Part shown: piece by piece, positions 1-64,000 of the stretch
How positions within the stretch are numbered: the stretch's first letter is position 1
Layout of the letters: each line of letters begins with the position of its first letter
Sequence record: MW269952.1
Source: Escherichia phage P479
Reading direction: 5' to 3' (one strand)
DNA length: 64,000 bases
Notes under the pieces: model-generated
What the model was told of the DNA's origin: nothing
Seen by the model: only the letters and a program-made list of their open reading frames with translations
Database searches by the model: none
Program-made: the position numbers and the translations under genes

Positions 1-1
1 T

Positions 2-2227
2 ATTGATATTGCTGCTAAGCTGCAGGAAGACGGTGGTGATGAAGTCCCTGAAGAAATCCTGGAAAAAATTGTTTATATGGCTTTCGATTCAGAAGAAGAA
101 ATGCTCCAGCAGTATTTGGTATTCTGGAACGAGAAAACTCCGGTTATGTTAACTGGTTGGAACATTGAGAAGTTTGATATTCCATATATCTACAACCGCC
201 TTAAAAATGTATTTGGTGAAGCTACAGCAAAACGTCTGAGCCCACATCGTCGTACAAAAGTTAAGGTCATTAACAACGGCTTTGGTGAAGAACAAGAAAT
301 CATTCAGATTCTGGGTATCTCTGTTCTGGATTATCTGGACCTGTATAAAAAGTTCAGCTTCACAAACCAACCGTCTTATTCGTTGGATTATGTTGCGGAA
401 TCTGAACTGGGTGTTGGTAAACTCCCGTATGATGGCCCGATTTCTAAACTGCGCGAATCAAATCACCAGCGGTATATTTCTTATAACATCATCGACGTTT
501 ATCGTGTTGTGCAGATTGACCGTAAGCGGCAGTTTATTAACCTGAGTCAGTCAATGGGTTATTATGCAAAGATGCAGATTCAGTCTGTATTCAGCCCAAT
601 CAAAACTTGGGATGCGATTATCTTTAACAGCCTGAAGACTCAAAACAAAGTCATTCCGGAAACCAAATCGCATGTTCGTCAATCGTTCCCTGGTGCATTT
701 GTTAAGGAACCGATTCCAAACGCGTACAAATATGTAATGAGCTGTGACTTAACATCTCTGTATCCGAGCATCATCCGACAGATTAACATCAGTCCAGAAA
801 CGATTGCCGGTTCATTTGCTCCAGCCCAGATGTATGAATACATCGCAGGAACTGCTGACCGTCCATCTGATACATTTAGTTGTGCTCCAAATGGTATGAT
901 GTATTTTAAAGATGTTGCGGGTATTATTCCGACAGAAGTCACCAAGGTGTTTAATCAGCGTAAAGAACACAAAGGCTATATGCTTGCGGCTCAACGTAAT
1001 GGTGAACTGATTAAGGAAGCTCTGCGTAATCCAGGAACTGGTACAACCGAGCCTGAAGTTGATTATCGTTATGACTTTGATGATAATATGAAAACAACCT
1101 TGCATGGTCTGAATCAAACAGTTCTGAATGGTATGTTGTACAAAGCGCAGATGGAAGAAGTTGCAGGCATGACCGCACAGATTAACCGTAAACTACTTAT
1201 CAACAGTTGTTATGGTGCTCTGGGTAATATCTGGTTCCGTTACTTTGACCTGCGAAATGCGACCGCGATTACATCTTTCGGACAACTTGCATTGCAGTGG
1301 ATTGAGCGTAAAGTTAACGAATACTTCGATAGTGTTTGTGGGACAAGCGGCGAAACTTATGTATTCTATGGCGATACTGACTCCATTTATATCCAGTGCG
1401 ATAACCTGATTAAAAAGGTTGGTGGCGAATCTAAATTCCGTGATACAAACCACCTGGTTGACTTCATGGACAAGTTTGCGAAAGACCGTCTGGAACCGGC
1501 AATCGATAAAGCTTTCCGTGAGCTGGCTGAATACATGAACAACAAACAGCACCTTATGTTTATGGACCGTGAAGCGATTGCATGTCCTCCGCTAGGTTCT
1601 AAAGGTGTGGGTGGATTCTGGACGGCGAAGAAGCGTTATGCGCTGAACGTGTACGATATGGAAGGCACACGATATGCTGTTCCGAAACTGAAAATCATGG
1701 GTCTGGAAACTCAAAAGTCGAGTACTCCAAAGGCATGTCAGAAAGCTCTGAAAGAATGTATCCGCCGTATGCTGCAAGAAGGTGAAGAATCTCTGCAGAC
1801 ATACTTCAAGGAATTCAATAAGGAATTTAATGAGCTTAACTACATGACCATCGCTGGTGTATCATCGGTTAACAACATCCAGAAATATAATGAAGGTGGT
1901 TTCCCTGGATTTAAGTGTCCGGCTCATATCAAAGGTGTGCTTGCATATATGCGTGCAACTAAAGGCCTGAAGACTGTTCCACAAATCATGGAAGGGGAAA
2001 AGGTGTATGTACTTCCTCTTAAAGTTGGCAACCCGTTTGGTGAAACCGTGATTGCATGGCCATCAGGGATTGAACTCCCGATTGAAATTCGTGACCAAGT
2101 CCTGCAGTGGATGGACTACAACACACTGTTCCAGAAGACTTTTGTTAAGCCATTAACAGGTTTCTCTGAAGCCGCAAAGGTTGATTACGAAAAGAAAGCA
2201 ACTCTTTTTGACATGTTTGACTTTTAA
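2..2227 (+). CDS. 43: DNA polymerase gp43, family B (5' end outside window)
   Basis: Frame open from the window edge; motifs KLLINSCYGALG and YGDTDSIY; followed by imm/uvsX as in T4. Confidence 0.93.
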   Translation: MDIAAKLQEDGGDEVPEEILEKIVYMAFDSEEEMLQQYLVFWNEKTPVMLTGWNIEKFDIPYIYNRLKNVFGEATAKRLSPHRRTKVKVINNGFGEEQEIIQILGISVLDYLDLYKKFSFTNQPSYSLDYVAESELGVGKLPYDGPISKLRESNHQRYISYNIIDVYRVVQIDRKRQFINLSQSMGYYAKMQIQSVFSPIKTWDAIIFNSLKTQNKVIPETKSHVRQSFPGAFVKEPIPNAYKYVMSCDLTSLYPSIIRQINISPETIAGSFAPAQMYEYIAGTADRPSDTFSCAPNGMMYFKDVAGIIPTEVTKVFNQRKEHKGYMLAAQRNGELIKEALRNPGTGTTEPEVDYRYDFDDNMKTTLHGLNQTVLNGMLYKAQMEEVAGMTAQINRKLLINSCYGALGNIWFRYFDLRNATAITSFGQLALQWIERKVNEYFDSVCGTSGETYVFYGDTDSIYIQCDNLIKKVGGESKFRDTNHLVDFMDKFAKDRLEPAIDKAFRELAEYMNNKQHLMFMDREAIACPPLGSKGVGGFWTAKKRYALNVYDMEGTRYAVPKLKIMGLETQKSSTPKACQKALKECIRRMLQEGEESLQTYFKEFNKEFNELNYMTIAGVSSVNNIQKYNEGGFPGFKCPAHIKGVLAYMRATKGLKTVPQIMEGEKVYVLPLKVGNPFGETVIAWPSGIELPIEIRDQVLQWMDYNTLFQKTFVKPLTGFSEAAKVDYEKKATLFDMFDF

Positions 2228-2296
2228 GTGTTTACAACGGCAATGGATTGCCGTATGATTACCGCATCAACTGATGAATAACTTAAGGATATTAAA

Positions 2297-2539
2297 ATGG
2301 AAACATTAATTGCGGGTACTGTTGTTCTTGGGGCTGGTTCTTTCTTCCTGGCTGCACTGACATATTTTCTGCCGTGGATTATCGCGCTGCTGCGTGGTAC
2401 CAAAAGTAATTGCGGAATCTTCTTTGTTAACCTCCTGTTAGGTTGGACAATGGTCGGATGGTTTATTGCATTTATCTGGGCACTCGTTGCTGAACGTAAA
2501 TCAAACGCACAAGTAATTATCATCAAGGAAGCAAAATGA
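2297..2539 (+). CDS. imm: Superinfection immunity (Imm)-like small membrane protein
   Basis: 80 aa, two TM helices, GW..AFIWAL motif; sits directly after gene 43 as T4 imm does. Confidence 0.6.
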   Translation: METLIAGTVVLGAGSFFLAALTYFLPWIIALLRGTKSNCGIFFVNLLLGWTMVGWFIAFIWALVAERKSNAQVIIIKEAK

Positions 2540-2679
2540 AGATAATTACAATTATTGTACTGATTGCATTTTTTAGTATGTCAATCTACTGGGCAATAAT
2601 GACTCCACATATGATTCCAACTTTAATTTTGGGTTGGGTATTTTTGGGGCTCCAAGCCCGCTATGAATGTTTTAATTAG
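2536..2679 (+). CDS. small membrane protein (47 aa)
   Basis: ATGA overlap with imm stop; hydrophobic; same AGGAAGCAAAATGAA initiation context as the next gene; not in ORF track (<60 aa). Confidence 0.4.
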   Translation: MKIITIIVLIAFFSMSIYWAIMTPHMIPTLILGWVFLGLQARYECFN

Positions 2680-2687
2680 GAAGCAAA

Positions 2688-3191
2688 ATGAAAAAGTTAG
2701 CTATCGCAGCTGTTATGCTGCTATCTGGTTGTGCTTACCAGGGCGATGTTGTTAATGCCAACGAGATTGGTAAAGCGCGAATTGCTGCAGACCGTCAGGT
2801 GCACAATGGTTCCTTTGATTTCAAAGGTGGTACTGGACTTATCTACAAACGCGACAACAATCAATGTGGAAACAACTGCGCGAAATATGCTCAACAAGAA
2901 ATTGAGTACAAACGCGAGCAAGCTGCGAAGCATGACGAAATCATTGCCAAGCTGGAAGCAGAAACCAAGCGACAAAATGACCTGGATACTGTTAACCAGA
3001 TTTCACAGGTCTGCATGTCATACATCAATATGCAGATAAACATCATGCGCGCAGAAGCTTATCAGGCAGCAGAGACGGGTTCTCCAAAAGCTAATGAGTA
3101 CCGCGATATGTATCAGCGTTCTGCTCAAAACCGTCTGAGCTATATTAATAAATGTGTAGCTAAAGAGAAAGCACGCCAAGGTATTAACTAA
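2688..3191 (+). CDS. putative lipoprotein
   Basis: Signal peptide with lipobox LLSGC; RBS-spaced ATG. Confidence 0.6.
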   Translation: MKKLAIAAVMLLSGCAYQGDVVNANEIGKARIAADRQVHNGSFDFKGGTGLIYKRDNNQCGNNCAKYAQQEIEYKREQAAKHDEIIAKLEAETKRQNDLDTVNQISQVCMSYINMQINIMRAEAYQAAETGSPKANEYRDMYQRSAQNRLSYINKCVAKEKARQGIN

Positions 3192-3212
3192 ACAAACTGC
3201 GAGAAGAATATT

Positions 3213-3341
3213 ATGATTGGTATGTTATTGATTAGCCTATGGTTGTTGTCTGCATTTGGTATTGGTTTTATGTACTGGTGGGACAAACGTCAGACCCGGA
3301 AGATTGTTGAACGTGCAATTAATCGTGGATTCAATCGTTAA
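3213..3341 (+). CDS. small membrane protein (42 aa)
   Basis: RBS GAGAAGAATATTATG; single TM helix; below ORF-track cutoff. Confidence 0.35.
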   Translation: MIGMLLISLWLLSAFGIGFMYWWDKRQTRKIVERAINRGFNR

Positions 3342-3420
3342 TTGCTCTGAAAATACAGTGATATAATTATCCTATCTTAAACCTGTGAGAAAAATATAAT
3401 GGTGCCTATGGAAAAAATGA

Positions 3421-4599
3421 ATGTCTATTGCAGATTTGAAATCCCGTTTGATTAAAGCTTCTACATCCAAAATGACCGCGACTCTTACCAAGTCCAAGTT
3501 TTTTAATGATAAAGATGTAGTTCGTACAAAAATCCCGATGCTGAACATTGCAATCAGCGGTGCACTAGATGGTGGTATGCAGTCAGGTTTGACTATTTTT
3601 GCTGGTCCGTCAAAACACTTTAAATCCAATATGGGTTTAACGATGGTCTCTGCATATATGAACAAATACCCCGATGCAATCTGTTTGTTCTATGATTCAG
3701 AATTTGGTATCACAGAAGCATATCTTCGTGCAATGAAAGTTGACCCGGAACGTGTTATCCACACGCCAATCCAGTCGGTTGAACAATTGAAAGTTGATAT
3801 GGTTAACCAGCTTGAAGCAATTGAGCGTGGTGAAAAAGTCATTATCTTTATTGACTCAATCGGTAACATGGCGTCGAAAAAAGAAACAGAAGATGCGATG
3901 AACGAAAAAGTTGTTGGCGATATGACTCGTGCTAAATCCCTGAAATCTCTGTTCCGTATTGTTACTCCATATTTTAGCATCAAGGATATTCCTTGTGTCG
4001 CGGTTAACCATACAATCGAGACGATTGAGATGTACAGTAAAACCGTTATGACCGGCGGTACAGGTGTTATGTATTCCGCGGACACCGTATTCATTATCGG
4101 TAAACGTCAGATTAAAGAAACTGGTAAAGAACTTGAAGGCTTCCAATTTGTTCTGAACGCCGAAAAATCCCGTATGGTCAAAGAGAAAAGTAAATTCTTC
4201 ATTGATGTAAAATTCGATGGGGGTATTGACCCGTATTCTGGCCTGCTTGATATGGCAATGGAAATCGGATTTGTGGTGAAACCAAAAGTTGGTTGGTATA
4301 ACCGTGAATATCTTGATGTTGAGACCGGTGAAATGGTCCGCGAAGAAAAATCATGGCGTGCAAAAGATACTAACTGCACCGAATTCTGGGGCCCGCTGTT
4401 CAAACACGAACCTTTCCGTGATGCAATCAAACGCCATTACCAACTGGGTGCAATCGATAGCAATGCTGTTGTTGATGCCGAAGTTGATGCGCTTATTGCT
4501 TCCAAGGTTGAAAAATACACTGCTCCTGAAGGTAAGACAAAACCGTCCGCTGCAGATATCGAAAACGATTTAGATATGATGGAAGACCTTGATGAATGA
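3421..4599 (+). CDS. uvsX: UvsX RecA-like recombinase
   Basis: 392 aa; N-terminus MSIADLKSRLIKAS and Walker A GPSKHFKS match T4 UvsX; acidic C-terminus. Confidence 0.93.
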   Translation: MSIADLKSRLIKASTSKMTATLTKSKFFNDKDVVRTKIPMLNIAISGALDGGMQSGLTIFAGPSKHFKSNMGLTMVSAYMNKYPDAICLFYDSEFGITEAYLRAMKVDPERVIHTPIQSVEQLKVDMVNQLEAIERGEKVIIFIDSIGNMASKKETEDAMNEKVVGDMTRAKSLKSLFRIVTPYFSIKDIPCVAVNHTIETIEMYSKTVMTGGTGVMYSADTVFIIGKRQIKETGKELEGFQFVLNAEKSRMVKEKSKFFIDVKFDGGIDPYSGLLDMAMEIGFVVKPKVGWYNREYLDVETGEMVREEKSWRAKDTNCTEFWGPLFKHEPFRDAIKRHYQLGAIDSNAVVDAEVDALIASKVEKYTAPEGKTKPSAADIENDLDMMEDLDE

Positions 4600-4933
4600 T
4601 ATCGATTTATCTGATTTAGATAATTTCGAGAAAGATGCGGAGGGAGCTAAGGCTCCTTCTGTACCTTACTACGAAAAAAGTTTGGAGATTATCCGGCAAT
4701 CCATGGGAACTGTGCGACAGGAAATTCTGTTATCACTCCCTGATGGGTCCAGTCACATTGTGTACGTAACCGGAATTAAAATTGAACCATCTGGAAAAGT
4801 TTCAGTTGATTTCGGCACCCCTTCTGAAGACCGCAAAGCGGAGCTTGCAGTGCATGTAGAAAAGTGTGTTACAATGCAAATACAAGATGAAATTGATAAG
4901 ATTAAAATGAAAAAGAGGTGGTGGAAGTGGTAG
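4589..4933 (+). CDS. 40: gp40-like protein (head vertex assembly chaperone in T4)
   Basis: 114 aa between uvsX and 41; assignment by position and size. Confidence 0.5.
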   Translation: MMNDIDLSDLDNFEKDAEGAKAPSVPYYEKSLEIIRQSMGTVRQEILLSLPDGSSHIVYVTGIKIEPSGKVSVDFGTPSEDRKAELAVHVEKCVTMQIQDEIDKIKMKKRWWKW

Positions 4934-6357
4934 AAACTATTTTATCCCAGCTACTCTTTAACAAGGAATATTTTGTTAAAGTCTGGCCATATCTGAATAA
5001 CACATATTTTGAAAAGGGTCCTGCAAAGACCCTTTTTAATACGATTAACGAACACGTAAAAGAATATCAAGCGGTACCAACTAAGACTGCACTTGATATC
5101 GCGCTCGACAGTTCTGACCTTTCTGAAGTCGAATATGAAGGCACAAAGAAACTCTTAGGAGTCCTGGCCGATACACCAGAAGACCAGGAATGGTTGGTTA
5201 AAGAAACCGAGAAGTATGTACAGAAGTCTGCGATGTTCAATGCCACATCCAGGATTATCGAAATCCAGAGTAATGCCGAACTTCCGAAAGACAAACGTGA
5301 TAAACGAATCCCGGATATTGGTGCCATCCCTGACATCATGCGCGATGCATTGTCTATCTGTTTTGACTCTGCTCTGGGCCATGACTGGTTAAACGATTAC
5401 GAAGCTCGATTCCAGACTTATCTGAACAAATCGAAGAAGGTTCCGTTCCGTATTAACATCCTGAATAAAATCACAAAGGGTGGGGTTGAGTACGGTACAG
5501 AGAATGTTTTACTGGCCGGGACGAACGTCGGCAAATCCCTTGGACTTTGTTCGTTAGCCGCTGACTATCTTCAGACTGGTCATAATGTGCTTTATATAAG
5601 CATGGAAATGGCTGAAGAAGTATGTGCCAAACGTATTGATGCCAACTTGCTGGATGTATCTCTGGATGATATTGATGAAGGTCATGTGTCATGGGCAGAA
5701 TACAAAAGTAAGATGGAAAAATGGCGCGCAGCAGGGACTCTTGGGACTCTGAAGATAAAACAATATCCAACTGGTGGTGCTCATGCGGATACCTTCCGCG
5801 CATTATTGAATGAATACAAACTGAAGCAAGGGTTTGTGCCGGATGTGATTATTGTTGACTACCTGGCAATCTGTGCAAGCTCAAGACTGAAAACGTTTAC
5901 CGAAAACAGTTACGGTCTGATTAAGATGGTTGCAGAAGAACTTCGTGGTCTGGCGGTCGAGAAAAATGTGGTCCTGTGGACTGCAGCACAGACAACCAGG
6001 GGTGCGAACGTTGCAGCTGAGATTGATATGGCTGACATTGCAGAATCCTTTGGTATTGCTCACACGGCCGACTTTATGTTGGGTGTTGTTGAGACCGAAG
6101 AATTCGCTCAAATGGGACTACAGTTAATCAAACAACTTAAGTCTCGTTATGGCGATAAGAACTACTATAATAAATTCAAGATGGGTGTTAAGAAAGGTAA
6201 TCAGCGCTGGTACGAGGTTGATGATGATTCAGCTCCTAAACAAGGCTCTACGGTTAAAGAAGCCACTGGTGAGATGAATCGCCAGGCTGAAATGAATAGA
6301 CAAACCAGGGTCAACAGGAGCGACCTGGACGACCTTGCTGCTCAAATGAAATTCTAA
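4918..6357 (+). CDS. 41: gp41 replicative DnaB-like helicase
   Basis: 479 aa; Walker A GTNVGKS; RecA-like core; T4 gp41 is ~475 aa. Confidence 0.92.
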   Translation: MVEVVETILSQLLFNKEYFVKVWPYLNNTYFEKGPAKTLFNTINEHVKEYQAVPTKTALDIALDSSDLSEVEYEGTKKLLGVLADTPEDQEWLVKETEKYVQKSAMFNATSRIIEIQSNAELPKDKRDKRIPDIGAIPDIMRDALSICFDSALGHDWLNDYEARFQTYLNKSKKVPFRINILNKITKGGVEYGTENVLLAGTNVGKSLGLCSLAADYLQTGHNVLYISMEMAEEVCAKRIDANLLDVSLDDIDEGHVSWAEYKSKMEKWRAAGTLGTLKIKQYPTGGAHADTFRALLNEYKLKQGFVPDVIIVDYLAICASSRLKTFTENSYGLIKMVAEELRGLAVEKNVVLWTAAQTTRGANVAAEIDMADIAESFGIAHTADFMLGVVETEEFAQMGLQLIKQLKSRYGDKNYYNKFKMGVKKGNQRWYEVDDDSAPKQGSTVKEATGEMNRQAEMNRQTRVNRSDLDDLAAQMKF

Positions 6358-6376
6358 AGACCTTCGGGTCTTTTTC
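6356..6376 (+). terminator. intrinsic terminator, UUCG tetraloop (after gene 41)
   Basis: AGACC-TTCG-GGTCT then TTTTT. Confidence 0.65.
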
Positions 6377-6384
6377 ATTTTAGA

Positions 6385-6446
6385 GGTTTACATCACCATA
6401 AAAAGGGTGTACTATTATCCCATCAACTACTGATGAGGATAATAAA
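6385..6446 (+). promoter_or_regulatory. early promoter-like cassette, degenerate copy
   Basis: GTTTACA and GGTGTAC then conserved leader CCATCAACTACTGATGAGGATAATAAAATG; -10 spacing atypical. Confidence 0.4.
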
Positions 6447-6695
6447 ATGTTATTAGTTAATGTGCATTACCAGTTCAAATCTGAAGAAGCTCTCCAAAAG
6501 TATGCTGATATTTGTGAGCATAATAAAAGAACAGCTGCCATTGTTGGTCTGAAGCCTTTTAAAATTTTGGATTGCTCCTTGAACAGAGCAAGGCGCTGGT
6601 GTAGTGTTGCCTGTCATGCTTCAGTTGAAGGGAATGATTATTTTTTCATTACTTTCAATGCACAAGATTTTCATTTAATTAATGAATTAAAATAG
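6447..6695 (+). CDS. hypothetical protein (82 aa)
   Basis: ORF preceded by conserved leader CCATCAACTACTGATGAGGATAATAAAATG. Confidence 0.55.
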   Translation: MLLVNVHYQFKSEEALQKYADICEHNKRTAAIVGLKPFKILDCSLNRARRWCSVACHASVEGNDYFFITFNAQDFHLINELK

Positions 6696-6750
6696 TGTAC
6701 AAGCCCCTTGTCTTAGGACATAATGATTTCATATTGAGTTACACAATAAA
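6691..6750 (+). promoter_or_regulatory. early promoter (GTGTACA, 17 bp, CATAAT) plus leader box
   Basis: GTGTACA 6696-6702, CATAAT 6719-6724, box CATATTGAGTTACACAAT. Confidence 0.6.
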
Positions 6751-6773
6751 CCAACTGTTAAAAGGAAAACCAT

Positions 6774-7076
6774 ATGTTTAATCAAACCGACATGAATCGT
6801 TACTATTTTGGACAATTCGCTCGCCGTGATGAAAACTGTGCTGCTCTTATCGCATCAGGCATTCAAACTGGTAAATTAATAAAGCTCAAAAGCGATGTTC
6901 AACCTTCATCTGTTCGCAGCTCTCTTCGTGAATATCTGCTTGCAGGCGGTGAAGTATATGTTATCGCTGAACCTTTTGTTAATGTGTGCGATGATTACAC
7001 AATTAGTGTGACTGTTATGCACCCAACTACTGGGAAAATTCGTTGTCTGACTATGCACAACTATGAGTTGGCATAA
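6774..7076 (+). CDS. hypothetical protein (100 aa)
   Basis: ORF with upstream promoter cassette and RBS AAAGGAAAA. Confidence 0.55.
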   Translation: MFNQTDMNRYYFGQFARRDENCAALIASGIQTGKLIKLKSDVQPSSVRSSLREYLLAGGEVYVIAEPFVNVCDDYTISVTVMHPTTGKIRCLTMHNYELA

Positions 7077-7085
7077 GTGAACAAA

Positions 7086-7137
7086 GGGGCTTACAGCCCC
7101 TTTTTCTTATGTTATAATGACCCTATCAACTACTGGA
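7086..7137 (+). promoter_or_regulatory. stem-loop with embedded -35, then TATAAT and leader box
   Basis: Hairpin GGGGCTTACAGCCCC (CTTACA in loop), TATAAT 7114-7119, box CCTATCAACTACTGGAG. Confidence 0.55.
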
Positions 7138-7144
7138 GAATAAA

Positions 7145-7462
7145 ATGAAAACCATTGATTGCAAGGCAGAATACAAAGTTTATTATCATGGGTCAAGCTC
7201 TAATGCTGGAATCCAAAATATGCTTTGTCCTCCTGATGCAACTGGTGTTCTGTCAGAAGTTGGGCGTAAGAAAAATTTAGGGCGTGTGTTTTTTACTGAA
7301 GATATTGGTTTGGCGCGTATCTATGCAGGAAGAGCAGCTCGCTCATATGGAGGAGAACCCCGTCTTTATCGTGTGATTGCACCTGTTGACGTGGTTTGTT
7401 TAAATGATACTAAAGGCGCAACAGTTTATCATGCTGCCTGGGCGTTTTGTGAGGAAATCTAA
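7145..7462 (+). CDS. hypothetical protein (105 aa) with YHGSS motif
   Basis: ORF with RBS GGAGAATAAAATG; H-G-S near N-terminus plus conserved Y and C-terminal EE. Confidence 0.55.
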   Translation: MKTIDCKAEYKVYYHGSSSNAGIQNMLCPPDATGVLSEVGRKKNLGRVFFTEDIGLARIYAGRAARSYGGEPRLYRVIAPVDVVCLNDTKGATVYHAAWAFCEEI

Positions 7463-7666
7463 ATGTATAAATTAGAGAACGTAGTGTTTATTGGTTGGTT
7501 TGAAAATGGCAATATGTTTACCAAAGAAACTGCGCTGGATGTCAGTGACAAAAATATGATTGAATGGGTTACAGTGCAGTATGCAGAAGTGAATAATGCG
7601 CTGGTTAAAGCCTTTGTTAATGATAATAAAGTTTTTGAATATGATTATCGTTCTAACGAAAAATAA
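7463..7666 (+). CDS. hypothetical protein (67 aa)
   Basis: Start abuts the stop of the 7145 ORF (TAAATG). Confidence 0.5.
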   Translation: MYKLENVVFIGWFENGNMFTKETALDVSDKNMIEWVTVQYAEVNNALVKAFVNDNKVFEYDYRSNEK

Positions 7667-7668
7667 CA

Positions 7669-7721
7669 GTTTACATCAAAGGGATAATGCTGTATATTAT
7701 CCCTATCAACTACTGAGGAGA
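7669..7721 (+). promoter_or_regulatory. early promoter plus stem-loop cassette
   Basis: GTTTACA 7669-7675; stem GGGATAAT...ATTATCCC over the -10; box TATCAACTACTGAGGAG. Confidence 0.6.
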
Positions 7722-7726
7722 TTGAA

Positions 7727-8020
7727 ATGAAAAAGTTATTAATCGCAGCAATTCTTACCGTAGCATCATGTGGTACAGCTCCAGTTACTGCTGGACTTGA
7801 TAAAGACCTTTGTGAGTGGTCTATGACCGCCGACCAGACTGATGTTGAACATCAGATTTATGCTGATATCATGAACATTACTAAACGTGACCGTCCAGAT
7901 ATGGTTAAAGAAGTATCTGACCAACTGGCTTCTGGTGACGTTATGCAGTATAACTATGTTCTGTATTGCGATGCTTCATTTGACAACAGCAAGATTGTTC
8001 AATGGGTTACAGGTGAATAA
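7727..8020 (+). CDS. putative lipoprotein
   Basis: Signal peptide with lipobox VASCG. Confidence 0.55.
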   Translation: MKKLLIAAILTVASCGTAPVTAGLDKDLCEWSMTADQTDVEHQIYADIMNITKRDRPDMVKEVSDQLASGDVMQYNYVLYCDASFDNSKIVQWVTGE

Positions 8021-8021
8021 A

Positions 8022-8459
8022 ATGATTAACAGAACTTTAGTTATCAAAAAACTTCGTTGTAAAAATCAAAATGCACAAGCATACAGGATGTTTTGGAGCG
8101 ACGAAATTCAATACCTGGGTTATTTTCTTGTTGATAGTGATAATAGAATTACGTTTGCTCATAAACTTCTTAACAAAGAATTAAACCATTGGCAAGAACT
8201 TATTGCGGTCAAGTCTAAATTATTTTCGCGCAATACAATGCACCAATTGGTTTATTTTTTCGCTGACGGTATTCCCGACAAGGTTGAGTTTGACGGGTTT
8301 GAATTTAAAGACATCAACCCTGATAATGAATTGAATGGCAGTATTGTTAATATGGGTATCCCAGGTAAGTACATCAAAAACAGTCTTTTGAAACTTCTGG
8401 AAACCCCTGTTTATTCAGTTGATGACCAGATTTTTAATGCCTTCATGAAGCGAGATTAG
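8022..8459 (+). CDS. hypothetical protein (146 aa)
   Basis: In-frame ATG at 8022 just after the previous stop (track ORF starts upstream at 7887); C-terminus DDQIFNAFMKRD. Confidence 0.5.
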   Translation: MINRTLVIKKLRCKNQNAQAYRMFWSDEIQYLGYFLVDSDNRITFAHKLLNKELNHWQELIAVKSKLFSRNTMHQLVYFFADGIPDKVEFDGFEFKDINPDNELNGSIVNMGIPGKYIKNSLLKLLETPVYSVDDQIFNAFMKRD

Positions 8460-8460
8460 T

Positions 8461-8817
8461 ATGAGTTATTATAATTTTCTGAATTTTGAACTGGCGAGCA
8501 ATAATGATGGTAATGCCCATTATGAATTCCGTGAGCCTCGGTTTAATCAGGCGATTGGTTATATTATCGTCAAAGATGATGTTATCATAAAGGCTCGCTC
8601 ATTCATGGTAATGAATGGACCTTATGAAGATACTCGCGGCTATCCATTTGATAAAAAGAATGTGCGCGATTGTGCAGCATGGATAACCGGAAACCCTGAA
8701 ATTGGGGTCATGATATCTACTGAAGCGAATGACATTCTGGAAGGGGTCGTCAAAGCTCAAGAACCGCCTACTGATATTGATGACCAGATTTTTAATGCCT
8801 TCATGAAGCGAGGTTGA
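8461..8817 (+). CDS. hypothetical protein (118 aa)
   Basis: ORF; C-terminus DDQIFNAFMKRG encoded by a 36-bp copy of the preceding gene's 3' end. Confidence 0.5.
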   Translation: MSYYNFLNFELASNNDGNAHYEFREPRFNQAIGYIIVKDDVIIKARSFMVMNGPYEDTRGYPFDKKNVRDCAAWITGNPEIGVMISTEANDILEGVVKAQEPPTDIDDQIFNAFMKRG

Positions 8818-8818
8818 T

Positions 8819-9040
8819 ATGTATGTTTTGACCCAATTCTCTAAAGCAATATATAGTTACTCTTGCCAGTGGGAAGTCTTTATTGATACCCCTTCGCCTA
8901 AGTATGGTGTTTTTGGGCGAGTAACTACGCAAGCTTACGTTGCGCGACCGACTAAACGTCAGATTCGTAAACTTAAAAAGGCACATCGTCAATTGATTAA
9001 AAGAAGGGAACAATATGAGTGCAATGTGTACGGGCTCTAA
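8819..9040 (+). CDS. hypothetical basic protein (73 aa)
   Basis: ORF, Lys/Arg-rich C-terminal half. Confidence 0.45.
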   Translation: MYVLTQFSKAIYSYSCQWEVFIDTPSPKYGVFGRVTTQAYVARPTKRQIRKLKKAHRQLIKRREQYECNVYGL

Positions 9041-9206
9041 GATTTCTGTCTTCCAGATTTTTGAAGAATATGAAATCGTGTCGCAAGACCAAGAAGCAAT
9101 CCATGTTATCGCTGATGATGGGGTTACCTGGATTATTCCGTTGTATCATGAAGACACTTATGAAGTGACTGATGCAAATGGTGATAAAGCTATCTTCGTT
9201 GTATAA
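9015..9206 (+). CDS. hypothetical acidic protein (63 aa)
   Basis: ORF overlapping the previous one. Confidence 0.4.
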   Translation: MSAMCTGSKISVFQIFEEYEIVSQDQEAIHVIADDGVTWIIPLYHEDTYEVTDANGDKAIFVV

Positions 9207-9209
9207 ATA
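9202..9209 (+). promoter_or_regulatory. late-promoter motif TATAAATA upstream of the 9226 ORF
   Basis: Exact TATAAATA 17 nt before ATG 9226. Confidence 0.4.
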
Positions 9210-9225
9210 GCGGAAAGGGGGTGTT

Positions 9226-9393
9226 ATGAAAACATTCAAAGATTTTATCAACGAAAATATGGTTGCCGGTGATGCAGGTGGAAACCCAACTAATATCGCA
9301 ACAGGTACCACTTCCGGGGCAGTTGTCAATAAAGGCCCTGAACAAATCCCATCAAAAAAGCGTAAGAACAAAGACGATAAACCTACAGTATAA
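9226..9393 (+). CDS. hypothetical protein (55 aa), possibly late-expressed
   Basis: RBS AAAGGGGGTG; exact TATAAATA 17 nt upstream; not in ORF track. Confidence 0.4.
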   Translation: MKTFKDFINENMVAGDAGGNPTNIATGTTSGAVVNKGPEQIPSKKRKNKDDKPTV

Positions 9394-9410
9394 TGGTCCT
9401 TCGGGGCCAT
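9393..9410 (+). other. imperfect stem-loop before gene 61
   Basis: ATGGTCC-TTCG-GGGCCAT, one mismatch, no T tract. Confidence 0.35.
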
Positions 9411-9425
9411 TGAAATGAGGAAACT

Positions 9426-10454
9426 ATGTCATATATTGATAAAGAATTTGCAGTCAGAGCTTTATCGTATCAACCACGTTATAGAGAAGTCACCGGGAGC
9501 ACATTTAAAGCAAACTGTCGTTGCAAGGTTTGTGGGGACTCCCAGAAAGATTCACACAAGGCTCGATTCTGGGCGTATACTAATCCGGCTGATGGCGCGG
9601 TTTACGTGAAATGTTTTAACTGTGACTACTCCACGCATATAAGCAAATACATAAAAGAGTTTGAGCCTGATTTACACCGGGAATATATGGTTGAGAAGTA
9701 CAAGGAGAACGCCTTCGGGCGACAACGTAATGAAGTTGCAGAAGCTCCGAAAGAACCAGAAAAAACTCCGGTTATCGAACAGCTTGCTTTTTGTGAAAGA
9801 CTCGATACTTTACCAGAAGCACATCCGATAGTTAAGTATGTAAAAAGTCGATGTATTCCAAGCAATGTTTGGAACCGACTATGGTTTACAAACCAATGGC
9901 CTGCATTAGTTAACTCCGTTAATCCTGGGACGTATAAGAATGAAACGAATGAACCACGCTTGGTTATTCCTATCTTCAACGGCAAAAAAGAAATCGAATC
10001 TTTCCAAGGACGAGCTCTTCGCAAAGATGCACCACAAAAATATATCACAATCAAAGCTCACCCAGAAGCTTCCAAAGTCTATGGCGTAGACAAGATTGAT
10101 GAGCGTAAACGCGTATGGGTAATGGAAGGTCCGATTGATAGTTTGTTTATCCCTAACAGCATTGCGATAACTGGTGGAACATTGTCATTGGAAGCCGTTC
10201 CTTATCCAGAAACCAGAGTATGGGTAATGGACAACGAACCAAGACATCCGGATACGATTAAACGTATGAAGAAGCTCGTTGAAGCTGGCGAAGCTGTTAT
10301 GTTCTGGGACAATGCACCATGGCATACGAAAGACATAAATGAGATGGTTAAATCAGAAGGAGCAACCCCTGAACAAATCGAATCATATATGGCCGATAAC
10401 GTTGCTCAAGGATTGATGGCGAGAATGCGACTTTCGAAGTACGCAAAAGTTTAG
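9426..10454 (+). CDS. 61: gp61 DNA primase
   Basis: 342 aa (same as T4 gp61); zinc ribbon CRCKVCGD...CFNCDYS; TOPRIM-like EGPIDSL. Confidence 0.9.
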   Translation: MSYIDKEFAVRALSYQPRYREVTGSTFKANCRCKVCGDSQKDSHKARFWAYTNPADGAVYVKCFNCDYSTHISKYIKEFEPDLHREYMVEKYKENAFGRQRNEVAEAPKEPEKTPVIEQLAFCERLDTLPEAHPIVKYVKSRCIPSNVWNRLWFTNQWPALVNSVNPGTYKNETNEPRLVIPIFNGKKEIESFQGRALRKDAPQKYITIKAHPEASKVYGVDKIDERKRVWVMEGPIDSLFIPNSIAITGGTLSLEAVPYPETRVWVMDNEPRHPDTIKRMKKLVEAGEAVMFWDNAPWHTKDINEMVKSEGATPEQIESYMADNVAQGLMARMRLSKYAKV

Positions 10455-10651
10455 GAAGGGATTCCGGTAAAGTAACCGATGATGGAATGGATATGTTCCA
10501 TTGTGACCTGGAGTAAGTGTACCCCTTGTGTTGCAGCGATAGGCACAACCAGTAAGTTCCACAGGAAAACATCAAGAGCTAAAAAGCCCATGATGAGCTT
10601 CTTGTCTTTCTTACTGGTTAATTTCCAAATCTGATAGAATAATGTTCCCAT
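10451..10651 (-). CDS. small membrane protein, paralog A (66 aa)
   Basis: Minus-strand ORF; TM helix LWNLLVVPIAATQGVHLLQV; paralog of 10660..10857. Confidence 0.5.
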   Translation of the reverse strand: MGTLFYQIWKLTSKKDKKLIMGFLALDVFLWNLLVVPIAATQGVHLLQVTMEHIHSIIGYFTGIPS

Positions 10652-10659
10652 AGTTCCAC

Positions 10660-10857
10660 CTATATAAGGCCGATTAATGCCAGTGAAACATCTACAACTG
10701 ATTCGAGCGCGACGACTGGTAATATAACACCATGTGCCATTGCAACTGGAGCAACAATGAAGTTCCAGAGTAGAACTAAACAGAGTACCGAAAGGACCAG
10801 AATCGTTCGCTTACGACTGCCTTTGATGGCTTGAATTAGACTAGATAGTTTTAGCAT
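10660..10857 (-). CDS. small membrane protein, paralog B (65 aa)
   Basis: Minus-strand ORF; strong RBS GAAAGGGGGA; late-promoter-like CATAAATA upstream; TM helix LWNFIVAPVAMAHGVILPVV. Confidence 0.55.
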   Translation of the reverse strand: MLKLSSLIQAIKGSRKRTILVLSVLCLVLLWNFIVAPVAMAHGVILPVVALESVVDVSLALIGLI

Positions 10858-10873
10858 ACATCCCCCTTTCTTG

Positions 10874-10881
10874 TATTTATG
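10874..10881 (-). promoter_or_regulatory. late-promoter-like CATAAATA (minus-strand membrane protein pair)
   Basis: 7/8 match to TATAAATA 17 nt upstream of ATG at 10857; strong RBS follows. Confidence 0.4.
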
Positions 10882-10941
10882 CTTTAAACCAATACGATAT
10901 AATTAACATACAAACAACATGAATTGATAAGGAAAAATATA

Positions 10942-11457
10942 ATGGCTCATTTTAATGAATGTTCTCAACTGATTGCTGGTGTTGATAAAGCTCAGGGCGC
11001 TTATGATAATGCAATTTTTGAAGGCACTGACCCACTGCAAGTTATGCTTGATATGCAGAAATCATTGCAGGTTCGTCTGGCTAATGACCGTGATTATTGC
11101 TACCATCCAGATAAATTAGCGACTGCTGGTGATGTTGTTGCTTGGATGCGCGAACAAAAAGACTGCATTGACGATGAATTCCGTGAACTGATTACTTCAT
11201 TGGGTGAAATGTCTAAAGGTGAAAAAGATGCATCTGCTGTCTGGAAAAAATGGAAGGCTCGTTATACTGAAGCGCAAGCTAAACCAATTTCAGAAATGTC
11301 CCCAGAAGACCAGCTTGAAATTAAATTTGAATTAATTGATATCATGCATTTCGTATTCAATATGGCTATTGGTTTGAATATGTCTGCGGAAGAATTGTTC
11401 AAACTGTATTATCTGAAAAATGCCGAGAACTTTGCGAGACAGGACCGTGGCTATTAA
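10942..11457 (+). CDS. 56: gp56-like nucleoside triphosphate pyrophosphatase (dCTPase/dUTPase family)
   Basis: 172 aa from ATG at 10942 (track starts at upstream TTG); all-alpha MazG-like pattern; T4 gp56 is ~171 aa; position between 61 and soc. Confidence 0.7.
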   Translation: MAHFNECSQLIAGVDKAQGAYDNAIFEGTDPLQVMLDMQKSLQVRLANDRDYCYHPDKLATAGDVVAWMREQKDCIDDEFRELITSLGEMSKGEKDASAVWKKWKARYTEAQAKPISEMSPEDQLEIKFELIDIMHFVFNMAIGLNMSAEELFKLYYLKNAENFARQDRGY

Positions 11458-12103
11458 GGCAAGATTTCATAGGACGTATATAATTAAAGTTAAAACGCCG
11501 AAAGGCGTTTTTTGGTATGGTGGTAAACACGAAACCAATGTACTAGACCCATATAAAGACCGATATTCAGGCTCCGGAAAAATACTCTGGAACATATATA
11601 AAAAGTATGGAGTCAAATATCAAATTCGCTGGTTTGTTGGTCACCAGAATAGGGAAATGGCGTTTGAACATGAAAGATATCTAATATCATTATTAAATTC
11701 TAAACATGGTTCAAACTGTATTAATATTTTACCTGGTGGGCAGGGCGGAGGCGGATATGAATGGACTGATGAAATGAAGTTGGCCCAAACACTACGTTTA
11801 AATAAGCCCGAAACTAAAGCTAAAATGAAAAGCGCCCAATGTGTTGCTCAAAATCGCCCTGAACGCAAATCCAGACAATCAAAAGCAATGAGCGAGTTTT
11901 ATGCAAATGGTGGAAATAAAATCGTATCAGAAGCCACATCTAAAGCGCAAAGAACTGCAGCTCATTGGCATGAACCATTGAAAAGTGAAATCTATCAGAT
12001 TTGGCTTTCATTAGGTAAACCCGGTGGAGCTTCTGCTGTGGTTAAAGCACTTAAGGGAAAATACGAAACAACCCCCAGCGCACTTAAACTTTTAATATAT
12101 TAA
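11420..12103 (+). CDS. GIY-YIG homing endonuclease (Seg-like)
   Basis: YIIKVKTPKGVFWYGG ... YSGSGK resembles Seg proteins; start overlaps last 38 nt of gene 56. Confidence 0.65.
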   Translation: MPRTLRDRTVAIKARFHRTYIIKVKTPKGVFWYGGKHETNVLDPYKDRYSGSGKILWNIYKKYGVKYQIRWFVGHQNREMAFEHERYLISLLNSKHGSNCINILPGGQGGGGYEWTDEMKLAQTLRLNKPETKAKMKSAQCVAQNRPERKSRQSKAMSEFYANGGNKIVSEATSKAQRTAAHWHEPLKSEIYQIWLSLGKPGGASAVVKALKGKYETTPSALKLLIY

Positions 12104-12117
12104 TTTAGAGGCATTTA

Positions 12118-12345
12118 ATGAAAAATAAATTACGCTTGGTTATAGACGCAGAAATTGATGAAAACATAAATTATGATTTTCAGCAAGTCACAATTGAAAA
12201 TTTTAAATCATCTCTTATGCGCACTGGATATGAAGTCAAGGAACACGAAGGTGTATTGTCCTTTATCAAAGATGCGAAAGCAACTATTGACTTTAGCGTT
12301 AGTTTAAATGGGGTTGAAGAAAAAGAAACATTTAAAATGTATTGA
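12118..12345 (+). CDS. hypothetical protein (75 aa)
   Basis: ORF. Confidence 0.45.
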   Translation: MKNKLRLVIDAEIDENINYDFQQVTIENFKSSLMRTGYEVKEHEGVLSFIKDAKATIDFSVSLNGVEEKETFKMY

Positions 12346-12353
12346 TATAAATA
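12346..12353 (+). promoter_or_regulatory. late promoter TATAAATA (soc)
   Basis: Exact TATAAATA 32 nt upstream of soc ATG, then RBS AAAGGAG. Confidence 0.7.
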
Positions 12354-12384
12354 CACCTGTAATTAAACAACAAAGGAGTTAATT

Positions 12385-12618
12385 ATGGGTGGTTTCGTTA
12401 ATATCAAAACCTTTACGCATCCAGCTGGTGAAGGTAAAGAAGTTAAAGGTGTTGAAGTATCAGTTCCGTTTGAAATCTATTCGAACGAGCACCGTATTGC
12501 GGATGCACACTATCAGACTTTCCCTTCGGCCGTTGCAGCCTATACTACTGTAGTGACTGATGCAGCCGATTGGCGAACTAAGAACGCGGCGATGTTTACG
12601 CCTACCCCAGTAGTTTAA
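12385..12618 (+). CDS. soc: Soc small outer capsid protein
   Basis: 77 aa; VNIKTF and AHYQTFPS match T4 Soc; exact late promoter TATAAATA upstream; terminator after. Confidence 0.85.
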   Translation: MGGFVNIKTFTHPAGEGKEVKGVEVSVPFEIYSNEHRIADAHYQTFPSAVAAYTTVVTDAADWRTKNAAMFTPTPVV

Positions 12619-12623
12619 TTATA

Positions 12624-12647
12624 GGGAACCTTCGGGTTCCCTTTTTG
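12624..12647 (+). terminator. intrinsic terminator (after soc)
   Basis: GGGAACC-TTCG-GGTTCCC then TTTTT. Confidence 0.75.
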
Positions 12648-12649
12648 CT

Positions 12650-12690
12650 TTTAATAGAGATGGTATAATTATCTCAACTACAGAGGAGAA
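12650..12690 (+). promoter_or_regulatory. stem-loop with TATAAT in loop plus leader box
   Basis: AGAGATggtataattATCTC; box CAACTACAGAGGAG. Confidence 0.45.
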
Positions 12691-12694
12691 TACT

Positions 12695-12892
12695 ATGTTA
12701 AACCGTTGGATTAAACCAAACAAAACTTTAGACGAAGTTATTGCCCATGATGTACATTTTAAGTATGGTCTGGGTGCGTTTGATGAGGTTGTCGTACATT
12801 CATTCATGATGCACGATGATGATTCTTTAGAATTCAATATTGAAATCCGTTGTGATGATGGTAAAGTTGAATTTAAACGAGGTTTCCTATGA
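12695..12892 (+). CDS. hypothetical protein (65 aa)
   Basis: ORF after promoter/stem-loop cassette. Confidence 0.5.
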   Translation: MLNRWIKPNKTLDEVIAHDVHFKYGLGAFDEVVVHSFMMHDDDSLEFNIEIRCDDGKVEFKRGFL

Positions 12893-13248
12893 TTAGTTGG
12901 CTCAAGAATTTATTCAAGACCAAAGCAGGCGAAGGTGTGGTTCCTGTTAGCCTACCAGATGTCAAGCTAAGAGAATATGTTTACATGGGCGATGGTATGA
13001 TGGAAGAAGTTCGTCGCCGACCAGAAAAAGCCGGTAATGTCGGACCAGGTGCATTGCCATTGAATTCGAAAAAGTTAAAAGAGCATCTGGATTCAAGACG
13101 TTCTACGAGTCATGTTGATACTACACCACATATCGATACTACTTCGATTGTGGTTACTGCAGCTGCAGTTAGTTCGTGGACTGGTGATTCGTCTTATTCC
13201 TCCTATGATTCAGGAAGCTGTGATTCGTCTTCCAGCTCGTGTGATTAA
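12889..13248 (+). CDS. hypothetical protein with Ser-rich low-complexity C-terminus
   Basis: 119 aa; tail DSSYSSYDSGSCDSSSSSCD. Confidence 0.5.
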   Translation: MISWLKNLFKTKAGEGVVPVSLPDVKLREYVYMGDGMMEEVRRRPEKAGNVGPGALPLNSKKLKEHLDSRRSTSHVDTTPHIDTTSIVVTAAAVSSWTGDSSYSSYDSGSCDSSSSSCD

Positions 13249-13443
13249 ATGAGAATTACAAGTTGGCTTAAAGATTGGTTGGTTACTCCAGGGATTGATG
13301 ATTCCTGGGTGGCCAGAGCCGAGGAAGAAATGCAGCGCGAAGCTGAAGAATGGGCCGCCGCAAGCGTCAAAGATATGCAGGAAAAGAAGACCGAACGAGC
13401 TGCGCTTAAACTGATGCGTGATATCTACGGAGATAAATCATGA
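13249..13443 (+). CDS. hypothetical protein (64 aa)
   Basis: ORF abutting the previous stop. Confidence 0.45.
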
Positions 13444-13589
13444 CACAAGAAGAAGCTGAACGTCAGGCAAAAGAAGCACTGGATTTGCTTTTGAAAATTG
13501 GCAGTAAAATGATGGAAGAAAATGAAAAGTACATCAAGGAAAATAAAGTTCCTGATGGTCCATTAGTTGGTAAGAGGAAAACATTATGA
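13440..13589 (+). CDS. hypothetical protein (49 aa)
   Basis: ATGA overlap; charged; hand-translated. Confidence 0.35.
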
Positions 13590-14068
13590 AAGTATATGAA
13601 TTAGAATTCTATATCCGTGATTCATCCGGCCAAACACGACCTTACGATGCAACAGCCTGTCTTATCATGGTTTACAATGGCATGGATTCGGTTACTGAGT
13701 TGGAAACAAAATTAATGAACCTGACGATGCCAGAAAATGTCACGATGAAGGTATTTCATAACAAAAACGTTAATGTGGCTGAAGGGTGTCCGTTTACTGT
13801 TTCCGAAGCTCTGCATATCAAAGGCTATCGCCACCCGGACCTTTATGGCGAAGATATCATTTTCTATAAAGATAGAGATAAAATGGCCACTGAACGCCTT
13901 AAAGGTCGCACATATCTGATTTCCACTACCGACGACCTTGCTGAAGTTGAACGTCAGATTTGGAAGCACTTTGATATCGGCTTGCGCTTTACTTTAACAG
14001 AAGAAGCTATTCAAGATACTAAAATGCGTGCTCGTATGTATGGTTACGGTCCTATCGGTGGCTACTAA
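13586..14068 (+). CDS. hypothetical protein (160 aa)
   Basis: ORF, ATGA-coupled. Confidence 0.55.
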
Positions 14069-14247
14069 TGGATTTATTTGAACTTTTTGAAGAGCCTAAA
14101 GCTCCCACAGAAGCCCGTGTGGACCTATTTGACGAACTTGATGCGATTATACAGAAGCATGGTTTTAGTCTCCCAATGGAAGTTCTACGCGACCTGGCCT
14201 CATATTACGACGACCCACCTCCATGGGCACCATGGGTGAAACGATGA
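14068..14247 (+). CDS. hypothetical acidic protein (59 aa)
   Basis: TAATG coupling; hand-translated. Confidence 0.35.
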   Translation: MDLFELFEEPKAPTEARVDLFDELDAIIQKHGFSLPMEVLRDLASYYDDPPPWAPWVKR

Positions 14248-14477
14248 ACTGGTTAACAAATATTCCCACATCGGCGCTGGATATCGACCGTAAACACGCT
14301 CATAAGGAAATTGAGCAACAAAAAATTAATCGCTTACAAAGGATTAAGACTGAATCCGAGACAATTAAAGTCAAACGCCCGACAGAATCGAAAAGTTCTT
14401 ACTCATCATATCAATCTCCGATTGGCATGGCCGCAGACATTGCAGTCTTTGGCGTCCCACTTGGAGTATTTAAGTAG
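14244..14477 (+). CDS. hypothetical protein (77 aa)
   Basis: In-frame ATG inside track ORF 14223..14477, coupled by ATGA. Confidence 0.45.
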   Translation: MNWLTNIPTSALDIDRKHAHKEIEQQKINRLQRIKTESETIKVKRPTESKSSYSSYQSPIGMAADIAVFGVPLGVFK

Positions 14478-14533
14478 TTTACTTACTCCCCTCCTAATGA
14501 CATAATGGTCTTTCTTACAACAGAGAGGCCATT

Positions 14534-15094
14534 ATGAACATCATCAAATCTGATACCGAACCCAACCAGTTAAAATTTAGTGAAATGGAGATAGCTTCAT
14601 TATTTGAATGCCGCACATCAAAAGTCGATAAGACCTTGCATTCAAACGTTAACTCAATCATCAAGTCAAGGTTATCTGTACCTGATACAGTCTTGTATCG
14701 TGGGGTTACCCAGCAAGAGATTGATTTGTTAGATGAAGCAAAAGAATCAATGCAACCTTTTGAATTTGGAAGGATAACCTCCTTTACAGAAGACTATGGT
14801 ATTGCCAGGGATTTTGCTGCAATGGAATATGTGTCAAGGACTATCATCAGATTGAATCATACAAAAGCTTTTTGTTACCATGATGCGATGCGCAAAATCG
14901 CGCTTGATGTTCCACTGGAATTCTTCAATACAGCCTCTGGTTCCAAACAGGCAGCAACGTTAAGACGTGAAGAATACATGGACATGATTGATTCTGAGCT
15001 TGAATGGTTTGTTCCAGTTGACCAGAAATTCGTGGTGGTTGATGCTGGATTTGTTGGTGATTATTATGTTCTTGACTGTGTACAAGAGCAATAA
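14534..15094 (+). CDS. ModA/ModB-like ADP-ribosyltransferase (paralog 1)
   Basis: 186 aa; R-S-E triad candidates LYRG, SFT, ELEW; position between soc and dda as T4 modA/modB. Confidence 0.6.
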   Translation: MNIIKSDTEPNQLKFSEMEIASLFECRTSKVDKTLHSNVNSIIKSRLSVPDTVLYRGVTQQEIDLLDEAKESMQPFEFGRITSFTEDYGIARDFAAMEYVSRTIIRLNHTKAFCYHDAMRKIALDVPLEFFNTASGSKQAATLRREEYMDMIDSELEWFVPVDQKFVVVDAGFVGDYYVLDCVQEQ

Positions 15095-15138
15095 GACACG
15101 TTAAGATGTTCCTATCAACTACTGATGAGGATAATAAA
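15072..15138 (+). promoter_or_regulatory. early promoter (inside 3' end of upstream gene) plus leader box
   Basis: TTGACTGTGTACA then GTTAAGATGTTCC; box CCTATCAACTACTGATGAGGATAATAAAATG. Confidence 0.5.
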
Positions 15139-15753
15139 ATGCTGTACGCAAGTCACCAATTAGCAGAGTACATCAATGCAGTTAAATGTGAATATTTTCG
15201 TGAAAATACCCAGATTGAAATTGATGAAATTTACTCTGAGTTGGAACAGAGTACACTCTGGCAGTGCATGGAAAATAAGCCAGACACTATCCAGGAAACT
15301 TTGAACAAAATTATTCGTAAGAATTTGACTTCTGTTGTGCCTGGTAAGTTATATCGCGGGATTTCTAAGAAAACTTTGGCATATCTTGAAACCGTAGGAT
15401 GTGTTGGTGCTACGATTGAGTTTGACCGTGTAATGAGTTTCTCCAAAGATTTCAGTGTTGCGCGTAACTTTGCTTCCTTTAGCTTCTATGGAACCAAAAA
15501 TATTTTCTGTATTAATGATGCACCATTCGCATTTGATTATCAGGAAGCGATTTTTAAAATGATTTGTGCGGCACCTCCTGAAGAGTTCAACGGACTATAT
15601 CCTGAAATAACTCGTTCTTCAAACTTGCAATTAGTAAATGATGAAGATGAGATGATGTTCCCTGCGGGAACTACGCTACGCGTGGACTCTATTGAGAGCA
15701 TTTATAGATGGGAAGACTATAAATTATGGAATCTTTCCGTTCTTTCTTACTGA
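15139..15753 (+). CDS. ModA/ModB-like ADP-ribosyltransferase (paralog 2)
   Basis: 204 aa from ATG 15139 (track N-terminus reads through the conserved leader); LYRG, SFS, EDE motifs. Confidence 0.6.
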   Translation: MLYASHQLAEYINAVKCEYFRENTQIEIDEIYSELEQSTLWQCMENKPDTIQETLNKIIRKNLTSVVPGKLYRGISKKTLAYLETVGCVGATIEFDRVMSFSKDFSVARNFASFSFYGTKNIFCINDAPFAFDYQEAIFKMICAAPPEEFNGLYPEITRSSNLQLVNDEDEMMFPAGTTLRVDSIESIYRWEDYKLWNLSVLSY

Positions 15754-15827
15754 AGTATTCTGGGTTAACAAAAGGCCAAAGACCTTAGAACCATTATACA
15801 CAGTAAAAATAAAAGCGTTAAAGGCTA

Positions 15828-15880
15828 AAAAGTAGTGTACATAAAAGATGTATAGTGTATAATGAATCCATACTGAGTTT
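15828..15880 (+). promoter_or_regulatory. early promoter cassette
   Basis: AAAAGTAGTGTACA; TATAAT 15858-15863 (17-bp spacer); box CCATACTGAGTT. Confidence 0.6.
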
Positions 15881-15909
15881 TCAATCGTCCGTAAGATGAG
15901 AAAAATATC

Positions 15910-16653
15910 ATGAATATGTCAAAAGAAGAGTTTGAATTAAAAGTTTACAAACGTCGCGAGCATACCAAAACGTCTGCAAAACGTCGTAACAAGGATTTCA
16001 ATCTGTCTAGTAAGTATATCGCCAATCTTTTGAAACAAGAATTCTGTGCGTATTCTGGTGAACGTTTTGATGAAAATTCAACTCAAGATAAAGTTTCCTT
16101 TGAACGCTTTAACAATGATATAGGTTATATTGAAGGCAATGTTATCCCTGTCAAAACTAAGTACAACGGTTTACGTGCTGATTTATCTCTTGATGAACTT
16201 AAACGTGCGCAGACTCGTTTGGCGGTGCGTATTAATGGCGGTTCTAAGATGCCCAATAGTTTTAAAGTAACTCCTGCTGACTATTATAAAATTCGCAAAA
16301 TTGTTAAAAATATTAAAGATACCGAACGTGGAATCAAGAAACGTCAAAAACATTTAAAAGAGCTTTATAAAAGTGGCGCTAAAGATACCACCCCTTCTGT
16401 GATTGCAGTCAAGGCTCGTATCCATGGACAAATGGCTTCCATCGGAACTAGTCAACGTGGGCTGAAAATGGTTATGGGTGGTCCTGACTGGCGTCTGAAA
16501 ATGAAATCATCTGACGCTGAAACGCGTTACGATATGTATGATAAAATTATTCAAGGTCTGGAGCGTTTAGATAAGTTGTCATTCATTGACCGCCTTAAAC
16601 TGAAACGTGGTCTACCTTTGAACGCGTCAATTTTTAAACTGATTAGAGGTTAA
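15910..16653 (+). CDS. srd: Srd-position protein with degenerate HNH-like segment
   Basis: 247 aa between mod genes and dda; basic; weak HNH-like FERFNNDIGYIEGNV without the catalytic His; assignment by position and size only. Confidence 0.35.
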   Translation: MNMSKEEFELKVYKRREHTKTSAKRRNKDFNLSSKYIANLLKQEFCAYSGERFDENSTQDKVSFERFNNDIGYIEGNVIPVKTKYNGLRADLSLDELKRAQTRLAVRINGGSKMPNSFKVTPADYYKIRKIVKNIKDTERGIKKRQKHLKELYKSGAKDTTPSVIAVKARIHGQMASIGTSQRGLKMVMGGPDWRLKMKSSDAETRYDMYDKIIQGLERLDKLSFIDRLKLKRGLPLNASIFKLIRG

Positions 16654-16657
16654 TGTG

Positions 16658-16954
16658 ATGTACTACGCATATGTGCTGGTTCACAAAGATAAAGATGGTT
16701 TTGAACGCCCATTGGAGTATGATGGAAAGGTTACCTTATACACCACAAAAGCGGGCGCAGAATATGAACTTGCCAACTATTCATATACTACAAACCGCTA
16801 TTTACGCATGGGACGTATTGAAACACGGTATACTCCCAGAAAATGGTGGTTTGATAAGCGGGAAACAAAAACTGTTTTTCCTACTGAAGAACACGCACGA
16901 GAATTGAAATTAGTTTTAGATACTTTATATGTTAAGCGAGTAAAATTGGCATGA
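16658..16954 (+). CDS. hypothetical protein (98 aa)
   Basis: ATG 16658 directly after GTG; overlaps dda start. Confidence 0.5.
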   Translation: MYYAYVLVHKDKDGFERPLEYDGKVTLYTTKAGAEYELANYSYTTNRYLRMGRIETRYTPRKWWFDKRETKTVFPTEEHARELKLVLDTLYVKRVKLA

Positions 16955-18279
16955 TTAAATTTGAAGACTTGAACACAGGACAAAAAGAAGCTTTTGATTA
17001 TATCACTGAAGCTATTCAGCGACGTTCAGGGGAATGTATCACTCTGAATGGTCCAGCTGGTACAGGTAAAACTACTCTGACAAAATTTGTCATTGACCAT
17101 TTAGTGCGTAATGGAGTTATGGGAATTGTGCTTGCTGCACCAACTCACCAGGCGAAAAAAGTTTTATCTAAATTGTCTGGTCAAACAGCGAATACAATCC
17201 ATAGTATCTTGAAGATTAACCCGACCACATATGAAGACCAAAACGTTTTTGAACAGCGCGAAATGCCTGATATGTCAAAATGTAATGTTCTGGTTTGTGA
17301 TGAAGCGAGTATGTATGACGGGTCTCTGTTTAAGATTATTCTTAACTCTGTTCCTGAATGGTGTACTATTCTTGGGATTGGTGATATGCACCAGCTGCAG
17401 CCAGTTGACCCAGGAAGCACACAACAAAAGATAAGCCCATTCTTTACGCATCCTAAGTTCAAACAGATTCATCTGACTGAGGTCATGCGAAGCAATGCTC
17501 CTATCATTGAAGTGGCGACAGAAATTCGTAATGGTGGCTGGTTCCGTGATTGTATGTATGAAGGTCATGGCGTACAGGGGTTTACCTCACAAACCGCTTT
17601 AAAGGATTTCATGATAAACTATTTCGGTATTGTAAAAGATGCTGATATGTTGATGGAAAACCGGATGTATGCTTACACGAATAAATCAGTTGAAAAACTG
17701 AACAATATTATTCGTCGCAAGCTCTATGAAACGGATAAAGCATTTTTACCGTATGAAGTCCTGGTTATGCAAGAGCCGCACATGAAAGAGCTGGAATTTG
17801 AAGGCAAGAAATTCAGCGAAACCATTTTTAATAATGGTCAGTTGGTTCGCATCAAGGATTGCAAATACACTTCCACCATTCTCCGTTGTAAAGGGGAATC
17901 ACACCAGTTAGTGATTAATTACTGGGACCTGGAAGTTGAGTCAATTGATGAAGATGAAGAATATCAGGTTGACCGCATCAAAGTTTTACCAGAAGACCAG
18001 CAACCAAAATTCCAGGCATATCTGGCTAAAGTTGCTGACACATACAAACAGATGAAAGCCGCTGGTAAACGTCCAGAGTGGAAAGACTTCTGGAAAGCTC
18101 GCCGGACCTTCTTGAAAGTTCGTGCTCTTCCGGTCAGTACAATCCACAAGGCCCAGGGCGTTTCAGTGGACAAAGCATTCATCTATACTCCATGCATCCA
18201 TATGGCCGAAGCTTCATTAGCGAGCCAGTTGGCTTATGTTGGAATCACACGAGCGAGGTACGACGCATATTATGTATAA
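16951..18279 (+). CDS. dda: Dda DNA helicase (SF1)
   Basis: 442 aa; Walker A GPAGTGKTT; T4 Dda is 439 aa. Confidence 0.9.
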   Translation: MIKFEDLNTGQKEAFDYITEAIQRRSGECITLNGPAGTGKTTLTKFVIDHLVRNGVMGIVLAAPTHQAKKVLSKLSGQTANTIHSILKINPTTYEDQNVFEQREMPDMSKCNVLVCDEASMYDGSLFKIILNSVPEWCTILGIGDMHQLQPVDPGSTQQKISPFFTHPKFKQIHLTEVMRSNAPIIEVATEIRNGGWFRDCMYEGHGVQGFTSQTALKDFMINYFGIVKDADMLMENRMYAYTNKSVEKLNNIIRRKLYETDKAFLPYEVLVMQEPHMKELEFEGKKFSETIFNNGQLVRIKDCKYTSTILRCKGESHQLVINYWDLEVESIDEDEEYQVDRIKVLPEDQQPKFQAYLAKVADTYKQMKAAGKRPEWKDFWKARRTFLKVRALPVSTIHKAQGVSVDKAFIYTPCIHMAEASLASQLAYVGITRARYDAYYV

Positions 18280-18511
18280 GGTACATAAAGAAGATTTAGA
18301 TAATCTTATCTATGGTATTCAGGACGCGGTTGAATTTTTCGAAGATAATCCGACTATCGTCGTGCAGGGTAATTACGTTTTACTGGAACTGAATCTTATT
18401 CGGAAACGTATGGCCGCGATTGAATATTTTAACAATGAAGAGCCAGGGATTTTTATCTCCGACTATGTTGCTGGCGAAATTCAGAAATTAAAAGAGATGT
18501 GCGATGATTGA
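18272..18511 (+). CDS. hypothetical protein (79 aa)
   Basis: In-frame ATG overlapping dda stop. Confidence 0.45.
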   Translation: MYKVHKEDLDNLIYGIQDAVEFFEDNPTIVVQGNYVLLELNLIRKRMAAIEYFNNEEPGIFISDYVAGEIQKLKEMCDD

Positions 18512-19187
18512 TGCTATTATTGACTTTGAAACTCTGGGAAACGGCTCGAAGGGAGCCGTTATTGACCTGGCTCTGATTACATTCGAATCTGACCCTGCTA
18601 TTGTAGAATCATTCGAAACTCTGGTTAATCGCGGCAAACGCATTAAGTTCAGCCTTGAATATCAAAAAGGTAAGCGGCTGTTCGACACAACAACTATGGG
18701 TTGGTGGAAAAAGCAATCAGCCGAAGCACGTGTTAACCTGGTCCCTTCTGCGCAAGATGTTGATACTTTAACTGGTATCCAACAGGCGATTGACTATCTG
18801 AATGGTAATGGAATTAACAAATATGAAAGCCTTATGTGGTGTCGTGGAATGTCTTTTGACTTCCCGTTATTTGTTGACCTTATCCGTGACCTGCAGCGCA
18901 ATGAGGGCATTCCCGAGCGTGAATTGAATACCTATAACCTGGAGCCGGTTGTATTCTGGAACCAGCGAGATATCAGAACCGCAATCGAAGCCCTGTCACT
19001 CGTCCGTAAAATGTGTGAAACTCCATTACCAAAGGGGACTTTAGATGGATTCGTGGCACACGATTCGGTGCATGACTGCGCGAAAGATATTTTGATGTTG
19101 AAGTATGCCCAGCGCTATGCTCTTGGTTTAGATGAAGTTCCTTCCGAAGAAGATGCAGACCCATTATCTTTGCCGAAAAAACGATAA
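18504..19187 (+). CDS. dexA: DexA exonuclease A
   Basis: 227 aa (same as T4 DexA); DnaQ-like DFETLG start; follows dda. Confidence 0.85.
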   Translation: MIDAIIDFETLGNGSKGAVIDLALITFESDPAIVESFETLVNRGKRIKFSLEYQKGKRLFDTTTMGWWKKQSAEARVNLVPSAQDVDTLTGIQQAIDYLNGNGINKYESLMWCRGMSFDFPLFVDLIRDLQRNEGIPERELNTYNLEPVVFWNQRDIRTAIEALSLVRKMCETPLPKGTLDGFVAHDSVHDCAKDILMLKYAQRYALGLDEVPSEEDADPLSLPKKR

Positions 19188-19254
19188 AAAGTAGTGTACA
19201 AGGCCAATGGAAAGAGACATAATCATCTCATCAACTACTGATGAGGATAACAAA
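19187..19254 (+). promoter_or_regulatory. early promoter cassette
   Basis: AAAAGTAGTGTACA; CATAAT 19218-19223; box CATCAACTACTGATGAGGATAACAAAATG. Confidence 0.6.
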
Positions 19255-19512
19255 ATGATTACTTCTTTTGAAATTGGCCAACAATATGAAATGTCTGCTC
19301 TTCAAGCTGCTGAAGCAGGTCTGACTAAAGCGTTTGAATGCGCATTTACAAATATTCGTGGTAAAATCTTTACTGTCAATAAAATTGCGGTATATGATAA
19401 AGAAACAGACATGAACAAAGGCATCTACCTGAACGTGTCAAATGCAAAAGGTCGTCGTGAAATTATGGTTGTACAACCTAATCAACTGGCGATGTTCAAT
19501 AAGGTTGCATAA
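19255..19512 (+). CDS. hypothetical protein (85 aa)
   Basis: ATG after conserved leader; track start 19207 lies inside the promoter cassette. Confidence 0.5.
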   Translation: MITSFEIGQQYEMSALQAAEAGLTKAFECAFTNIRGKIFTVNKIAVYDKETDMNKGIYLNVSNAKGRREIMVVQPNQLAMFNKVA

Positions 19513-20267
19513 TGAAACCAGAATTTATTGACTTTGATGTTGTAAGTATGTATGTTCGCCCAATTAAACCATTAAAACTTGAGAAACAAAATATGACTAT
19601 TGAAATTAACAAAACTTATCAACTGATTGAACCTATTATTCAAAACGCAGCTATGGTTTCTGGGTATAATACTCTGGCTGATGCTTTAGGTGAAGGTGAA
19701 TTTATTGTTGAAACTTTTGTAAAAAGTAACTGGTTTGATAAAGCATATATTCTGCATGCACGTCGCCTTGATACAAATGAAGTAGAAAAAATTATGGTTT
19801 ATGAAGCTGAGATTGAACTCTTCAAAGAAGTTGAAGAAACTCCTATCAAAGTTGGTAAAACCTACCAGCTTATTGAAGATGATAGTCAATTTGGAAAGAC
19901 TGTCGCAATGCATGCTGGTTGGCGGGTACTGAAAGGTATTTTTGGATTTACTCCATTTACCGTTAAAACAGTTAAGTACCACAATCACCAAAGCATCTTT
20001 GAATTTACTGCAGTCAATGAATCAGGTGACAATCTTGAAGCTATCCTTTATCCGCGTGAATCTGTACTGCTGGAAGAAGTTAGCGAACTGGGCGACCCTA
20101 TTGACTTGCTATGTAAACCAGTTCAAATCAAACGCCCATTTAACAGTTCCATTTGTGGTTGGGTAACAGACCAGTGGATTGAAGATGGTGTTGAACTCCT
20201 GAACGTTGTCCATGCTGGTGAATTTACTGTTGTACCACGTTCCATGGTTGTTGAAATTTTTAATTAA
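19512..20267 (+). CDS. MotB-related protein with internal duplication (251 aa)
   Basis: C-terminus GWVTDQWIEDGVELLNVVHAGEFTVVP matches the C-terminus of the next ORF; internal repeat KTYQLIE. Confidence 0.5.
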   Translation: MKPEFIDFDVVSMYVRPIKPLKLEKQNMTIEINKTYQLIEPIIQNAAMVSGYNTLADALGEGEFIVETFVKSNWFDKAYILHARRLDTNEVEKIMVYEAEIELFKEVEETPIKVGKTYQLIEDDSQFGKTVAMHAGWRVLKGIFGFTPFTVKTVKYHNHQSIFEFTAVNESGDNLEAILYPRESVLLEEVSELGDPIDLLCKPVQIKRPFNSSICGWVTDQWIEDGVELLNVVHAGEFTVVPRSMVVEIFN

Positions 20268-20274
20268 ATTTAAA

Positions 20275-20318
20275 GTGTACAAACTCATGGGGTCAGAGTA
20301 TAATGACCCCACTGGAGA
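20275..20318 (+). promoter_or_regulatory. early promoter plus stem-loop cassette (44-bp repeat copy 1)
   Basis: AGTGTACAAACTCATGGGGTCAGAGTATAATGACCCCACTGGAG; -10 in hairpin loop. Confidence 0.65.
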
Positions 20319-20346
20319 ATAAACTTATTAATCAAGAGAGAAAATT

Positions 20347-20838
20347 ATGAAAGTTGAAGAAGGTGATATTGTACGTGTTTCTAAAGAATCTCGTTCTAAA
20401 GCTGCTGGTCGTTTTGTTGAGGTTGTGAGTCTTCGCACTAATTTAGTAGGTGGAATTAAAGAAGTTAAAGTGCGTATTATTCCTAAACATGGTCATGCTG
20501 AAACTCAATTGGCTTATGTACATCCTAAATTCCTGGAATCAACTGAATTTACTGGATACATCGCTCCAGTAGTTGAAGAAGTTGAAACCATCGACCAGTC
20601 TCATGTTGGGGTTGATTTTAAATGGAAATTAGGTAAAGGTGTCTTTTTCGTTTCACCTAAACCGTTTGAATACAATTGCATGTACGGTCCGACTTATGAA
20701 ACCACTAGTATGTCCGGTTACATCACCGACCAGTGGGTTGAAGAAGGTGTTAAGCTGTATAATATCGTGTTCCTTGGAACCTTTAAAGTAGTTCCTGAGA
20801 GCTTTATCGTTGAGTATGCCGATATTCATTTTGCCTAA
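20347..20838 (+). CDS. motB: MotB-like protein
   Basis: 163 aa (T4 MotB 162 aa); N-terminal KOW-like GDIVRV; position between dexA and 39. Confidence 0.5.
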   Translation: MKVEEGDIVRVSKESRSKAAGRFVEVVSLRTNLVGGIKEVKVRIIPKHGHAETQLAYVHPKFLESTEFTGYIAPVVEEVETIDQSHVGVDFKWKLGKGVFFVSPKPFEYNCMYGPTYETTSMSGYITDQWVEEGVKLYNIVFLGTFKVVPESFIVEYADIHFA

Positions 20839-20839
20839 A

Positions 20840-20884
20840 TTATAAAATAATGATAGGGTTTGCCCTATCATTGAGGAGAATATT
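20840..20884 (+). promoter_or_regulatory. stem-loop plus RBS cassette
   Basis: TGATAGGGtttgCCCTATCA (8-bp stem) then TTGAGGAGAATATTATG. Confidence 0.45.
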
Positions 20885-21109
20885 ATGTTTAATGAAGATT
20901 GTGTGACCACTTCCCTGACCGCTGAAGAGTTTTGGGAAACCGCTGAAAGTGATAAAGTGATTGTGAAGAAAAACATCAATGAATTTCTTTGTACCACTGA
21001 TATCATTTATGTGTATGCGTATGAAGGTGCGGAATTACCTAGCTATGCATTGTTCCGCGAAGAATCAGAAGATGGTACAGATTTCTGGAAGGAGACTTAT
21101 AATGTCTAA
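20885..21109 (+). CDS. hypothetical acidic protein (74 aa)
   Basis: ORF after stem-loop and RBS GAGGAGAATATTATG. Confidence 0.5.
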   Translation: MFNEDCVTTSLTAEEFWETAESDKVIVKKNINEFLCTTDIIYVYAYEGAELPSYALFREESEDGTDFWKETYNV

Positions 21110-21473
21110 ATTTGAAACTGACAAGTGGTATTATTTTAAAGATAATGTTGCTGAAAGCAGATTCCGTTTGTTATGCACAGATAATGATAATATAGCTGAT
21201 GCTATAATCAATGGCGAGGGATTTAGACCAGTCAGAATTGAAGGCGGTGATGTGTATAAAATGGAATTATCAACTGGTGAATTTGTGAGCCTATTCATAA
21301 AGGAAGATGAATTCCGTTTCTTTGAAGAAGAAAAAGATGGCGATACTGAAGATGAATGCGAAGACGCAGCTCCATCTGAGCCAAGCGAATTCCCTTTGAC
21401 TAAAATCACCATTTCTAATAACTCTGAAGCCTGGACCGTTTACCAGATGTTGAAAGCACACTTTAAGGAATAA
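21102..21473 (+). CDS. hypothetical protein with acidic tail (123 aa)
   Basis: In-frame ATG at 21102 overlapping previous stop. Confidence 0.5.
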   Translation: MSKFETDKWYYFKDNVAESRFRLLCTDNDNIADAIINGEGFRPVRIEGGDVYKMELSTGEFVSLFIKEDEFRFFEEEKDGDTEDECEDAAPSEPSEFPLTKITISNNSEAWTVYQMLKAHFKE

Positions 21474-21474
21474 C

Positions 21475-21651
21475 ATGCCACTTTATGACTATAAATGCCA
21501 ATCCAATGACTGCGCGAAAGAATACGAAAAAATCAAGAAAATCTCTGAAAGAGATAATGATGTTTGCCCTGATTGCCATCGGCTGGCTGTTCGGTTAGTC
21601 TCGGCTCCTAAACATGTTAATGGTGGTTTTTACGACCTGCTGACTAAGTGA
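21475..21651 (+). CDS. FmdB-like zinc-ribbon protein (58 aa)
   Basis: MPLYDYKC...C and CPDC pairs; hand-translated; below track cutoff. Confidence 0.5.
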   Translation: MPLYDYKCQSNDCAKEYEKIKKISERDNDVCPDCHRLAVRLVSAPKHVNGGFYDLLTK

Positions 21652-21657
21652 GAAATT

Positions 21658-21918
21658 ATGAAGTACATTAATCGTTCTATTGCAGCGCTGGTTCTGGCAG
21701 TTTCATTGGCTGGCTGTACTGATACAGATAATGCTATTCGTGTGTTAGATGCAAACGGCTATGAACAAATCCAAATCACCGGATATAACTGGTTCTCTTG
21801 CGGTAAAGATGATTTCCAACATACAGGCTTTACGGCCGTGGGTCCAACTGGTAAGAAAGTTGAAGGAACTGTTTGTTCTGGTTTGCTATTCAAGAACAGT
21901 ACCATCCGATTTGAATAA
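21658..21918 (+). CDS. putative lipoprotein
   Basis: Signal peptide with lipobox LAGC; terminator follows. Confidence 0.55.
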   Translation: MKYINRSIAALVLAVSLAGCTDTDNAIRVLDANGYEQIQITGYNWFSCGKDDFQHTGFTAVGPTGKKVEGTVCSGLLFKNSTIRFE

Positions 21919-21936
21919 GGCCTTCGGGCCTTTTTG
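21917..21936 (+). terminator. intrinsic terminator
   Basis: AAGGCC-TTCG-GGCCTT then TTTT. Confidence 0.7.
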
Positions 21937-21981
21937 CTTTAAAATATGTGACTTATAATACCTCCATACACAAGAGGAAAG

Positions 21982-22782
21982 ATGATGATTAATGAAGTAT
22001 TCGGGATAATAAAAAATAAATTTCCTGATTATATTCCACCATCGAGTGGAAATAGTGGGATTTATATAATTTATAATTTAATATCTCAAAAATATTATAT
22101 AGGAAGTTCAAATGATTTTCATCGTAGAATTGCCACGCATTTTCGGAATTTATCCAAAGGTGTTGGCATAAACAGCCATTTACAGTTTGCATATGACAAA
22201 TACGGTAAAGAATCATTTGTATGCGAACTAATAGAAAATATAGAAGTTTATAATAAAAAATATTTCTTGAAAAGAGAAAGTTTCTGGATAACTGAATTAA
22301 ATTCTATCAAAAACGGTTATAATATAACGTTGGCGGATTTTGGTGGTGACACAATGTCCAATCATCCAAGAAAAGCGGAAATTAATTTACTTAAAGGCGA
22401 AGCCGTTAAAAAACGGAATAAACTGTTAGATAAAACCGAATATAATAGAATATATGGAACTGGTGTTAAAAGAAAGCCATACCCCGATGATTTTGGTTAT
22501 AATGTCTCCCTGCGTAAAGCAGGCGAAAATCATCATTTCTTTGGCAAACATCTTTCTCTTGAACACAAAGATAAATTATCAAAATTATTCTCTGGTGGTA
22601 AAAATCCCGAGGCTAAAACGTACTCTATAAATGGGGTCATATTCACAACCCGAAAAGAAGCCGCCGAAGTTCTTGGTATTAGTTATCCTACATTACGAAA
22701 ACGCTGCAAATCCGATGATGTAAAATGGTCCAGTTGGAAATGTTTAGGTTATACTAAAAATTTAGAGGTCAAAAATGATTAA
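21982..22782 (+). CDS. GIY-YIG homing endonuclease (Seg-like)
   Basis: GIYIIYNLISQKYYIGSS; AT-rich; basic C-terminal DNA-binding region; overlaps start of gene 39 by 8 nt. Confidence 0.8.
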   Translation: MMINEVFGIIKNKFPDYIPPSSGNSGIYIIYNLISQKYYIGSSNDFHRRIATHFRNLSKGVGINSHLQFAYDKYGKESFVCELIENIEVYNKKYFLKRESFWITELNSIKNGYNITLADFGGDTMSNHPRKAEINLLKGEAVKKRNKLLDKTEYNRIYGTGVKRKPYPDDFGYNVSLRKAGENHHFFGKHLSLEHKDKLSKLFSGGKNPEAKTYSINGVIFTTRKEAAEVLGISYPTLRKRCKSDDVKWSSWKCLGYTKNLEVKND

Positions 22783-24607
22783 GAATGAAATTCAAATCCT
22801 TTCTGATGTAGCTCACGTAAAAGCTCGCCCATCAATGTACATCGGTAGTGTTACCAATGAAGACAAAGAAATTTTTCTGTTTGGTGAATATAAAAAGGTT
22901 CAATACGTTCCAGGTTTAATTAAATTAATCGAAGAAATTGCAAATAACTCTATTGATGAAGCTATTCGCACCAATTTTAAATTTGCAAACAAAATTTCAT
23001 TGAATATTGATATCAAAACAAACGAAGTGACCGTTGAAGATAATGGTCGAGGCATTCCACAGGCGATTGTTGTAACCCCAGAAGGCGAAGAAATTCCTGG
23101 GCCGGTCGCTGCATGGACCAAGGTTCGTTCGGGTGGAAACTTTAGTGATGATGCAAATCGTGTTACCACTGGGATGAACGGAGTGGGGTCCAGTCTTACC
23201 AACATTTTTTCAATATTGTTCACAGGCACCACATCAGATGGGAAAAATGAATTAACCGTTAATTGTTCAAATGGACTTGATAATATTTCATGGAAATCAA
23301 AACCATCAAAGTTGCAAGGAACTAAAGTTAAATTTATTCCGGATTTTTCGAATTTTGAAACGTCTGGTTTTGACGAAACATATGTCCAAATTATGCTTGA
23401 CCAAATCCAGACTCTTGCAGTCATTTATCCGGATATCGAATTCAAGTTCAATGGTAAAAAAGTGCAAGGTCACTTTAAAAAATATGCCAAGCAATACGAT
23501 GATGAAATCATTATTCAGGAACAAGATAATTGCTCAATTGCAATTGGTCGGTCACCCGATGGTTTCCGTCATGTGACTTATGTTAACGGAATCCATACAA
23601 AAAATGGTGGTCACCATATTGAATGTGTTATGGATGAAATGTGTGATGTGTTAATCCCGGCGATTAAACGCAAGTATAAAATTGAAGTAACCAAAGCACG
23701 CGTTAAAGAATGTATTACATTGTTGATGTTTATTCGCAATATGAAGAACATGCGATTTGATTCCCAGACCAAGGAGCGATTGACTTCTCCGGCTGGCGAA
23801 ATCAAATCACATATCCAGGTTGATGGCAAAAAGTTAGCTGGTTCGTTGTTAAAATCAGAAGCTGTTCTGATGCCTATTATTGAAGCTGCATTAGCCCGTA
23901 AATTGGCTGCAGAGAAAGCAGCAGAGACTAAGGCAAATAAGAAAGCTTCAAAGGCCAAGGTACAAAAGCATATCAAGGCCAACGAATGGGGCAATGATAA
24001 GCTGGAAACGACTCTATTCCTGACCGAAGGGGATTCTGCAACTGGTCCATTTATCAAGGTTCGCGACCGTGAATTGCAAGGTGCTTATCCATTACGTGGT
24101 AAGTTTAAAAACACATGGGGTTTGAAAGCGGTTGACGTTATGAAGAACGCTGAAGCCTTTGATGTGTGTGCAATTACTGGATTAACGATTGGACAACCAG
24201 CCGAGAATATGAATTACCGAAACATTGCTATCATGACAGATGCGGATGTGGATGGCGTCGGTAGTATCTATCCATCGTTATTGGCGTTTTTCAGTAACTG
24301 GCCAGAGCTGTTCCATGAAGGGCGAATTCGCTTTGTGAAAACTCCTGTTATTATTGCACAGCTCAAAGATAAACAAGAATGGTTCTATTCTCTTCCTGAC
24401 TATGAAGAAGCTAAGGATAAACTTCCGAAGCACACCATCCGATATATCAAGGGGCTTGGTTCTCTGGAAGATTCCGAGTACAAACGCGTATTGCTCGAAC
24501 CAGTATTCGAAGTTGTTCAATTACCTGACAACTGGAAAGAACTGTTTGAAATGTTATTCGGTAAAGATTCCCAGCAGCGTAAAGACTGGATGAATGCGAC
24601 GCTATAA
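22775..24607 (+). CDS. 39: DNA topoisomerase II large subunit, gp39 with gp60 region fused
   Basis: 610 aa; GHKL ATPase (IDEAIRTNF, GRGIP) plus TOPRIM (LTEGDSA) in one ORF. Confidence 0.9.
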   Translation: MIKNEIQILSDVAHVKARPSMYIGSVTNEDKEIFLFGEYKKVQYVPGLIKLIEEIANNSIDEAIRTNFKFANKISLNIDIKTNEVTVEDNGRGIPQAIVVTPEGEEIPGPVAAWTKVRSGGNFSDDANRVTTGMNGVGSSLTNIFSILFTGTTSDGKNELTVNCSNGLDNISWKSKPSKLQGTKVKFIPDFSNFETSGFDETYVQIMLDQIQTLAVIYPDIEFKFNGKKVQGHFKKYAKQYDDEIIIQEQDNCSIAIGRSPDGFRHVTYVNGIHTKNGGHHIECVMDEMCDVLIPAIKRKYKIEVTKARVKECITLLMFIRNMKNMRFDSQTKERLTSPAGEIKSHIQVDGKKLAGSLLKSEAVLMPIIEAALARKLAAEKAAETKANKKASKAKVQKHIKANEWGNDKLETTLFLTEGDSATGPFIKVRDRELQGAYPLRGKFKNTWGLKAVDVMKNAEAFDVCAITGLTIGQPAENMNYRNIAIMTDADVDGVGSIYPSLLAFFSNWPELFHEGRIRFVKTPVIIAQLKDKQEWFYSLPDYEEAKDKLPKHTIRYIKGLGSLEDSEYKRVLLEPVFEVVQLPDNWKELFEMLFGKDSQQRKDWMNATL

Positions 24608-24610
24608 ATA
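24603..24610 (+). promoter_or_regulatory. late-promoter motif TATAAATA at the gene 39 stop
   Basis: Exact TATAAATA overlapping the gp39 stop, upstream of ORF 24650. Confidence 0.4.
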
Positions 24611-24613
24611 GAT

Positions 24614-24629
24614 GTGGGAGAATATTCTC
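24614..24629. other. perfect 16-bp palindrome just after the gene 39 stop
   Basis: GGGAGAATATTCTCCC. Confidence 0.5.
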
Positions 24630-24649
24630 CCGTCTTATAGGAGAAGTCC

Positions 24650-24802
24650 ATGAAAAAGTGGTGGGTTACGTTGTCAAATGGCGAATACGGTTATCTGTGG
24701 GCCGATACTAAACCTTTGTTTGCATCCTTTGTCACCATTATGTGCGAGACCTGGGATGGCGAATACTATACCGCATATGGGCAAGTCTATAAAGTTGAGT
24801 AG
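24650..24802 (+). CDS. hypothetical protein (50 aa), possibly late-expressed
   Basis: RBS AGGAGAAG; exact TATAAATA at 24603; terminator follows; hand-translated. Confidence 0.4.
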   Translation: MKKWWVTLSNGEYGYLWADTKPLFASFVTIMCETWDGEYYTAYGQVYKVE

Positions 24803-24805
24803 CCA

Positions 24806-24829
24806 AAAGGACCTTCGGGTCCTTTTTTA
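24806..24829 (+). terminator. intrinsic terminator
   Basis: AAAGGACC-TTCG-GGTCCTTT then TTTT. Confidence 0.75.
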
Positions 24830-24831
24830 TT

Positions 24832-24878
24832 ATGTACAAGCCATAAAAATTGTGTTAAGATGTCCTTGAGGTGAAAAT
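24832..24878 (+). promoter_or_regulatory. early promoter
   Basis: TGTACA 24833-24838, 17 bp, TAAGAT in GTTAAGATGTCC; same -10 variant as at 15100. Confidence 0.5.
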
Positions 24879-25163
24879 ATGATTATGTCCGACGGAAGTT
24901 TAGTTAATCTGCAGAATGTTGCACGTTGTATTATGGAAGCTGGTCTGAGGAAGGTGCAGGAGCTCCCAGATAGCGACAGGAAGCGAAGTTACTTGTTAGC
25001 TGTAAGAACAGCAGCCATGAGCATTAAGGCTGGCCAGAAGGTCCCTGAGGAGCGAATTGAAGCACTCCTTGCATTGATATACCATGACCAAGAACATAAA
25101 GCTACCATGCGTAGTATGAGAAAAATATTACAGGAGATTGGAAATGACGAACTTCAAAGTTAA
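24879..25163 (+). CDS. hypothetical protein (94 aa)
   Basis: ORF. Confidence 0.5.
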   Translation: MIMSDGSLVNLQNVARCIMEAGLRKVQELPDSDRKRSYLLAVRTAAMSIKAGQKVPEERIEALLALIYHDQEHKATMRSMRKILQEIGNDELQS

Positions 25164-25347
25164 TATGGAACTGTTTGATAAAGCTGTTCATAAAGAATAC
25201 CGCGTTATCCAACGATTTTTTGATATAAGAGAAGCTGAAGAGTTTAAAGAACGCTTCAAAGAAATCCGTATTAAAATAGCTTCAGACACCGCAACAAAGG
25301 ATGAACTTCTTGAAGTTGCAGAATTAATCAAACGTAACATAAAGTGA
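25138..25347 (+). CDS. hypothetical protein (69 aa)
   Basis: ORF overlapping the previous one. Confidence 0.45.
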   Translation: MEMTNFKVNMELFDKAVHKEYRVIQRFFDIREAEEFKERFKEIRIKIASDTATKDELLEVAELIKRNIK

Positions 25348-25354
25348 GAAAAAC

Positions 25355-27589
25355 ATGATTTTAGAAACTGAAAAGGAAACAATCCTTGGTAATGGTGCCA
25401 AGGCATCAGCATTCACAATCCAGGCATCTCCGAAGGTGTTTAAGATTCTGACCAGCGACCTTTATACAAACAAGGTGCGCGCGGTTGTCCGTGAGCTGAT
25501 TACCAATATGATTGATGCTCATATGCTCAATGGCTGTCAGGATAAATTCATTGTGCAAGCTCCTGGTGAACTGGACCCACGTTTTGTATGTCGTGACTTT
25601 GGTCCGGGTATGAGTGATTTCCAGATTCGTGGTGATGAAAATACCCCAGGTCTGTATAACAGTTTCTTTGCATCATCCAAGGCAGAATCCAATGATTTTA
25701 TTGGTGGCTTTGGTCTGGGTTCTAAATCTCCGTTTAGTTATACAGAGACGTTTAGCCTGATTTCATATCATGATGGACAAGTTAATGGTTATGTCGCTTA
25801 TATGGACGGCGATGGTCCACAGATTAAGCCAACCTTTAGCGAACCAATGAAACCTGGTGACCGGACGGGGATTGAAGTTGTTGTCCCGGTTGATAGTAAT
25901 GATTTTGGTAAGTTCCGCCACGAGATTGCATATATCATGCGCCCATTTGCCGGACTGGCTGAAGTACAAGGCGTAGGCGAAATTAATTACTTCCCAGAAT
26001 TTGATGATTATTATGCTCCAGCGCGTATTGATTATAGCAGCCCAGAACGTTATGGACTTTATGCAATTTATGGTGGAATTGTTTATCCGATTGGTGATGG
26101 TTATACAAAGAAAACCTGGATGACTGCCAAAAATGATGTTGTCTTTATTAAGTTCCCGATGGGTTCGCTGGATATTGCACCTTCTCGCGAAGCGTTATCA
26201 CTGGACAAACGTACGGTCGCAAATATCGTTGAACGTATTGAAGCCCTTGATAAGAAAGTCATGGAAGATGATTGTAAGAAATGGCAGGAATCAGAATGTA
26301 TCCGCCATACGTATCGCGAATTGCAGAGTCTGAGTTATGAAGCTCGTAATTTTCTGAAAGCTCGTAATGCTGAAACGAAATTTACAAAATCACAATTGAC
26401 TTTTAACCAGATGTACGAAATGTTCGAGCTGGACAAAGACCTTATTAATGCCGGGGTTGTCTATGATATCTATAGCACCACCCGTCTGAAACGTCTGCGT
26501 AACTCAAGCTCGAACACGAATACTGCAAGCCTGACAAGCATGTTTGGTATTCATAATGATACCTTGAATATTGTTATTGACGATGCTAAAGGGCGAATTG
26601 CGATGATTCGTGGTATCAGTTCAATGCTGTATGACACCAGCGCGAAAGCCAAAAAGCTCAAAGCATCTGGTAAAGTCCCGACTGTACAAGGTAGCAGTCT
26701 ATTGTTCGTTGACCCAACCAGCGAAATTCAAACACGTCTGATGGTTCAACTTCAAGAACGATTTAAAGGCGATACAGTTAATATCTATCGTACGTCTGAA
26801 CTGACCGCCCTTGTAAAAGACTGGATTCCGGTTGCGGACCCGAAAGAGCGTGTTAAGTCAAAGACTCCATCGGTGATTCGTTGGACTAAAACCAATGGTC
26901 GCTGGCAGTCTGTTGAAGAATTTACATGTGCAGCTGATGCAGAGGAAATCGATGGTTATGCTGTATTCATTAACCGCAGTAGCATTTCCCCGTTGAATCA
27001 AGAATATGGCACCACGACCTTCGGGACTCAAACATTATGCAAACTGGCAAACCTGTTGGAAATCAATGAATTCTGTGTTATTCGTCCACAGCTTCAGAAA
27101 AAGGTTACCAAGCTGGCACAGTGCGATTGTCTGATTGAAGCTGCAGTCAATCGTTATGTGGAATTGATTGATGCGGTTGATGTGGACCAGTACATTGCCG
27201 CTTCAAGCCGTTCGCGTTATTATATTCCTATCCTGTCTGAATATGCAGAACTGAATTTTATGTTCAAGTATTTTTATGCAAAAGACGTTCAGAAAGATGT
27301 GAATACTGACTATGCTGAACTAATGCAGTTCAATAAGTTCTTTGCTTATAACGCATATAACAGTGGAACAGTTGATAAGACCATGCAGGAAACTCTGGTC
27401 CTTTGCAATAAGATTTATGACGACCTGACCAAAAACGCTTCGGTAACAAGCGATAAAATGGTTTTTGAATTTGAAAAGAATCACCCGATTGTTTCACACT
27501 TTTTATATAACCGTAACGCTATGTCAACTGAACAAGTACAGAACGTTGCTCAAATCATGAAGGCCGTGGAAGCGGCCAATAAGGAATAA
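25355..27589 (+). CDS. rIIA: RIIA lysis-inhibition / exclusion-protection protein
   Basis: 744 aa; GHKL-like ELITNMIDAH; followed by rIIB. Confidence 0.88.
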   Translation: MILETEKETILGNGAKASAFTIQASPKVFKILTSDLYTNKVRAVVRELITNMIDAHMLNGCQDKFIVQAPGELDPRFVCRDFGPGMSDFQIRGDENTPGLYNSFFASSKAESNDFIGGFGLGSKSPFSYTETFSLISYHDGQVNGYVAYMDGDGPQIKPTFSEPMKPGDRTGIEVVVPVDSNDFGKFRHEIAYIMRPFAGLAEVQGVGEINYFPEFDDYYAPARIDYSSPERYGLYAIYGGIVYPIGDGYTKKTWMTAKNDVVFIKFPMGSLDIAPSREALSLDKRTVANIVERIEALDKKVMEDDCKKWQESECIRHTYRELQSLSYEARNFLKARNAETKFTKSQLTFNQMYEMFELDKDLINAGVVYDIYSTTRLKRLRNSSSNTNTASLTSMFGIHNDTLNIVIDDAKGRIAMIRGISSMLYDTSAKAKKLKASGKVPTVQGSSLLFVDPTSEIQTRLMVQLQERFKGDTVNIYRTSELTALVKDWIPVADPKERVKSKTPSVIRWTKTNGRWQSVEEFTCAADAEEIDGYAVFINRSSISPLNQEYGTTTFGTQTLCKLANLLEINEFCVIRPQLQKKVTKLAQCDCLIEAAVNRYVELIDAVDVDQYIAASSRSRYYIPILSEYAELNFMFKYFYAKDVQKDVNTDYAELMQFNKFFAYNAYNSGTVDKTMQETLVLCNKIYDDLTKNASVTSDKMVFEFEKNHPIVSHFLYNRNAMSTEQVQNVAQIMKAVEAANKE

Positions 27590-27590
27590 T

Positions 27591-28565
27591 ATGTTTAATA
27601 TTAAAGCTTTATCCAAATTTGACCAAAACCAGGTAGTTTCTCTTTATAAAACTGGTAATTATACCCAACAGGAACTAGCAGATAATTTCGGTGTATCGGT
27701 TGACACCATTCGCCGCGTTTTGAAAAATGATAAAGAATCAAAATTAGCTAAAACCATTTCTGCATCATTGAAAGCCGCTGTCGGGGTGGCGATTAATGCT
27801 CCAGTGACAGTAACGGTTGAAGTTCCGGTTGTTGAAGATACAATCGGCGGTAGCCGTCCAGAAATCGTATGGAACGCATCAAGCAAATTCGTTTCCATCA
27901 CTGAAGGTCGTACAGTCTGGAACGCAACAAAAGACCATAAACACTTTGATGATATTATTCAGGCATTGATTGAATTCCGTTATGAAGATGCTATCGAGTT
28001 TATTTCAATCAAAGCTGCAGTACAAAAATATGTGAAAGGCGATGTGCGTATTGAAGGTGGTAGTCTGTTCTATCAGGGAATTGAACTGCGCTCCGGCCTG
28101 GTTACTCGTATCATTGATTCAATGCAAAATGGCGAAGACTTTGAATTCTATCTGCCGTTCCTTGAGAATCTCCTTGAGAACCCGAGTGAGAAAGCTGTAC
28201 AGCGTTTGTTTGACTTCCTGGTTGCAAACGATATCGAAATCACCGAAGACGGTCATTTCATCGCATGGAAAATGGTTCGTTCAACCTACAAAGATTGCCA
28301 CTCAAACACATTCGACAACAGCCCTGGCCAATATGTTAAAATGCCGCGCTCTCGTGTGAATGACAATGACGAACAGACCTGTTCAACTGGGCTGCACGTT
28401 TGTTCTAAAGGTTATATCGGAAGTGGCTTTGGCCATGGTGATGGCCGCATCGTATCCTGTAAAGTTCACCCGCGTGATGTTGTAAGTATCCCGGTGGATT
28501 ATGGGGATAGTAAGATGAGGGTCTGTGGTTACCTGGTTCTTGATGATGTAACTGAACAATTCTAA
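27591..28565 (+). CDS. rIIB: RIIB protein
   Basis: 324 aa directly after rIIA (T4 rIIB 312 aa). Confidence 0.8.
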   Translation: MFNIKALSKFDQNQVVSLYKTGNYTQQELADNFGVSVDTIRRVLKNDKESKLAKTISASLKAAVGVAINAPVTVTVEVPVVEDTIGGSRPEIVWNASSKFVSITEGRTVWNATKDHKHFDDIIQALIEFRYEDAIEFISIKAAVQKYVKGDVRIEGGSLFYQGIELRSGLVTRIIDSMQNGEDFEFYLPFLENLLENPSEKAVQRLFDFLVANDIEITEDGHFIAWKMVRSTYKDCHSNTFDNSPGQYVKMPRSRVNDNDEQTCSTGLHVCSKGYIGSGFGHGDGRIVSCKVHPRDVVSIPVDYGDSKMRVCGYLVLDDVTEQF

Positions 28566-28573
28566 ATTAATCG

Positions 28574-28587
28574 GGGCTTCGGCCCCT
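28574..28587 (+). other. GC stem-loop with UUCG loop after rIIB (no T tract)
   Basis: GGGGC-TTCG-GCCCC followed by RBS of the next ORF. Confidence 0.4.
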
Positions 28588-28598
28588 AATGAGGCTTT

Positions 28599-28796
28599 AT
28601 GTTAGGTTTCCAAGCACGTGCAGTTGAAGAACATGACCAGCTGGTTTTGAAAATCAATGCTCTTGAAGAATTTATTAAGGGCGGTGTTTTTGAAACTCTC
28701 GATGCTCGTCAACAAGGTCTTTTGATTGCCCAGTTAGACGCGATGGGCGCATATGCTCATGTACTGGCAACTCGTATCTCTTATTTTGGTGAATAA
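28599..28796 (+). CDS. hypothetical protein (65 aa)
   Basis: ORF after stem-loop, RBS TGAGG. Confidence 0.5.
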   Translation: MLGFQARAVEEHDQLVLKINALEEFIKGGVFETLDARQQGLLIAQLDAMGAYAHVLATRISYFGE

Positions 28797-28799
28797 ATT

Positions 28800-29069
28800 A
28801 TGATTAAGCATTTCAATGTGTCAGACCGTGACATCAAAGTTTCAAATCTCCGGGGTCATCATTATGCAGGAATAGTTTACTGCGGTAAGCTCATCAAGCA
28901 TGAAGGTGATGTTCACTATGGTTGGTTGGAATGTGATGAAGTAGTTGTTGGGGAATTCCCTGACCCGGATTCTGATACATTTGATGCTCATGACCGTTTG
29001 TATTATGGCGAGCTTCACATCCGTGGAATCGTCGGTATCGATGAGGTCGTAAATGATTCAGAAGAGTAA
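28800..29069 (+). CDS. hypothetical protein (89 aa)
   Basis: ORF. Confidence 0.5.
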   Translation: MIKHFNVSDRDIKVSNLRGHHYAGIVYCGKLIKHEGDVHYGWLECDEVVVGEFPDPDSDTFDAHDRLYYGELHIRGIVGIDEVVNDSEE

Positions 29070-29646
29070 AACATGGGAGCATCTGAAAAAGATGCCCTCC
29101 TTTCTTTATACAAAGGAAGACTTAAACCCCGAATCCCTGCAGAAGATTGTAGATACTGCCAGGTATTCATTGCGTAAAGACCCAGGTCAGGACCGTGAGC
29201 AAGTCATGCAAAGATGCATGGTTGCTACAATGGCTGAACAAGCTATTGCTAAATGGACCTCCGGTTTTTTATGTGGCGGCGATGAAGATTACGATAATCC
29301 TTACTCCTTTGCATTTGATGTAGTTTCGAAGGAAGGGGTAAGAATCGAAGTCAAGACCCACCAGTCTGGTTCCAAATGGATATCCGTGCATACTGGCCAC
29401 CAGGGCGATTATCCGCATGGTTACGGGATTAATCTTGGGCCATTTATGCAGCACAAGCTTGCTGACCTTATGATTATGCTCGATGTAAAAGAGACTCACA
29501 AAGGTTATAGATTTAAACCAAAATTCCTTGCTGGGCCTGGTGCTTTCGTTCCTGAGTCTGGTCTTGTGCAGAAGTCACAAGGGGATGGTTGGTACCTCCG
29601 TTCTTGTTCAGAAGAAAAATTTCCCTATCACCGGTTTACAAGCTGA
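29053..29646 (+). CDS. putative PD-(D/E)xK-type nuclease (197 aa)
   Basis: FDVVSKEGVRIEVKT resembles a D...E-x-K core; occupies the T4 denB position. Confidence 0.35.
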   Translation: MIQKSKTWEHLKKMPSFLYTKEDLNPESLQKIVDTARYSLRKDPGQDREQVMQRCMVATMAEQAIAKWTSGFLCGGDEDYDNPYSFAFDVVSKEGVRIEVKTHQSGSKWISVHTGHQGDYPHGYGINLGPFMQHKLADLMIMLDVKETHKGYRFKPKFLAGPGAFVPESGLVQKSQGDGWYLRSCSEEKFPYHRFTS

Positions 29647-29693
29647 ACCAACTGTGTAATAATGTCCTCATACCAACAAATGAGGACATTATC

Positions 29694-29969
29694 ATGGAAC
29701 ACGTTACTACTCACAACATCAAACAAATTCTTATCCAAGCACTCAAAAACAACAACATCAATTTTCCAACTCATGAAATTTTTGATGTAACATTCAACGA
29801 AGTCCAGGGTCAAGTTGCATATTATGACGTTATTGTTTATCTTTCAGAATTTGAAGTCTACCACCTGACTGAAATTGCTTTATATCTCTATCGCGGGACT
29901 GCAGATTTTACTGGGGTTGTGAATGCGGTTGGTGCATATAAAGAAGTTAAAGAACAAATGCACAATTAA
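29694..29969 (+). CDS. hypothetical protein (91 aa)
   Basis: In-frame ATG after a 10-bp hairpin. Confidence 0.45.
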   Translation: MEHVTTHNIKQILIQALKNNNINFPTHEIFDVTFNEVQGQVAYYDVIVYLSEFEVYHLTEIALYLYRGTADFTGVVNAVGAYKEVKEQMHN

Positions 29970-30044
29970 AAAGTAGTGTACATCAGTATGGAGTCAGTGC
30001 ATAATGGCTTCATACTGAGTTACCAAACAGTCTGGAGAAACAAA
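29968..30044 (+). promoter_or_regulatory. early promoter cassette
   Basis: AAAAGTAGTGTACA; CATAAT 30000-30005; box TCATACTGAGTTAC; RBS GGAGAAA. Confidence 0.6.
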
Positions 30045-30308
30045 ATGAAATTTAAATTTTACTATGTCAAGCATAAAGTTACTGGGGAATTTGTTGCATC
30101 CGCGACCTTTGTCACCGGCGAAGGCGATACATACACCACAATGTTTTTATCAAAATGGGAATCAGACCAACCATATCTGTCAACTCGCGAAGACCTTCAA
30201 CGTTTGATTGATGGGCAATATAATAATTCCTGGTCCATTGATGTGTATAAATGTATTCAACATGCAATTGTTGAAAATCAACTTGAAATCATTGAGGTGG
30301 AATTGTGA
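30045..30308 (+). CDS. hypothetical protein (87 aa)
   Basis: ATG after RBS GGAGAAACAAA; track start 29976 is a GTG inside the promoter. Confidence 0.5.
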   Translation: MKFKFYYVKHKVTGEFVASATFVTGEGDTYTTMFLSKWESDQPYLSTREDLQRLIDGQYNNSWSIDVYKCIQHAIVENQLEIIEVEL

Positions 30309-30391
30309 GCAGCAGAACCTGGTGTTTTATCTGGATGTTGTGCATCCCAGTAATTTGTGTTTGTTTTAGTTTATTATTATTGAAACTTGCA

Positions 30392-30453
30392 TAAAAGAGT
30401 GTACATCTCCGGTGGTTGTAGTATAATGAACCTATCAACTACTGGAGATGATT
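30392..30453 (+). promoter_or_regulatory. early promoter cassette
   Basis: GTGTACA 30399-30405, 17 bp, TATAAT 30422-30427; box CCTATCAACTACTGGAG. Confidence 0.6.
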
Positions 30454-30564
30454 ATGAAAAAGTTACTTAAAGCCATTTGGAACATGTTTGTACTGTTTGT
30501 TGTCCTGAGCATTTTCCCAATTGTTTTTATGATTGACCATGTGCGTGTTTACTTTAACTTCTGA
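30454..30564 (+). CDS. small membrane protein (36 aa)
   Basis: RBS GGAGATGATT; hydrophobic; hand-translated. Confidence 0.35.
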   Translation: MKKLLKAIWNMFVLFVVLSIFPIVFMIDHVRVYFNF

Positions 30565-30574
30565 GGAAAATATT

Positions 30575-30721
30575 ATGGGTAATCGAATTTATAAAGTAAA
30601 GCTGCATGGTAAAGTGATTAAAACCCTTAGCTTTAATGCTTATATCAGTGCTGATTGTGCTCGTGATATCCTCATTGAGGAAGGTTATAGCAAATACATT
30701 CAAATTGAAGAAATTCTTTAA
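30575..30721 (+). CDS. hypothetical protein (48 aa)
   Basis: Preceded by CTGAGGAAAATATTATG. Confidence 0.4.
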   Translation: MGNRIYKVKLHGKVIKTLSFNAYISADCARDILIEEGYSKYIQIEEIL

Positions 30722-30738
30722 TTACTGAGGAAAATATT

Positions 30739-30942
30739 ATGAAACTTTTTAAAGATGTGGTAGTCGGTGAGAGCTTTGTATTGCATAATGGCCAACAACT
30801 GATTCGTATTTCTCCTTTGCAAGTTGGGACCGAATTACAACCTGTTAATGCTACAGACCTCAATGATTCAACTAAGCGTTTTTGCGTAGGTCCTAGTGTA
30901 CAGTGTCTTACTGTTGATGAACTGATGGCTATTTCTGAATAA
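30739..30942 (+). CDS. hypothetical protein (67 aa)
   Basis: Preceded by the same CTGAGGAAAATATTATG context. Confidence 0.45.
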   Translation: MKLFKDVVVGESFVLHNGQQLIRISPLQVGTELQPVNATDLNDSTKRFCVGPSVQCLTVDELMAISE

Positions 30943-30952
30943 GGAAAATATT

Positions 30953-31297
30953 ATGTCTAAAGTATTTTTTGGTAATCGCAACATTATGTTCTTTAAACAG
31001 ATTAGCATATCAGAAGCATTTGATTTAAGTTATTCAGGTGGTACAAAAGCTGTTAGCCTTAAAAATTTGATGTCTGCAGAATTTGCATTCTATCAGGACC
31101 CTGAAACTGGTTTCTACAAATTTATTAAGTTCCGCATGACTATGGACCGCGATTATCGTGACGTTTATTATACAAGTTATGAAAGTGTTATCAATGCAAT
31201 TCGTGAAGCTTATGGATTGGATTCGTTGTCTCTTGACCGCCTGTACAATGCAAGCCTTTACACCAGCGGATTTATTTTAGAACAGCTTCAAAAATAG
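30953..31297 (+). CDS. hypothetical protein (114 aa)
   Basis: Preceded by AAGGAAAATATTATG. Confidence 0.5.
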   Translation: MSKVFFGNRNIMFFKQISISEAFDLSYSGGTKAVSLKNLMSAEFAFYQDPETGFYKFIKFRMTMDRDYRDVYYTSYESVINAIREAYGLDSLSLDRLYNASLYTSGFILEQLQK

Positions 31298-31370
31298 TGT
31301 ACAAACTCTTGGGGTCAGAGTATAATGACCCCACTGGAGCACAAAACTTTAACTTATTGAGGAAATTAAT
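31296..31370 (+). promoter_or_regulatory. early promoter plus stem-loop cassette (44-bp repeat copy 2)
   Basis: AGTGTACAAACTCTTGGGGTCAGAGTATAATGACCCCACTGGAG; 43/44 identical to 20275-20318. Confidence 0.65.
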
Positions 31371-31820
31371 ATGTCTACTTACATGACCCGTCGTGACGTA
31401 CTGAATGCTGGCGCTACTACTGTTGCTTACATCCATAATGGTAATTATGTTGCAGGGCGCCCAACTAAAGAAGCTGTCACTCAACCAGGTTTTTATTTCG
31501 TGGTTAAAGGCGAAGGCGAATCACGTATTGTTGCTGCACGTTTTTATGTTGGTAACCAACGTTCACAACAAGGGTTTGACACTGTATTAAGTCACATCCG
31601 CAAACAACGTTCACAACTGTCGCGCACAATGGCGAACAATGGTGTTATCTATGAAGTCCTGTTTGTTCCAGTTTCTAAAATGAAACCTTTGACAACTGGT
31701 TATGGTAAAGGTCAAATTGCGATGGCGTTCACACGCTCACATAGTTCTGATTGTCAGACCCTTTCAGAAATGAATCGCATGCTTGCTGATAACTTTAAAT
31801 TCATTCTACAGAGCTATTAA
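31371..31820 (+). CDS. ndd: Ndd-like nucleoid disruption protein
   Basis: 149 aa (T4 Ndd ~151 aa); [10 protein letters not shown] and [11 protein letters not shown] recalled as Ndd-like; between rIIB and 52. Confidence 0.5.
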
Positions 31821-31909
31821 TATGAGTAATTTCCATAATGAACATGTGATGCAATGGCATCGTCATAATCTGAAATTAACTGGCGTCTTTGGACGCCTGT
31901 GAGGAAAAT

Positions 31910-32074
31910 ATGCAATCAGTTTTTACTTTTATCTGGCTTGTAGCTGTTATCGTTGCTGTGACTCTTTTTGCTACAGGTGTATGGGTCCCAAGTACTCTTT
32001 TTGCAGGATTTATTTGCACATGGTTTGTACTGGATGCCTTAGTCAAATTTCTGGAATCAGCGGTTAATAAATGA
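31910..32074 (+). CDS. small membrane protein (54 aa)
   Basis: RBS GAGGAAAATATG; two hydrophobic segments. Confidence 0.45.
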   Translation: MQSVFTFIWLVAVIVAVTLFATGVWVPSTLFAGFICTWFVLDALVKFLESAVNK

Positions 32075-32211
32075 TTAAGAAAATCTTGGGCTACTCGTTA
32101 GCCCTTGCTACCTTATTGGTAGCGCTGTATTATGGAGTTATGTTTGCATTAGTGCAGGTTGTGCTTTTTATTTCTGATGCTATAATGGCAGTACATTCAC
32201 TGATATGGTAA
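32071..32211 (+). CDS. small membrane protein (46 aa)
   Basis: ATGA-coupled; hydrophobic; hand-translated. Confidence 0.35.
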   Translation: MIKKILGYSLALATLLVALYYGVMFALVQVVLFISDAIMAVHSLIW

Positions 32212-32215
32212 AAAT

Positions 32216-33547
32216 ATGCAACTGAATAAACGTGATTTAAAAGACATTATTGATGTGGAAGCATTGTCATATGCTATCTACACTGTGGAAGGTCGTGCCA
32301 TCCCAAACATGATTGATGGTTTTAAACCAGTTCACAGATTTGTTATGGCGAGAGCATTAGACCTGGCTCGTGGTGATAAGAATAAATTCCATAAGGTTGC
32401 ATCCATCGCAGGTGGCGTAGCTGATTATGGTTATCACCACGGCGAAGCATCAGCGGAAGAAGCAACTTCTGGTTTGGTCGCAACATATAAAAATGAATAC
32501 CCCATGTTTGATGGACAAGGCAACTTTGGTTCCAGAATGGTGCCAGAAGCATCATCAGCTCGTTATGTATTCGCAAGGGTTTCAAAGAACTTTTATAACT
32601 TGTTTAAGGATACAGAATATGCTCCGGTCCATCCTGATGAAGAACATAAGCCTCCTGCTTTTTATCTTCCTGTTATTCCTACTGTATTACTTAACGCCAC
32701 TTCTGGGATTGCTGTTGGCTTCGCTACTGATATTCTTCCTCATTCGTTCCAGGACGTCAAGGAAGCTGTTAAAGCTATCGTGGAAGGTCGTGAGCCGGTT
32801 GCTCCGAAAGTAAAATATCCAGAATTCCGTGGTGAAGTTGTTGAGTTGGAAGAGCCTGGTAAGTATGAGCTTCACGGCACGTACAAAATGACCTCCAGGA
32901 CTCAAATGGAAATTACTGAAATCCCGGTCCAATGGAACCTGGAAAAGTATACAAGTAAAATTCTGGACCCGCTGGAAGAGAAAGGTTTTATCACCTGGAA
33001 AGATAACTGCGGCGAGCATGGTTTTGGGTTTAAGATTAAATTCCGCAAAGAATACAAGTTGGATGGTACCGAAGAAGAGAATCATGAGAAAATCATGAAA
33101 GACTTTGGTCTGATTGAGAAGCTCTCCCAGAATTTAACGGTGCTTAATCACAAAGGCAAATTGGCTGAATACACCAACACGCTTGACCTGATTCGCGATT
33201 TCGTTGATGTCCGTAAGACTTATGTTCAAGTGCGAATTGACAGTAAGATTAAAGAAACTGAAGCCGCGTTTAAACTGGCCCGGGCAAAAGTCTTCTTTAT
33301 TAAAGAAGTGATTGATGGTAAGGTTGTTATCCAGGGGAAACCTCGTAAGAAGTTGATTGAGGAGCTCCAGGCGAGTGAAATATATGGCGATTATGCAGAG
33401 AAGTTAGTGGCGATGAACATCTACCATATGACCTCTGATGAAGCCAAAAAGCTTGCAGATGAAGCAAAGGCTAAGAAAGCTGAGCATGAGTACTGGAAGA
33501 CAACTGATGTTAAAACTGAATACCTTAATGATTTGGAGGCTCTATGA
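32216..33547 (+). CDS. 52: DNA topoisomerase II medium subunit gp52
   Basis: 443 aa (T4 gp52 442 aa); GyrA-like N-terminus. Confidence 0.88.
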   Translation: MQLNKRDLKDIIDVEALSYAIYTVEGRAIPNMIDGFKPVHRFVMARALDLARGDKNKFHKVASIAGGVADYGYHHGEASAEEATSGLVATYKNEYPMFDGQGNFGSRMVPEASSARYVFARVSKNFYNLFKDTEYAPVHPDEEHKPPAFYLPVIPTVLLNATSGIAVGFATDILPHSFQDVKEAVKAIVEGREPVAPKVKYPEFRGEVVELEEPGKYELHGTYKMTSRTQMEITEIPVQWNLEKYTSKILDPLEEKGFITWKDNCGEHGFGFKIKFRKEYKLDGTEEENHEKIMKDFGLIEKLSQNLTVLNHKGKLAEYTNTLDLIRDFVDVRKTYVQVRIDSKIKETEAAFKLARAKVFFIKEVIDGKVVIQGKPRKKLIEELQASEIYGDYAEKLVAMNIYHMTSDEAKKLADEAKAKKAEHEYWKTTDVKTEYLNDLEAL

Positions 33548-33642
33548 GTTTTGGAGTTGAGTTTGCATTGCTTTGTATTTTCGCGGCAATCGCAGGTGTG
33601 ATTGTTGGTATGTTTATTGGTAATAAGATAGATAAAGACTAG
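33544..33642 (+). CDS. tiny membrane peptide (32 aa)
   Basis: ATGA overlap with gp52 stop; single TM; terminator follows. Confidence 0.3.
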   Translation: MSFGVEFALLCIFAAIAGVIVGMFIGNKIDKD

Positions 33643-33665
33643 GACCCTTCGGGGTCCTTTTTTAT
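33641..33665 (+). terminator. intrinsic terminator (after gene 52 operon)
   Basis: AGGACCC-TTCG-GGGTCCT then TTTTTT. Confidence 0.75.
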
Positions 33666-33669
33666 TTTA

Positions 33670-33756
33670 AAAAAGTAGTGTACAATCCCCTTGACCTGAT
33701 GCATAATGATTCCATACTGAGTTACACAATGAATCACAAAAACTTTGGAGAATAAA
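33670..33756 (+). promoter_or_regulatory. early promoter cassette
   Basis: AAAAAGTAGTGTACA; CATAAT 33702-33707; box CCATACTGAGTTACACAAT. Confidence 0.6.
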
Positions 33757-33972
33757 ATGTTTACTGCACAACAGAATGAAGGTCAAGAATACATTAACGC
33801 TAAATTCAAATCCAATAAAGAAGCTTGCTATTATTACTTTGACATGTTCAAGCTGGCAAACTCTAAAGAAGAACGTAAACAAGCGATTGATGTGATTGTT
33901 TCTACTTCCCATATGAAACGTACTGTGGTACAATCATATGCATCAAATTATATGAAATCTATTAAGGGATAA
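33757..33972 (+). CDS. hypothetical protein (71 aa)
   Basis: ATG after RBS GGAGAATAAA; track start is an upstream TTG. Confidence 0.5.
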   Translation: MFTAQQNEGQEYINAKFKSNKEACYYYFDMFKLANSKEERKQAIDVIVSTSHMKRTVVQSYASNYMKSIKG

Positions 33973-33974
33973 TT

Positions 33975-34583
33975 GTGAACAAGTTAAATTATATCGTTAA
34001 ATGCTCCCAGAACACGCTGCATGAGACTGATGTCAATGCTCTGGTGTTTGTATACAAAAACAACTTCGTGCGTCCAGAGGTTGTTTTAGACCAGCAGAAC
34101 ACATCAATTGATAGCATACAGACCTTGTTGAATAACAACTATGTTGAAGCTTCTGGTGATGGTTTGATGGTTACAGAAAAAGGCGTTGACCTTATTCTGG
34201 ATGCAGCTGAACTTTGGGCAAATGAAAATAATCCTGACCTTCTGGAAGTGAAGAAGACAAGAACAAAACGCGGTGTGACTGATGAAATGGAAGCGACTGC
34301 AGAATATATCAAAGAGCAATTGTTGTCTATTGGTATTGACTTTAAGAGCATTTCAGAAGACCGCAGCAATCTGATTGTGAAGTTCAAACGTATCAAGACA
34401 TTAAAACAGATTGATGTACGTCGTGATGGTCAGATTCGTGTGCATGCGTATAATACTGAACAAAAGATAGTAAAACAGTTTACAGACGTGGGATTTAGCG
34501 TTAAAGTAGGTGGATTGAATAACTACATTGACAACGTTATGTCAACTGAAAACATTCAACATGTTATTAACATCTTAAAGTGA
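33975..34583 (+). CDS. motA: MotA-like middle-transcription activator (tentative)
   Basis: 202 aa, GTG start; SGDGL segment and size/position (between 52 and asiA) as T4 MotA. Confidence 0.4.
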   Translation: MNKLNYIVKCSQNTLHETDVNALVFVYKNNFVRPEVVLDQQNTSIDSIQTLLNNNYVEASGDGLMVTEKGVDLILDAAELWANENNPDLLEVKKTRTKRGVTDEMEATAEYIKEQLLSIGIDFKSISEDRSNLIVKFKRIKTLKQIDVRRDGQIRVHAYNTEQKIVKQFTDVGFSVKVGGLNNYIDNVMSTENIQHVINILK

Positions 34584-34593
34584 GGAAATTATT

Positions 34594-34770
34594 ATGAACA
34601 TCTATCTGATTAAGTACTTAAAAGATGGTAAAGAACGTGATTACCAAATCCCCGCAAAAAATGAATATGATGCGTGCGTTCGCCTTGGTCAGATTCATGG
34701 CGATGACCGTGAATATCGCGATGATGTTGAAATTGAAATCCAATCTGTAACTTTGAAAGTGAGAGGCTAA
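34594..34770 (+). CDS. hypothetical protein (58 aa)
   Basis: RBS TGAGGAAATTATTATG; hand-translated. Confidence 0.4.
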   Translation: MNIYLIKYLKDGKERDYQIPAKNEYDACVRLGQIHGDDREYRDDVEIEIQSVTLKVRG

Positions 34771-34772
34771 TT

Positions 34773-35105
34773 ATGAATAAGCTGAATATTGTTAATGAAT
34801 TACGCGCTTGTGTGGAACCTACTCAAGAAGGTTGGGATGTTTGGTATCATGGCGCTTACCTTGGAACTATTGTCAAGGTCAAAGCTGGTCAGTATCTTAT
34901 CCATCGTCAGGATGATGCAGTAGCTCCATTTGGTGCACGCAAGAACTTCATGGCAGCGATTGGTGCCTTTGTTCCAGCAGCATATGAAGTATATAAAGCT
35001 GACTATAAAGAATACCAGGAATCACAACCAGTTATTCGCTCAATTGGTGTTAATAAAGCTCAACAGAAAAGTCTGTGGCAACGTGTTAAAGGTTGGTTCA
35101 AATGA
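34773..35105 (+). CDS. hypothetical protein (110 aa)
   Basis: ORF with RBS GAGAGG. Confidence 0.5.
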
Positions 35106-35590
35106 ATCCATTAAAAGGTAAAGAATTATCCTTTAAAGACCGTATGACCTTGTTGGATAAAGCTCTTTCTCGCGAGACTCCTGAAAGTCTCGCTGCTAAA
35201 TTACAGGCATATGGTGATTACACCGAATATACAGAAGAGGATGTTTTAGAAGAAGTCCCGGAAATCTGTTGGCAGATTGCTCATTGGAACAACAATGAAA
35301 AATATCAGCGCAGGATTGTGTGTGCAGCTAACCGCTTTAAGTTAAAAAATGGTGGGACTCTGGTTATTCCTGGCGCCAGACATTATTCCAAGGATATGGC
35401 AGAAGTGCTTGACCAGGTAAGTGATAAACTCGTGTCAGACCATGTTTGTGGTGATAATCAAGGATTTATTGACCAATACAGCAATTATTGGACCCGCGAA
35501 GAAGCAATGATTATTGCGACTTATGCAAATCAGGTGCACATTGAACGTGGCGGTAGTGAGAAAGAACTTTATTCAGAGGACCTTTACTAA
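35102..35590 (+). CDS. hypothetical protein (162 aa)
   Basis: In-frame ATG 35102 with ATGA coupling. Confidence 0.5.
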
Positions 35591-35868
35591 TGAACCTTAA
35601 ACAACTCCAAATTGATGCGATTGAAAACCATATTAATCATATCAAACATCTGAATACCATGATGGAAGACAACTGGGGAACTTATGTCAACCAACCAGGT
35701 TGGGATGCCCTAGACCATGAATATATAAAGGATATTAGTGATAACACATATAGAGTTAGAGAAGGTCTGAAACCCTTCCTGCGTGATATGTATATTGCGA
35801 CTAATAAAGAAATTATTAGCTCTCTTGAATACCAATTAAGGAAATTACATGAACAACCTGGTAGCTAA
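35590..35868 (+). CDS. hypothetical protein (92 aa)
   Basis: ORF; same size as T4 Arn but similarity not assessed. Confidence 0.5.
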   Translation: MNLKQLQIDAIENHINHIKHLNTMMEDNWGTYVNQPGWDALDHEYIKDISDNTYRVREGLKPFLRDMYIATNKEIISSLEYQLRKLHEQPGS

Positions 35869-35967
35869 ACACGATTTCAATAAGGCGTCTGTCCATAAGG
35901 ATAAGAAGAAAAACTTTAAAGAATCTAATCGTAAACAGAAACATAAAGGTAAAGGCTATGATTACTA
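35848..35967 (+). CDS. small Lys-rich peptide (39 aa), doubtful
   Basis: Hand-translated ORF overlapping both neighbours. Confidence 0.2.
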
Positions 35968-36239
35968 AACTCCATACGTGCGAAGCAACTGAATTAGTTA
36001 TTCTCATTGATGAACTTTTTAAAATTCATGCTGCTGTCGGCGACGAAATCTATGCAGAAATTCTTTGTGATTTGGATAGTAGTTTTGGCTATATCCAACC
36101 AGAATACACAATTCGGTTTTCTTGTGAACGTCCAGGTTATGCTAAAGTAACTTTCGGGTCCGGTTTAGATGAAGAACAAGTCTTAAGTGAAATCCAGGAA
36201 GAAATTGATGATTTTGGTTTAGAAGATTATATTGATTGA
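35958..36239 (+). CDS. hypothetical acidic protein (93 aa)
   Basis: ORF. Confidence 0.5.
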   Translation: MITKLHTCEATELVILIDELFKIHAAVGDEIYAEILCDLDSSFGYIQPEYTIRFSCERPGYAKVTFGSGLDEEQVLSEIQEEIDDFGLEDYID

Positions 36240-36249
36240 GGAGTAAGCT

Positions 36250-36414
36250 ATGAGTCATAACTTAGAGAACACCATCACTGGGCAACGCACACGCGAGCAG
36301 GCTTGCTTTGAGGAATTCCTTGGAGCTGATTTTAAGTTCCAGGAACCAGTTGAACAGATGTATCAGGAATATGTTGTACAGATGAAAAATCATGTGTACA
36401 ACCCAGAGGAATAA
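36250..36414 (+). CDS. hypothetical protein (54 aa)
   Basis: RBS TGAGGAGTAAGCTATG; hand-translated. Confidence 0.4.
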   Translation: MSHNLENTITGQRTREQACFEEFLGADFKFQEPVEQMYQEYVVQMKNHVYNPEE

Positions 36415-36472
36415 TAGTACAATATCCTTACTGAATAATTGAATGTCTTATTGAATACTTGAGTAAATTAAA

Positions 36473-36748
36473 ATGACTAAATTTGAAATCGTTTCTGAAA
36501 TTGTTACTGTAACTTCAATTTTGATTAAAACCGACCGGGAAGATATTACGATGAAGCGTGATGTGTTTATCGCGTTTTTGAATGAGTTGGGATTGCGGAA
36601 TGAGAATGGGAATGAGTTAAACAATGTATCGTTTAACAAGTTGTTTAAAAGTTTATCCGAAGATGAAATTGAACAAATCATTGAACAATTTAACGAAGGA
36701 TTCGAAGATATACACCGTTATCTTATGATGTATACCTCCGGATTCTAA
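36473..36748 (+). CDS. asiA: AsiA anti-sigma70 factor
   Basis: 91 aa; VTVTSILIK, FIAFLNE, FNEGFE, RYLMMYT match T4 AsiA. Confidence 0.85.
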   Translation: MTKFEIVSEIVTVTSILIKTDREDITMKRDVFIAFLNELGLRNENGNELNNVSFNKLFKSLSEDEIEQIIEQFNEGFEDIHRYLMMYTSGF

Positions 36749-37398
36749 CGTGTACGCCCAAGCGTACGACCTGCTTGTCCACACATAGCAGAAAGCCTAT
36801 CAAAACCAAGGTTAGGTTTTTGCTTATACCAGTACAGTGAGACTGTACCTGCATAAACGTTTTCCAAATTAAAGAATGGGCAGCTGAACATATATGCGAA
36901 GCTGCTTTTTTTCTTTGTTGGTAAGAATACAGATTCCGTACTGGATTCAAAATAATTACCATTAACCCCCGCCAAATATTCCGCCGAAGTCTTATCTATT
37001 GGAAACCCACCTAAATTTTTTTCGTCGACTGTATCAGGCAATATCCCCTCGTATCCCACCATATCCACAAAGTAGTTAAGGTTAGTTGGTCTAAAAGAAT
37101 ATATTGCTGTAAAGTCTGCCCCACTTGACGAGTGGACTATCTGGATTTGCTCGATAGCTGCAATTTTAAATCTGTTATCCTGGTCTTGCCTTATCATTTC
37201 AGTGTATGAGGCATATGAAGCATCCCTGTACGCATCTAAAATTGCATCACCTTTATACCAGATTACCGCCATTAAAAATAATAGAACAATAACTAGTACC
37301 CTGGAAAAAACAACTTTCCCGGTCGCATTATCTTTAAAAATTCTATCAAGAAGTCCAAAAAGTAGGTCGGGTATTGATATTCCTACTTTTGGTTCCAT
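36745..37398 (-). CDS. t: Holin T
   Basis: 217 aa; LLFGLLDRIFKDNATGKV, N-terminal TM, MCGQAGRTLGR match T4 gpt; late promoter upstream. Confidence 0.9.
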   Translation of the reverse strand: MEPKVGISIPDLLFGLLDRIFKDNATGKVVFSRVLVIVLLFLMAVIWYKGDAILDAYRDASYASYTEMIRQDQDNRFKIAAIEQIQIVHSSSGADFTAIYSFRPTNLNYFVDMVGYEGILPDTVDEKNLGGFPIDKTSAEYLAGVNGNYFESSTESVFLPTKKKSSFAYMFSCPFFNLENVYAGTVSLYWYKQKPNLGFDRLSAMCGQAGRTLGRTR

Positions 37399-37416
37399 AC
37401 TTTTCTCCTTTAAAGA

Positions 37417-37424
37417 TATTTATA
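37417..37424 (-). promoter_or_regulatory. late promoter TATAAATA (holin t)
   Basis: Minus strand TATAAATA ~19 nt upstream of t ATG, RBS GGAG between. Confidence 0.65.
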
Positions 37425-37439
37425 ATTTAATACTTCGTA

Positions 37440-38240
37440 TTATAACCAACGCCCGTAGATTGTACCTGTGGCACCCCATGAAGGAGAACTTCCTGCAACT
37501 GCTGCGCCAGAACCGCCACCGGCTCCAACTTTAAGAACCTTACCCCCATCCGACCATGCGTCTGCACCATTACCGCCAGCATCACCGCCCCGACCTGAGT
37601 GGGCGTTACCATAATCGTATCCACCGCCAGGGCTTTCATAAGAAGCACCGCCGCCGGAATACCCGCCACCGCCGCCAGGGCCAAATGGACGTCCACCACC
37701 ACCACCGATATCTTGCCAGTTGGCACCTGAGTGAGGACGATACGCAATGCCGCCGCCGCCGCCGCCACCGCCACAGATAACCCCATAGTTCCATATATGA
37801 AGTCTGCCACCAATATCGTTTACAATGCAGTCACCACCCCATTGACCGTTACCGTCGCCACCTGAATGGGTCCATCCGCCGTGGCCACCTCGACCCCACA
37901 TATGAACCCCACCATGAATATTCAAAGTAACATATTCGTTAGGTGTGTCGGCCTTCATAAAGAACAATGGAACATCACGGGTATAAGATACCAAATCACC
38001 TGTGATATTAAACACAATAGGCGCACTACCGGCTTCAAAGCAACGGTCGCGGAACCATTGGCCGTTAAAGTTATGGTCTGCTCCAAGTGTATGAATAATT
38101 TCTCTTGAGCGACCTGCAAATTGACTCATCCAGCAAGGAACACCTAATCTTAATTGACCAGCTGCTTGACTCATCCAGCGCTGGCCCGTTTCATTTACGG
38201 CTGAACTTCCAATCCAGCCAGGAACACCAACTACTGCCAT
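37440..38240 (-). CDS. 38: gp38 receptor-binding adhesin (T2-type, glycine-rich motifs)
   Basis: 266 aa with poly-Gly tracts between variable segments; directly downstream of gp37. Confidence 0.8.
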
Positions 38241-38254
38241 AATTTATCTCCAAA

Positions 38255-38267
38255 GGGGCAAAGCCCC
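38255..38267 (-). other. stem-loop between genes 37 and 38
   Basis: GGGGC-TTT-GCCCC then TTTGGAG RBS of gene 38. Confidence 0.4.
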
Positions 38268-38273
38268 TTGTTG

Positions 38274-41200
38274 TTAGAATTTAAAATAATTACTAATTTT
38301 GCGAGCAATTTTAGTGAAGAAAGGCGTTTTTAATTCTTTAATTTCTTCACTCATTTCCTGAATAGCCTTAATTAAAAGAGCATTCACAGCAGAGTTAGAA
38401 ATTGTTAAAATCTCTTCTGGGTTATCAAGAGATCCGACATTAGAAGTGCTAACAGCGTCCGGTAATACTTCTTGCAAATCCTGTGCGATAATACCAATCT
38501 CATGGCCGATAACTTCGCGGTCAGAAAGAGATTTAACTTTATCATAGGTTTTAACTTTGAGTTTATTTACCTTATCCACCGCATTCTCTTCGTAGTCTTC
38601 AACATTAATTTTCAAACGACGGTCAGAACGAATATAAACGTCGTTACAATATACAGAAGCACTAGATGTGAAATCACCATTTGCAGACCATTCGTACCAG
38701 CCGCCTTTGTTCATATGCATCATTACGGTAGCGTTACCACCGCCAGCATGAACACCCATTGACGCAAGATAATCAGCACCCCAATGAACTGCTTTCCAAA
38801 TTGAATATGCTTGGTTTTGTGAATCCTGACAGTCTACCAACAATCCAGCCGGGCGATCTCGCCAGTCTACCCATGCACCACCAGAAACTTCACCGCGAAT
38901 AAGCCCTTGATCTCCGGCAAAAGGAACACGCTCTCCCGCTTTAATCATTGCACCCTGGAAGTGATGACTAAATGAACCCCCATGATTATTTCGTATATGT
39001 AAAATACCCTCATCTGTAGCCCAGATAACAGCCTTTTCTGCATCGCTATCATCTTTAAACCAGATGTGGCGAGCGCCAGCAGAGTTTTTGATGGTTATTC
39101 CGGAAGGTCCATGCGCAGTAAAATTGCCAGCAACATCAAAATTCAAACTGTTATCTGTCCTGCGTTCCGTATAGAAGTGATAACCTTTGGAATCACTGAC
39201 TTCCATCACTGCCGCGCGACCAACTTCTGAATTTCCCCAATTATTAATAGAGAATCGTTCAGAGCTATTATTCATCTGATTTAGGTATAATGTACCATCA
39301 GTGAATGTTTCGCCAAAGAAACGAGTTTTAATTGCACCTGTCGCTAAAGTACGTTCAGTGGAAAAATGGGCGCCTTGACTATCTTCTAACTGGATGATGT
39401 TATCACGAGCGTTATTGCTATCACCCCAATGGTTAAATTTAAAATAATCTCGTGATCCTAAACGTCCGGCGTCAAAAGTCATCAAGCCTTTCATGTTAAT
39501 ATCACCGCCGACCAGAACGTTATCCGGGAAGTTAACTGTACCATCAGCATTAAATCTTGATGTATGGCCCTGTGTTCCATCTTCTTTGATATGGTGTATC
39601 ACGAATGTACCTGAATTAATTTCAGTACCTAAAGACCAAACTGCTTTACCTTGAAGGTATTTTTGCTTAACAATCGGATAATATTTGTTTACAGCATCAT
39701 CATCGATTTCCTGGAAAATAGGAGCTGCTTGAACATACTGAATATCATAACCACCAGCGCCTGCGCCATGACCAGTAAATTTAATATAGCCGTTTGCTGC
39801 GAACGTATTGTAACTTGATTGTAAATCTGGAATAGTAACTTTACCAGTATCTAAAGCTATACTAAACGGGCGAAGTGGACCGATATCGCCATGTTTACCT
39901 TCACCGTAAGCAGTTGGAATAATATGAAGACTTCCTTCTGAACGTCTAAAAATGACCCCGTAATCGTTGTTCCAGATGCGGAGCCCGTTAACAGCACTTG
40001 TAGTAATTTCACCAGCGGTGTGGACCGCTCTATCAACCAAAATATCTTTTTTAACAACAAGATTTTCGTTAATAGTTTGTTGCCCATTTAATACAGCCTC
40101 AATGGTATTATCTTTATTGCGCTGGATATAATGCATTGTGCCAGTGACATCAGATATTTCCATTATGTTTTTACGAGTACCATCTACTGTATTAAAGGTG
40201 TTACCCCACACAGAAAGCCTCATATCATCAACAGAACTTTGTCCTGATGTATTTCCTTTAAACACCAAAGAAGATGAACTAGCTTGTCCATCAATAGCAA
40301 TTAGTCCGCCGCGAACATCAAGATTGCCAGGAGTAACCAACAACCCGCCATGAGTGTTAACGTTTGTTACACCTTTGCCACGAAAATAATGGTGATATTT
40401 GCCGCTTTGGTGATAACCTAAAAGAGTTTGACCGTCGCCGAAGCCGTTTTTATCATTAGTAGTATTAACAATAACTAATGGGTAGTTTTGAGTTGTAGGA
40501 AGAATTAAATCAGAACCGTTGGTTGAATAACCCGCAACTAACTGTTTAAGGCTTGTAACTTCAGTTGGAGTTGTAAGTAAAGTATAAGCTCCATTATTAA
40601 TTGTATGGAACTGGCCGTCTTGTCTCCATTTCAGACCGGTGTCATTATCGCCTAAAGCAATAGAACCTTTACCTAAGGCAGAACCGACCATCGGCCCGGA
40701 TTCAATACCTACTGCAATAGAATGTCCTGCCTGTAAGCCGCCGGAATAAGAAAATGACAACATGTACTCTGTTGGGGTCGAACCCGAATACCAACTTATG
40801 CCATTATTTTCGCAAATTTCATGAAGTATTGCAGATGCCGGGTCGGTACGTACAACGCGCAAATAGTTTTTATCCGTGACAGAATTATTATTTGCTAATG
40901 AAGATATATCGTAATCGCCAATATTCTTACTGTCTGCATTAACAGTATTAGTATAAATTACTGGAGATTTTACCGATGTTCCGGCGGAAATAGACGGAGC
41001 ATAAAATAAACCGTCGCCGTTGAATGCAAAAATATTAGATGTTGAATTAGTGTAATCCTGAACACGAACGTTCAAGATTTGCTTGGTATCCCCAGCACGG
41101 TTTTGAGAATAAATTATACCTCTTTCGCGGGCATCAGCCAAATCCTGGAATCGAACATGCGCAGTACCATTAGCACGTACCAAAATCTCGCCCATATCCG

Positions 41201-41519
41201 TCATTAGGCGAGATTTTGCTGTGACATCACCAGTTGCTGTTATACTACCAGTAGTAGTAAAATGTCCAGACGTTTGTGAAATGGCTCCGGCTATAGTATA
41301 GGTACCGGTTTGGGTGTAATTTCCTTTATGGATAACGTTACCATCGATATTACCACCTTTAGCAAAGCCAAGGTCGATGATGGCGCCGGTGTCATCTTTA
41401 GTAAAAAGTAAGCGGTCTTTCAGGTTGATAGCCAGTTCACCTTCAGCAAGAACTGTTGGCGCCGGGCGAACGCCGGCAACCTTACTTCTTTTAAATTGTA
41501 TTTGTTTTAAAGTAGCCAT
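38274..41519 (-). CDS. 37: gp37 long tail fibre distal subunit
   Basis: 1081 aa; N-terminus MATLKQIQFKRSKVAGV; position after gp36. Confidence 0.88.
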   Translation of the reverse strand: MATLKQIQFKRSKVAGVRPAPTVLAEGELAINLKDRLLFTKDDTGAIIDLGFAKGGNIDGNVIHKGNYTQTGTYTIAGAISQTSGHFTTTGSITATGDVTAKSRLMTDMGEILVRANGTAHVRFQDLADARERGIIYSQNRAGDTKQILNVRVQDYTNSTSNIFAFNGDGLFYAPSISAGTSVKSPVIYTNTVNADSKNIGDYDISSLANNNSVTDKNYLRVVRTDPASAILHEICENNGISWYSGSTPTEYMLSFSYSGGLQAGHSIAVGIESGPMVGSALGKGSIALGDNDTGLKWRQDGQFHTINNGAYTLLTTPTEVTSLKQLVAGYSTNGSDLILPTTQNYPLVIVNTTNDKNGFGDGQTLLGYHQSGKYHHYFRGKGVTNVNTHGGLLVTPGNLDVRGGLIAIDGQASSSSLVFKGNTSGQSSVDDMRLSVWGNTFNTVDGTRKNIMEISDVTGTMHYIQRNKDNTIEAVLNGQQTINENLVVKKDILVDRAVHTAGEITTSAVNGLRIWNNDYGVIFRRSEGSLHIIPTAYGEGKHGDIGPLRPFSIALDTGKVTIPDLQSSYNTFAANGYIKFTGHGAGAGGYDIQYVQAAPIFQEIDDDAVNKYYPIVKQKYLQGKAVWSLGTEINSGTFVIHHIKEDGTQGHTSRFNADGTVNFPDNVLVGGDINMKGLMTFDAGRLGSRDYFKFNHWGDSNNARDNIIQLEDSQGAHFSTERTLATGAIKTRFFGETFTDGTLYLNQMNNSSERFSINNWGNSEVGRAAVMEVSDSKGYHFYTERRTDNSLNFDVAGNFTAHGPSGITIKNSAGARHIWFKDDSDAEKAVIWATDEGILHIRNNHGGSFSHHFQGAMIKAGERVPFAGDQGLIRGEVSGGAWVDWRDRPAGLLVDCQDSQNQAYSIWKAVHWGADYLASMGVHAGGGNATVMMHMNKGGWYEWSANGDFTSSASVYCNDVYIRSDRRLKINVEDYEENAVDKVNKLKVKTYDKVKSLSDREVIGHEIGIIAQDLQEVLPDAVSTSNVGSLDNPEEILTISNSAVNALLIKAIQEMSEEIKELKTPFFTKIARKISNYFKF

Positions 41520-41527
41520 AATGCCTC

Positions 41528-42175
41528 TTAATAATATCCAAAATCTTGTACGGAGTCTTTAAGAACGATTTGGTCAAAACGGGGCACGTGAGCCGGGTCT
41601 GATGCTGGGTTCCTAGAGAAGAAATTAGGTGCTGACAAGTTACCTGTCATTGTTTGCAATGTACTATTATTTAGTTCTACCTGTTGCTGGTTAGTTACAT
41701 TACCAAGACCAACTTGAGCTTTTGACGGAGTATTTCCTGGAGAAAATACACGACCTGTTTCATCATAAATTTGTCGAGCTAACGTATCACCCATAACAGT
41801 AAGACGTTTTGCTCCTGTCGTAGTGTCAGGGTCAAAAATAACGAATGGTGTTCCCGTTTCAGTCTCAAATCCAAACGGCCCTTTAATACGGAAAGATGCA
41901 GTAAATGGTGTGCCGCCCGTTCTCGCTCCCAACTTAATCCCGTAACCATTTGAATCGTTAAATGTCAAGCCTTGTTCGAAATATACGTTTGCTTTATAAT
42001 TACCACCAAGAGCTTTAGAAACGAAATCGTTATCGACTGCTTGTGGTTTGTTGTATTCGGAATAAATTTTATAAGTTTTGAAATATAAGTCATTACTGAC
42101 TGGTGTTAATGGGAAATTACCCTGGTGCCAGAGGACCGAACCTCCGGCTGTTGAGCCTAGTTTTAAATCTGCCAT
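41528..42175 (-). CDS. 36: gp36 long tail fibre hinge protein
   Basis: 215 aa (T4 gp36 ~221 aa); late promoter upstream. Confidence 0.8.
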   Translation of the reverse strand: MADLKLGSTAGGSVLWHQGNFPLTPVSNDLYFKTYKIYSEYNKPQAVDNDFVSKALGGNYKANVYFEQGLTFNDSNGYGIKLGARTGGTPFTASFRIKGPFGFETETGTPFVIFDPDTTTGAKRLTVMGDTLARQIYDETGRVFSPGNTPSKAQVGLGNVTNQQQVELNNSTLQTMTGNLSAPNFFSRNPASDPAHVPRFDQIVLKDSVQDFGYY

Positions 42176-42210
42176 TTATAAGTCCTCTTCAACCGGCATA
42201 TGATATTTTG

Positions 42211-42218
42211 TATTTATA
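42211..42218 (-). promoter_or_regulatory. late promoter TATAAATA (gene 36)
   Basis: Minus strand TATAAATA ~36 nt upstream of gp36 ATG. Confidence 0.65.
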
Positions 42219-42220
42219 AC

Positions 42221-42244
42221 GAAAAAAGGACTCCGAAGAGTCCT
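42221..42244 (-). terminator. intrinsic terminator on minus strand (after gene 35)
   Basis: Minus strand AGGACTC-TTCG-GAGTCCT then TTTTTT. Confidence 0.65.
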
Positions 42245-43373
42245 ATTGTTTTTCTCGTAGTTCGGCTGCGTATATCTTGCCGGCTCTCGGAGCTTGTGCA
42301 TCTGGTAATGTTACAATTGTATTACCTGTATTTGTTGCATCGTTTGCATATGACATCCTTATGCCGTTGACACCAAATTCAGCTGGTTTGAATGCCGAGT
42401 CACCTCTGGTTATCTCACCAATAACAATATTACGTATTGACCCAGTTCCCGCAGCTACAGTCCTTGATGTTACTACTGTAAAGCCATCGGCTCCCGCTGG
42501 AATCTCGACATATCTTTCGAAACTTGCCCATGCACCAGCTGGAACGTTTGCTGCAATATCGATGTTTGTATTTGATATCGGAGAAGTGCTAGGGCTTTTA
42601 AAGAATCGAACCGAAGTCCTTACAGTCCCGGCGGCTTTCAGTGCAGCGTCAAATGACATCTGAAACTTCAGGTAAAGCACATCCAAAGGTAAAAGGTTAT
42701 AGGTGCTCATAGGAGTCACCAGGTCCTCTGTGGGGAACCTTCTAATCGCGGTTGATGTTCCATCACCTGTTGATGAATACGTGTTCTCGTCTTCCGTTAT
42801 GCGCACAGGATAGCCTGTTGCTCCTATATCACTAAAGGTATCATAAATGACTTCAAGCGGAGTCGAAACATCCTCAACTAACTTCCCGTCATTATACTTA
42901 ACATGCTCCGAAACAATTACGTTCCGGCCGGTTATGTAAAAAGCCGAGTACGATGTATCAACTTTGTCAATCAGCCATTTATCTGGGAATGCCCTTGAAC
43001 CGCATTTACGGAACCAATCAATTAATGGCTGTGATGCGTTTAGTTTCCCTGAAGAAATAAAAGCAATCAATCTTCCGGCTGGAACAGATTCCACAAAGGT
43101 GATTAATGCCTGACTGATTGCATCATGTGTGCTAGTCAATGAATAGTTTTTCGTGTTAACAATTTTATTCGTAGTTGTATCAATTTCCAATAGAGTCAGA
43201 CCATTACCAAAAGTAGTTGGTCCAATTCGTTCATCCTGAAATTTGATATACGATTTCACCGTGGAAAGAGTACAGCTCCCTGCTATACTCATTTTAAATT
43301 TAACGGCATTATTTTCTGATATAACTGGCGTTTGGACGTATCCTTGTCCAAACTCTGCCATAAATTTTTCCAT
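42243..43373 (-). CDS. 35: gp35 long tail fibre hinge connector
   Basis: 376 aa (T4 gp35 372 aa); between 34 and 36. Confidence 0.8.
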   Translation of the reverse strand: MEKFMAEFGQGYVQTPVISENNAVKFKMSIAGSCTLSTVKSYIKFQDERIGPTTFGNGLTLLEIDTTTNKIVNTKNYSLTSTHDAISQALITFVESVPAGRLIAFISSGKLNASQPLIDWFRKCGSRAFPDKWLIDKVDTSYSAFYITGRNVIVSEHVKYNDGKLVEDVSTPLEVIYDTFSDIGATGYPVRITEDENTYSSTGDGTSTAIRRFPTEDLVTPMSTYNLLPLDVLYLKFQMSFDAALKAAGTVRTSVRFFKSPSTSPISNTNIDIAANVPAGAWASFERYVEIPAGADGFTVVTSRTVAAGTGSIRNIVIGEITRGDSAFKPAEFGVNGIRMSYANDATNTGNTIVTLPDAQAPRAGKIYAAELREKQ

Positions 43374-43381
43374 ATTACCTC

Positions 43382-46300
43382 TTATTCAATCCATTCGAAC
43401 TTAACGGATTTAGTGGTCGGGTCTGGGATGATACGCACGTTACCGATACGCAACCAATCGAGAATGGTTAAGTTCCCCATCGTTGTGTTGTCAGCCGGTA
43501 ATGCACCAACATCCTCTGCAGATGGAGGGTTATCCGCGGTGTAAACCATTGCGAAAGTCGTCCATGCAGATTTATTTTTCTGCCAGGTACGGGTATAACG
43601 AATAGTACCACCGTTCAATCCAGTTGGATAGCAAACCCAATCTTGATAGCACGAATCCAGCGTATTACCGAACTGAGTCAATGTACCAGGATATTTAATT
43701 TGTTTATCACGAACTGAATAGTCAAACCAGGTTCCGCGCAGTTTCTGACCAGAACTACTCAATACTTCGTCACCGAGCGAGCCGTCATCATTACGATAAC
43801 GAATAGCAGGCGAGGCGAAAGTTCCGTTTTCAGTTAACCAACCAGAAGCATTCCAAACTTCATCAGTTACCCCAGCAGGTTTAGTTTGAACTGTATCAAT
43901 GTTTACCTGACGTTTTAACTTCATTGTCCAGTAGCCAGGGAACTGGCTATAAGTCGGTTCATCATTGATATCGACAGACCAGAAGCCAACAGTATCTGCA
44001 GTCGGAGCTTGTGCGATAAGACTTGGTTTCGTACCGAATACACGGACCGGAGCATTCACACGGAGCACACCAGACATTGTATCACCGGCTTGGTTAACAA
44101 AGTTTCTATCTACAATCTCAACAGCGTTTTTCTCGGTCAGGACTTTAAATGCACCGCCACCGTTTGCTATGATATTACCAGCATCAAGAGTTTTAAGCAC
44201 TAAATTCTGCGAGTTATCACCCAGAGCCAGAGTTGCGCCAGAAGCTTCACCCGTCGTGGTTGCAATAGTACGACCATTTAGAACGTAATTATTTTTGGCT
44301 TGAACATCGTTACCGGCGCTGAGGTTGTTCAATACAGCAACATTACCCGAGGCGGTGTTTAATGTCAATACGTTAGTCGTATCGCCAATAGTCATTGTCG
44401 TTCCGGCGGAAGGAGCAGTGATTTTCCACTTGTTAGTTCCGTTAACAACATTCACAGTTCCGAACGTCGAAGTGCCAGCCGTTACATCAGTAAACACTGC
44501 AGTGCTCGTCGATACAACCGGAGCAGAGATATTTGTCTGTTTAGTAAGAGTTAACACACCTTCAACAGTCTGAGCAATATCACGACGAATAAACTGGGTC
44601 GAATCAAGGTTATCCAGTTTTTCAGCATTAACAGCCATCGCATTTATCGGTAAGAAGTTTTGCAATACGCGGTTTAATTCGTAAGGCGAAACCGCATATC
44701 CAGATTTTGCATAGCTAACCAGTTTACTTGGGTCCGGAGTATACACACCATTTGCATATGTAAATCCTGCACCAGTCGTTGTAGTTGCGGCCGAAGTAGC
44801 TGCACCAGAAGATAAACGAACAAATCCACGCAGTGTTTCAGATGCTTCCCAGGTTGTTTCCGTTTGTGCAATATATTTCAGCGCCGACGGACTGATGGCC
44901 AAGACTTTTGATGTGCCTGCTGTTGCTTCTGTGTTTGTCGCGATGCGAACAATACCTTCGGCATTTTCAGTGGCTTTTTTCGACATCAATTTAAGCGGAG
45001 TAACGATTGTTTTATCGTCAGTGCCGGTATTGACTTCACCCTGAGTTGCTAATCTTGCCGTACCACGCTGAGTCTCATTTGCTTCAAGAATATTCAGGCT
45101 ATAATGGTCCCAGAGCGTCCCTGTTTCTACTAAACCACTTAATGCATTAACAGAAGTACGAGCAGTATTATTAAATCTATTTTTAATTTTTAATGGGGTT
45201 GAGATACGAGTATCATCAGTTCCAGTATCAAATTCTGATTGCGTAGCAATCTCGGCTATGCCGGTTAACGTTTCTGATGCTTTACGGTCATTTAACGTTT
45301 TGGGAGTCACAGCTCTGGTATAATCGGTTCCTGCATCTGTTTCAACCTGGGTAGCAATCTCGATTAAACCGATACGGGAATCAAGAGCAGTTTTGCGATG
45401 TAACATTTCTGGAGTAACGACTGCGTTTGCCCATCCAGATTGAGAAGTACCAGCAATTACTTCACTTTCAACCGCAAGAATAACCGCGCCTTGCTGAGTG
45501 TAAGTAGCTTTGTACTGGTCAAGAGCTTTCGGGGAAACAACCAGATTAACCGTATTTTTATTATAAACGTTTGTACCATTTAATTCACGTGAAGCAGCAG
45601 GAGTTGTACCAGTCGTTGAAACGTAAGTTACAATACCAGATAGCGATTCTGAGCCCTGACGCGCTTGCAGTTTCTTTGGAGTGATAATTGTGGTATCATC
45701 TACACCTGCATCGGTTTCTTGCTGTGTGGCGAGTTCTGCGAGCCCACGTCTCGTTTCTGTTGCCGTACGTTCATTGAGTTTTTTCGGGGAAATAATTACA
45801 TCATCAACAAATGCAAAATCACTGTTCTGATTTACTTGAGCAGTCGTTGCGATTCTGGCAATGCCTCGTTGGTTCTCTTTAGCAACACGGTTGGCCAAAG
45901 TCTGAGGGGTAATTGCGAGTTCTTTCTCTGGGTTATTTTCATGGTCAACGTTTGCCTGAGTCTGGTTTGCCAGAGCAATAACACCAAGACGCGTACGCGT
46001 GGAATCATTTAATGAGTCAACCCGTTCAACAGTCGGAACGTTTTGAGCAACAACCCAATAACTTGTTCCAGACACTTCATCTTCTGCATATGACAATTCA
46101 ATAACTGGAGTATAACTGATATTACCATTAAAGGTCAATGAATCAACCATCACCCAAGTTGTATCCGGTGGATACTCGGAACGTTTAGGGAATTGCAGCA
46201 ATTTAATGTCAGATGCAATCTTATCACCAACAGCAGCTCTTATATTAACGGTCTGTGATTTACGGAGATAGTTCAGTGCAATCTTAACAATGTCGCCTTG

Positions 46301-47338
46301 CAAAACATCAGTTGGTAAATCGATATTAATCGTTGCCGGAGTTGAGTTATCTTCGCCAAATACAATGACGCTTTCGTTTGGTAAAAGTTTAACACTGTCA
46401 CGAATAACGCGCAGACGAGTTTTAAAATCACCATCCCAAACATACCAGAGTTTTTCGGCAGCATTATAAACGAAGAAACCATCACCTGTGGTACGGAATT
46501 CCATTTGATGCTGACCAGCTTTACCAAGACTAGAACTGGTGTCAAAGGTTTCAACCATCAGGTGGAACGTTGGTCCCATGCCATCGATATCAACAGATTT
46601 GACAATATCACCCTGGTTTGCATACTTAGGAAGAATGAAAGTAATCGGTGCACCAGTTGTATAACGACGCATAATAAAGTCGCCAGCTTGTGCATGGAAA
46701 CGACCTGTCGATGGTTCTACTCTGATGCCACGTTCTTCGTTGCCAGCTTCCCAAAATTGCCATAAGCGGTTTGAAAAAATAAGCATGTTATAAGAGAATG
46801 GTTTGGTAATTAAAACTTCCGGATATTGATTACCAAAGCGAACAATCTTTTGGTTACCTGCCCCTGGTACGTTGCTTGACTGGATTTTAATTTCATTGTA
46901 ACCAACGTTCCCACCGATATCTTTAATAACGATGGTATCACCATCAACCGGGTTTGGAGGCAATGTAAATGTGGTAAAGCTTGCAGCAGAGTCGACGGCG
47001 ATAAATTCGCCCGAGTTAAGCTGACGAGTTGGAGATGCAACAGTTTCCCATTTAGGGTCAGTACGAGTTGCTAACCAATACTGAGGGGTAAATGCTCCCG
47101 CAGGAGCCGCGATATCACGTTGAGCAACCCAAATACGGTTATCATTAATAACTGCAAAGTTCTTTTTGTATCCGCGTGTTGCATCATATTGTTGAACTGT
47201 GTTTTCTTCTATAAAGAAATCTACGTTAACGCCGTCTGATAAAACTGAGTAATCAGCTTTTGCGACATTAATGACTTTCTCACCAGCAGCATCGAGACCG
47301 GATGTTGCTCTGAATGCTGGTTTTAAAATATCGGCCAT
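43382..47338 (-). CDS. 34: gp34 long tail fibre proximal subunit
   Basis: 1318 aa (T4 gp34 1289 aa); late promoter TATAAATA upstream. Confidence 0.88.
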   Translation of the reverse strand: MADILKPAFRATSGLDAAGEKVINVAKADYSVLSDGVNVDFFIEENTVQQYDATRGYKKNFAVINDNRIWVAQRDIAAPAGAFTPQYWLATRTDPKWETVASPTRQLNSGEFIAVDSAASFTTFTLPPNPVDGDTIVIKDIGGNVGYNEIKIQSSNVPGAGNQKIVRFGNQYPEVLITKPFSYNMLIFSNRLWQFWEAGNEERGIRVEPSTGRFHAQAGDFIMRRYTTGAPITFILPKYANQGDIVKSVDIDGMGPTFHLMVETFDTSSSLGKAGQHQMEFRTTGDGFFVYNAAEKLWYVWDGDFKTRLRVIRDSVKLLPNESVIVFGEDNSTPATINIDLPTDVLQGDIVKIALNYLRKSQTVNIRAAVGDKIASDIKLLQFPKRSEYPPDTTWVMVDSLTFNGNISYTPVIELSYAEDEVSGTSYWVVAQNVPTVERVDSLNDSTRTRLGVIALANQTQANVDHENNPEKELAITPQTLANRVAKENQRGIARIATTAQVNQNSDFAFVDDVIISPKKLNERTATETRRGLAELATQQETDAGVDDTTIITPKKLQARQGSESLSGIVTYVSTTGTTPAASRELNGTNVYNKNTVNLVVSPKALDQYKATYTQQGAVILAVESEVIAGTSQSGWANAVVTPEMLHRKTALDSRIGLIEIATQVETDAGTDYTRAVTPKTLNDRKASETLTGIAEIATQSEFDTGTDDTRISTPLKIKNRFNNTARTSVNALSGLVETGTLWDHYSLNILEANETQRGTARLATQGEVNTGTDDKTIVTPLKLMSKKATENAEGIVRIATNTEATAGTSKVLAISPSALKYIAQTETTWEASETLRGFVRLSSGAATSAATTTTGAGFTYANGVYTPDPSKLVSYAKSGYAVSPYELNRVLQNFLPINAMAVNAEKLDNLDSTQFIRRDIAQTVEGVLTLTKQTNISAPVVSTSTAVFTDVTAGTSTFGTVNVVNGTNKWKITAPSAGTTMTIGDTTNVLTLNTASGNVAVLNNLSAGNDVQAKNNYVLNGRTIATTTGEASGATLALGDNSQNLVLKTLDAGNIIANGGGAFKVLTEKNAVEIVDRNFVNQAGDTMSGVLRVNAPVRVFGTKPSLIAQAPTADTVGFWSVDINDEPTYSQFPGYWTMKLKRQVNIDTVQTKPAGVTDEVWNASGWLTENGTFASPAIRYRNDDGSLGDEVLSSSGQKLRGTWFDYSVRDKQIKYPGTLTQFGNTLDSCYQDWVCYPTGLNGGTIRYTRTWQKNKSAWTTFAMVYTADNPPSAEDVGALPADNTTMGNLTILDWLRIGNVRIIPDPTTKSVKFEWIE

Positions 47339-47369
47339 GTGCTTTATCCTTATTGATTTGGTATATGTG

Positions 47370-47377
47370 TATTTATA
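47370..47377 (-). promoter_or_regulatory. late promoter TATAAATA (gene 34)
   Basis: Minus strand reads TATAAATA ~32 nt upstream of gp34 ATG. Confidence 0.7.
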
Positions 47378-47434
47378 TTGCTTTAAAAATTTTATGCTAA
47401 TATAATCGAGTCAACTAATTGAACAGAGGTTCAT

Positions 47435-48379
47435 ATGAATTTAGATTTTTTACTCCCTGAAGAAGACCGCCAAAAAGATGGTTTTCAGTTACTCGATTTT
47501 AGTCAGCTCATCATGGCTGCAGCCTTTCAGGAATTCGGCAAAGACGCGGGCTTTCCTAAAGTAACAACTGCAATGACCAGGCACCTGGTTCTGAACTCCA
47601 TCAGAAAAAATATTGTGCAGTTCAAGAAGCTCGGTTATACGATTCCGATTATTTGTGTTGATAACTCGAAGAATGGCTATTGGCGCCGGACTAAATCTTA
47701 TTATTATAAGAAAAACCGTGCGAAAGCTCGTGAAGAGTCTCAATTCGATTGGGAAGGTCTACATGCTGCCATGCACATCATCATCGATGAAATGGAAAAA
47801 CACATGCCTTACATCGTGATGAATATGGATAAAGTCGAGGCTGATGACCATATTGCAGTATTAACGAAGTTGCTCACTGGTCTCGGACATCCGGTTATGA
47901 TTGTTTCTTCGGATGGTGACTTTACACAGTTGCATAAATTCCCTGGGGTGAAACAATGGTCCCCGATGCAGAAAAAATATGTCAAAACTAAATCAGGCGA
48001 TGCCCTTATGGATTGCGTGACAAAGGTTGTTAAAGGTGACAAAAAAGATAACGTGTCGAGCATCAAGGTTCGTGGTGATTTTTATTACACTCACGAAGAA
48101 GGTGAACGCACTCCACCGACCCGTGCAGCCGAGCTTGAACAAATTGCGCTCAACTATTACGACCATGACGTGCTGAAAACGCTTTTAACAGAAGAGCAAT
48201 ATAATAGATTCTGTGAAAACCAATTGTTGATTGATATGGACTTTATCCCAACGGAAATATCCGCTTCAATCTTAGAACGATATAATAACTACGTTATCCC
48301 AGCCAAAAGTAAAGTTTATCCTTACTTTGTTAAGTCTGGTCTGTCTAAACTAACTGCAAACATTGCTGAATTTTATTAA
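47435..48379 (+). CDS. rnh: RNase H (FEN-family 5'-3' exonuclease)
   Basis: 314 aa; CVDNSKNGYWRR..YYYKKNRAKAREES and SSDGDFTQLHK match T4 rnh. Confidence 0.9.
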   Translation: MNLDFLLPEEDRQKDGFQLLDFSQLIMAAAFQEFGKDAGFPKVTTAMTRHLVLNSIRKNIVQFKKLGYTIPIICVDNSKNGYWRRTKSYYYKKNRAKAREESQFDWEGLHAAMHIIIDEMEKHMPYIVMNMDKVEADDHIAVLTKLLTGLGHPVMIVSSDGDFTQLHKFPGVKQWSPMQKKYVKTKSGDALMDCVTKVVKGDKKDNVSSIKVRGDFYYTHEEGERTPPTRAAELEQIALNYYDHDVLKTLLTEEQYNRFCENQLLIDMDFIPTEISASILERYNNYVIPAKSKVYPYFVKSGLSKLTANIAEFY

Positions 48380-48387
48380 GGTATATT

Positions 48388-48657
48388 ATGAAAGAGAAAA
48401 AAGTGAAAGTTGAATTTTGTCCTGATACTCATGGTGCTGAACTGGCCAAGCTGATTAAAGCTGCTTCCGATACCAAATTAAAAATGGAAGCATATGCAGA
48501 CGAAATTAAAGACCTTAAAGACAAGGCAAAAACCGAATTAGGCGTTGACGGTAAGATGTTCAATACACAGCTCGGCCTGTATCATAAAGGCACCCGTGAG
48601 CGTTTTGAAGATGAAAAAACCGAAGCTGTGGAGCTCTATGATGTCCTCTTTAGTTAA
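48388..48657 (+). CDS. dsbA: DsbA-like double-stranded DNA binding protein
   Basis: 89 aa (same as T4 DsbA); between rnh and 33. Confidence 0.6.
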   Translation: MKEKKVKVEFCPDTHGAELAKLIKAASDTKLKMEAYADEIKDLKDKAKTELGVDGKMFNTQLGLYHKGTRERFEDEKTEAVELYDVLFS

Positions 48658-48931
48658 TTTTGATACACAGAAAACTGAATCGCCTTCCGGGGCGATTAGT
48701 AAGCAGCAAAACGGGCTTGATATTGAAGCCATGGTCGAGTCAACTGAAATGTCTTATCTGGAAGCTGCGACTGCCTGGTTGGAAGAACGTGGAATTCCTG
48801 AAGGTAATTTTGCTCGATATATCCCTGCGGGAATCGTCGATAAGATTATGAATGAAGCATATGATGATAACCTGCTTCGTCCGAGTATGTCTCGTACACA
48901 GAAAACTAATACGCTGGACTTTTTGTTATGA
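48638..48931 (+). CDS. 33: gp33 late transcription co-activator
   Basis: 97 aa from in-frame ATG 48638; between dsbA and 59. Confidence 0.6.
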   Translation: MMSSLVNFDTQKTESPSGAISKQQNGLDIEAMVESTEMSYLEAATAWLEERGIPEGNFARYIPAGIVDKIMNEAYDDNLLRPSMSRTQKTNTLDFLL

Positions 48932-49596
48932 TTACGATTCGCATGCCTCCAAATAACAACCGATATATAAATGGTAAATCAGTATACCAACTGTACTTAT
49001 CCATCAAACAGCATTTTTCGGGTCGTTATGATATTATCAAATATAACTGGACCATGCGAATCTCCGATAGTGCTTATCAAAAACGTCGCGATAAGTATTT
49101 TTTCGAAAAGCTTAGCGATAAGTACACTCTCAAAGAATTAACGTTAATATTCATGTCAAACCTGGTTGCAAACCAGGATGCATGGATAGGCGATATAAGT
49201 GATGCCGATGCTCTGATATTTTATAGAGAATACATTGGCCGACTTAAAAGAATTAGACAAGTATACGAAGATGATATAAAGAACATCTATTACTTCAGTA
49301 AGAAAGTCGAAGTCAAATCGCTCCAAGAGATTTTCGAGTATAATACTAAAGTGAATACAAGTTATATTTTCAAACTTCTCCAATCGAATGTTATCTCATT
49401 TGAAACGTTTTGTTTGCTTGATTCATTTTTAGGCATTATAAATAAACATGATGAACAGACTAACGACTTGGTTTGGGAAAAGTATTCAACCAAACTAAAT
49501 GCCTATAAGAAAATCTTAAATATAGATTCTCTTGAAGCTCGTAAATTGTTCATCGAGACCGTTAAAAACTGTCAAATAACGCTTCAATCACTTTGA
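48928..49596 (+). CDS. 59: gp59 helicase loader
   Basis: 222 aa; GKSVYQLYL..KQH, YNWTMR, KRRDKYFF, NLVANQDAWIGD match T4 gp59. Confidence 0.9.
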   Translation: MITIRMPPNNNRYINGKSVYQLYLSIKQHFSGRYDIIKYNWTMRISDSAYQKRRDKYFFEKLSDKYTLKELTLIFMSNLVANQDAWIGDISDADALIFYREYIGRLKRIRQVYEDDIKNIYYFSKKVEVKSLQEIFEYNTKVNTSYIFKLLQSNVISFETFCLLDSFLGIINKHDEQTNDLVWEKYSTKLNAYKKILNIDSLEARKLFIETVKNCQITLQSL

Positions 49597-49656
49597 AGTA
49601 TAATTAATACGTAATCAAAACAACTGCTAAAAATCAAATAATCTAAGGAAAATCAT

Positions 49657-50568
49657 ATGTCTATGTTTAAACGTAAAAACCCTGCTGACCTGGCTGCTTC
49701 CCTTAACGCTCTGAAAGGTGGTGCTGGTTTCTCTTCTGACGATAAAAAAGAATGGAAACTGAAAGATACTGATGGTGTCGGCTCTGCGGTTATTCGTTTC
49801 CTGCCTTCTAAGAATGAAGAAAATCCATCTCCGTTCATCAAGCTCGTTAACCACGGCTTTAAAAACGCGGGTCAATGGTATATTGAAAACTGTACTTCTA
49901 CTCACGGTGATTATGAAAACTGTCCTGTGTGTGCGTACATGAATAAGAATGACCTGTACAATACAAACGAATCCGAATATCGTAAACTGAAGCGTAATAC
50001 TTCTTACTGGGCTAACATCCTGGTCATTAAAGACCCTGCTGTTCCGTCTAATGAAGGTCAAGTATTCAAATACCGCTTCGGCAAGAAAATCATGGACAAA
50101 ATCAACCAGATGGTTGAAGTCGATGTTGACATGGGTGAAACTGCTATCGATGTAACTTGTCCGTTTGAAGGTGCGAACTTCGTACTGAAATCTAAAATGG
50201 TTTCCGGTTATAAAAACTACGATGATTCCAAATTCATGAACCAGTCTGAAATCGCTGGTATCAATGATGAAGCATTCCAGAAAAAACTTTGGGACGAAAT
50301 GTCTGACCTGAATGAATTGCTGGTATTTAAATCCCTTGAAGAGAATCAGAAGAAATTCTCTAAAGTAATGGGTACAGCTGCTCTCGGTGGTGCTGCTTCT
50401 AAAGCTGCTGCACAAGCCGATAAACTGGGCGCTGACCTGGACGATTTTGATAAAGATATGGAAGACTTCACTTCCAGCAAACCTGCTAAGTCTGAACGCA
50501 CTGCGACTGCTCCAAGCACTCCAGAGCCTTCTGATGATGGTCTTGACGACCTTCTGGCTGGCCTTTAA
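49657..50568 (+). CDS. 32: gp32 single-stranded DNA binding protein
   Basis: 303 aa; IRFLPSKN, zinc site [14 protein letters not shown], acidic C-terminus. Confidence 0.93.
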
Positions 50569-50572
50569 TATA

Positions 50573-50597
50573 AGGGGACCTTCGGGTCCCTTTTTTA
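50573..50597 (+). terminator. intrinsic terminator (after gene 32)
   Basis: GGGGACC-TTCG-GGTCCC then TTTTTT. Confidence 0.8.
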
Positions 50598-50602
50598 TTT
50601 TC

Positions 50603-50678
50603 AAAAAGTAGTGTACAAGTCCCTTGAGCTAAGGCATAATGATTCCATCAACTACTGATAACAACTGAGGAAATAAAA
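50603..50678 (+). promoter_or_regulatory. early promoter cassette
   Basis: AAAAAGTAGTGTACA; CATAAT 50635-50640; box CCATCAACTACTGATAACAACTGAGGAAA. Confidence 0.6.
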
Positions 50679-51041
50679 ATGGAAATCGGCAAAAAATATG
50701 AGTTCAATCCACATCGTATTAAATCTTTCATTGATATTAGTTCATCGAATGCTAGTATGGTCGACATCATCCAAGAAAATGGCGGTTGGTTTGAAGTTAA
50801 ATCAATATCAAGTGCAGACGGCTATGATTATGTAACCGAAATCATTTGTGCTAATGGTGCAATCTATAATGATGATGGCATGGGTGATGATTATTTTGAA
50901 CTTAGTGAAGAAGAGTTTTATTGCTTCCGTGAATACTCCAATTATACAAAAACACCTTCGGGGGCGGTTTCTATTAATTGTGTTGTAGATGCTAATAACG
51001 TCGACCAAATCATTGAACTTCTACAAAAAGCTTTCAAATAG
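50679..51041 (+). CDS. hypothetical protein, paralog of 51390 ORF (120 aa)
   Basis: GKKYEFNP, DDYFELSEEEFYCF, IIELLQKAF mirror the 51390 ORF. Confidence 0.55.
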   Translation: MEIGKKYEFNPHRIKSFIDISSSNASMVDIIQENGGWFEVKSISSADGYDYVTEIICANGAIYNDDGMGDDYFELSEEEFYCFREYSNYTKTPSGAVSINCVVDANNVDQIIELLQKAFK

Positions 51042-51043
51042 CA

Positions 51044-51103
51044 GTTTGCAACGGGTCTATGATTATGTTATTATAGACCTATCAACTACATGAGGAAAAT
51101 AAA
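51044..51103 (+). promoter_or_regulatory. stem-loop cassette with leader box
   Basis: GGTCTATgattatgttattATAGACC; box TATCAACTACATGAGGAAAATAAAATG. Confidence 0.5.
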
Positions 51104-51331
51104 ATGGCTAAGGTTAATATTGATATCGTTGATTTTGAATACACTTACGAAGTTATCCGTAATCGTTATCCTTCTTTGTGTATGACTTACATTAAAGATA
51201 CCCAATTCTTTAGTATTCAAATTGAAGTTCAAGGTCCTCTCAAAGACCTTACCCGCTTTATGCAAAATGAATATTGCGAAGGGATGCACCCGGAAGATGC
51301 TGAATTTTATATGGGCTTGATTCAAGCTTAG
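51104..51331 (+). CDS. hypothetical protein (75 aa)
   Basis: ORF after stem-loop cassette. Confidence 0.5.
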
Positions 51332-51389
51332 TATACAAACCAACGGGAACATGATAATATGTTCCCTCAACAAAAATGAGGAAATTAAA
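51331..51389 (+). promoter_or_regulatory. early promoter plus stem-loop cassette
   Basis: GTATACA; stem GGGAACATgataatATGTTCCC with GATAAT in loop. Confidence 0.5.
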
Positions 51390-51758
51390 ATGATGGAAAC
51401 TGGTAAATTTTACGTATTAGACCCTGCTGCTAAAAAACAATTCATCGCTGGTAGTCCTGATGATAATTCGTGCATGGTCAAGTTGATGGAACAACATGGT
51501 AGTTCCTTCAAAGTCCTGGATATGTGCTATATTGAAGGTGATTATTTTGTTGAAAAAGTTGAAATGAAAGATGGTACCATCCTGAATAGTATGGGTGATT
51601 TTGATGAGTACTTTGAACTCGCTGAATGGGAATTCTGTCACTTCCTGGAAGTTGATGGCGATGCTCCTGATGTTGATACCCAAACCATTCATGTGCAAGT
51701 CAATCACAAAAATGCCGCAGAAGTCATTGCACTGATTAAAGCAACTTTTGGGGTCTAA
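51390..51758 (+). CDS. hypothetical protein, paralog of 50679 ORF (122 aa)
   Basis: In-frame ATG 51390 after RBS TGAGGAAATTAAA. Confidence 0.55.
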   Translation: MMETGKFYVLDPAAKKQFIAGSPDDNSCMVKLMEQHGSSFKVLDMCYIEGDYFVEKVEMKDGTILNSMGDFDEYFELAEWEFCHFLEVDGDAPDVDTQTIHVQVNHKNAAEVIALIKATFGV

Positions 51759-52014
51759 TATGACTAAAGATGATTTCCTGGATGCAGTAGAAAAGGCGAG
51801 TGAACAGTTTGAAGTAATGGGTGTACGTTTACATAAAGACAGAAATTATGGTCTGGATGTTCAAACATACTCATTATGGCTTGTTGGTGAACATAGTCTT
51901 GCAACCAATCTGGTGATGGGTGTAGATACCTATCCTTTATTAGTTAAGTCCAGAAGTATGGAAAAAGCCACCAAGGAAATGACTAAACTTGGAAAATGGC
52001 TTGATAAAATTTAA
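51748..52014 (+). CDS. hypothetical protein (88 aa)
   Basis: ORF. Confidence 0.5.
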   Translation: MGSNMTKDDFLDAVEKASEQFEVMGVRLHKDRNYGLDVQTYSLWLVGEHSLATNLVMGVDTYPLLVKSRSMEKATKEMTKLGKWLDKI

Positions 52015-52089
52015 AAAGTAGTGTACAACCAAATGGGGCTATAATATAATGGTCCCATACTGAGTTACACAATAAAACTGGAGAATAAA
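52014..52089 (+). promoter_or_regulatory. early promoter cassette
   Basis: AAAAGTAGTGTACA; ATATAAT; box CCCATACTGAGTTACACAAT; RBS CTGGAGAATAAA. Confidence 0.6.
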
Positions 52090-52329
52090 ATGAAATTACA
52101 ACGTGAGAGCATCAAAGATTCAGAAGTTAAAGGCAAATGGTATTTCACAATCCAAGGTAACAATCCAGAAGCTCTGGAAAAAGCTGAAGAAGCTTTGTGC
52201 GCAATGGGTTGGAAAGATGAGTGTGATGGTTGTCCTCTTTATGAAGATGGTAGCTCATCTGGTTTCTGGATTCACCACTCTGACGTTGACCAATTTAAAG
52301 CTGACTGGAAAATCGCTAAGAAAGCGTGA
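52090..52329 (+). CDS. hypothetical protein (79 aa)
   Basis: ORF after promoter cassette. Confidence 0.5.
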   Translation: MKLQRESIKDSEVKGKWYFTIQGNNPEALEKAEEALCAMGWKDECDGCPLYEDGSSSGFWIHHSDVDQFKADWKIAKKA

Positions 52330-52339
52330 GGAAAATATA

Positions 52340-54115
<1,776 letters not shown>

Positions 54116-54116
<1 letters not shown>

Positions 54117-54313
54117 TGAATATTCGTATAGTAAACAATAGATACGGCACCAATGAGGTGCTGTTTGAAAAAATGAACATAAGTCTCGATGAACTGCCTA
54201 AAGAGAAAACAACGATTTTTGTCCAGGGTAAAGAACTTTATGTTATGCGTGTAATTAAATCGTATGAATATGATGATTTCAATCGGTCTATCTGGTTTAT
54301 TGTCGAGGTATAA
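54116..54313 (+). CDS. hypothetical protein (65 aa)
   Basis: ORF coupled to td stop. Confidence 0.45.
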
Positions 54314-54378
54314 TGAAAATTCAAATTGTCGGTATTTTATTTCTGGCCGTAATGGTCGGGCTTAACTTCCTACTATGA
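54313..54378 (+). CDS. tiny hydrophobic peptide (21 aa), doubtful
   Basis: TAATG and ATGA coupling; hand-translated. Confidence 0.2.
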   Translation: MKIQIVGILFLAVMVGLNFLL

Positions 54379-54674
54379 AAGCCTGTCGGGTTGTTAACAA
54401 ATATCAATCCGACTTTGATGTGAATATTCAACGGGGTACCATGTGGGGAAATCCATATAAAGATGGTACCCGAGAAGAAAACATAAAGAACTTTAAAGAA
54501 TATTTCATAGCAAAGATTAAATCGGGTGAAATCAAAAGAGAACACCTTGAAACTCTCCGCGGAATGCGATTAGCCTGCACATGCAAACCGAAGTCATGTC
54601 ATGGTGATGTTATCGCTTTGGTCGTTAACAAACTTTTCAAAGACACCTTTTCGCTCGAGGATTTGGGTACATAA
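54375..54674 (+). CDS. hypothetical Cys/His-cluster protein (99 aa)
   Basis: WGNPY and CTCKPKSCHGDV; resembles a DUF4326-like family from memory. Confidence 0.45.
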   Translation: MKACRVVNKYQSDFDVNIQRGTMWGNPYKDGTREENIKNFKEYFIAKIKSGEIKREHLETLRGMRLACTCKPKSCHGDVIALVVNKLFKDTFSLEDLGT

Positions 54675-54733
54675 ATACGATTCCGCTTCAGGGCACTGTG
54701 ATATAATTATTTAAAATTTAATGAGAGGAAATT

Positions 54734-54979
54734 ATGAATTTACGATTTAAACGCCAGTCAGGCGAAGTCATTTTTGAAATGCCACAATTTACCGAACAGG
54801 ATTTACCTGCGCCAAATTCTTATATCACTATTGACGGAATCAAATTTCTGGCCAAAAGACATGAACGTGTCTACTGTCATGATTCAGCCGGTGATGTCCA
54901 GTCATATTTTGACATCACTGTCCAGTCAGAAGAAGAATATAATGATGAAATGACTTCGGAACTACCAGAGACAATTTAA
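54734..54979 (+). CDS. hypothetical protein (81 aa)
   Basis: ORF with RBS GAGAGGAAATTATG. Confidence 0.5.
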   Translation: MNLRFKRQSGEVIFEMPQFTEQDLPAPNSYITIDGIKFLAKRHERVYCHDSAGDVQSYFDITVQSEEEYNDEMTSELPETI

Positions 54980-55012
54980 GGTTCCCAACCCTTTTGAACT
55001 ATAGAGGAAAAC

Positions 55013-57268
55013 ATGCAAGTACAAAAAAGTAGTGGTGTATCTCAAGATTTTGATGGCCAGAAAATTATTAAAGTTCTTTCTTGGTCATGTGAAGGAACCA
55101 ATATCGACCCATACGAATTATACGAAACAATCAAACCACATCTGCGCGATGGCATGACTACTCGCGATATTCAGACGGTTATCATCAAAGTGTCTGCTGG
55201 GCTTATCTCGGTTGAAGAACCAGATTACCAATATGTTGCAGCCAAAGCTACGATGTTTGCTCTGCGTAAAGATGTTTATGGACAATTTGAGCCGCGTTCT
55301 TTTATTGACCAGATTTCTTATTGTGTTAATGAAGGCAAATACGACCCGGAGCTGTTGTCAAGCTACTCGGCCGAAGAGATTACTTATCTGGAATCTCGTA
55401 TCAAGCATGAACGTGATTTTGACCTGACTTATGCAGGCGCGATGCAACTTAAAGAGAAATACCTGGTTAAAGATAAAACCACTGGTAAAATCTACGAGAC
55501 TCCACAATTCGCTATCATGGCTATCGGCATGGCACTGCACCAGGATGAACCAACGGACCGCCTGAAGCACGTTTGCCGTTTTTATGATGCAGTATCCACC
55601 CGACAGGTTTCGTTGCCCACACCTATCATGGCGGGCGCCAGAACACCTACCAGGCAGTTCAGTTCCTGTGTGGTTATCGAAGCGGCTGACTCCCTGAAGT
55701 CAATTAATAAGACTGCTAATTCAATCATCGAATATATCAGTAAGCGTGCAGGTATCGGTATCAACGTTGGCATGATTCGTGCCGAAGGTTCGAAAATCGG
55801 TATGGGCGAAGTCAAGCATACTGGTGTTATTCCGTTCTGGAAACATTTCCAAACGGCTGTTAAATCATGTTCACAAGGTGGAATCCGTGGCGGCGCTGCT
55901 ACTGCTTATTATCCTATTTGGCATTTGGAAGTTGAAAATTTACTCGTTCTGAAGAACAACAAGGGCGTTGAAGAAAACCGCATCAGACATATGGACTATG
56001 GTGTCCAGCTGAATAACCTGATGATGGAACGACTGGCTAAGAATGATTACATCACTCTGTTTAGTCCACACGAAGCTGGCGGTGAATTGTATTATTCATA
56101 TTTTGATAACCCGGATAAATTCCGCGAGTTATATGAAGCCTTAGAAAAAGACCCGACGGTTCGTAAGAAGCGCATCAAAGCAAAAGATGTATTCGAATTA
56201 TTCATGACCGAACGTTCCGGTACAGCCAGGGTTTATCCGCAGTTCGTCGATAACGTGAATGACTACACTCCGTTCATCCGTGACAAGGCTCCGATTCGTC
56301 AATCAAACCTTTGCTGCGAAATTGCAATCCCAACTACTGATGTGAACAGCGAAGACGCTGAAATCGGATTGTGCACATTGTCTGCATTTGTTCTGGATAG
56401 TTTTGACTGGCAGGACCAAGATAAGATTAACGAGCTAGCCGAAGTTCAAGTTCGTGCACTTGACAACCTGTTGGACTATCAGGGTTATCCGGTTAAAGAA
56501 GCTCTGAAAGCCAAAAAACGCCGCAACCTGGGTGTTGGGGTTACTAACTATGCTGCATGGTTGGCAAGCAATTTCGCTTCCTATGCTGATGCAAATGATT
56601 TAACGCATGAACTGTTCGAGAGATTACAATATGGCCTTATCCGTGCATCAATCAAGCTCGCCAAAGAAAAAGGACCTTGCGAATATTATTCAGACACTCG
56701 TTGGGCTCGAGGCGAATTACCTATCGACTGGTACAATAAAAAGATTGACCAAATCGCAGCTCCAAACTACGTTTGTGACTGGGCGCAGTTGCGGGAAGAC
56801 CTGGTTGAATATGGCATCCGTAATAGCACATTATCAGCACTTATGCCTTGTGAGTCATCTTCCCAAGTTTCTAACAGTACAAACGGTATCGAACCTCCGC
56901 GTGGACCAGTCTCTATTAAAGAGTCAAAAGAGGGTTCCTTTAATCAAGTCGTGCCCAATATTGAGCACAATAAAGGATTGTACGATTACGCATGGGTGCT
57001 AGCTAAGCAGGGTAACAAACCTTATCTGACCCAAGTCGCGATTATGTTGAAATGGATTTGCCAGTCGGCATCAGCAAACACGTATTATGACCCGCAGAAT
57101 TATCCGAAAGGAAAAGTTCCGATGTCAGTTATGCTTGACGACTTGATGTATGGTTGGTACTACGGAATCAAGAATTTTTACTATCACAATACTCGTGATG
57201 GCTCGGGAACAGACGATTACGAAATCGAAGCTCCTAAAGCAGAAGACTGCTCCGCCTGTAAACTGTAA
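55013..57268 (+). CDS. nrdA: Ribonucleotide reductase large subunit NrdA
   Basis: 751 aa; N-terminal ATP cone; class Ia core incl. NLCCEI; terminal Cys pair. Confidence 0.93.
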   Translation: MQVQKSSGVSQDFDGQKIIKVLSWSCEGTNIDPYELYETIKPHLRDGMTTRDIQTVIIKVSAGLISVEEPDYQYVAAKATMFALRKDVYGQFEPRSFIDQISYCVNEGKYDPELLSSYSAEEITYLESRIKHERDFDLTYAGAMQLKEKYLVKDKTTGKIYETPQFAIMAIGMALHQDEPTDRLKHVCRFYDAVSTRQVSLPTPIMAGARTPTRQFSSCVVIEAADSLKSINKTANSIIEYISKRAGIGINVGMIRAEGSKIGMGEVKHTGVIPFWKHFQTAVKSCSQGGIRGGAATAYYPIWHLEVENLLVLKNNKGVEENRIRHMDYGVQLNNLMMERLAKNDYITLFSPHEAGGELYYSYFDNPDKFRELYEALEKDPTVRKKRIKAKDVFELFMTERSGTARVYPQFVDNVNDYTPFIRDKAPIRQSNLCCEIAIPTTDVNSEDAEIGLCTLSAFVLDSFDWQDQDKINELAEVQVRALDNLLDYQGYPVKEALKAKKRRNLGVGVTNYAAWLASNFASYADANDLTHELFERLQYGLIRASIKLAKEKGPCEYYSDTRWARGELPIDWYNKKIDQIAAPNYVCDWAQLREDLVEYGIRNSTLSALMPCESSSQVSNSTNGIEPPRGPVSIKESKEGSFNQVVPNIEHNKGLYDYAWVLAKQGNKPYLTQVAIMLKWICQSASANTYYDPQNYPKGKVPMSVMLDDLMYGWYYGIKNFYYHNTRDGSGTDDYEIEAPKAEDCSACKL

Positions 57269-57909
57269 TGAATTATCAAAACATTTATAATAATTTAATA
57301 TCCCGGGGTAAAACCCGGGAACCTTTAACTGAGTATAAAGAGATTCATCATATTATCCCAAGATGTATGGGTGGCACTGATGAAAAGACAAACCTTGTTG
57401 AGTTAACAGGCCGCGAACATTTCATTGCACATTGGCTTCTTACAAAATTTACCAATTCTGCTGGACTTAATCAAGCCTTTGGTATGATGTGTCTTACCAA
57501 TAAAGGTAGACAATACAATGTTTCTTCTAGACTATACGAAATTGGCAGAAAGCTTTTATCGGAGTCTATGACAGGACGAAAAATGTCTGAGGAAACTAAG
57601 AAGAAAATTAGTGAGACTCTTAAAGGAAGAGAATTCACAAAAGAGCATATTGCTCGTATGCGGAAGCCAAAAACTGAAAAAGCCAAAAAGAATATCGCTG
57701 CAGCTAAGGTTGGTGCGCTTAATCCAATGTATGGTACAATATCTCCAACAAGAGATGTTCCACATACAAAAGAAACATGCGAATTGATTTCTTTAAAAAC
57801 CAAACAAGCCACTGATTATCCGCCCTGTCCACATTGTGGTAAAAAGGTCAATAAGGGTAACGCATTGAGATGGCATTATGATAAATGCAAATTTAAGGAC
57901 TTAAAATGA
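57268..57909 (+). CDS. HNH homing endonuclease (MobE-like) with NUMOD3-type repeats
   Basis: EIHHIIPRCMGG..NLVELTGREHFIAHW; repeats GRKMSEETKKKISETLKG; Zn-finger CPHCGKK; wedged between nrdA and nrdB. Confidence 0.8.
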   Translation: MNYQNIYNNLISRGKTREPLTEYKEIHHIIPRCMGGTDEKTNLVELTGREHFIAHWLLTKFTNSAGLNQAFGMMCLTNKGRQYNVSSRLYEIGRKLLSESMTGRKMSEETKKKISETLKGREFTKEHIARMRKPKTEKAKKNIAAAKVGALNPMYGTISPTRDVPHTKETCELISLKTKQATDYPPCPHCGKKVNKGNALRWHYDKCKFKDLK

Positions 57910-59084
57910 GTACAGTTTTTAACACCAAACAAGTTGATGTTTTGGAGGAGCCGATGTTCTTCGGTTCTGGATTGGGCATCGCCCGTTATGATATCCAACG
58001 TCATAAGGTATTTGAAGAACTTACTGAAAAATCCCTCTCATTTTTCTGGCGACCTGAGGAAGTAAACCTGATGATGGACGGAGCTCAATTTAATAAGCTT
58101 CCTGAACATCAACAAAATATTTTTACCAACAACCTGAAATACCAATCACTTCTGGATAGTATACAGGGTCGTGCTCCAGCTGCAGCATTAGCCGCATTAG
58201 TTTCTGACCCAAGTCTTGATACATGGATTCAGACCTGGACATTCAGCGAGACAATTCACTCTCGTTCTTATACGCACATCATGCGAAATCTCTATACTGA
58301 CCCGGCGAAGGTATTCGACGAAATCCTGTTAGATGATGCAATCATGAAGCGCGCAGAATCCATTGGTCATTACTATGATGATGTTCTGAATAAAACTCGT
58401 CAATGGCAAAACCAGATTGCTTTTGTTGAACTGGCCAAAGAAACTCCCGAAGCGGACGAACGTTTGGAACGAGCTATCAAACAAGAAGCTATCGCCAAAC
58501 GAGCATTGATGAAGTCTCTTTATCTCTGCCTGCATGTTATTAACGCCCTGGAAGCTATTCGTTTTTATGTATCTTTCGCATGTACTTTCAACTTCCATAA
58601 GAACATGGAAATCATGGAAGGTAATGCGAAGATAATGAAGTTCATCGCCCGTGATGAACAGCTTCACCTTAAGGGGACACAATATATTCTTCGTCAGCTG
58701 CAAACTGGTGTAGACGGTGACGAATGGGTTAAAATCGCTCACGAATGCGAAGCAGAAGCCGCAGCTATTTTCATGGAAGTTAATCGCCAGGAAAAAGAAT
58801 GGGCCGTGCATCTGTTTAAAGATGGTGGACTCCCTGGGTTGAGCGTCGAGATTCTTAACCGCTTCATCGATTACCTGACAGTTTCTCGTATGAAGCAATG
58901 CGGTCTCCCTTGTGAAATCGTGTTAGAATCTACTAAGCACCCGATTCCATGGATTCGCGAATATCTTAACTCTGATAATGTGCAATCTGCCCCACAAGAA
59001 GTTGAGTTGTCTGCTTACCTGGTAGCCCAGATTGACAATGACGTCGATGAGAATGTTCTTGCTGGTTTCCGTAAATATCTATAA
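57906..59084 (+). CDS. nrdB: Ribonucleotide reductase small subunit NrdB
   Basis: 392 aa; di-iron ligands; uninterrupted. Confidence 0.92.
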   Translation: MSTVFNTKQVDVLEEPMFFGSGLGIARYDIQRHKVFEELTEKSLSFFWRPEEVNLMMDGAQFNKLPEHQQNIFTNNLKYQSLLDSIQGRAPAAALAALVSDPSLDTWIQTWTFSETIHSRSYTHIMRNLYTDPAKVFDEILLDDAIMKRAESIGHYYDDVLNKTRQWQNQIAFVELAKETPEADERLERAIKQEAIAKRALMKSLYLCLHVINALEAIRFYVSFACTFNFHKNMEIMEGNAKIMKFIARDEQLHLKGTQYILRQLQTGVDGDEWVKIAHECEAEAAAIFMEVNRQEKEWAVHLFKDGGLPGLSVEILNRFIDYLTVSRMKQCGLPCEIVLESTKHPIPWIREYLNSDNVQSAPQEVELSAYLVAQIDNDVDENVLAGFRKYL

Positions 59085-59086
59085 GG

Positions 59087-59107
59087 AAAGGGCTTCGGCC
59101 CTTTTTG
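59087..59107 (+). terminator. intrinsic terminator (after nrdB)
   Basis: AAAGGGC-TTCG-GCCCTTT then TTT. Confidence 0.7.
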
Positions 59108-59110
59108 CCC

Positions 59111-59521
59111 ATGAAACAAATCGCTGATGAATACAGTTTTATAAAATATGCGGAGTTAGAGTTAGTCGATGGTAAAATCCCTATCCTTACTCTCGCAAAC
59201 AAGAAAAATGTTATCTATGCTATTTCAGTTGATGATGAACTAGTGTATATTGGTAAGACGAACAACCTTAAGAAGCGTATCAACTATTACCGGACTGCAA
59301 TTAACCGAATTGAACAGACGAGTGATTCAAACAAATCCCGGATGATACATGAAGCTTTACAAGAAGGTAAAAAGGTGATATTCTATGCACGACAATGTTT
59401 CAATCTGTCAATGACCAATGAACTTGGCACAATGTCAGTCGAAACGATGTCTCTGGAAGAGCCGATGTTCATCAAGCTTTTTAATCCCCCGTGGAATTAC
59501 CAACATAAGGTGAAGAAATGA
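59111..59521 (+). CDS. denA: Endonuclease II DenA (GIY-YIG family)
   Basis: 136 aa from ATG 59111 (T4 DenA 136 aa); VIYAISVDDELVYIGKT; adjacent to nrdB. Confidence 0.7.
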   Translation: MKQIADEYSFIKYAELELVDGKIPILTLANKKNVIYAISVDDELVYIGKTNNLKKRINYYRTAINRIEQTSDSNKSRMIHEALQEGKKVIFYARQCFNLSMTNELGTMSVETMSLEEPMFIKLFNPPWNYQHKVKK

Positions 59522-60654
59522 TTGAATTATATGATAACTTAATGAAGCTTTGCGCCGAATCCGATAAAGGTAAGTTTTTCTATACGGATTTTGTTTCTCC
59601 ATTTGAAACTAAGTTCCGCATCTTTAGCTATAACTATGCTTCCTATAGTGATTGGCTTCTTGATGATGCGCTGGAGTGCCGTGGCATTATGTTTGAAATG
59701 GATGACAATGGTCCAGTTCGCATTGCCGCTCGTCCTATGGAAAAATTCTTTAATCTGGGTGAGAATCCAATGACCATGGACCTTAACCTTGATGAGGTTG
59801 TCCTGGTTACTGCAAAAGCTGATGGTAGCTTGGTTTCTACTTATATGGACCAGACTAATATCGCCTTTAAATCCAAAGGGTCAATCAAAAGCTCCCAAGC
59901 TGCTGAATCCTTGCAGGTGTTTAAACAAGAGCATCGCAGTGCATTCAGGGCTCGCGTAACTGAAATTACTGAAGCTGGTTATACATGCAATATGGAATAT
60001 GTTGCACCAACCAACCGTATTGTTTTGCCTTACCAGGAACGTGACCTGATTTTACTGAACGTTCGTCATAATGAAACGGGTGAATATATTCCTTATCGGG
60101 AACTGTTCAAAGATGCTGCACTCCGTCCTTTCCTGGTTGAAGCATATGACCCGGCGAGCATTGAGAATGTTCGTGGTATGAAAGAGATTGAAGGCTTCGT
60201 CTACGAGTTGGTAAGTGGTCAGAAGTTCAAGCTGAAAACAGAATGGTATTGTGCTCTGCACCATACTAAAGACTCCATTAATAATAATGAGCGTCTGTTT
60301 GAAGTTGTTGTTGCTGGCGGCGCAGATGATGTTATTGCCATGTTTACTGGTGATGATTATGCTCGCGAAAAGGTTAATGCCTTTACCATTGTACATCTGG
60401 ATTATCTGTCTAATACGCTGGGATTGTTGCTTGATGCCCAGAAACAATTGGCAGGAAAAGACCGTCGTGAGTTTGCGATTAAAGGTCAAGAGTTGTGTAA
60501 ACCATATCCGGGATTGTTCTCCGTATTAATGAACACCTATCAACGCCCACAGGAAACTGAACAAACGATTGATCAAATCAATAAAGTTTTCCTTAAAAAT
60601 CATAAACTTTACATTCCGTCGGACTACCAAGCGGAAGTAATCCTTCCTGAATAA
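59518..60654 (+). CDS. rnlA: RNA ligase 1 (gp63)
   Basis: 378 aa; RIFSYNYASYSDWLL, ECRGIMFEMD, ligase lysine motif KADGSL match T4 Rnl1. Confidence 0.9.
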   Translation: MIELYDNLMKLCAESDKGKFFYTDFVSPFETKFRIFSYNYASYSDWLLDDALECRGIMFEMDDNGPVRIAARPMEKFFNLGENPMTMDLNLDEVVLVTAKADGSLVSTYMDQTNIAFKSKGSIKSSQAAESLQVFKQEHRSAFRARVTEITEAGYTCNMEYVAPTNRIVLPYQERDLILLNVRHNETGEYIPYRELFKDAALRPFLVEAYDPASIENVRGMKEIEGFVYELVSGQKFKLKTEWYCALHHTKDSINNNERLFEVVVAGGADDVIAMFTGDDYAREKVNAFTIVHLDYLSNTLGLLLDAQKQLAGKDRREFAIKGQELCKPYPGLFSVLMNTYQRPQETEQTIDQINKVFLKNHKLYIPSDYQAEVILPE

Positions 60655-60659
60655 TAAAA

Positions 60660-60725
60660 AAGGGGTGTACAAGCCCCTTCTTTCTATACATAATGGTTCC
60701 ATCAACTACTGATGAGGACTAAAAC
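60660..60725 (+). promoter_or_regulatory. terminator-like hairpin carrying -35 in its loop, plus -10 and leader box
   Basis: AGGGGtgtacaaGCCCCTT; CATAAT 60689-60694 (18-bp spacer); box CCATCAACTACTGATGAGGA. Confidence 0.6.
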
Positions 60726-60959
60726 ATGTTAAACTTAATTACAAATGAAAGAGTTACACAGGCATATGGTGACAGTAATGACGGAATCTATGTCTACAAG
60801 GGAGACCGCCGGATTGGTTTCATTACTGACCTGAAGGCCAAATTGTTAAAAGAACTGAAAGCTCAAACAGGTGATTCTGGGTTTAGAGCAAGAGCCAAAA
60901 AGAAAGATGAACGCCTGGGTGCCAACTCTTTTGGTCCTAGAGGTTACAACCGCTACTAA
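60726..60959 (+). CDS. hypothetical basic protein (77 aa)
   Basis: Shares DGIYVYKG..GF.TDL N-terminal module with the next ORF. Confidence 0.5.
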   Translation: MLNLITNERVTQAYGDSNDGIYVYKGDRRIGFITDLKAKLLKELKAQTGDSGFRARAKKKDERLGANSFGPRGYNRY

Positions 60960-60972
60960 TGAGGAAAATATT

Positions 60973-61476
60973 ATGAATATGCAACTGATTTCAAATGATA
61001 TGATTGTTGATGTATATGGTGACCGCCATGACGGAATCTATGTTTATAAAGGTTCCAAAAATGTTGGGTTCCTTACTGACTTAAGAAAGAAACTGGCGTC
61101 TGATAATAAGTTGAAGGCGAAACAAAAAGAATATCGTGATAAGAAATCAGAAGAGCGGAAAGAAGCCCTTCATGAATCTGTTCCCGAAATGGTTGACTTC
61201 TTAAAGAACCATTTGGTTAAATATGATGCAGAAGTGTTCATCAATCAGACCCAACCTAATGTGCATATCAATGGATGTGTTTGTTATGTTGTGGTTGAAC
61301 CCCTGACACTTCAACACCGCCTGGGAATTAAACACCCAGTGTTAACCCAGGATGATATGGCGGATGAAGTTGGTAATCAGTTCCGCATTTCAACATCTGA
61401 CAGTACAAATCACATCCTCCTGAATGGTTTATCCCAGGATGATATTGTTGAGGTAATCATCAAGTTATGCAAATAA
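60973..61476 (+). CDS. hypothetical protein (167 aa)
   Basis: In-frame ATG 60973; occupies the T4 alc position, similarity not assessed. Confidence 0.5.
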   Translation: MNMQLISNDMIVDVYGDRHDGIYVYKGSKNVGFLTDLRKKLASDNKLKAKQKEYRDKKSEERKEALHESVPEMVDFLKNHLVKYDAEVFINQTQPNVHINGCVCYVVVEPLTLQHRLGIKHPVLTQDDMADEVGNQFRISTSDSTNHILLNGLSQDDIVEVIIKLCK

Positions 61477-61820
61477 GTAATCTCACCACAGGGCTTATGC
61501 TCGCCCTGGTAGTAACTGCTGGTAGTGGTTTCTATCTAAAAGCAAAAGTGGATAATCTCAAGACGGCGGTGGCGGAAGTCACCAAAGTCGCAGAAGATAA
61601 TGCGAAAAATCTGCAATCAGTAAAAGACCAGGTTAATCAAATTAATCTCCTTGACCAACAGCGACAGGAATATGTTGAACACCTGCAGAAGGAAAATGAT
61701 AAACTTCGCGCAGATGCAAAACGTACTAAGGTTGTGGCAGCGAAGCCTAAATTAGTCGAAAAACAGATTAATCAGTCATTTGATAAGTTCGCCCAGGACT
61801 TCCAGGAGCTCACCAAATGA
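61467..61820 (+). CDS. i-spanin (PseT.3-like)
   Basis: 117 aa; N-terminal TM then coiled coil; start overlaps next gene; adjacent to pseT. Confidence 0.6.
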   Translation: MQISNLTTGLMLALVVTAGSGFYLKAKVDNLKTAVAEVTKVAEDNAKNLQSVKDQVNQINLLDQQRQEYVEHLQKENDKLRADAKRTKVVAAKPKLVEKQINQSFDKFAQDFQELTK

Positions 61821-62107
61821 TGAAATCTATCCTGGCAGTATGTTTGGCTATTGGACTCGTTTCATGCGCCCAGAAGCCCGTTGTGGAGCCCACAATCCAA
61901 GTTCATCCTAATTGGCCCGTTGCATTGGCTGATTACAAACAGCAATGGGAAGTGAAGGTAATTGAGGGTCAAGCCTGGGTTGGTATGCCTTTTGAAGCAT
62001 CGCAAGAATTCAGGATTTGGATGAATGATGTAAAAAGGTATGTACATGACCAAAAAGGCATGTTATGTTATTATCGTTCTGAACTAAAAGAGGAACGTTG
62101 CAAATGA
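61817..62107 (+). CDS. o-spanin lipoprotein (PseT.2-like)
   Basis: 96 aa; lipobox LVSCA; ATGA-coupled to i-spanin. Confidence 0.6.
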   Translation: MMKSILAVCLAIGLVSCAQKPVVEPTIQVHPNWPVALADYKQQWEVKVIEGQAWVGMPFEASQEFRIWMNDVKRYVHDQKGMLCYYRSELKEERCK

Positions 62108-62211
62108 TTGAGTCTTGTATTGATGGGTCGGATGTCATTCTATTTGGCTTTACATGCTTTTGTTTTGGAATCATGCTTAGCATGTGTATAAATGGTATTT
62201 TTGGAAAGTAG
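62104..62211 (+). CDS. small Cys-rich membrane peptide (35 aa)
   Basis: ATGA-coupled; hand-translated. Confidence 0.3.
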   Translation: MIESCIDGSDVILFGFTCFCFGIMLSMCINGIFGK

Positions 62212-62274
62212 TTTACAAACTCTTGGGAGCAGAGTATAATGCTCCCACGGATTATAAAATTTGAGGAAATTATT
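62210..62274 (+). promoter_or_regulatory. early promoter plus stem-loop cassette (third relative of the 44-bp repeat)
   Basis: GTTTACAAACTCTTGGGAGCAGAGTATAATGCTCCCA. Confidence 0.6.

Positions 62275-64000
<1,726 letters not shown>

Follow-up and report, generated by a model that had tools for sequence, protein, structure and literature searches.

Early promoter cassettes of T4-type phages

The closest described systems are the promoter-early stem-loop (PeSL) cassettes of T4-type phages (Arbiol et al., 2010, PMC2839356; Comeau et al., 2014, PMC4122927). In the excerpts of these papers on which we rely, the stems fall into five positional classes, including overlap with the -10 box, and GGGG...CCCC stems are among them. 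The definition of a PeSL includes an 'effective terminator', and one stem-loop lowered lacZ expression as strongly as rrnB T1. The excerpts describe PeSLs for RB49/phi1, T4/PST and KVP40/nt-1, not for Gaprivervirus. In RB49/phi1 mini-circles were detected and no recombinase was identified, according to the same part of Arbiol et al. (PMC2839356), where it is also noted that ~50 bp of homology suffices for recombination in T4 (Singer, 1982, as cited in PMC2839356).

Two further T4 systems are relevant. RegB/S1 cleavage sites in early mRNA, which the phage endoribonuclease RegB cuts together with ribosomal protein S1, are single-stranded 11-nt motifs, GGAGRAYARAA, ideally GGAGAAUAAAA, and the T4 motB leader is a model site (Durand et al., 2006, PMC1702504). 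Hairpins at the T4 genes e, 49, soc and I-TevI discriminate between classes of transcript (reviewed in PMC3014915).

The window analysed here, a stretch of 64 000 nt from Escherichia phage P479 (MW269952.1), belongs to a T4-like coliphage of the genus Gaprivervirus. It contains three direct repeats which, with a probability of roughly 0.8, form one subfamily of T4-type PeSL cassettes, packing several constrained signals into ~50 bp; their near-identity would come from constraint, with a role as linkers as a by-product. Because this is a known class of T4-type regulatory cassette, the finding is real but largely explained. In common with PeSLs, the repeats have an early promoter of the sigma-70 type with A/T-rich DNA ahead of it, a stop codon on the 5' side and a ribosome-binding site and ATG on the 3' side, and the G-rich/C-rich stem can overlap the -10 box. 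As with PeSLs, there are many copies per genome (~19 sites here), concentrated in hyperplastic early regions before small ORFs, and copies adjoin ORF indels or replacements between close relatives, in small numbers here. The region upstream of ndd also appears as an example in the excerpt of Comeau et al. (PMC4122927). In contrast, the T4/PST stems are described as immediately preceding the promoter; here the loop contains the -10 box. Stem covariation, sense-strand bias and a coupled RegB motif find no mention in the excerpts of the PeSL papers (PMC2839356, PMC4122927).

Repeat copies and promoter signals

The 44-mer AGTGTACAAACTC(A/T)TGGGGTCAGAGTATAATGACCCCACTGGAG occurs at two sites, 20274–20317 (copy 1) and 31296–31339 (copy 2), with a single mismatch, A20287 against T31309. 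The earlier note had recognized this pair, placing copy 1 one nucleotide too far downstream, and had correctly located a third relative near 62210. In a repeat search of the window the pair extends to 50 nt with 94 % identity (family D2). Copy 3 is diverged, with 76 % identity to copy 1 over 50 nt. The copies and their neighbours are as follows.

19512–20267, + strand: motB.1-like ORF (annotation of relatives), ending in TAA at 20265–20267, 6 nt ahead of copy 1
20274–20324, + strand: copy 1, composite promoter, hairpin and leader element 5' of motB, orthologous to the T4 motB promoter region
20276–20281, + strand: copy 1 -35 hexamer TGTACA, 17 nt from the -10 hexamer
20288–20295, + strand: copy 1 stem, 5' arm TGGGGTCA (RNA fold -17 kcal/mol, z -3.0; covariation)
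20299–20304, + strand: copy 1 -10 hexamer TATAAT
20304–20311, + strand: copy 1 stem, 3' arm TGACCCCA (fold, covariation)
20314–20324, + strand: copy 1 RegB/S1-type motif GGAGAATAAAC, 10/11 matches to GGAGAAUAAAA (consensus from PMC1702504)
20347–20838, + strand: motB, served by copy 1 (annotation of SP18, RZ and PSD2001)
30953–31297, + strand: 114-aa ORF, whose stop TAG (31295–31297) overlaps the start of copy 2
31296–31346, + strand: copy 2, composite element 5' of ndd
31298–31303 and 31321–31326, + strand: copy 2 -35 and -10
31310–31317 and 31326–31333, + strand: copy 2 stem arms
31336–31346, + strand: copy 2 leader motif GGAGCACAAAA
31371–31820, + strand: ndd (nucleoid disruption protein), served by copy 2 (annotation in MN01, RZ, CJ20, DK-13 and VR7)
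62104–62211, + strand: 35-aa hydrophobic ORF after pseT.2 (annotated in phage dhabil), whose stop TAG (62209–62211) overlaps the start of copy 3
62210–62259, + strand: copy 3, composite element (hairpin z -4.5)
62212–62217 and 62235–62240, + strand: copy 3 -35 (TTTACA) and -10
62224–62231 and 62240–62247, + strand: copy 3 stem arms TGGGAGCA and TGCTCCCA
62249–62259, + strand: copy 3 leader motif GGATTATAAAA
62275–62577, + strand: 100-aa ORF (JS98 gp217-like), served by copy 3; pseT follows at 62574–63479

A degenerate 37-nt pattern matches exactly copies 1–3 in the window, against 0.00 matches expected from 100 dinucleotide-preserving shuffles, and a 22-nt core has two matches against 0.00 expected. 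Chance can thus be discounted, and the repeat is real. All three copies lie on the + strand as direct repeats, so that the inversion suggested as one outcome of recombination between them is not supported.

Each copy carries a -35 box with five or six of six matches (TGTACA or TTTACA), a spacer of exactly 17 nt and a perfect TATAAT, with an A/T-rich stretch 5' of the -35, as in PeSLs. Each faces the downstream gene, set between a stop codon and a ribosome-binding site with its ATG (20347, 31371 and 62275, respectively). An extended consensus, AAAAAGTAG-TGTACA-N17-YATAATG, is common to approximately 19 + strand sites of the window. Alignment with the region upstream of T4 motB places the site orthologous to copy 1 upstream of motB in that phage as well; it shares spacer and loop with copy 1, and its stem is a compensatory variant, GGGACC/GGTCCC. 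The orthologous site carries a 'predicted early promoter' feature in phage fPS-65, and primer-extension stops have been reported for the motB promoter (PMC1702504). On the match of their UP, -35 and -10 elements and on T4 orthology, copies 1–3 are classed as sigma-70 early promoters of the T4 type, and transcription probably initiates at all three in this phage. At the threshold of the search, T4 has a single member of this subfamily, whereas here ndd and the pseT operon are served by the cassette type too.

Hairpin around the -10 box

In all three copies the loop of an 8-bp stem contains the -10 box (RNA folding -16 to -20 kcal/mol, z -3 to -5). In copy 1, five of the six -10 bases lie inside the 8-nt loop (20296–20303), while the last T (20304) opens the 3' arm; an outer helix involves CTC at 20284–20286. 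From the usual spacing between -10 and +1, the start site of copy 1 would be A20311, the last base of the 3' arm. Since this start site falls inside the 3' arm, the hairpin would form only in sense read-through RNA arriving from upstream.

The stem cells of 19 distinct copies (Gapriver-, Tequatro-, Mosig- and Dhakavirus) are paired in 98 % of cases, and double compensatory changes affect four of the eight stem pairs. Neither the observed pairing nor the covariation score was reached by any of 500 shuffles, and slid controls pair at 33–47 %. The outer GGG/CCC is nearly invariant. G·U pairs are almost exclusively on the sense strand (on the + strand, 14 cells have G·U and 1 has C·A; we count at least nine independent events against one). 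The hairpin probably has a role at the RNA level. No Rfam curated covariance model gave a match at gathering score anywhere in the window.

An ordinary Rho-independent terminator of the upstream gene, overlapping the next promoter by chance, would also give a stem just after a stop codon that is selected on the sense strand, and could behave like the PeSL stem-loop that rivalled rrnB T1. This is unlikely, however: the loop is of 8 nt, and in contrast to canonical terminators no T-run follows the stem in any of the three copies (ACTGGAG or ACGGATT follows instead). A scan of the window for terminator-like sites does not list copies 1–3, while true terminators with a UUCG loop and a T-run lie nearby, at 21917, 24805 and 33641. 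Lacking a T-run and not terminator-like in the scan, copies 1–3 do not support the 'effective terminator' part of the PeSL definition.

It is improbable that the symmetry reflects an operator, at which a dimeric phage or host DNA-binding protein lying across the -10 box shuts off early promoters. The perfect dyad GGG..N..CCC does bracket the -10, with its nearly invariant outer bases, and early promoters are shut off a few minutes post infection (PMC2988021). Copies in the same genome nevertheless differ in the inner stem by compensatory changes (GGGGTC/GACCCC and GGGAGC/GCTCCC), and unrelated stems are found at the equivalent position in other promoters of the window. The restriction of G·T almost entirely to the + strand would, moreover, be meaningless for recognition of duplex DNA.

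RegB-type leader motif

Directly 3' of the stem, at about +4 of the transcript, copies 1–3 have GGAG or GGAU followed by an A-rich tail. In T4 motB, as in copy 1, GGAG and its A-rich tail begin 2–3 nt after the stem. For T4 motB, the minimal RegB substrate ends in GGAGUAUAAAA (PMC1702504), which is the exact sequence 3' of the T4 motB hairpin. The leader variants in the window, GGAGAAUAAAC, GGAGCACAAAA and GGAUUAUAAAA, are predicted sites, the proven model site being that of T4 motB. Copy 1 scores 10/11; in copy 2 position 5 is C, a base seldom found there in good RegB sites (PMC1702504); and copy 3 has GGAU, a class rarely cut in T4 (2/30; PMC1702504). RegB may cleave these leaders in this phage.

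RNA structure protects against RegB (PMC3014915). In read-through RNA the GGAG of T4 motB is predicted to be unpaired with a probability of 0–0.1, compared with 0.9 in RNA started at the promoter itself; for copy 1 the values are 0.2–0.6 and 0.9, and in the predicted read-through fold GAG at 20315–20317 pairs with CTC at 20284–20286. The hairpin is predicted to mask the RegB site in read-through RNA of copies 1 and 2 and of T4 motB. GGAU of copy 3 is predicted to be unpaired, and masking is not general. At T4 e and I-TevI, as here, the 5' arm of the hairpin contains or adjoins the promoter, such that read-through RNA folds and the promoter's own RNA lacks this arm. The T4 e, 49, soc and I-TevI cases differ in that they involve late promoters and a masked ribosome-binding site; here the promoters are early and, wherever masking is predicted, it concerns a 5'-end RegB motif (except at 30400, see below).

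Comparison with related genomes

All Gaprivervirus genomes examined have copies 1 and 2 ahead of motB and ndd, and T4 and other genera have the motB copy as well (727 records). The 11 kb between copies 1 and 2 is syntenic in relatives and holds gene 39, rIIA, rIIB and denB. As relatives hold both copies at the same loci and the interval is syntenic, neither the recent spread proposed in the earlier note nor a reading of the 11-kb interval as a cassette can be upheld. The near-identity of the copies is better ascribed to dense functional constraint and long-term conservation than to recent duplication. Selection, which that note had offered as the other reason for their persistence, is well supported: the copies are discrete regulatory cassettes at conserved orthologous loci, with a covarying stem. 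The interpretation in the note is partly supported; the sigma-70 early promoter, the hairpin and the RegB-type leader motif, a function that alone suffices to explain persistence, had been missed.

Comparison with related genomes, as the note had proposed, does reveal synteny breaks at the copies. A boundary between divergent alleles lies ~50 nt 5' of copy 2, and an ORF indel of ~520 bp is found immediately 3' of copy 3, where PSD2001, VR7 and CJ20 have an extra ORF of ~172 aa ahead of the 100-aa ORF. Across eight genomes copy 2 is invariant but for a single-base change in each of MN01, CJ20 and DK-13. The 114-aa ORF ahead of it exists in relatives as two alleles of about 40–75 % identity (40-nt windows), with the last ~50 nt conserved. 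Alignment with relatives also locates a site at which the window lacks a fourth copy.

30934–30952, + strand: empty site of the fourth copy

In DK-13, MN01, YenP8, SP18, VR26 and others, a promoter-hairpin unit of ~50 bp is present here, 412 bp upstream of copy 2, as a clean presence/absence polymorphism between the same two genes. In many genomes homology blocks start or stop at this site, within a few nucleotides. Relatives of the DK-13 type have one ORF flanked by two direct copies; a relative in which recombination has deleted the ORF between the fourth copy and copy 2 was not found among 96 records. Alleles of adjacent ORFs assort independently, and their boundaries fall in conserved promoter islands. 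In a 1.8-kb denB–ndd alignment about three of five boundaries lie ≤60 nt from a promoter, small numbers that are not significant alone; other junctions are at conserved ribosome-binding sequences, without hairpins. Recombination has probably occurred inside the element itself.

A structure that is conserved more than its sequence, with a strand bias and with homology ending so close to the fourth copy, might instead be an attC-like site of folded single-stranded DNA, at which a structure-specific enzyme moves cassettes by site-specific exchange, an idea raised in the excerpt of Arbiol et al. (PMC2839356) alongside the RB49/phi1 mini-circles. We consider this highly improbable, given the lack of an identified recombinase in that system, the location of many of this region's junctions at ribosome-binding sequences that lack hairpins, the better tolerance of G·T pairs in RNA and the sufficiency of ~50 bp of homology for T4 recombination.

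Least probable of all is a recently spread small mobile element, MITE-like or a transposed promoter, that copied itself to several sites: near-identical copies, the discrete fourth-copy polymorphism and a T4 motB copy closer to window copy 3 than to copy 1, which occupies the corresponding position (a hint of exchange between loci), would fit, but copies 1 and 2 have fixed loci in the Gaprivervirus genomes compared and, for motB, beyond the genus, every copy is in a working promoter position facing its gene, and the fourth-copy comparison reveals no evident terminal inverted repeats beyond the functional stem, target-site duplication or transposase.

Proposed explanation

In the PeSL-type reading, each cassette would follow the end of the upstream ORF, with the stop codon 6 nt before copy 1 or, for copies 2 and 3, supplied by TAG within the TAGTGTACA/TAGTTTACA motif. 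Host RNA polymerase would use the sigma-70 promoters right after infection, so that motB, ndd and the pseT operon are transcribed. The G+C-rich 8-bp stem, with the -10 box in its loop, would end at the likely start site. The likeliest role of the hairpin in read-through RNA is to mark the 3' end of the upstream message or shield it, or else to attenuate read-through; for copies 1 and 2 and T4 motB it may also mask a RegB site that the promoter's own transcript exposes. The conserved islands of ~50 bp among fast-diverging small ORFs could then serve as homologous linkers, at which T4-type recombination swaps, inserts or deletes neighbours.

By analogy, Botstein–Campbell linkers and integron attC cassettes are also short conserved sequences between variable genes that act as crossover points. 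Crossovers in such linkers mean that modules arrive with their own expression signals. For the cassettes we know of no dedicated recombinase, and general homologous recombination on ~50 bp is enough in T4-type phages.

Other promoters of the same design

The repeat is not unique in kind within the window. The seven largest direct-repeat families (D1–D7) are all early-promoter elements of the same general design, and 10 of the ~19 + strand early-promoter sites fold better than all but 2 % of shuffles. Three elements provide context.

29977–30040, + strand: promoter of the same design, with the -10 enclosed by a 14-bp stem, z -6.1
30400–30460, + strand: promoter of the same design, z -4.8
33641–33715, + strand: terminator-plus-promoter element (family D1), with UUCG hairpin, T-run, A-rich stretch and promoter

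In relatives an ORF indel begins at 30037, directly after the leader of the first of these. In the second, the spacer pairs in a long hairpin with the leader and its GGAG ribosome-binding site. The third has 89 % identity over 70 nt to 50579–50648.

The repeats and their genomic context

The window belongs to a T4-like Gaprivervirus coliphage and is most similar to the records PSD2001, vB_EcoM_RZ, CJ20, SP18 and phage 212 (93–98% identity). The near-identical 44-mer pair described in the earlier note was seen, with a single difference (A20287 versus T31309); copy 2 lies where it had been placed, copy 1 begins and ends one base further left, and the proposed third relative was also found. All three copies are on the + strand, so that inversion, one of the outcomes envisaged for them, is not applicable.

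Copy 1: 20274–20317, + strand; between motB.1 (stop codon 20265–20267) and motB (ATG 20347)
Copy 2: 31296–31339, + strand; overlaps the TAG (31295–31297) of a 114-aa ORF, upstream of ndd (ATG 31371)
Copy 3: 62210–62259, + strand; overlaps the TAG (62209–62211) of a 35-aa ORF that follows pseT.2, upstream of a 100-aa ORF and pseT

A repeat search of the window places the three copies in one 50-nt direct-repeat family (D2), with identities of 94% for copy 2 and 76% for copy 3. A 37-nt degenerate pattern occurs at exactly these three sites in the window, with 0.00 occurrences expected in shuffled sequence. Elements of this general type make up all seven of the largest families of direct repeats in the window (D1–D7); the pair formed by copies 1 and 2 is thus the best-conserved case of a common design and no oddity. 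Chance likeness of strong promoters was rejected in view of the shared spacer and stem and of orthology across genomes.

The promoter and its family

Each of the three copies consists of TGTACA or TTTACA, 17 nt and TATAAT. Approximately 19 sites on the + strand of the window carry an extended consensus, AAAAAGTAG-TGTACA-N17-YATAATG, after which comes one of a small set of conserved leaders; these sites are the predicted early promoters of the phage. Searches with the copy 1 sequence matched 248 phage records, at three to four places per Gaprivervirus genome, and included a match upstream of motB in T4 itself (82% identity). The copy 3 sequence matched 727 records at 1338 places (Tequatro-, Mosig-, Dhaka- and Gaprivervirus). 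Primer-extension stops have been shown for the T4 motB promoter (Durand et al., 2006; PMC1702504), and the motB site of phage fPS-65 is annotated as a predicted early promoter; the status of the T4 promoter is based on these two sources, the NC_000866 record being without promoter features. A pattern scan of IMG/VR viral contigs gave no match, and three matches in JGI metagenome contigs were rejected as chance, the hairpin being missing. Because neither scan gave useful matches, the wider family sample consists of GenBank phages only.

The early promoters form subfamilies set by a conserved transcribed leader of ~20 nt, either CCATACTGAGTTACACAATAA (promoters 6696, 15836, 29977, 33679 and 52022) or CTATCAACTACTGA/GGAG (promoters 7090, 7670, 19195, 30400, 50612, 51045 and 60666). 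At promoters 29977 and 30400, the leader pairs with its own spacer to give predicted 14–17-bp hairpins around the -10 box (z -6.1 and -4.8). In Klebsiella phage pzk-kv8 (OR231917.1, ~395–440), a Marfavirus outside the Tevenvirinae, the same leader, CGGATGATAAAATTTTGAGGA, follows a UUCG terminator hairpin rather than a promoter. The leader module therefore also exists detached from a promoter.

A conserved hairpin around the -10 box

The predicted fold of the repeat is an 8-bp stem, TGGGGTCA/TGACCCCA, with the -10 box inside the loop GAGTATAA and an outer helix in which CTC(T) pairs with (G)GAG. As RNA, the copies have fold energies between -16 and -20 kcal/mol (z from -3 to -5). Stem variants amongst orthologous and paralogous copies include GGGGTC/GACCCC, GGGGCC/GGCCCC, GGGGCC/GGTCCC, GGGACC/GGTCCC, GGGAGC/GCTCCC, GGGAGC/GTTCCC, GGGAGT/ACTCCC, GAGAGC/TCTCTC and GGGATC/GGTCCT. 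Pairs were counted in an ungapped 38-nt alignment of 19 distinct copies, from which pzk-kv8 was excluded (leader match only, no promoter). Stem pairing is retained in 98% of the 152 cells, and both-sided changes occur in four of the eight stem pairs (19 cells). None of 500 shuffles reached the observed pairing or covariation score, and sliding the partner by 1–3 columns as a control gave 33–47% pairing. On the + strand there are 14 G·U cells versus one C·A or, when grouped by lineage, at least nine independent G·U events versus one. This excess indicates that the sense strand is the folding strand.

Judged by the usual spacing from the -10 box, transcription would start at the final base of the 3' arm, in which case only sense read-through RNA or + strand single-stranded DNA could form the hairpin. 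A T-run after the stem is absent and no copy appears in the list of terminator-like sites of the window; on this sequence proxy, the copies do not qualify as putative intrinsic terminators. UUCG terminators with T-runs do occur near the copies. At the gathering score, Rfam gave no match across the window.

Comparison with PeSLs

Promoter-early stem-loop cassettes (PeSLs) are described, in the available sections of Arbiol et al. (2010; PMC2839356), as composite early promoter and stem-loop motifs of hyperplastic regions. The stems often lie over the -10 box, and GGGG...CCCC is a frequent form. The motifs sit beside differential ORFs, with a stop codon on one side and a ribosome-binding site on the other, and their recombination can yield mini-circles. 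The available sections of Comeau et al. (2014; PMC4122927) widen the class to include T4/PST and KVP40/nt-1, with the region upstream of ndd as an example. The window cassettes match this class, whose definition also includes terminator activity and mini-circles. A -10 box in the loop is seen in eight of the 19 window promoters, with unrelated stem sequences, and others have a stem over the -35 box with a T-run or a stem in the spacer; these positions are the positional classes described for PeSLs in the same sections of Arbiol et al. (2010). The 70-nt direct repeat of family D1 (33641–33715 and 50579–50648; 89% identity), in which a terminator hairpin with a UUCG loop and a T-run are followed by an A-rich stretch and an early promoter, has the textbook terminator-plus-promoter PeSL form.

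A RegB-type motif in the leader

T4 endoribonuclease RegB, assisted by ribosomal protein S1, acts on an 11-nt site (consensus GGAGRAYARAA, ideally GGAGAAUAAAA) and cleaves it at GG^AG (PMC1702504). The sequences directly 3' of the stem are as follows.

Copy 1: GGAGAATAAAC
Copy 2: GGAGCACAAAA
Copy 3: GGATTATAAAA
Fourth copy (a related promoter-hairpin in relatives): GGATAATAAAA
T4 motB: GGAGTATAAAA

The model RegB substrate is motB mRNA, the minimal form of which has GGAGUAUAAAA at its end (PMC1702504), and this is the exact T4 sequence adjoining the motB hairpin. It follows that the repeat also bears a RegB-type motif, at approximately +4 of the transcript. The copy 1 motif is a predicted near-ideal site of this type. 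Copy 2 has C at position 5, which is rare among good RegB sites, and copy 3 has GGAU, a form that is seldom cut (PMC1702504).

RNA structure shields from RegB, and in T4 the logic of a promoter inside the 5' arm is found at genes e and I-TevI (PMC3014915). Partition-function folding predicts GGAG to be largely paired in read-through RNA but accessible in promoter-started RNA, with exceptions by copy. The predicted unpaired probability for T4 motB is 0–0.1 in read-through RNA versus about 0.9 in its own transcript, and for copy 1 it is 0.2–0.6 versus about 0.9. For copy 2 it is 0.02–0.1 in read-through RNA, and its own transcript exposes the last two bases only; the GGAU of copy 3 is predicted to be unpaired in both. 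By analogy with these T4 genes, the hairpin could conceivably act as a transcript-class switch, hiding the RegB site in read-through RNA and exposing it in the promoter's own RNA, an idea that we regard as rather unlikely.

Mosaic junctions and a fourth copy

Alignment of the denB–ndd region of the window with that of seven relatives reveals conserved islands alternating with two-allele segments of 40–75% identity (40-nt windows), the alleles assorting independently among the eight genomes. Copy 2 is invariant in all eight except that MN01, CJ20 and DK-13 each differ at a single base. Identity of the 114-aa ORF jumps from ~50% to ~100% some 50 nt upstream of copy 2, and an ORF indel begins at 30037, just past the leader of promoter 29977. 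Directly 3' of copy 3, an extra ORF of ~520 bp is present in PSD2001, VR7 and CJ20 and missing in the window and SP18. The expectation that gene blocks in relatives would be bounded by the repeats is partly borne out by indels and allele switches near the copies. It does not extend to the 11 kb separating copies 1 and 2 (motB, cef, goF, gene 39, rIIA, rIIB and denB), which is syntenic in all relatives except for small indels and is not itself a cassette. Some denB–ndd junctions, moreover, lie at a conserved ribosome-binding block, TGAGGAAAATATTATG, instead of at promoters. Statistically, the association between junctions and promoters is not firm.

Several small ORFs are preceded by the ribosome-binding block TGAGGA(A/T)AATATTATG (30561–30580, 30934–30952 and other ORF starts in 29600–31400). 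In relatives, junctions of allele replacements and indels fall at this block; conserved linkers are therefore not confined to promoters.

The fourth copy lies 412 bp upstream of copy 2 in DK-13, MN01, YenP8, SP18, VR26 and others, which places one ORF between two direct copies. VR7 and CJ20 (and, by match spans, about six further genomes) have the same gene pair without this ~50-bp unit; in other genomes, homology to DK-13 ends ~10 nt before the site or begins just after it. The search for microhomology at this indel did not produce the exact empty-site sequence, and among 96 records no relative was found in which the 114-aa ORF had been lost through recombination of the fourth copy with copy 2. 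The T4 motB copy (TTTACA, GTGGAGTATAAAAT) is closer to window copy 3 than to its positional counterpart, copy 1, which suggests past exchange between loci.

The hairpins might instead be folded single-strand recombination sites, read by structure in the manner of integron attC, giving integron-like cassette exchange built on early promoters in T4-type lytic phages. Three observations would fit such sites: compensatory, strand-biased changes preserve the stem structure; a ~50-bp copy comes and goes as a whole; and in many genomes homology blocks end within a few nucleotides of this fourth copy. Even so, we consider this reading highly improbable. The reading of the cassettes as T4-type early-promoter units of the PeSL kind is preferred (probability approximately 0.8). 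The earlier proposal that they are kept by selection and bound variable gene blocks was right in spirit. Recent spread is not supported, the copies being ancient promoter–hairpin–leader units at conserved loci.

Implications

In this large lytic phage, a stop codon, a promoter, an RNA hairpin and a predicted RNase site fit in about 50 bp, and the density of the unit offers a reason for near-identity at distant loci. Conserved islands of this kind may account for the mosaic gene content of early hyperplastic regions, which hold host-takeover and anti-defence genes. For the annotation and engineering of T4-like therapeutic phages, deletions and insertions are likely to arise at cassette sites, and genes inserted there can use the cassettes for expression. 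Quantitative stem covariation, sense-strand bias and coupling to a RegB motif are unmentioned in the available sections of Arbiol et al. (2010) and Comeau et al. (2014). The covariation and sense-strand G·U pairs add modest new evidence for RNA-level selection on the stem-loop half of PeSLs, and suggest a directly testable connection of PeSLs with RegB-dependent early mRNA decay.

Other features of the window

The 35-aa ORF (62104–62211, + strand), between the spanin gene pseT.2 and copy 3, encodes a very hydrophobic product (MIESCIDGSDVILFGFTCFCFGIMLSMCINGIFGK); it is annotated in phage dhabil and strongly diverged in PSD2001. Just upstream of gene 39, a 266-aa ORF (21982–22782, + strand) is missing in PSD2001 (alignment gap 21993–22775). 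The vB_EcoM_RZ annotation has a 'putative endonuclease' at this position, and the ORF is probably a mobile homing endonuclease gene. A 185-aa ORF (63393–63950, - strand) overlaps the 3' end of pseT, and the SP18 and VR7 annotations call it a MobE-like or intron-like homing endonuclease; similarity to the window ends at ~63458 in many relatives, suggesting that its presence varies by genome.

alc is represented by two adjacent ORFs, 60726–60959 and 60871–61476 (alcb and alca in SP18), which have a 65-nt stretch in common (family D8, 60738–60802 and 60988–61052; 74% identity). The pair is a tandem partial duplication or a split gene. Family D11, a 45-nt direct repeat (8419–8463 and 8777–8821; 93% identity, 358 bp apart) with an ATG at its end, looks like the junction of tandem paralogous small ORFs.

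Follow-up and report, generated by a model that had tools for sequence, protein, structure and literature searches.

A predicted I-TevI-type GIY-YIG homing endonuclease gene inserted at the start codon of topoisomerase gene 39 in a Gaprivervirus-like T-even phage

The free-standing GIY-YIG genes of phage T4 (SegA to SegG, with SegG at gene 32 and SegF at gene 56) lie between conserved genes or at the edge of such genes. They have no promoter of their own and use the transcription unit of the host genes, are present in some relatives and absent from others, and are accompanied by a co-conversion-like replacement of the adjacent gene (PMC2988022). Another T4 element, mobA, has its insertion site at 60.1/39, with the topoisomerase gene split at nt ~1400 (PMC2988022; bioRxiv 10.1101/2022.08.31.505936; PMC11461880). 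At the nrd genes, SegH/Hef replace MobC/MobE, according to the accounts that cite Sandegren et al. 2005 (PMC2988022; bioRxiv 10.1101/2022.08.31.505936). I-TevI, encoded in the group I intron of T4 td (structures 1LN0, 1MK0 and 1I3J), is a two-part enzyme with an N-terminal GIY-YIG domain, a flexible linker that contains a Cys4 zinc finger (the distance determinant), a NUMOD3-like segment and a C-terminal helix-turn-helix.

Here we analyze a nuclease gene adjoining the topoisomerase gene 39 within a 64-kb stretch of phage DNA (the window). The phage is a Gaprivervirus-like T-even phage, its nearest genomes being those of Gaprivervirus SP18, TH40, VR20 and RZ, and the gene order in the region is dexA, a motB.1-like gene, motB, cef, goF, 39.2, 39.1, the nuclease gene, 39, three small ORFs and rIIA. 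We propose that this nuclease gene is a functional, free-standing homing endonuclease gene of the I-TevI type, a mobile selfish element, and assign this reading a probability of roughly 0.78. The immediate gain is a correct annotation: until now the product has been labelled only as "hypothetical protein" (QWQ55848.1, Escherichia phage P479).

The initial annotation had ascribed to this ORF a GIY-YIG motif, an AT-rich composition and an 8-nt overlap with the start of gene 39, and all three held up. The ORF was confirmed and matches the GIY-YIG family (see below); its GC content is 31.6%, compared with a window mean of 40.3% (standard deviation 2.9) for 801-bp stretches, none of which had a lower GC content when sampled every 50 bases across the 64 kb; and its stop codon TAA (22780-22782) lies within the overlap that begins at the gene 39 ATG (22775). 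The same annotation placed the gene at a motB-39 junction, which is incorrect: the actual upstream neighbour is 39.1 (21658-21918), and motB (20347-20838) is separated from the nuclease gene by cef, goF, 39.2 and 39.1. The features of the locus are collected in Table 1.

Table 1. Features of the nuclease gene and of gene 39, with positions in the window
Feature	Position	Strand	Evidence or remark
Terminator-like GC hairpin, UUCG loop, with T-run	21917..21932	+	after gene 39.1; -9.3 kcal/mol
T4 middle-promoter-like motif: MotA box TGCTTTA, 12 nt, TATAAT	21935..21959	+	pattern match; native to the 39.1-39 spacer
Native gene 39 Shine-Dalgarno sequence, GAGG	21974..21977	+	predicted now to serve the nuclease; identical to empty-site relatives through 21993
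Predicted GIY-YIG homing endonuclease ORF, free-standing	21982..22782	+	266 aa; 265 aa from ATG 21985
N-terminal 24-aa extension before the GIY motif	21982..22053	+	first 4-5 codons are native gene 39 codons
Left ATGATTAA copy, native gene 39 start	21985..21992	+	left boundary of the 790-bp insert
GIY-YIG catalytic domain, aa 25-121	22054..22344	+	44-45% identical to I-TevI
NUMOD3 motif, aa 176-200	22507..22581	+	Pfam
I-TevI-type helix-turn-helix DNA-binding domain, aa 202-252	22585..22737	+	Pfam; 1i3j E 5e-5; Foldseek
New gene 39 Shine-Dalgarno sequence, GAGG	22765..22768	+	6 nt before the ATG, in the last nuclease codons
Right ATGATTAA copy	22775..22782	+	gene 39 start codon overlapping the nuclease stop
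Gene 39, topoisomerase II large subunit, unsplit, 610 aa	22775..24607	+	ORF, Pfam, PHROG
5' block of gene 39, class I, covering the ATPase and transducer domains (aa 1-~368)	22775..23880	+	travels with the nuclease gene

The translated ORF, which contains SGIYIIYNLISQKYYIGSS, matches the Pfam GIY-YIG family (PF01541) over aa 25-114 (2.2e-11; 44 bits, with the cut-off at 22.6), NUMOD3 (PF07460) and the I-TevI DNA-binding family (PF20987), the latter two at scores above the Pfam gathering scores, as well as PHROG 314, 'homing endonuclease' (3.6e-37). In a phmmer search of the PDB, aa 25-121 matched the catalytic domain of I-TevI (1mk0/1ln0, 1.7e-19) and aa 178-249 matched its DNA-binding domain (1i3j). 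The I-TevI residues Y6, Y17, R27, H31, E75 and N90 correspond to Y28, Y39, R49, H53, E99 and N114 of the nuclease, and these six catalytic residues are invariant across 13 aligned sequences (the nuclease and 12 database homologues); the position of I-TevI H40 is occupied by Gly. The AlphaFold model (mean pLDDT 70.5; 81-91 across most of the catalytic domain) was aligned by Foldseek with 1ln0 at a target-normalised TM-score of 0.93-0.94 and an rmsd of 0.9-1.0 Å, and 1i3j was also matched (probability 1.0). The ORF thus encodes an intact GIY-YIG homing endonuclease of the I-TevI type, which is probably active and mobile.

No Cys cluster that could represent a zinc finger was found in the linker (aa 122-200), and the alignment with 1i3j begins past the finger of that structure. 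Rfam searches for a group I intron yielded no match at gathering scores in the entire window, nor at E <= 1 around the nuclease ORF, and the ORF is contiguous with gene 39; an intron-encoded nuclease is therefore ruled out and the gene is assigned as free-standing, like the Seg genes. In GIY-YIG enzymes the motif is normally located at the extreme N-terminus. The homologues in our alignment begin 1-10 residues ahead of the motif and lack the 24-aa extension of the window nuclease, a feature that is unusual for enzymes of this class.

The insert comprises 790 bp and lies at the gene 39 start codon, between the two copies of ATGATTAA. In TH40 and SP18, where the site is empty, the sequence at the gene 39 start reads ...TTTTGCTTTA-N12-TATAAT-ACCTCCATACACAAGAGGAAAG ATG ATG ATT AAT AAT GAA ATT.... 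The window matches both exactly up to ATGATGATTAAT (21993), the nuclease sequence comes next, and homology returns at ATGATTAAGAATGAAATT (22775). The possibility that ATGATTAA is a significant repeat in itself was rejected, with 9 copies in the window against 6.2 expected; its meaning comes only from the homology to the gene 39 start. The nuclease ORF has no start codon of its own and borrows the Shine-Dalgarno sequence and ATG of gene 39: no in-frame ATG, GTG or TTG is present in the window between 21988 and the GIY motif. The second ATG (21985) is the likelier start, giving 265 aa, because the native Shine-Dalgarno sequence is spaced 7 nt from it, versus 4 nt from the first ATG; the 265-aa start is the one called in most database copies of the nuclease.

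The terminator-like hairpin between 39.1 and the nuclease gene is retained in the empty-site relatives, and the middle-promoter-like motif is identical in TH40 and SP18. The T4 middle-promoter consensus consists of a MotA box and a -10 element. This pattern occurs five times in the window, compared with 1.4 expected matches, and the window encodes motA itself (33975-34583). We infer that the motif drives both the nuclease gene and gene 39. Because the nuclease gene is sited on the Shine-Dalgarno sequence and ATG of gene 39, downstream of the native MotA-type motif, it would be the first cistron of the gene 39 middle transcript. The T4 late promoter sequence TATAAATA was not detected near the nuclease ORF, the nearest copy being located where gene 39 ends (24603), and a scan for sigma-70 promoters produced matches no more numerous than in shuffled sequence. 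RNA structures that would mask either start site, as described for I-TevI, were not apparent: the predicted folds were similar to those of shuffled sequence, with z-scores near 0.

The initial annotation held that a lack of variation among relatives would speak against a homing endonuclease at this locus. The locus does vary: it is empty, with 39.1 running directly into gene 39, in seven Gaprivervirus genomes (SP18, TH40, VR20, VR25, TH44, TH57 and P8), and is occupied by another nuclease in RZ and VR26. The window nuclease belongs to a 9-member cluster in a collection of 15 billion proteins that includes QWQ55848.1. In 10 of the 10 metagenomic contigs retrieved (L004-L013), it is encoded directly before gene 39, which its gene likewise overlaps by 8 nt; these contigs were found through the nuclease gene itself, and the P479 record was taken from the cluster listing. 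The nuclease was represented only in Logan, ENA and NCBI nr among the databases searched. It was absent from the INPHARED phages in a tblastn search, where the best matches were 43% (Tegunavirus) and 37% (I-TevI) identical, and neither the nuclease nor its gene 39 allele was found in INPHARED, in IMG/VR or in JGI metagenomes, where protein matches did not exceed 43% identity and DNA matches were absent. The closest relative in the phage database, at 43%, is located in Tegunavirus sp. BRC001 (contig L025, 2995-3728), where it consists of two ORFs between nrdA and td and appears to be a decaying pseudogene at a different locus.

Two additional Gaprivervirus contigs, L051 (3001-4833) and L052 (1697-3529), lack the nuclease gene and carry a gene 39 block that is 83-96% identical to that of the window at the nucleotide level and 97% at the amino acid level. 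Their junction, AAAGATG[ATGATTAA]GAATGAAATTCAA, equals the window sequence minus exactly 790 bp. These contigs are candidates for the naive (cognate) homing site or, alternatively, for precise loss of the insert via the 8-bp repeat. Together with the seven empty genomes, they define a presence/absence polymorphism at a fixed site, compared with the 10 occupied contigs and the GenBank P479 record.

A second polymorphism of this kind is located at about position 21920, between 39.1 and the terminator hairpin, where SP18, RZ and some of the contigs with the nuclease have an RB69ORF005c-like ORF of 132-134 aa that the window and TH40 lack. This ORF occupies positions 9534-9932 in L007, 1631-2035 in L008, 291-695 in L012 and 1114-1512 in L002; the former three are nuclease contigs (3 of 10) with this ORF upstream.

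The gene 39 product (PHROG 543, 1e-267) contains the Pfam domains HATPase_c, DNA_gyraseB and TOPRIM_C. Over nt 1-1100, the window gene is only 53-81% identical to the genes of empty-site Gaprivervirus, and from about nt 1106 (window position ~23880) identity rises to 89-98%. At the protein level, aa 1-366 are 67-68% identical to the empty alleles of the same genus, compared with 82% for Klebsiella phage Biddle_MM4 and 91% for P0023/L045, whereas aa 367-510 are 99-100% identical within the genus. Thus, half of gene 39 differs by 20-45% between phages that are otherwise 92-97% identical. The same pattern, with the same breakpoint near nt 1100, is seen in Dhakavirus when Bp7, which has a nuclease at this junction, is compared with IME08, which has none.

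Neighbour-joining trees of the N-terminal and C-terminal parts of gp39 disagree: the C-terminal tree tracks genus taxonomy, whereas the N-terminal tree splits into two classes with 95-99% bootstrap support. Class I includes 10 of 10 alleles accompanied by a nuclease, which represent three nuclease families and at least five genera, and the nuclease-free Gelderlandvirus STML-198. Class II consists of the nuclease-free alleles of SP18, TH40, VR20, IME08, T4, G2540 and CHI14, that is, 7 of the 8 nuclease-free alleles in a tree that was small, was partly picked by similarity to the window allele and left out L051 and L052 (nuclease-free, class I). A strict tie between the divergent block and the nuclease was rejected, given that L051, L052 and STML-198 carry the block alone; class I blocks exist without a nuclease, and therefore divergence of the block is, by itself, no proof of nuclease-driven transfer.

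All 11 copies of the nuclease gene are intact. Lineages A (the window and most contigs) and B (L004 and L013) differ at 36 nucleotides, 25.5 of these differences being synonymous and 10.5 non-synonymous; dN/dS, from this one two-lineage comparison, is 0.09, and the gene appears to be under strong purifying selection. Within lineage A, the block 21982-23880 (the nuclease gene and gene 39 nt 1-1106) is 98.9-100% identical, compared with 92-98% for the downstream flank and, in most contigs, 91-96% for the upstream flank (the outliers being L005, 99.2%, and L010, 77%). The ends of the identical tract differ by contig (left, 21886-21917 or 21414; right, 23649-24122), and its left edge is immediately beside the nuclease gene. 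Such a pattern of identity would be expected if a single cassette had been imported repeatedly into different genomes. The element and the adjacent gene 39 sequence are common to otherwise diverged genomes, which is the signature of co-conversion; the block is also found without the nuclease.

From what is typical of the family, the following mechanism can be proposed. During mixed infection, the nuclease would bind DNA via NUMOD3 and its helix-turn-helix tail, and the GIY-YIG domain would cut the gene 39 region of a related, nuclease-free phage. The break would be repaired by recombination from the nuclease-bearing genome, and the repair would copy in the nuclease gene along with the adjacent ~1.1 kb of gene 39. 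The putative cleavage site is probably at or near the conserved gene 39 start, a sequence interrupted by the insert, or else within the 5' 1.1 kb of the gene. The density of mismatches between lineages A and B was uninformative as a pointer to the cleavage site.

Two further observations were made inside gene 39. I-TevI prefers to cleave at CNNNG, and, by eye, CTCGG and CGTCG are present 20-30 bp inside the class II gene and absent from the window allele; this difference is a lead only and could be due to chance at 30-40% divergence. In addition, positions 23749-23802 (gene 39 nt ~975-1028) form an island of ~55 nt, encoding MRFDSQTKERLTSP, that is nearly identical between class I and class II alleles, whose identity is otherwise 55-80%; L009 and L011 switch lineage at about this place, and the island seems to serve as a site of recombination.

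The block is not strictly linked to the nuclease, so that some weight has to be given to a reading in which the nuclease is a passenger: the 5' block of gene 39 would be swapped by ordinary homologous recombination at the ATPase/TOPRIM boundary, the nuclease would hitch-hike or arrive later, and the identity pattern would stem from a selective sweep in which a favourable topoisomerase module spread. The nuclease-free class I blocks, in L051 and L052 on a Gaprivervirus background and in STML-198, are compatible with such swaps, and the breakpoint near nt 1100 also recurs with a different nuclease (Bp7 versus IME08); furthermore, synonymous divergence between lineages A and B is greater in the block (0.45) than in the nuclease gene (0.18). 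We nevertheless consider this reading unlikely, in view of the class I assignment of all 10 nuclease-bearing alleles against 7 of 8 nuclease-free alleles in class II (in the tree that excludes L051 and L052), the left edge of the identical tract that abuts the nuclease gene, and the apparent strong purifying selection on a nuclease that keeps all its catalytic residues. Still less probable, in our assessment, is a non-cutting or domesticated protein, either a DNA-binding regulator of the gene 39 operon or a weapon or defence factor. I-TevI acts as a repressor of its own promoter, and the place of the nuclease as first cistron on the translation signals of gene 39, which implies early/middle expression, the unusual N-terminal extension and the missing zinc finger could all be accommodated by a regulatory role, but a pure DNA binder would not need the catalytic residues, all of which are retained, and the presence/absence polymorphism and the near-identical block in diverged backgrounds resemble a mobile element.

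The parallel with T4 mobA drawn in the initial annotation amounts to a different alternative, namely, that the nuclease occupies the same conserved homing site as mobA, with an HNH enzyme exchanged for a GIY-YIG one. Both genes adjoin gene 39, and the reported target gene of MobA is 39 (PMC2988022, Table 1), but, according to the T4 coordinates and the literature, the two elements differ in site, in nuclease family and in what they do to gene 39. T4 gene 39 occupies 3778-5328 on the minus strand, and the defective HNH gene mobA (3654-3767) is found between its 3' end and 60.1/60, ~1.5 kb away from the 5' junction where the window nuclease resides; upstream, T4 gene 39 is preceded by 39.1, and no nuclease gene is present there. 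MobA thus splits gene 39 at the 3' end, with a published insertion at nt 1399-1419 of the gene (bioRxiv 10.1101/2022.08.31.505936), whereas the window element is at the 5' start of an unsplit gene. An identical site is ruled out by these coordinates and reports, and we assign this alternative a negligible probability. The broader suggestion of a conserved homing site fared better: T4 mobA is not part of it, but two other nuclease families are found at the same junction in relatives of the window phage.

Endonuclease_7-type genes (PF02945; 235-272 aa) are located at this junction in RZ, VR26, TH15, L045 and L053-55, and Seg-like/NUMOD3 genes (226-227 aa) in Bp7, AV115, TG1, Biddle_MM4 and L047; together, these two families occupy the gene 39 5' junction in at least five genera. 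BLASTP detected no similarity of the window nuclease to either family. The gene in RZ is inserted ~20 bp upstream of the insertion spot in the window. Its ATG is positioned only 6 nt past the TATAAT of the middle-promoter-like motif (L001, 1550-1565), and therefore a transcript from this motif would be nearly leaderless, or else expression would depend on read-through from upstream. The Seg-like gene overlaps gene 39 by 8 nt (ATGATTGA), except in the annotation of Biddle_MM4 itself, and is already labelled "GIY-YIG homing endonuclease" in several GenBank records. Matches over at least 80% of its length were found in 39 phage records, and the full-length records listed all adjoin the topoisomerase gene. 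Gene 39 is flanked on both sides in AV115 and L045: besides the upstream nuclease, AV115 (L024, 4324-5121) encodes an HNH/NUMOD3 endonuclease directly downstream of gene 39, and L045 (3664-4491) has in this place a 275-aa ORF without a Pfam match.

Around the gene 39 start, the empty Gaprivervirus sites of class I and class II have almost the same sequence, AAGAGGAAAGATGATGATTAA(G/T)AATGAAATT, and it is plausible that this conserved start is a shared target or a safe landing site. At somewhat less than even odds, we advance the hypothesis that at least three unrelated homing endonuclease families across Tevenvirinae share a hotspot at the 5' end of gene 39 and that their nucleases drive the cross-genus exchange of the ATPase-transducer module (aa 1-~366), with the breakpoint recurring at the domain boundary near nt 1100, leaving class I (nuclease-carrying) and class II (native, target) alleles. 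The twist specific to the window nuclease is that it has captured the start codon and ribosome-binding site of its target. In the literature searched, no description of a site for nucleases at this end of gene 39 was found.

The window encodes other putative homing endonucleases. The 227-aa ORF at 11420-12103 (plus strand; PHROG 314, 'homing endonuclease', 4e-30; no Pfam match) is probably the other Seg-like/GIY-YIG gene that was counted as the first in the initial annotation. At 57268-57909 (plus strand), a 213-aa HNH and NUMOD3 homing endonuclease (PHROG 655, 1e-63) lies between nrdA (55013-57268) and nrdB (57906-59084) and overlaps both genes, which is the position of mobE in T4. The 185-aa ORF at 63393-63950 on the minus strand (PHROG 655, 'homing endonuclease', 4e-25) lies next to the polynucleotide kinase gene on the opposite strand (62574-63479), whose end it overlaps, and may be truncated.

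The locus offers an example of a mobile element wedged into a start codon without harm to the target gene, and gene 39 is a natural example of how homing elements might ferry parts of adjacent essential genes from phage to phage. In phage genomics and taxonomy, the 5' two-thirds of gene 39 would make a poor phylogenetic marker. A relative of I-TevI that lacks the zinc finger and has a new target would offer enzyme engineers a candidate nuclease domain.

Compared with the known systems, the window nuclease is most similar to I-TevI, its closest characterised protein (~37% identity across 85% of the length; 44-45% within the catalytic domain). Both proteins have a two-part architecture, in which a GIY-YIG domain at the N-terminus, with identical catalytic residues, is joined by a flexible linker to a NUMOD3-like segment and a helix-turn-helix at the C-terminus. 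The window nuclease differs in being free-standing at gene 39 rather than encoded in the td intron, in lacking the Cys4 finger of the linker, and in the extra 24-aa N-terminal extension, which is partly derived from the gene 39 start. With the T4 Seg genes it has in common the free-standing location at the edge of a conserved gene, the inferred expression from the host unit, the presence/absence among relatives and the co-conversion-like swap of the adjacent gene, but its sequence is closer to I-TevI than to any Seg gene matched, and it is not purely intergenic, being placed in frame on the start codon and ribosome-binding site of its target with an 8-nt overlap. Like the gene 39-60 bypass cassette of T4, with MobA, it is a homing endonuclease gene directed at the topoisomerase gene; MobA, however, is an HNH enzyme, inserted at nt ~1400, where it splits the gene and adds a 50-nt bypass, whereas the window element is a GIY-YIG gene at the start of gene 39, which remains unsplit. 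Finally, as far as the case of SegH/Hef and MobC/MobE is described in the sources cited above, it resembles the present one in that unrelated nuclease families are found at the same junction in different T-even phages, there at the nrd genes and here at the 5' end of gene 39.

Follow-up and report, generated by a model that had tools for sequence, protein, structure and literature searches.

In phage T4, gp56 removes dCTP from the pool and Alc blocks transcription of cytosine DNA, and gp56 and Alc are lethal for T4 with cytosine DNA. The DNA endonuclease IV (DenB) of T4 and that of T2 cleave single-stranded DNA in a dC-specific manner (PMC1635256, PMC12916289), and Ser176 sets this dC-specific cleavage in the T4 enzyme (PMC2175332). 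Escape mutants of T2 DenB carry G180E or W181* (PMC12916289), G71 being a further escape-mutant position in T2. Resistance to DenB has been shown in the literature only for glucosyl-hmC DNA. The PD-(D/E)xK motif of DenB has already been published (PMC12405507), the assignment of its fold class dating from 2025. Krischvirus and Pseudotevenvirus, in which cytosine is unmodified, have neither denB nor alc (PMC12115623, Table 4). CpG methylation is described as relieving Alc (Kashlev 1993, as cited in PMC8056088).

Of phages of the genus Gaprivervirus it has been stated that they 'could not replicate without a non-canonical base' although they have no known enzyme for making it, and an unknown modification protein has been proposed for them (PMC8056088, PMC12115623). 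VR7, a member of this genus, is reported to contain modified, non-glycosylated cytosines, with restriction digests summarised in the legend of Fig. S4, and is listed apart from the hydroxymethylated T4(147) (PMC6326788). As to the chemical identity of the modification in VR7 or Gaprivervirus, our literature search yielded nothing past 'modified cytosines'; the original 2010 paper (Kaliniene) lay outside this search. Exchange of Asn for Asp makes thymidylate synthase (TS) a dCMP methylase, and contigs with modified cytosine are tracked by Asp at position 177 (PMC8670742).

Identification of the denB ortholog

We analysed a stretch of 64,000 nucleotides of Escherichia phage P479 (MW269952.1), referred to below as the window. 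The locus under study and its neighbours are the following.

29053..29646, + strand: denB ortholog (DNA endonuclease IV), 197 aa; ATG...TGA ORF, phrog_1360, match to T4 DenB
27591..28565, + strand: rIIB, synteny anchor; phrog_609, E 3e-103; 62% identity to T4 rIIB
28599-28796, + strand: denB.1 homolog; PF21825, phrog_774; VR7 annotation
28800-29069, + strand: DUF7418 ORF overlapping the denB start; PF24193, phrog_2237; VR7 annotation
31371..31820, + strand: ndd, a nucleoid-disruption gene that anchors the synteny and belongs to the genes attacking host DNA; 61% identical to T4 Ndd; PF06591, E 8e-69

The initial annotation had placed here a 197-aa ORF lying between rIIB and an Ndd-like gene. 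The ORF, read from ATG to TGA on the + strand, is present at exactly these coordinates, and the gene order is correct, but the adjacency is loose, as two small ORFs precede denB and the ORF map of the window has five between denB and ndd. The annotations of T4 and VR7 show the same synteny as this map, rIIB-denB.1-x-denB...ndd-52. The denB ORF has a GAGG Shine-Dalgarno sequence 8 nt upstream and shares 17 nt with the ORF before it. In a pairwise alignment the N-terminus of its product aligns with that of T4 DenB; the start at 29053 was therefore favoured over the internal Met of the SP18 annotation.

Over its full length the protein matched phrog_1360 ('DenB-like DNA endonuclease IV') with E 2.6e-80, residues 1-196 covering positions 1-203 of the profile, and BLASTP gave 46% identity over the whole of T4 DenB (E 3e-58). 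The proteins annotated as DenB in Gaprivervirus VR7, SP18 and CJ20 were 95-99.5% identical to it. Homologs occurred in 1090 phage records, and 25 of the 25 database homologs carried PF26887.1. Searches of Pfam-A and NCBIfam with the ORF itself gave nothing significant, PHROGs alone naming the family. By sequence comparison, the ORF is thus orthologous to T4 denB (endonuclease IV) and is the Gaprivervirus version of that gene, not merely a nuclease in the denB position as had been proposed. It is an ordinary, correctly annotated DenB ortholog, and there is little new about the ORF itself. The reading frame was intact in 34/34 close relatives, and pairwise dN/dS among five Gaprivervirus alleles was 0.015-0.096, at dS values up to 0.33. 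Judged in this way, denB is under strong purifying selection and hence presumably functional.

Fold, active site and specificity residues of DenB

A profile search of PDB sequences with the denB ORF gave chance-level matches only (e.g., LSP1 and PIL1), and a fold comparison was therefore required. The residues concerned are listed here.

29314..29358, + strand: PD-(D/E)xK catalytic core FDVVSKEGVRIEVKT, residues 88-102, from motif and alignment
29317-29319, + strand: core residue D89
29347-29349, + strand: core residue E99
29353-29355, + strand: core residue K101
29236-29238, + strand: helix glutamate E62
29575..29595, + strand: C-terminal specificity / DNA-binding segment S175-Y181 (KSQGDGWY), aligned to T4 Ser176 and T2 G180/W181

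The AlphaFold (AF2) model of the product (pLDDT 89.7, pTM 0.87) matched SwaI, NhoI, Eco15I, DpnI, PvuII, MutH and Hjc in structure comparison; Foldseek gave NhoI and Eco15I at E 3e-4 with a probability of 0.99-1.0. It has the alpha-beta-beta-beta-alpha-beta core, with D ending strand 2 and (D/E)xK on strand 3. When 26 homologs at 39-98% identity were aligned, E62, D89, E99 and K101 did not vary. Since there was no significant match in Pfam-A, NCBIfam or PDB sequences, membership in the PD-(D/E)xK group rests on fold and motif only. The modelled fold and the conserved residues mark this DenB as a predicted small, metal-dependent PD-(D/E)xK nuclease with E62, D89, E99 and K101 as catalytic residues. 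The suggestion of a putative PD-(D/E)xK nuclease, made from a candidate D...ExK motif, was thus borne out: structure prediction found a nuclease fold, and no homology to a non-nuclease family appeared.

G71, S175, G179 and Y181 were also invariant in the 26 homologs, and W180 is present in the window ORF's own sequence. Accordingly, the alignments show that the equivalents of T4 Ser176 and of T2 G71, G180 and W181 are kept. At 46% identity to T4 DenB, the sequence preference of the enzyme may nevertheless have shifted.

Genes that exclude cytosine DNA

The products of four T4 genes, the gp56 dCTPase, Alc, DenA and Ndd, exclude cytosine DNA, and all four are encoded in the window. Besides ndd, these are the following.

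10942..11457, + strand: gene 56 homolog (dCTPase/dUTPase); 171 aa, 77% identical to T4 gp56 along the full length
59111..59521, + strand: denA homolog (endonuclease II, GIY-YIG); 71% identity to T4 DenA; PF01541
60973..61476, + strand: alc homolog; 55% identity to T4 Alc; PF17527, E 2.5e-50

The initial annotation had taken this for a probably cytosine-DNA phage, which is contradicted both by these genes and by the modified cytosines reported for VR7. It had also considered a different specificity or an anti-defence role likely for the nuclease. Neither is needed, because the exclusion genes and the VR7 report indicate that the phage DNA is not plain cytosine; in addition, as noted above, the specificity residues are kept. 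DenB is not self-destructive if the phage's own cytosines are modified, as reported for VR7, and the phage probably carries it safely for this reason.

Search for a modification enzyme

We inspected the place that gene 42 and beta-gt occupy in T4.

2297..3421, + strand: T4 gene 42/beta-gt slot, holding imm, 42.1, a 167-aa lipoprotein-like ORF and then uvsX; no dCMP hydroxymethylase; from the ORF list and the VR7 annotation

Neither the window nor the complete genome of VR7 gave a tblastn match to T4 gp42, alpha-gt, beta-gt, arn or dam. A gp42-type gene was likewise absent from both when they were scanned with phmmer and two HMMs, which returned only td, while the controls T4 gp42 and fHyAci03 gp078 were detected. 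It is this lack of gp42 in its T4 slot that makes denB look paradoxical. The puzzle sensed by the initial annotation is therefore real, and it is already in the literature (PMC8056088, PMC12115623).

Among the genus-specific ORFs of more than 100 aa we found no candidate for a modification enzyme, only homing-type nucleases (HNH, GIY-YIG, T5orf172), DUFs and small proteins. In VR7, ORF135c and ORF292c were rejected as HNH-type, ORF148c as T5orf172, ORF136c as DUF7275/7277 and ORF006c as EndoVII-type; ORF134c, 149c, 239c and 232c were set aside as having no recognised function. The window ORF at 21982-22782, a GIY-YIG protein, was likewise rejected. So was ORF147c, whose annotation reads 'similar to cytidine/deoxycytidylate deaminase' but which is missing the H/CxE...PCxxC motif. 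A tblastn search of VR7 with its own td revealed no second TS paralog.

An Asn-to-Asp variant of thymidylate synthase

The only TS-family gene of the window, td, starts within the end of frd.

53256..54116, + strand: 'td', sole thymidylate-synthase-family gene, candidate dCMP C5-methyltransferase; Asp187 (GAC) at 53814-53816
52678..53259, + strand: frd (dihydrofolate reductase), its last 4 nt shared with td; 65% identical to T4 Frd

The window Td belongs to the TS family (PF00303, E 6.5e-91), and its motifs DRTG, LPPCH, RSVD and GNTHIY and the C-terminal MAV are intact. In the aligned translation, however, Asp187 occupies the position of E. coli ThyA Asn177, the motif reading PFDIGSY in the window as against PFNIASY in T4 Td. 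Asn was found in 115 of the 120 best td homolog clusters, the clusters with Asp being those of Gaprivervirus and one uncultured lineage; all Gaprivervirus td clusters among these best 120 had Asp. The same Asp is present in the Td of Acinetobacter phages 133 and ZZ1, for both of which a lack of gp42 has likewise been reported, while Td of the gp42-containing fHyAci03 has Asn. Asn is thus kept in every one of the 116 gp42-type relatives that were checked (the 115 td clusters and fHyAci03); T4 td, read separately, also has Asn. This distribution corresponds to at least two independent origins of the switch.

The complete genomes of VR7 and phage 133 each contained a single TS-family ORF in a phmmer/HMM scan that detected its positive controls. 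For phage 133, this whole-genome scan did not confirm gp42, contrary to Petrov 2010, where the phage is listed with a gene 42 allele. For ZZ1 we examined 47 kb of the genome, and its lack of gp42 is as reported (PMC8056088).

Discussion

We consider it likely that the ORF encodes a T4-type DenB cutting dC-containing ssDNA and that the phage is protected by modified cytosines, possibly 5-methylcytosine (5mC) resulting from the altered Td. By homology to the T4 and T2 enzymes, DenB would be made early in infection and would cut ssDNA 5' of unmodified deoxycytidine, helping to destroy host, plasmid and other cytosine-containing DNA jointly with the gp56 dCTPase, DenA, Ndd and Alc. The dCMP made by gp56 would be methylated by Td, with Asp in place of Asn, to 5-methyl-dCMP, from which gp1 kinase and host NDP kinase would form 5-methyl-dCTP for incorporation by the phage polymerase. 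The dTMP might be supplied by deamination of 5-methyl-dCMP by Cd or by host ThyA. Because Td is the only TS-family gene product of the genome, an indirect supply of dTMP may fall to it as well; what it makes would enter the synthesis of 5-methyl-dCTP and, via the Cd deaminase, possibly that of dTTP.

Methylation of dCMP by the Asp-containing Td, downstream of gp56, appears from the sequences to be the most likely route of modification, with a chance of being correct that we put at even or slightly better. The product of Td could differ from 5-methyl-dCMP, or activity on dUMP could remain. We infer 5-methylcytosine as the protecting base, and likewise the activity and specificity of DenB in this phage. 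A wider proposal, to which we give an even chance, is that Gaprivervirus and, independently, phages 133 and ZZ1 swapped the hmC pathway for complete substitution by 5mC, gp42 having been lost. Under this proposal, DenB, DenA, Alc and gp56 would have been kept for their continued ability to tell 'self' (5mC) from DNA with cytosine. This hypothesis of 5-methylcytosine is new, and it can be tested.

A genome fully substituted with 5mC would be a target for McrBC, McrA and Mrr. No Arn homolog was found by tblastn in the window or VR7, yet some members of the genus list K-12 MG1655 as host, which counts against full 5mC.

A rather unlikely alternative is that DenB has the same dC specificity but that the protecting modification is made by an enzyme other than Td, the Asp of Td being incidental, for example in a TS of relaxed specificity. 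Such an enzyme would be the unknown modification protein already proposed for the genus, the VR7 modification is reported without its chemical nature, and many genus-specific ORFs have no assigned function. Yet those of more than 100 aa yielded no candidate, and the Asn-to-Asp change coincides with loss of gp42 in two or three independent lineages, which is hard to put down to chance.

We regard as very improbable the view of the initial annotation that the phage contains ordinary cytosine DNA and its nuclease a different specificity or an anti-defence function. This view could draw on the absence of gp42 and of both glucosyltransferases, and on a DenB merely 46% identical to that of T4 and extended by 15 aa at its C-terminus. 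It conflicts with the reported cytosine modification of VR7 DNA, with the retention of gp56 and Alc, which are lethal for cytosine-DNA T4, with the lack of denB and alc in Krischvirus and Pseudotevenvirus, and with the conservation of the specificity residue Ser176. That denB is a decaying or inactive relic of a lost hmC pathway, for which nothing speaks except that the genus has lost gp42, can hardly be entertained in view of its intact reading frames, invariant catalytic residues and low dN/dS.

The Asn-to-Asp Td offers a concrete and cheaply testable answer to how Gaprivervirus makes its non-canonical base. If it is true, 5mC would be a new DNA chemistry among the T-even-like coliphages, which serve in therapy and in screens for defence systems, and a widespread mis-annotation (Td is labelled 'thymidylate synthase' everywhere) would be corrected. 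Sensitivity to McrBC- and MspJI-type systems would be predicted. A simple C5 methyl group would suffice to block DenB-family nucleases and Alc, and the C5 substituents tolerated by DenB, Alc and DenA would become definable. Retron Eco2 is triggered by DenB and should therefore sense Gaprivervirus phages too.

Comparison with known systems

The window DenB is orthologous to the T4 and T2 enzymes, lies in the same genomic position and has the same E...D...ExK core; it is accompanied by the same partners, denA, ndd, alc and gene 56. It is 12 residues longer than T4 DenB, with a 15-aa C-terminal extension (RSCSEEKFPYHRFTS) that T4 DenB does not have and that is common to many non-Tequatrovirus homologs. 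In contrast with T4 and T2, its genome contains neither gp42 nor glucosyltransferases; the base that it must spare is therefore not glucosyl-hmC. The PD-(D/E)xK restriction endonucleases with which it was compared (R.SwaI, 5tgq; NhoI, 8q5n/8rpx; the Eco15I N-domain, 8q5m/8q5o; DpnI; PvuII; MutH; Hjc) share merely 7-16% sequence identity with it, without a sequence-level match to solved structures, and the low TM-scores (0.3-0.5) indicate that just the core is in common. DenB targets a single nucleotide (dC) in single-stranded DNA, whereas restriction enzymes target a duplex recognition site.

The window and VR7 differ from the hmC/glucosyl-hmC T-even phages in having no gp42. Krischvirus and Pseudotevenvirus resemble the window in having neither dCMP hydroxymethylase nor glucosyltransferases, but the window has both denB and alc, in conserved form. 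T4 gp42 resembles the window Td in its TS fold, in the Asp (D179) at the equivalent position and in its action on dCMP; the window Td, however, has the motifs of a canonical TS everywhere else, the Cys-His and the C-terminal MAV among them. With the TS mutants L. casei N229D and E. coli N177D and with XP12-type dCMP methyltransferases, the window Td shares the Asp at the pyrimidine-specificity position; it keeps the other catalytic motifs and the TS C-terminus, lies beside frd and is accompanied by a dCTPase. In contrast to these mutants and methyltransferases, it occurs naturally within the td clade of T4 type and shares 65-70% identity with the ordinary Td of T-even phages.

Identity, fold and specificity of DenB

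The ORF at 29053-29646 (+ strand) was confirmed: it runs from an ATG at 29053 to a TGA ending at 29646 (197 codons), is preceded by a GAGG 8 nt 5' of the start codon, and its first 17 nt also form the end of the 89-codon ORF before it. Its placement between rIIB and an Ndd-like gene in the initial annotation holds broadly but is loose, as other ORFs lie on both sides.

Features flanking denB
27591-28565, rIIB
28599-28796, denB.1 homolog, between rIIB and the DUF7418 ORF
28800-29069, DUF7418 ORF, directly before denB
31371-31820, ndd (61% identity to T4 Ndd; PF06591), separated from denB by five small ORFs

The window belongs to Gaprivervirus, T4-like coliphages of the VR7/SP18/VR20/CJ20 group (Straboviridae, Tevenvirinae). 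Megablast with 28500-30400 returned 34 records with 90-97% identity, and the same phages were found with 1-25000. The gene order runs from gene 43 through rIIA, rIIB, denB, ndd, gene 52 and the tail-fibre genes to frd, td, nrdAB, denA, alc and pseT.

By homology, the ORF is denB itself, an ordinary ortholog that was already annotated as such, rather than some other gene at that locus. It matched PHROG 1360 ("DenB-like DNA endonuclease IV") over the full length (E 2.6e-80) and T4 DenB with 46% identity across residues 9-182 (E 3e-58), and tblastn picked up homologs from 1090 phage records. Those nearest to it (95-99.5%; VR7, VR25, SP18, CJ20) are annotated as denB or endonuclease IV. The local copies of Pfam-A and NCBIfam held no model for the ORF; the precomputed tag PF26887.1 was present on 25/25 database homologs. 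In the SP18 record (778-1332), denB is annotated from an internal Met, giving 555 nt; the 594-nt ORF is favoured by other records and by alignment to T4 DenB. Since dN/dS within Gaprivervirus was 0.015-0.096 at dS up to 0.33, denB is under strong purifying selection in the genus.

Just 3' of the denB stop, at 29652-29697, we noted a perfect 13-bp stem with 5 further pairs (RNA dG -20.2 kcal/mol, z -4.5 vs shuffles). Its 3' arm holds a GAGGA Shine-Dalgarno sequence and extends to the start codon of the following 91-aa ORF (phrog_17571; ATG at 29694). The stem may serve translational control or RNA stability.

The proposal that the protein is a PD-(D/E)xK nuclease proved correct. The peptide in which the core had been recognised, FDVVSKEGVRIEVKT, corresponds to residues 88-102. 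In an alignment of 26 DenB homologs (39-98% identity), E62, G71, D89, R97, E99, K101, T102, H103, D138, S175, G179 and Y181 were invariant. A confident AlphaFold2 model built from this alignment (mean pLDDT 89.7, pTM 0.87) places E62 on a long helix, and D89 and E99-x-K101 on successive strands. Foldseek gave NhoI and Eco15I as top matches to the model (E 3e-4, probability 0.99-1.0), while no PDB chain was matched by a sequence profile of the ORF. The PD-(D/E)xK nature of DenB is nothing new, however, because the conserved motif was reported in 2025 in a paper on retron Eco2, from AlphaFold models and alignments (PMC12405507).

T4 endonuclease IV requires a divalent cation, prefers single-stranded DNA, cleaves 5' of dC, leaves glucosyl-hmC T4 DNA uncut and is lethal to E. 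coli when expressed (PMC1635256). Its restricted, polarised dC-specific cleavage is governed by Ser176 (PMC2175332). T2 DenB triggers retron Eco2 defence by cutting msDNA upstream of dC, with escape mutations at G71, G180 and W181 (PMC12916289). The window DenB keeps every such position (G71, S175, G179, W180), and nothing in its sequence suggests another chemistry or specificity. The altered specificity or anti-defence role put forward earlier is thus not supported, as these positions are kept and the premise of cytosine DNA lacks support.

Evidence against unmodified cytosine DNA

That premise was presumably derived from the missing gene 42 (dCMP hydroxymethylase in T4). Gene 42 is indeed absent from its T4 slot: the interval from imm (2297-2539) to uvsX (3421-4599) holds nothing but 42.1 and a lipoprotein-like ORF of 167 aa, and the VR7 annotation shows identical content. 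T4 gp42, alpha-gt, beta-gt, arn and dam had no tblastn match in the window or the complete VR7 genome. With TS (thymidylate synthase)-family and gp42-type HMMs, which detected both positive controls (T4 gp42 and gp078 of Acinetobacter phage fHyAci03), only td was found in the complete VR7 genome.

The premise is nevertheless unsupported, because the T4 functions that preclude cytosine DNA (gene 56, alc, denA and ndd) are all encoded in the window and VR7 cytosines are reported to be modified.

Genes hostile to cytosine DNA, in addition to ndd
10942-11457, gene 56 dCTPase (77% identity to T4)
59111-59521, denA (71% identity to T4)
60973-61476, alc (55% identity to T4; PF17527, E 2.5e-50)

VR7 additionally carries cd (86% identity to T4) and gene 1. 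The genera with truly unmodified cytosine, Krischvirus and Pseudotevenvirus, are without denB and alc (PMC12115623 Table 4). A BREX study ascribes to VR7 "modified ... cytosines" in unglycosylated DNA; the legend of its Fig. S4, with EcoRII, SalI and Csp6I digests with or without T4 beta-glucosyltransferase, sets VR7, which "has modified cytosines", apart from the "hydroxymethylated" T4(147) (PMC6326788).

The 167-aa ORF (2688-3191; N-terminus MKKLAIAAVMLLSGC) takes the place of gene 42 and beta-gt in T4, had no Pfam hit and is common to VR7 and JS98. A 77-aa ORF directly 5' of alc (60726-60959; ORF243c in VR7) shows a match to the first third of Alc (PF17527, E 7e-11; 64% identity to T4 Alc residues 3-35) and is, judged by this homology, a partial alc duplication.

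Mobile nucleases and tail fibres

Genus-specific ORFs were screened as modification-enzyme candidates and yielded only homing-type nucleases and small ORFs of unknown function. A 266-aa GIY-YIG/I-TevI-type homing endonuclease (21982-22782) lies between 39.1 and gene 39; VR7 lacks it and has an unrelated EndoVII-type ORF at that spot, which appears to be a hot spot of mobile nuclease genes. A 213-aa ORF between nrdA and nrdB (57268-57909) shares 41% identity with T4 MobB (HNH homing endonuclease); no ORF is found there in VR7. The receptor-recognition module at 37440-41519 (- strand) is unlike those of VR7 and T4: gp37 is only ~34% identical, and the 266-aa ORF that follows gene 37 had no tblastn match in either phage. 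This suggests a swapped adhesin and host-range cassette.

An Asp at the pyrimidine-specificity position of Td

The product of td (53256-54116) is a canonical TS in every motif (DRTGTGT, LPPCH, RSVD, GNTHIY, C-terminal MAV; PF00303, E 6.5e-91), with an Asp (GAC, 53814-53816) where E. coli ThyA has Asn177 (GLPFDIGSY vs GLPFNIASY in T4). A TS with this Asn-to-Asp replacement is reported to become a dCMP methylase (Liu & Santi 1992; Hardy & Nalivaika 1992), and an Asp here goes along with cytosine-modified DNA in metagenomic contigs (PMC8670742). The gene, with Asp in place of the dUMP-specifying Asn, is annotated everywhere as thymidylate synthase and is the sole TS-family gene of the genus, going by the complete VR7 genome.

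Among the best 120 td homolog clusters from a 5.8-billion-protein collection, 115 had Asn (including Tequatrovirus phages, S16, RB33 and Dhakavirus Bp7) and five had Asp, namely four Gaprivervirus clusters and one uncultured relative. The latter, on a 5.4-kb contig (Logan SRR24146912) with frd-td synteny (td at 3953-4831), encodes a 292-aa Td with just 67-69% identity to Gaprivervirus Td, which suggests a further T4-like Asp-td lineage. Td identity was ≥85.7% in 32 Gaprivervirus records vs ≤69.9% in all others.

The other T4-like phages described as having denB, alc and 56 but no gp42 are Acinetobacter phages 133 and ZZ1 (PMC8056088). Their td also has Asp (GKPFDIASY and GMPFDIASY, respectively). 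HMM scans of the complete phage 133 genome, in which the positive controls were detected, showed this td to be the sole TS-family ORF. This contradicts Table 4 of Petrov 2010, which credits phage 133 with a gene 42 allele and may have counted its Asp td. As a control, fHyAci03, with a gp42-type gene beside sugar-pathway genes, has Asn in td, which together with the 115 Asn clusters brings the gp42-type relatives without the Asp to 116. Phage 133 Td resembles the Asn-type Td of fHyAci03 (59%) more than it does window Td (51%), so the switch arose at least twice, each time alongside gp42 absence.

A possible 5-methylcytosine pathway

The Gaprivervirus "thymidylate synthase" is probably, from these comparisons, a dCMP methylase. 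In the proposed pathway, gp56 would convert dCTP to dCMP, and Td would convert dCMP to 5-methyl-dCMP and dihydrofolate, the latter being recycled by the product of the neighbouring frd, whose end shares 4 nt with the start of td. Formation of 5-methyl-dCTP would then fall to gp1 and host NDP kinase. The dTMP could be supplied by host ThyA or by Cd, the substrate range of dCMP deaminase being taken to allow deamination of 5-methyl-dCMP. A genome fully substituted with 5-methylcytosine (5mC) would be spared by DenB, DenA and Alc, while DenB would cut host and foreign cytosine DNA.

CpG methylation is reported to relieve Alc (Kashlev 1993, cited in PMC8056088), which is consistent with this model. 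McrBC, McrA and Mrr would be expected to attack a 5mC genome; some Gaprivervirus members are listed with K-12 MG1655 as host, though tblastn found no Arn homolog in the window or VR7. The published accounts that we found describe the VR7 base only as "modified cytosines" (PMC6326788). If true, the dCMP-methylase reading would answer a question raised by two recent papers (PMC8056088, PMC12115623). The useful outcome of re-examining denB lies outside its coordinates, in td, and is directly testable.

Recent work identified the RB69 gp42 homolog as a 5-hydroxy-dCMP synthase and not a hydroxymethylase (PMC13326640); TS-family annotation in T4-like phages is therefore an unreliable guide to the modified base. 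In T4 gp42, the counterpart of the Asp of window Td is Asp179.

Follow-up and report, generated by a model that had tools for sequence, protein, structure and literature searches.

The DNA analysed here (the window, 64,000 nucleotides of Escherichia phage P479, record MW269952.1) belongs to a phage that resembles Gaprivervirus, and carries on its plus strand an ORF of 213 codons with an ATG start (57268-57909), which we assign to mobE, a free-standing HNH homing endonuclease gene. It lies between the genes for the two subunits of ribonucleotide reductase, both also ORFs on the plus strand: nrdA, for the large subunit (55013-57268, 751 aa, so annotated in relatives), and nrdB, for the small subunit (57906-59084, 392 aa, intronless). 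Both junctions can be read directly. The nrdA stop codon TAA (57266-57268) overlaps mobE by one base, as the A at 57268 is also the first base of the mobE ATG (ctgTAATGAatt), and the resulting TAATGA on the plus strand (57266-57271) includes a second in-frame stop for nrdA. At the other end, the mobE TGA (57907-57909) overlaps the nrdB ATG (57906-57908; aaaATGAgt), with four bases in common. The original prediction of an ORF that starts on the nrdA stop, ends 4 nt into nrdB and occupies the locus of T4 mobE is thus borne out, since in T4 and T6, too, mobE is flanked by nrdA and nrdB and reads in the direction of both.

The ORF could have been a part of one of its neighbours, an objection that the prediction had itself raised. 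The NrdA end (...SACKL*) and the NrdB start (MSTVFN...) are the same in relatives without the ORF, which therefore belongs to neither gene, and its frame differs from those of both. The TAATGA is identical in T4, T6, LHE83 and RZ, and the stop/start overlap is no peculiarity of this window, as the UAAUGA is also present in T4 mobE, where it has been taken to hint at translational coupling (PMC2988022). Upstream of the TAATGA no Shine-Dalgarno-like sequence was found, and nrdA probably supplies both the transcripts and the terminating ribosomes for the endonuclease gene.

A total of 374 homologs of the product were found, and it matches PHROG 655 ('homing endonuclease') with E = 1.4e-63. Of the three modules first proposed for it, the HNH core and the NUMOD3-like repeats could be recognised, and for the C-terminal zinc finger a conserved candidate motif. 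The HNH catalytic core (aa 21-58, 57328-57441, plus strand; EYKEIHHIIPRCMGGTDEKTNLVELTGREHFIAHWLL) scores 24.2 bits against Pfam HNH (PF01844) over aa 21-44, above the gathering score of 21.4, and the motif is retained in an alignment of 59 homologs, in which N42, E50, H51 and H55 are invariant and H27 and H28 are at least 90% conserved. The region of NUMOD3-type repeats (aa 100-181, 57565-57810, plus strand) is presumed to form an extended DNA-binding linker. Its segment aa 103-120 matches Pfam NUMOD3 (PF07460) with 27 bits, above the gathering score of 20.4, and further repeats are degenerate, being visible only as short helices in the AlphaFold2 model. The C-terminal CCHC motif (C187, C190, H203 and C207; 57826-57888, plus strand; CPHCGKKVNKGNALRWHYDKC) has the spacing C-x2-C-x12-H-x3-C. 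Its four residues are also at least 90% conserved in the 59 homologs, alongside conserved P188 and R201, and from this conserved pattern we infer a zinc finger, presumably a zinc-binding DNA-recognition module. Pfam zinc-finger models gave no significant match to the product (E = 0.08-0.2).

The AlphaFold2 model of the protein (mean pLDDT 90) shows the beta-beta-alpha arrangement of the HNH core, with strands at 24-28 and 43-47 and a helix at 48-61, and four short helices in the NUMOD3 region (108-118, 125-131, 137-146 and 168-181). A search of BFVD returned 83 structural matches at E <= 0.001; the best 50 of them are, where named, phage HNH/Mob-type endonucleases, and the matches listed include T4 MobB, MobC and the T4 nrdB.1 fragment. 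Searches of solved structures with the whole model gave no significant match, a phmmer search of PDB sequences gave only a marginal match to the McrA HNH domain (E = 0.64), and an NCBIfam search gave only sub-threshold matches, with TIGR01453 over aa 78-157.

The protein is 86% identical to the copy of Dhakavirus LHE83, 78% identical to T6 MobE (ABI48942) over 213 of 213 residues, and 63% identical overall to the contiguous full-length T4 MobE, in an alignment that keeps the HNH motif. The T4 mobE gene was the best of three matching places in a T4 record, which together with the full-length match to T6 identifies the window gene as a MobE ortholog and not as another Mob paralog. Relative to LHE83 and T6 its dN/dS is 0.05-0.08, with a dS of 1.6-1.9, values similar to those of nrdA and nrdB, and the ORF is under strong purifying selection.

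The window allele is of the 213-aa T6 type and not of the 232-aa T4 type. T6-type MobE, found in T6, LZ7, many Tequatrovirus genomes and Dhakavirus LHE83, likewise has 213 aa (642 nt) and occupies the nrdA-nrdB position. It overlaps its neighbours in TAATGA and ATGA as the window gene does, its domains follow one another in the order found here (HNH, NUMOD3 repeats, CCHC), and its ORF has a hairpin and a MotA-like box at matching positions. However, the DNA identity of the window copy to these genes is only 76-80%, with saturated synonymous sites, its hairpin has a 7-bp stem and a 6-nt loop instead of 9 bp and a 4-nt loop, and it resides in a Gaprivervirus-like phage, a genus without a sequenced record carrying T6-type MobE. 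T4 MobE, which has been experimentally characterised (Wilson and Edgell 2009, PMC2790892), has in common with the window protein the locus, the UAAUGA overlap, the N-terminal HNH domain and, with the CCHC motif, the last ~90 residues, as well as the internal terminator hairpin and the target-site polymorphism in the nrdB of the carrier. It is longer (232 aa), its middle part has diverged and it has one NUMOD3 repeat more; in the T4 reference record the gene is annotated as two pieces, mobE (141 aa) and nrdB.1 (83 aa). The other T4 Mob proteins, MobA-D, and a paralog at the window end also combine an N-terminal HNH domain with a NUMOD3-type linker, but they are only about 26-34% identical to the window MobE, have other insertion sites and presumably other targets.

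The nrdB gene of T4 is interrupted by a group I intron, which contains a defunct I-TevIII and which MobE mobilises in trans, whereas nrdB of the window is intronless. No Rfam family reached threshold in 52000-64000, and the nrdA and nrdB ORFs are contiguous, which indicates that there is no intron and that mobE is intergenic. An intron-encoded HNH endonuclease of the I-TevIII or I-HmuI type was also considered and rejected, the gene being outside any group I intron.

Several candidate expression signals lie inside mobE. A hairpin followed by ACCUUUAAC (57301-57329, plus strand; 7-bp stem 57301-57307/57314-57320, loop GUAAAA) is present in both the MFE and the centroid structures, at the ORF position of the 9-bp hairpin of T4 and T6, ~30 nt after the AUG. 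It keeps seven of the nine T4 base pairs, one of them through a compensatory change from A-U to G-C, but the stem is 7 bp versus 9 bp in T4 and only three U follow on its 3' side. A weak intrinsic terminator has been described inside T4 mobE (PMC2790892), and the window hairpin is by analogy its likely counterpart; our terminator scan did not flag it because the U-tract is too short for the rule applied. At the empty site of phage P896, the 38 nt between nrdA and nrdB, which phage 212 has in identical form, are no more stably folded than shuffled sequence (z = -0.2). Further downstream, a MotA-box-like sequence CGCTTAA-N12-TACAAT (57716-57740, plus strand) lies inside mobE, 190 nt upstream of the nrdB ATG. 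At equal distance T4 and T6 have TGCTTAA, likewise followed by N12-TACAAT, and LHE83 and L008 have CGCTTAA, with the C that the window also shows in place of the first T of the consensus. As a middle promoter of nrdB has been placed in the 3' part of mobE in T4 (PMC2790892), the CGCTTAA motif is a candidate for this promoter. The Shine-Dalgarno sequence of nrdB, AAGGA, can be read directly within the last mobE codons, together with the ATGA overlap (57895-57909, plus strand), and this 3' end of mobE is nearly identical in T4 and T6. Scanning for sigma-70 promoters yielded no site on the plus strand ahead of the mobE start, and the T4 late-promoter motif TATAAATA is absent from 56901-58000.

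The flanks of mobE differ from those of phages with an empty site. Compared with phages 212 and P896, nrdA is 96.6% identical overall at the DNA level and 97-100% identical over most of its length, but only 82-86% identical in an upstream patch (57061-57267, plus strand; nrdA nt 2049-2255), and 29 of the 76 mismatches fall in the last 207 nt. Similarly, nrdB is 96% identical overall to the genes of 212 and P896, with a downstream patch of 82-84% identity (57923-58105, plus strand; nrdB nt 18-200) versus 97-100% further on, and 32 of the 45 mismatches to phage 212 are found within nt 18-200. The two patches, the second of which includes the nick-site region, look as a co-conversion tract would, and we consider them putative tracts of this kind. 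Part of the upstream patch (nt 2049-2193) is also found in phage RZ, whose endonuclease gene is a different one, and the patch is therefore not assignable to a single MobE homing event.

The nick of T4 MobE was mapped to nt 122-126 of nrdB, with an AAG rule for codon 42 (PMC2790892). The homologous site in the window (codons 38-45, 58017-58040, plus strand) reads CTT ACT GAA AAA TCC CTC TCA, with AAA as codon 42 (58029-58031), whereas T2, the mapped substrate, as well as 212, P896 and RZ read TTA ACN GAA AAG CAR TTR TCA. An altered sequence is found in all five mobE-carrying genomes compared and the T2-type sequence in relatives without mobE, a pattern that agrees with Figure 8 as described in PMC2790892. 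The hairpin, the UAAUGA and the nick-site polymorphisms all recur independently at saturated synonymous divergence, which supports the view that they are selected adaptations and not accidents.

The presence of mobE is polymorphic among close relatives. In 31 of 36 Gaprivervirus-like records the 38-nt junction is intact and empty, in five it holds another HNH gene and in none the gene of the window, which is therefore not undergoing a sweep in this genus. One Logan contig carries a 99%-identical copy in a matching gene context. A recent transfer from Tequatrovirus or Dhakavirus was considered and rejected, as mobE (76-80% DNA identity, dS 1.6-1.9) is no closer to these phages than nrdA and nrdB are, and a recent transfer cannot be demonstrated when synonymous divergence is saturated in mobE and flanks alike.

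The HNH gene of the Gapriverviruses RZ, P8, DK-13 and TH15 is inserted at the site of the window mobE and overlaps nrdA and nrdB just as mobE does. The first ~58 residues of this RZ-type endonuclease are nearly identical to those of the window MobE, including the HNH motif and the hairpin, but the protein has 242 aa and an unrelated C-terminal half without the CCHC motif. Its homolog in phage P8, P0066, carries Pfam PF07453, and TIGR01453 matches the RZ-type endonuclease below threshold over aa 91-191. Since the carrier of the RZ-type gene keeps a T2-type nrdB at the MobE nick site, this endonuclease probably recognises a different target from MobE. Sandegren et al. are said to have reported in 2005 an endonuclease, Hef, that replaces mobE in phage U5. 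Hef is termed 'unique' in a review (PMC2988022), and a tblastn search with the RZ protein returned no record annotated as hef.

The first 174 nt of the window mobE are 91% identical to the RZ gene versus 78% to T6 mobE, and the T4-type and T6-type genes are 98% identical to each other over nt 1-141. The HNH module thus tracks the lineage of the host and the C-terminal module the type of endonuclease, which, with the mosaic 3' end of nrdA, would fit a chimeric origin of the window allele, in which a MobE-type gene arriving at the site would have recombined with an RZ-type gene already resident there, within the 5' part that codes for the HNH domain. We propose this origin only tentatively. Endonuclease genes competing for the nrdA-nrdB site would then exchange DNA-binding cassettes, with nrdA plus the common HNH-coding ~170 nt on one side, and nrdB on the other, serving as homology arms.

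Taking all these data together, the ORF very probably encodes a functional, modular MobE-type homing endonuclease, free-standing in the nrdA-nrdB space. The steps by which it would act are drawn from the work on T4 (PMC2790892, PMC2988022). By analogy with T4, mobE would have no promoter of its own, but be co-transcribed with nrdA and, through re-initiation at the UAAUG, yield little protein. The hairpin ~30 nt into the ORF would end some of the transcripts and so limit the amount of endonuclease, while the MotA-type promoter and the Shine-Dalgarno sequence in the 3' end of the ORF would restore the expression of nrdB. In a mixed infection with a relative lacking mobE, the C-terminal modules would bind the conserved nrdB stretch coding for FFWRPEE, and the HNH domain would nick the non-coding strand of nrdB around codon 42. 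Recombinational repair off the carrier genome would then copy mobE and a few hundred flanking bases into the recipient. The nrdB of the carrier would escape cutting because codons 39-44 are altered, by mostly synonymous changes plus Q43S. That the window MobE specifically nicks nrdB at codon 42 is likely, with a lesser confidence than its assignment as a homing endonuclease; in vitro activity of T4 MobE was never obtained, and a double-strand break or an indirect role was left possible (PMC2790892).

The nrdB signals inside mobE also bear on a different, improbable explanation, in which mobE has been domesticated or is decaying, no longer homes and is kept since its deletion would remove the nrdB promoter and ribosome-binding site. 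The nrdB middle promoter inside mobE has indeed been argued to select against deletion (PMC2790892), both the Shine-Dalgarno sequence and the MotA-like box of the window sit inside the ORF, and among the 36 records of related phages none has this allele, a sign of its rarity in the genus. However, selection on regulatory DNA alone would not hold dN/dS at 0.05-0.08 across 213 codons, every HNH and CCHC residue is retained, and the nrdB of the carrier still shows the target-site differences. Slightly less probable still is that the protein acts mainly as a weapon in competition and exclusion between phages, or as a cofactor of another nuclease, its spread being a side effect of damage to nrdB. 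T4 homing endonucleases contribute to marker exclusion, Wilson and Edgell left open an indirect role of MobE (PMC2790892), and both empty-site and RZ-type relatives keep the T2-like target and would be vulnerable; yet this amounts to the same biochemical mechanism seen from another angle, which sequence does not distinguish from homing, and no partner gene is evident beside the mobE ORF. That the ORF arose by chance or merely extends nrdA or nrdB, for which nothing speaks beyond the codon overlaps with both neighbours, is refuted by the two Pfam domains above their gathering scores, the PHROG 655 match, the 374 homologs, the constant NrdA and NrdB termini in phages lacking the ORF and a frame unlike that of either gene.

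MobE is already well studied, and as a homing endonuclease gene the window copy adds an intact example in a Gaprivervirus-like background, with little significance beyond its correct annotation: the ORF should be named mobE, HNH homing endonuclease, and neither a hypothetical protein nor part of the reductase. It may also offer a natural system for MobE homing and allele competition, as 31 of the 36 relatives are empty-site targets and five carry a competing endonuclease.

A second, paralogous Mob-like HNH endonuclease gene lies on the minus strand at the end of the window (63393-64000), truncated by its edge. The frame is open to the edge (63393-63998) and begins with the second half of the HNH motif; it is antisense to pseT, whose 3' end it overlaps by 87 nt. 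The fragment matches PHROG 655 (E = 2.8e-25) and is 30% identical to the mobE product in a tblastn search within the window (E = 3e-13). Only 10 related records have the gene in full, and most others lack it. Its full-length copy in phage 212 (241 aa; 34% identity to the mobE product, E = 2e-33) ends in CPHCGK...H..D.C, as the mobE product does, so that the predicted sharing of the C-terminal module by the two genes is confirmed, and this copy has a TATAAATA late-promoter motif of its own.

The ORF between nrdA (55013-57268, + strand) and nrdB (57906-59084, + strand) occupies 57268-57909 on the same strand and codes for a protein of 213 residues, which, judged by its sequence, is a MobE ortholog and a member of a well-characterised kind. 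It matches PHROG 655 'homing endonuclease' (E = 1.4e-63), and the HNH core and NUMOD3-like repeats of the original prediction were both recovered by Pfam models above the curated cut-offs (24.2 bits against 21.4 for HNH, 27 bits against 20.4 for NUMOD3). The protein shares 86% identity with the homolog of the Dhakavirus LHE83, 78% with T6 MobE, gap-free over 213/213 residues, and 63% with the contiguous T4 MobE (P0046), in line with the proposed relationship to the T4 protein. The HNH motif is preserved in an alignment of 59 homologs, where N42, E50, H51 and H55 are invariant; H27, H28, P31, G35 and G36 and, near the C-terminus, C187, P188, C190, R201, H203 and C207 are each conserved at 90% or more. 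The predicted C-terminal zinc finger is retained only as putative: we infer it from the conserved C-x2-C-x12-H-x3-C pattern, but Pfam zinc-finger models gave no significant match to the protein.

The AlphaFold2 model computed from the 59-homolog alignment (mean pLDDT 90) places strands 24-28 and 43-47 ahead of helix 48-61, as the beta-beta-alpha arrangement of an HNH core would have it; four short helices come next in the NUMOD3 region, and the CCHC motif holds a last helix at 196-206. With the whole, elongated model as query, solved structures yielded nothing informative. Among predicted viral structures there were 83 matches at E <= 0.001; every named entry of the 50 listed is a phage endonuclease of the HNH or Mob type, and T4 MobB, T4 MobC and T4 'nrdB.1' are among them, the last being the C-terminal piece of T4 MobE. 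In the T4 reference NC_000866 (5717-6417 of the extract, minus strand) MobE is split in two, as mobE (141 aa) and nrdB.1 (83 aa), with translation jumping among all three frames; the T4 record MZ375356 and protein P0046 show one contiguous 232-aa MobE, and the split is probably due to sequencing errors or strain-specific frameshifts.

The coordinates and the overlaps with both neighbours were correctly predicted, since the nrdA stop and the ORF start codon have one A in common (ctgTAATGAatt) and the ORF TGA overlaps the nrdB ATG (aaaATGAgt). The reading of the ORF as part of nrdA or nrdB can be dismissed, because the NrdA C-terminus (...SACKL) and the NrdB N-terminus (MSTVFN) are identical in relatives with no intervening gene; it is thus an independent gene that extends neither neighbour. 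The AAGGA Shine-Dalgarno sequence of nrdB (57895-57899) lies within its last codons. The surrounding order is frd, td, two small ORFs, nrdA, mobE, nrdB, a 138-aa GIY-YIG gene, RNA ligase 1 and, farther on, pseT, all on the + strand, and is the same as the early-gene order of T4. The GIY-YIG gene (59105-59521, + strand; Pfam PF01541; PHROG 1111, E = 6.7e-60) is in the position of T4 denA, and its product is a conserved host-DNA nuclease, the endonuclease II counterpart, and no further mobile endonuclease. In T4, td and nrdB both hold group I introns, with I-TevI and I-TevIII, whereas here td (53256-54116) and nrdB are both uninterrupted, and a scan of window 52000-64000 against Rfam showed no intron match.

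At the sequence level, the regulatory and target features of this mobE appear to agree with those published for T4, for which we relied on Wilson and Edgell (PMC2790892) and the review by Edgell, Gibb and Belfort (PMC2988022). In these accounts, T4 mobE lacks a promoter of its own and is transcribed together with nrdA, and the overlap of its AUG with the nrdA stop, UAAUGA, suggests that translation of the two genes is coupled. A hairpin that lies 27 nt past the AUG and occurs in all mobE-carrying phages is described as a weak intrinsic terminator, and nrdB has a middle promoter within the 3' part of the gene. The window shows the TAATGA overlap of T4 unchanged. At 57301-57320 (+ strand), the ORF position that the hairpin of T4 and T6 also occupies (UUCCCGAGC-UCAG-GCUCGGGAA, then CCUUUAUCC), the window has UCCCGGG-GUAAAA-CCCGGGA, then ACCUUUAAC, keeping 7 of the 9 T4/T6 pairs. 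One pair is changed on both sides, from A-U to G-C, and despite its being kept in this way the overlying peptide changes from SRAQARE to SRGKTRE. A MotA-box-like candidate promoter, CGCTTAA-N12-TACAAT (57716-57740, + strand), aligns with TGCTTAA-N12-TACAAT of T4 and T6; the window box is one base off consensus, and in all genomes compared the motif precedes the nrdB ATG by 190 nt. We infer that it corresponds to the published middle promoter of nrdB.

Codon 42 of nrdB is described as AAG in all mobE-less phages and variable in carriers (PMC2790892, PMC2988022). Codons 39-45 read TTA ACN GAA AAG CAR TTR TCA in T2, whose nrdB is the experimentally mapped MobE substrate, and in the Gaprivervirus relatives 212, P896 and RZ; they read CTT ACT GAA AAA TCC CTC TCA in the window and in a 3.6-kb Logan contig (SRR5008255), and CTT ATT GAG AAA TCT TTA TCA in T6. 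T4 and LHE83 show other differences, all five mobE-carrying genomes compared departing from the T2-type sequence, and the adjoining FFWRPEE-coding block is conserved throughout. The window phage is therefore predicted, as the T4 model would have it, to carry a 'resistant' version of the site, its nearest relatives being 'susceptible'.

The nrd flanks share 95-97% identity with Gaprivervirus members (vB_EcoM_RZ, P896, SP18, the VR phages and phage 212) and about 80% with Tequatrovirus (T4, T6) and Dhakavirus (LHE83). Product names in both the phage 212 record (PQ765507) and the T2 record (AP018813) seem shifted or scrambled relative to the genes: thymidylate synthase is the label of nrdA in phage 212 and of nrdB in T2, where nrdA is called single-stranded DNA-binding protein. 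We identified the genes in both records by length and sequence. Among 36 Gaprivervirus-like records of the phage collection, 31 have an uninterrupted nrdA-nrdB junction with a 38-nt spacer, five (RZ twice, P8, DK-13, TH15) another HNH gene, of 242 aa, in that position, and none a MobE-type gene between nrdA and nrdB. The sole near-identical copy (99% aa) is that of the Logan contig, likewise between nrdA and nrdB. Gapriverviruses would be mildly useful as natural empty-site and competing-allele partners for experiments.

Compared in 120-nt windows with the empty-site phages 212 and P896, nrdA and nrdB are 97-100% identical, but identity falls to 82-86% over the final ~200 nt of nrdA and to 82-84% over the initial ~200 nt of nrdB, two patches that hold 29 of the 76 mismatches in nrdA and 32 of the 45 in nrdB. 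The nrdB patch encloses the nick-site region and stops about 75 nt past it. Such patches would be the footprint expected of homing co-conversion. Within the upstream patch (57061-57267), nrdA nt 2049-2193 agree with RZ and nt 2199-2244 with phage 212, a mosaic that indicates more than one conversion event. Between the window and the Logan contig, which have the same mobE allele, about 20 positions differ in nrdA nt 2190-2253. These patterns suggest repeated events with differing end points.

A decaying remnant is contradicted by the dN/dS of mobE (0.049 against LHE83, 0.077 against T6), similar to nrdA (0.058) and nrdB (0.086), which indicates purifying selection on the protein. Against the alleles of Tequatrovirus and Dhakavirus, synonymous sites are saturated (dS 1.6-1.9), just as in the flanks, which gives no evidence of recent transfer from either group, and the donor lineage lies outside those sampled.

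The RZ-type gene (2469-3197 of the phage RZ extract) sits exactly at the nrdA-nrdB site, and its product has the first ~58 residues in common with the window MobE, including the HNH motif and the hairpin, whereas its C-terminal half is unrelated and lacks the CCHC motif; its carrier retains the T2-type target in nrdB. The first 174 nt of the window ORF are 91% identical to RZ and 78% to T6, and T4-type and T6-type MobE are 98% identical over the first 141 nt before a divergent middle. The HNH segment thus tracks the host lineage and the DNA-binding part the endonuclease type, a pattern consistent with recombination inside the HNH-coding region and fitting the published statement that the N-terminal domain is common to Mob proteins and the C-terminal one varies (PMC2790892). 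Exchange of cassettes between endonuclease genes at this site is a tentative and rather unlikely reading.

The predicted paralog with the same C-terminal module was found at the window end (63393-64000, − strand), beside pseT, where its C-terminal ~200 residues are included. A full copy of 241 aa, starting MNYALIYENL..., is present in phage 212 (3997-4719 of the extract, − strand), in a region 98.9% identical to the window; aligned with the window MobE it shows 34% identity (E = 2e-33), and both proteins end in CPHCGK...H..D.C. The paralog is antisense to all neighbours, its last 29 codons overlap the pseT 3' end, and it is complete in 10 related records only. The phage 212 copy has a T4 late-promoter motif (TATAAATA, ~4746-4753 of the extract) that starts 34 nt ahead of its ATG, and an AGAGGA ribosome-binding site lies between the two. 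The phage 212 record gives this paralog no gene annotation, marking it only as a small misc_feature.
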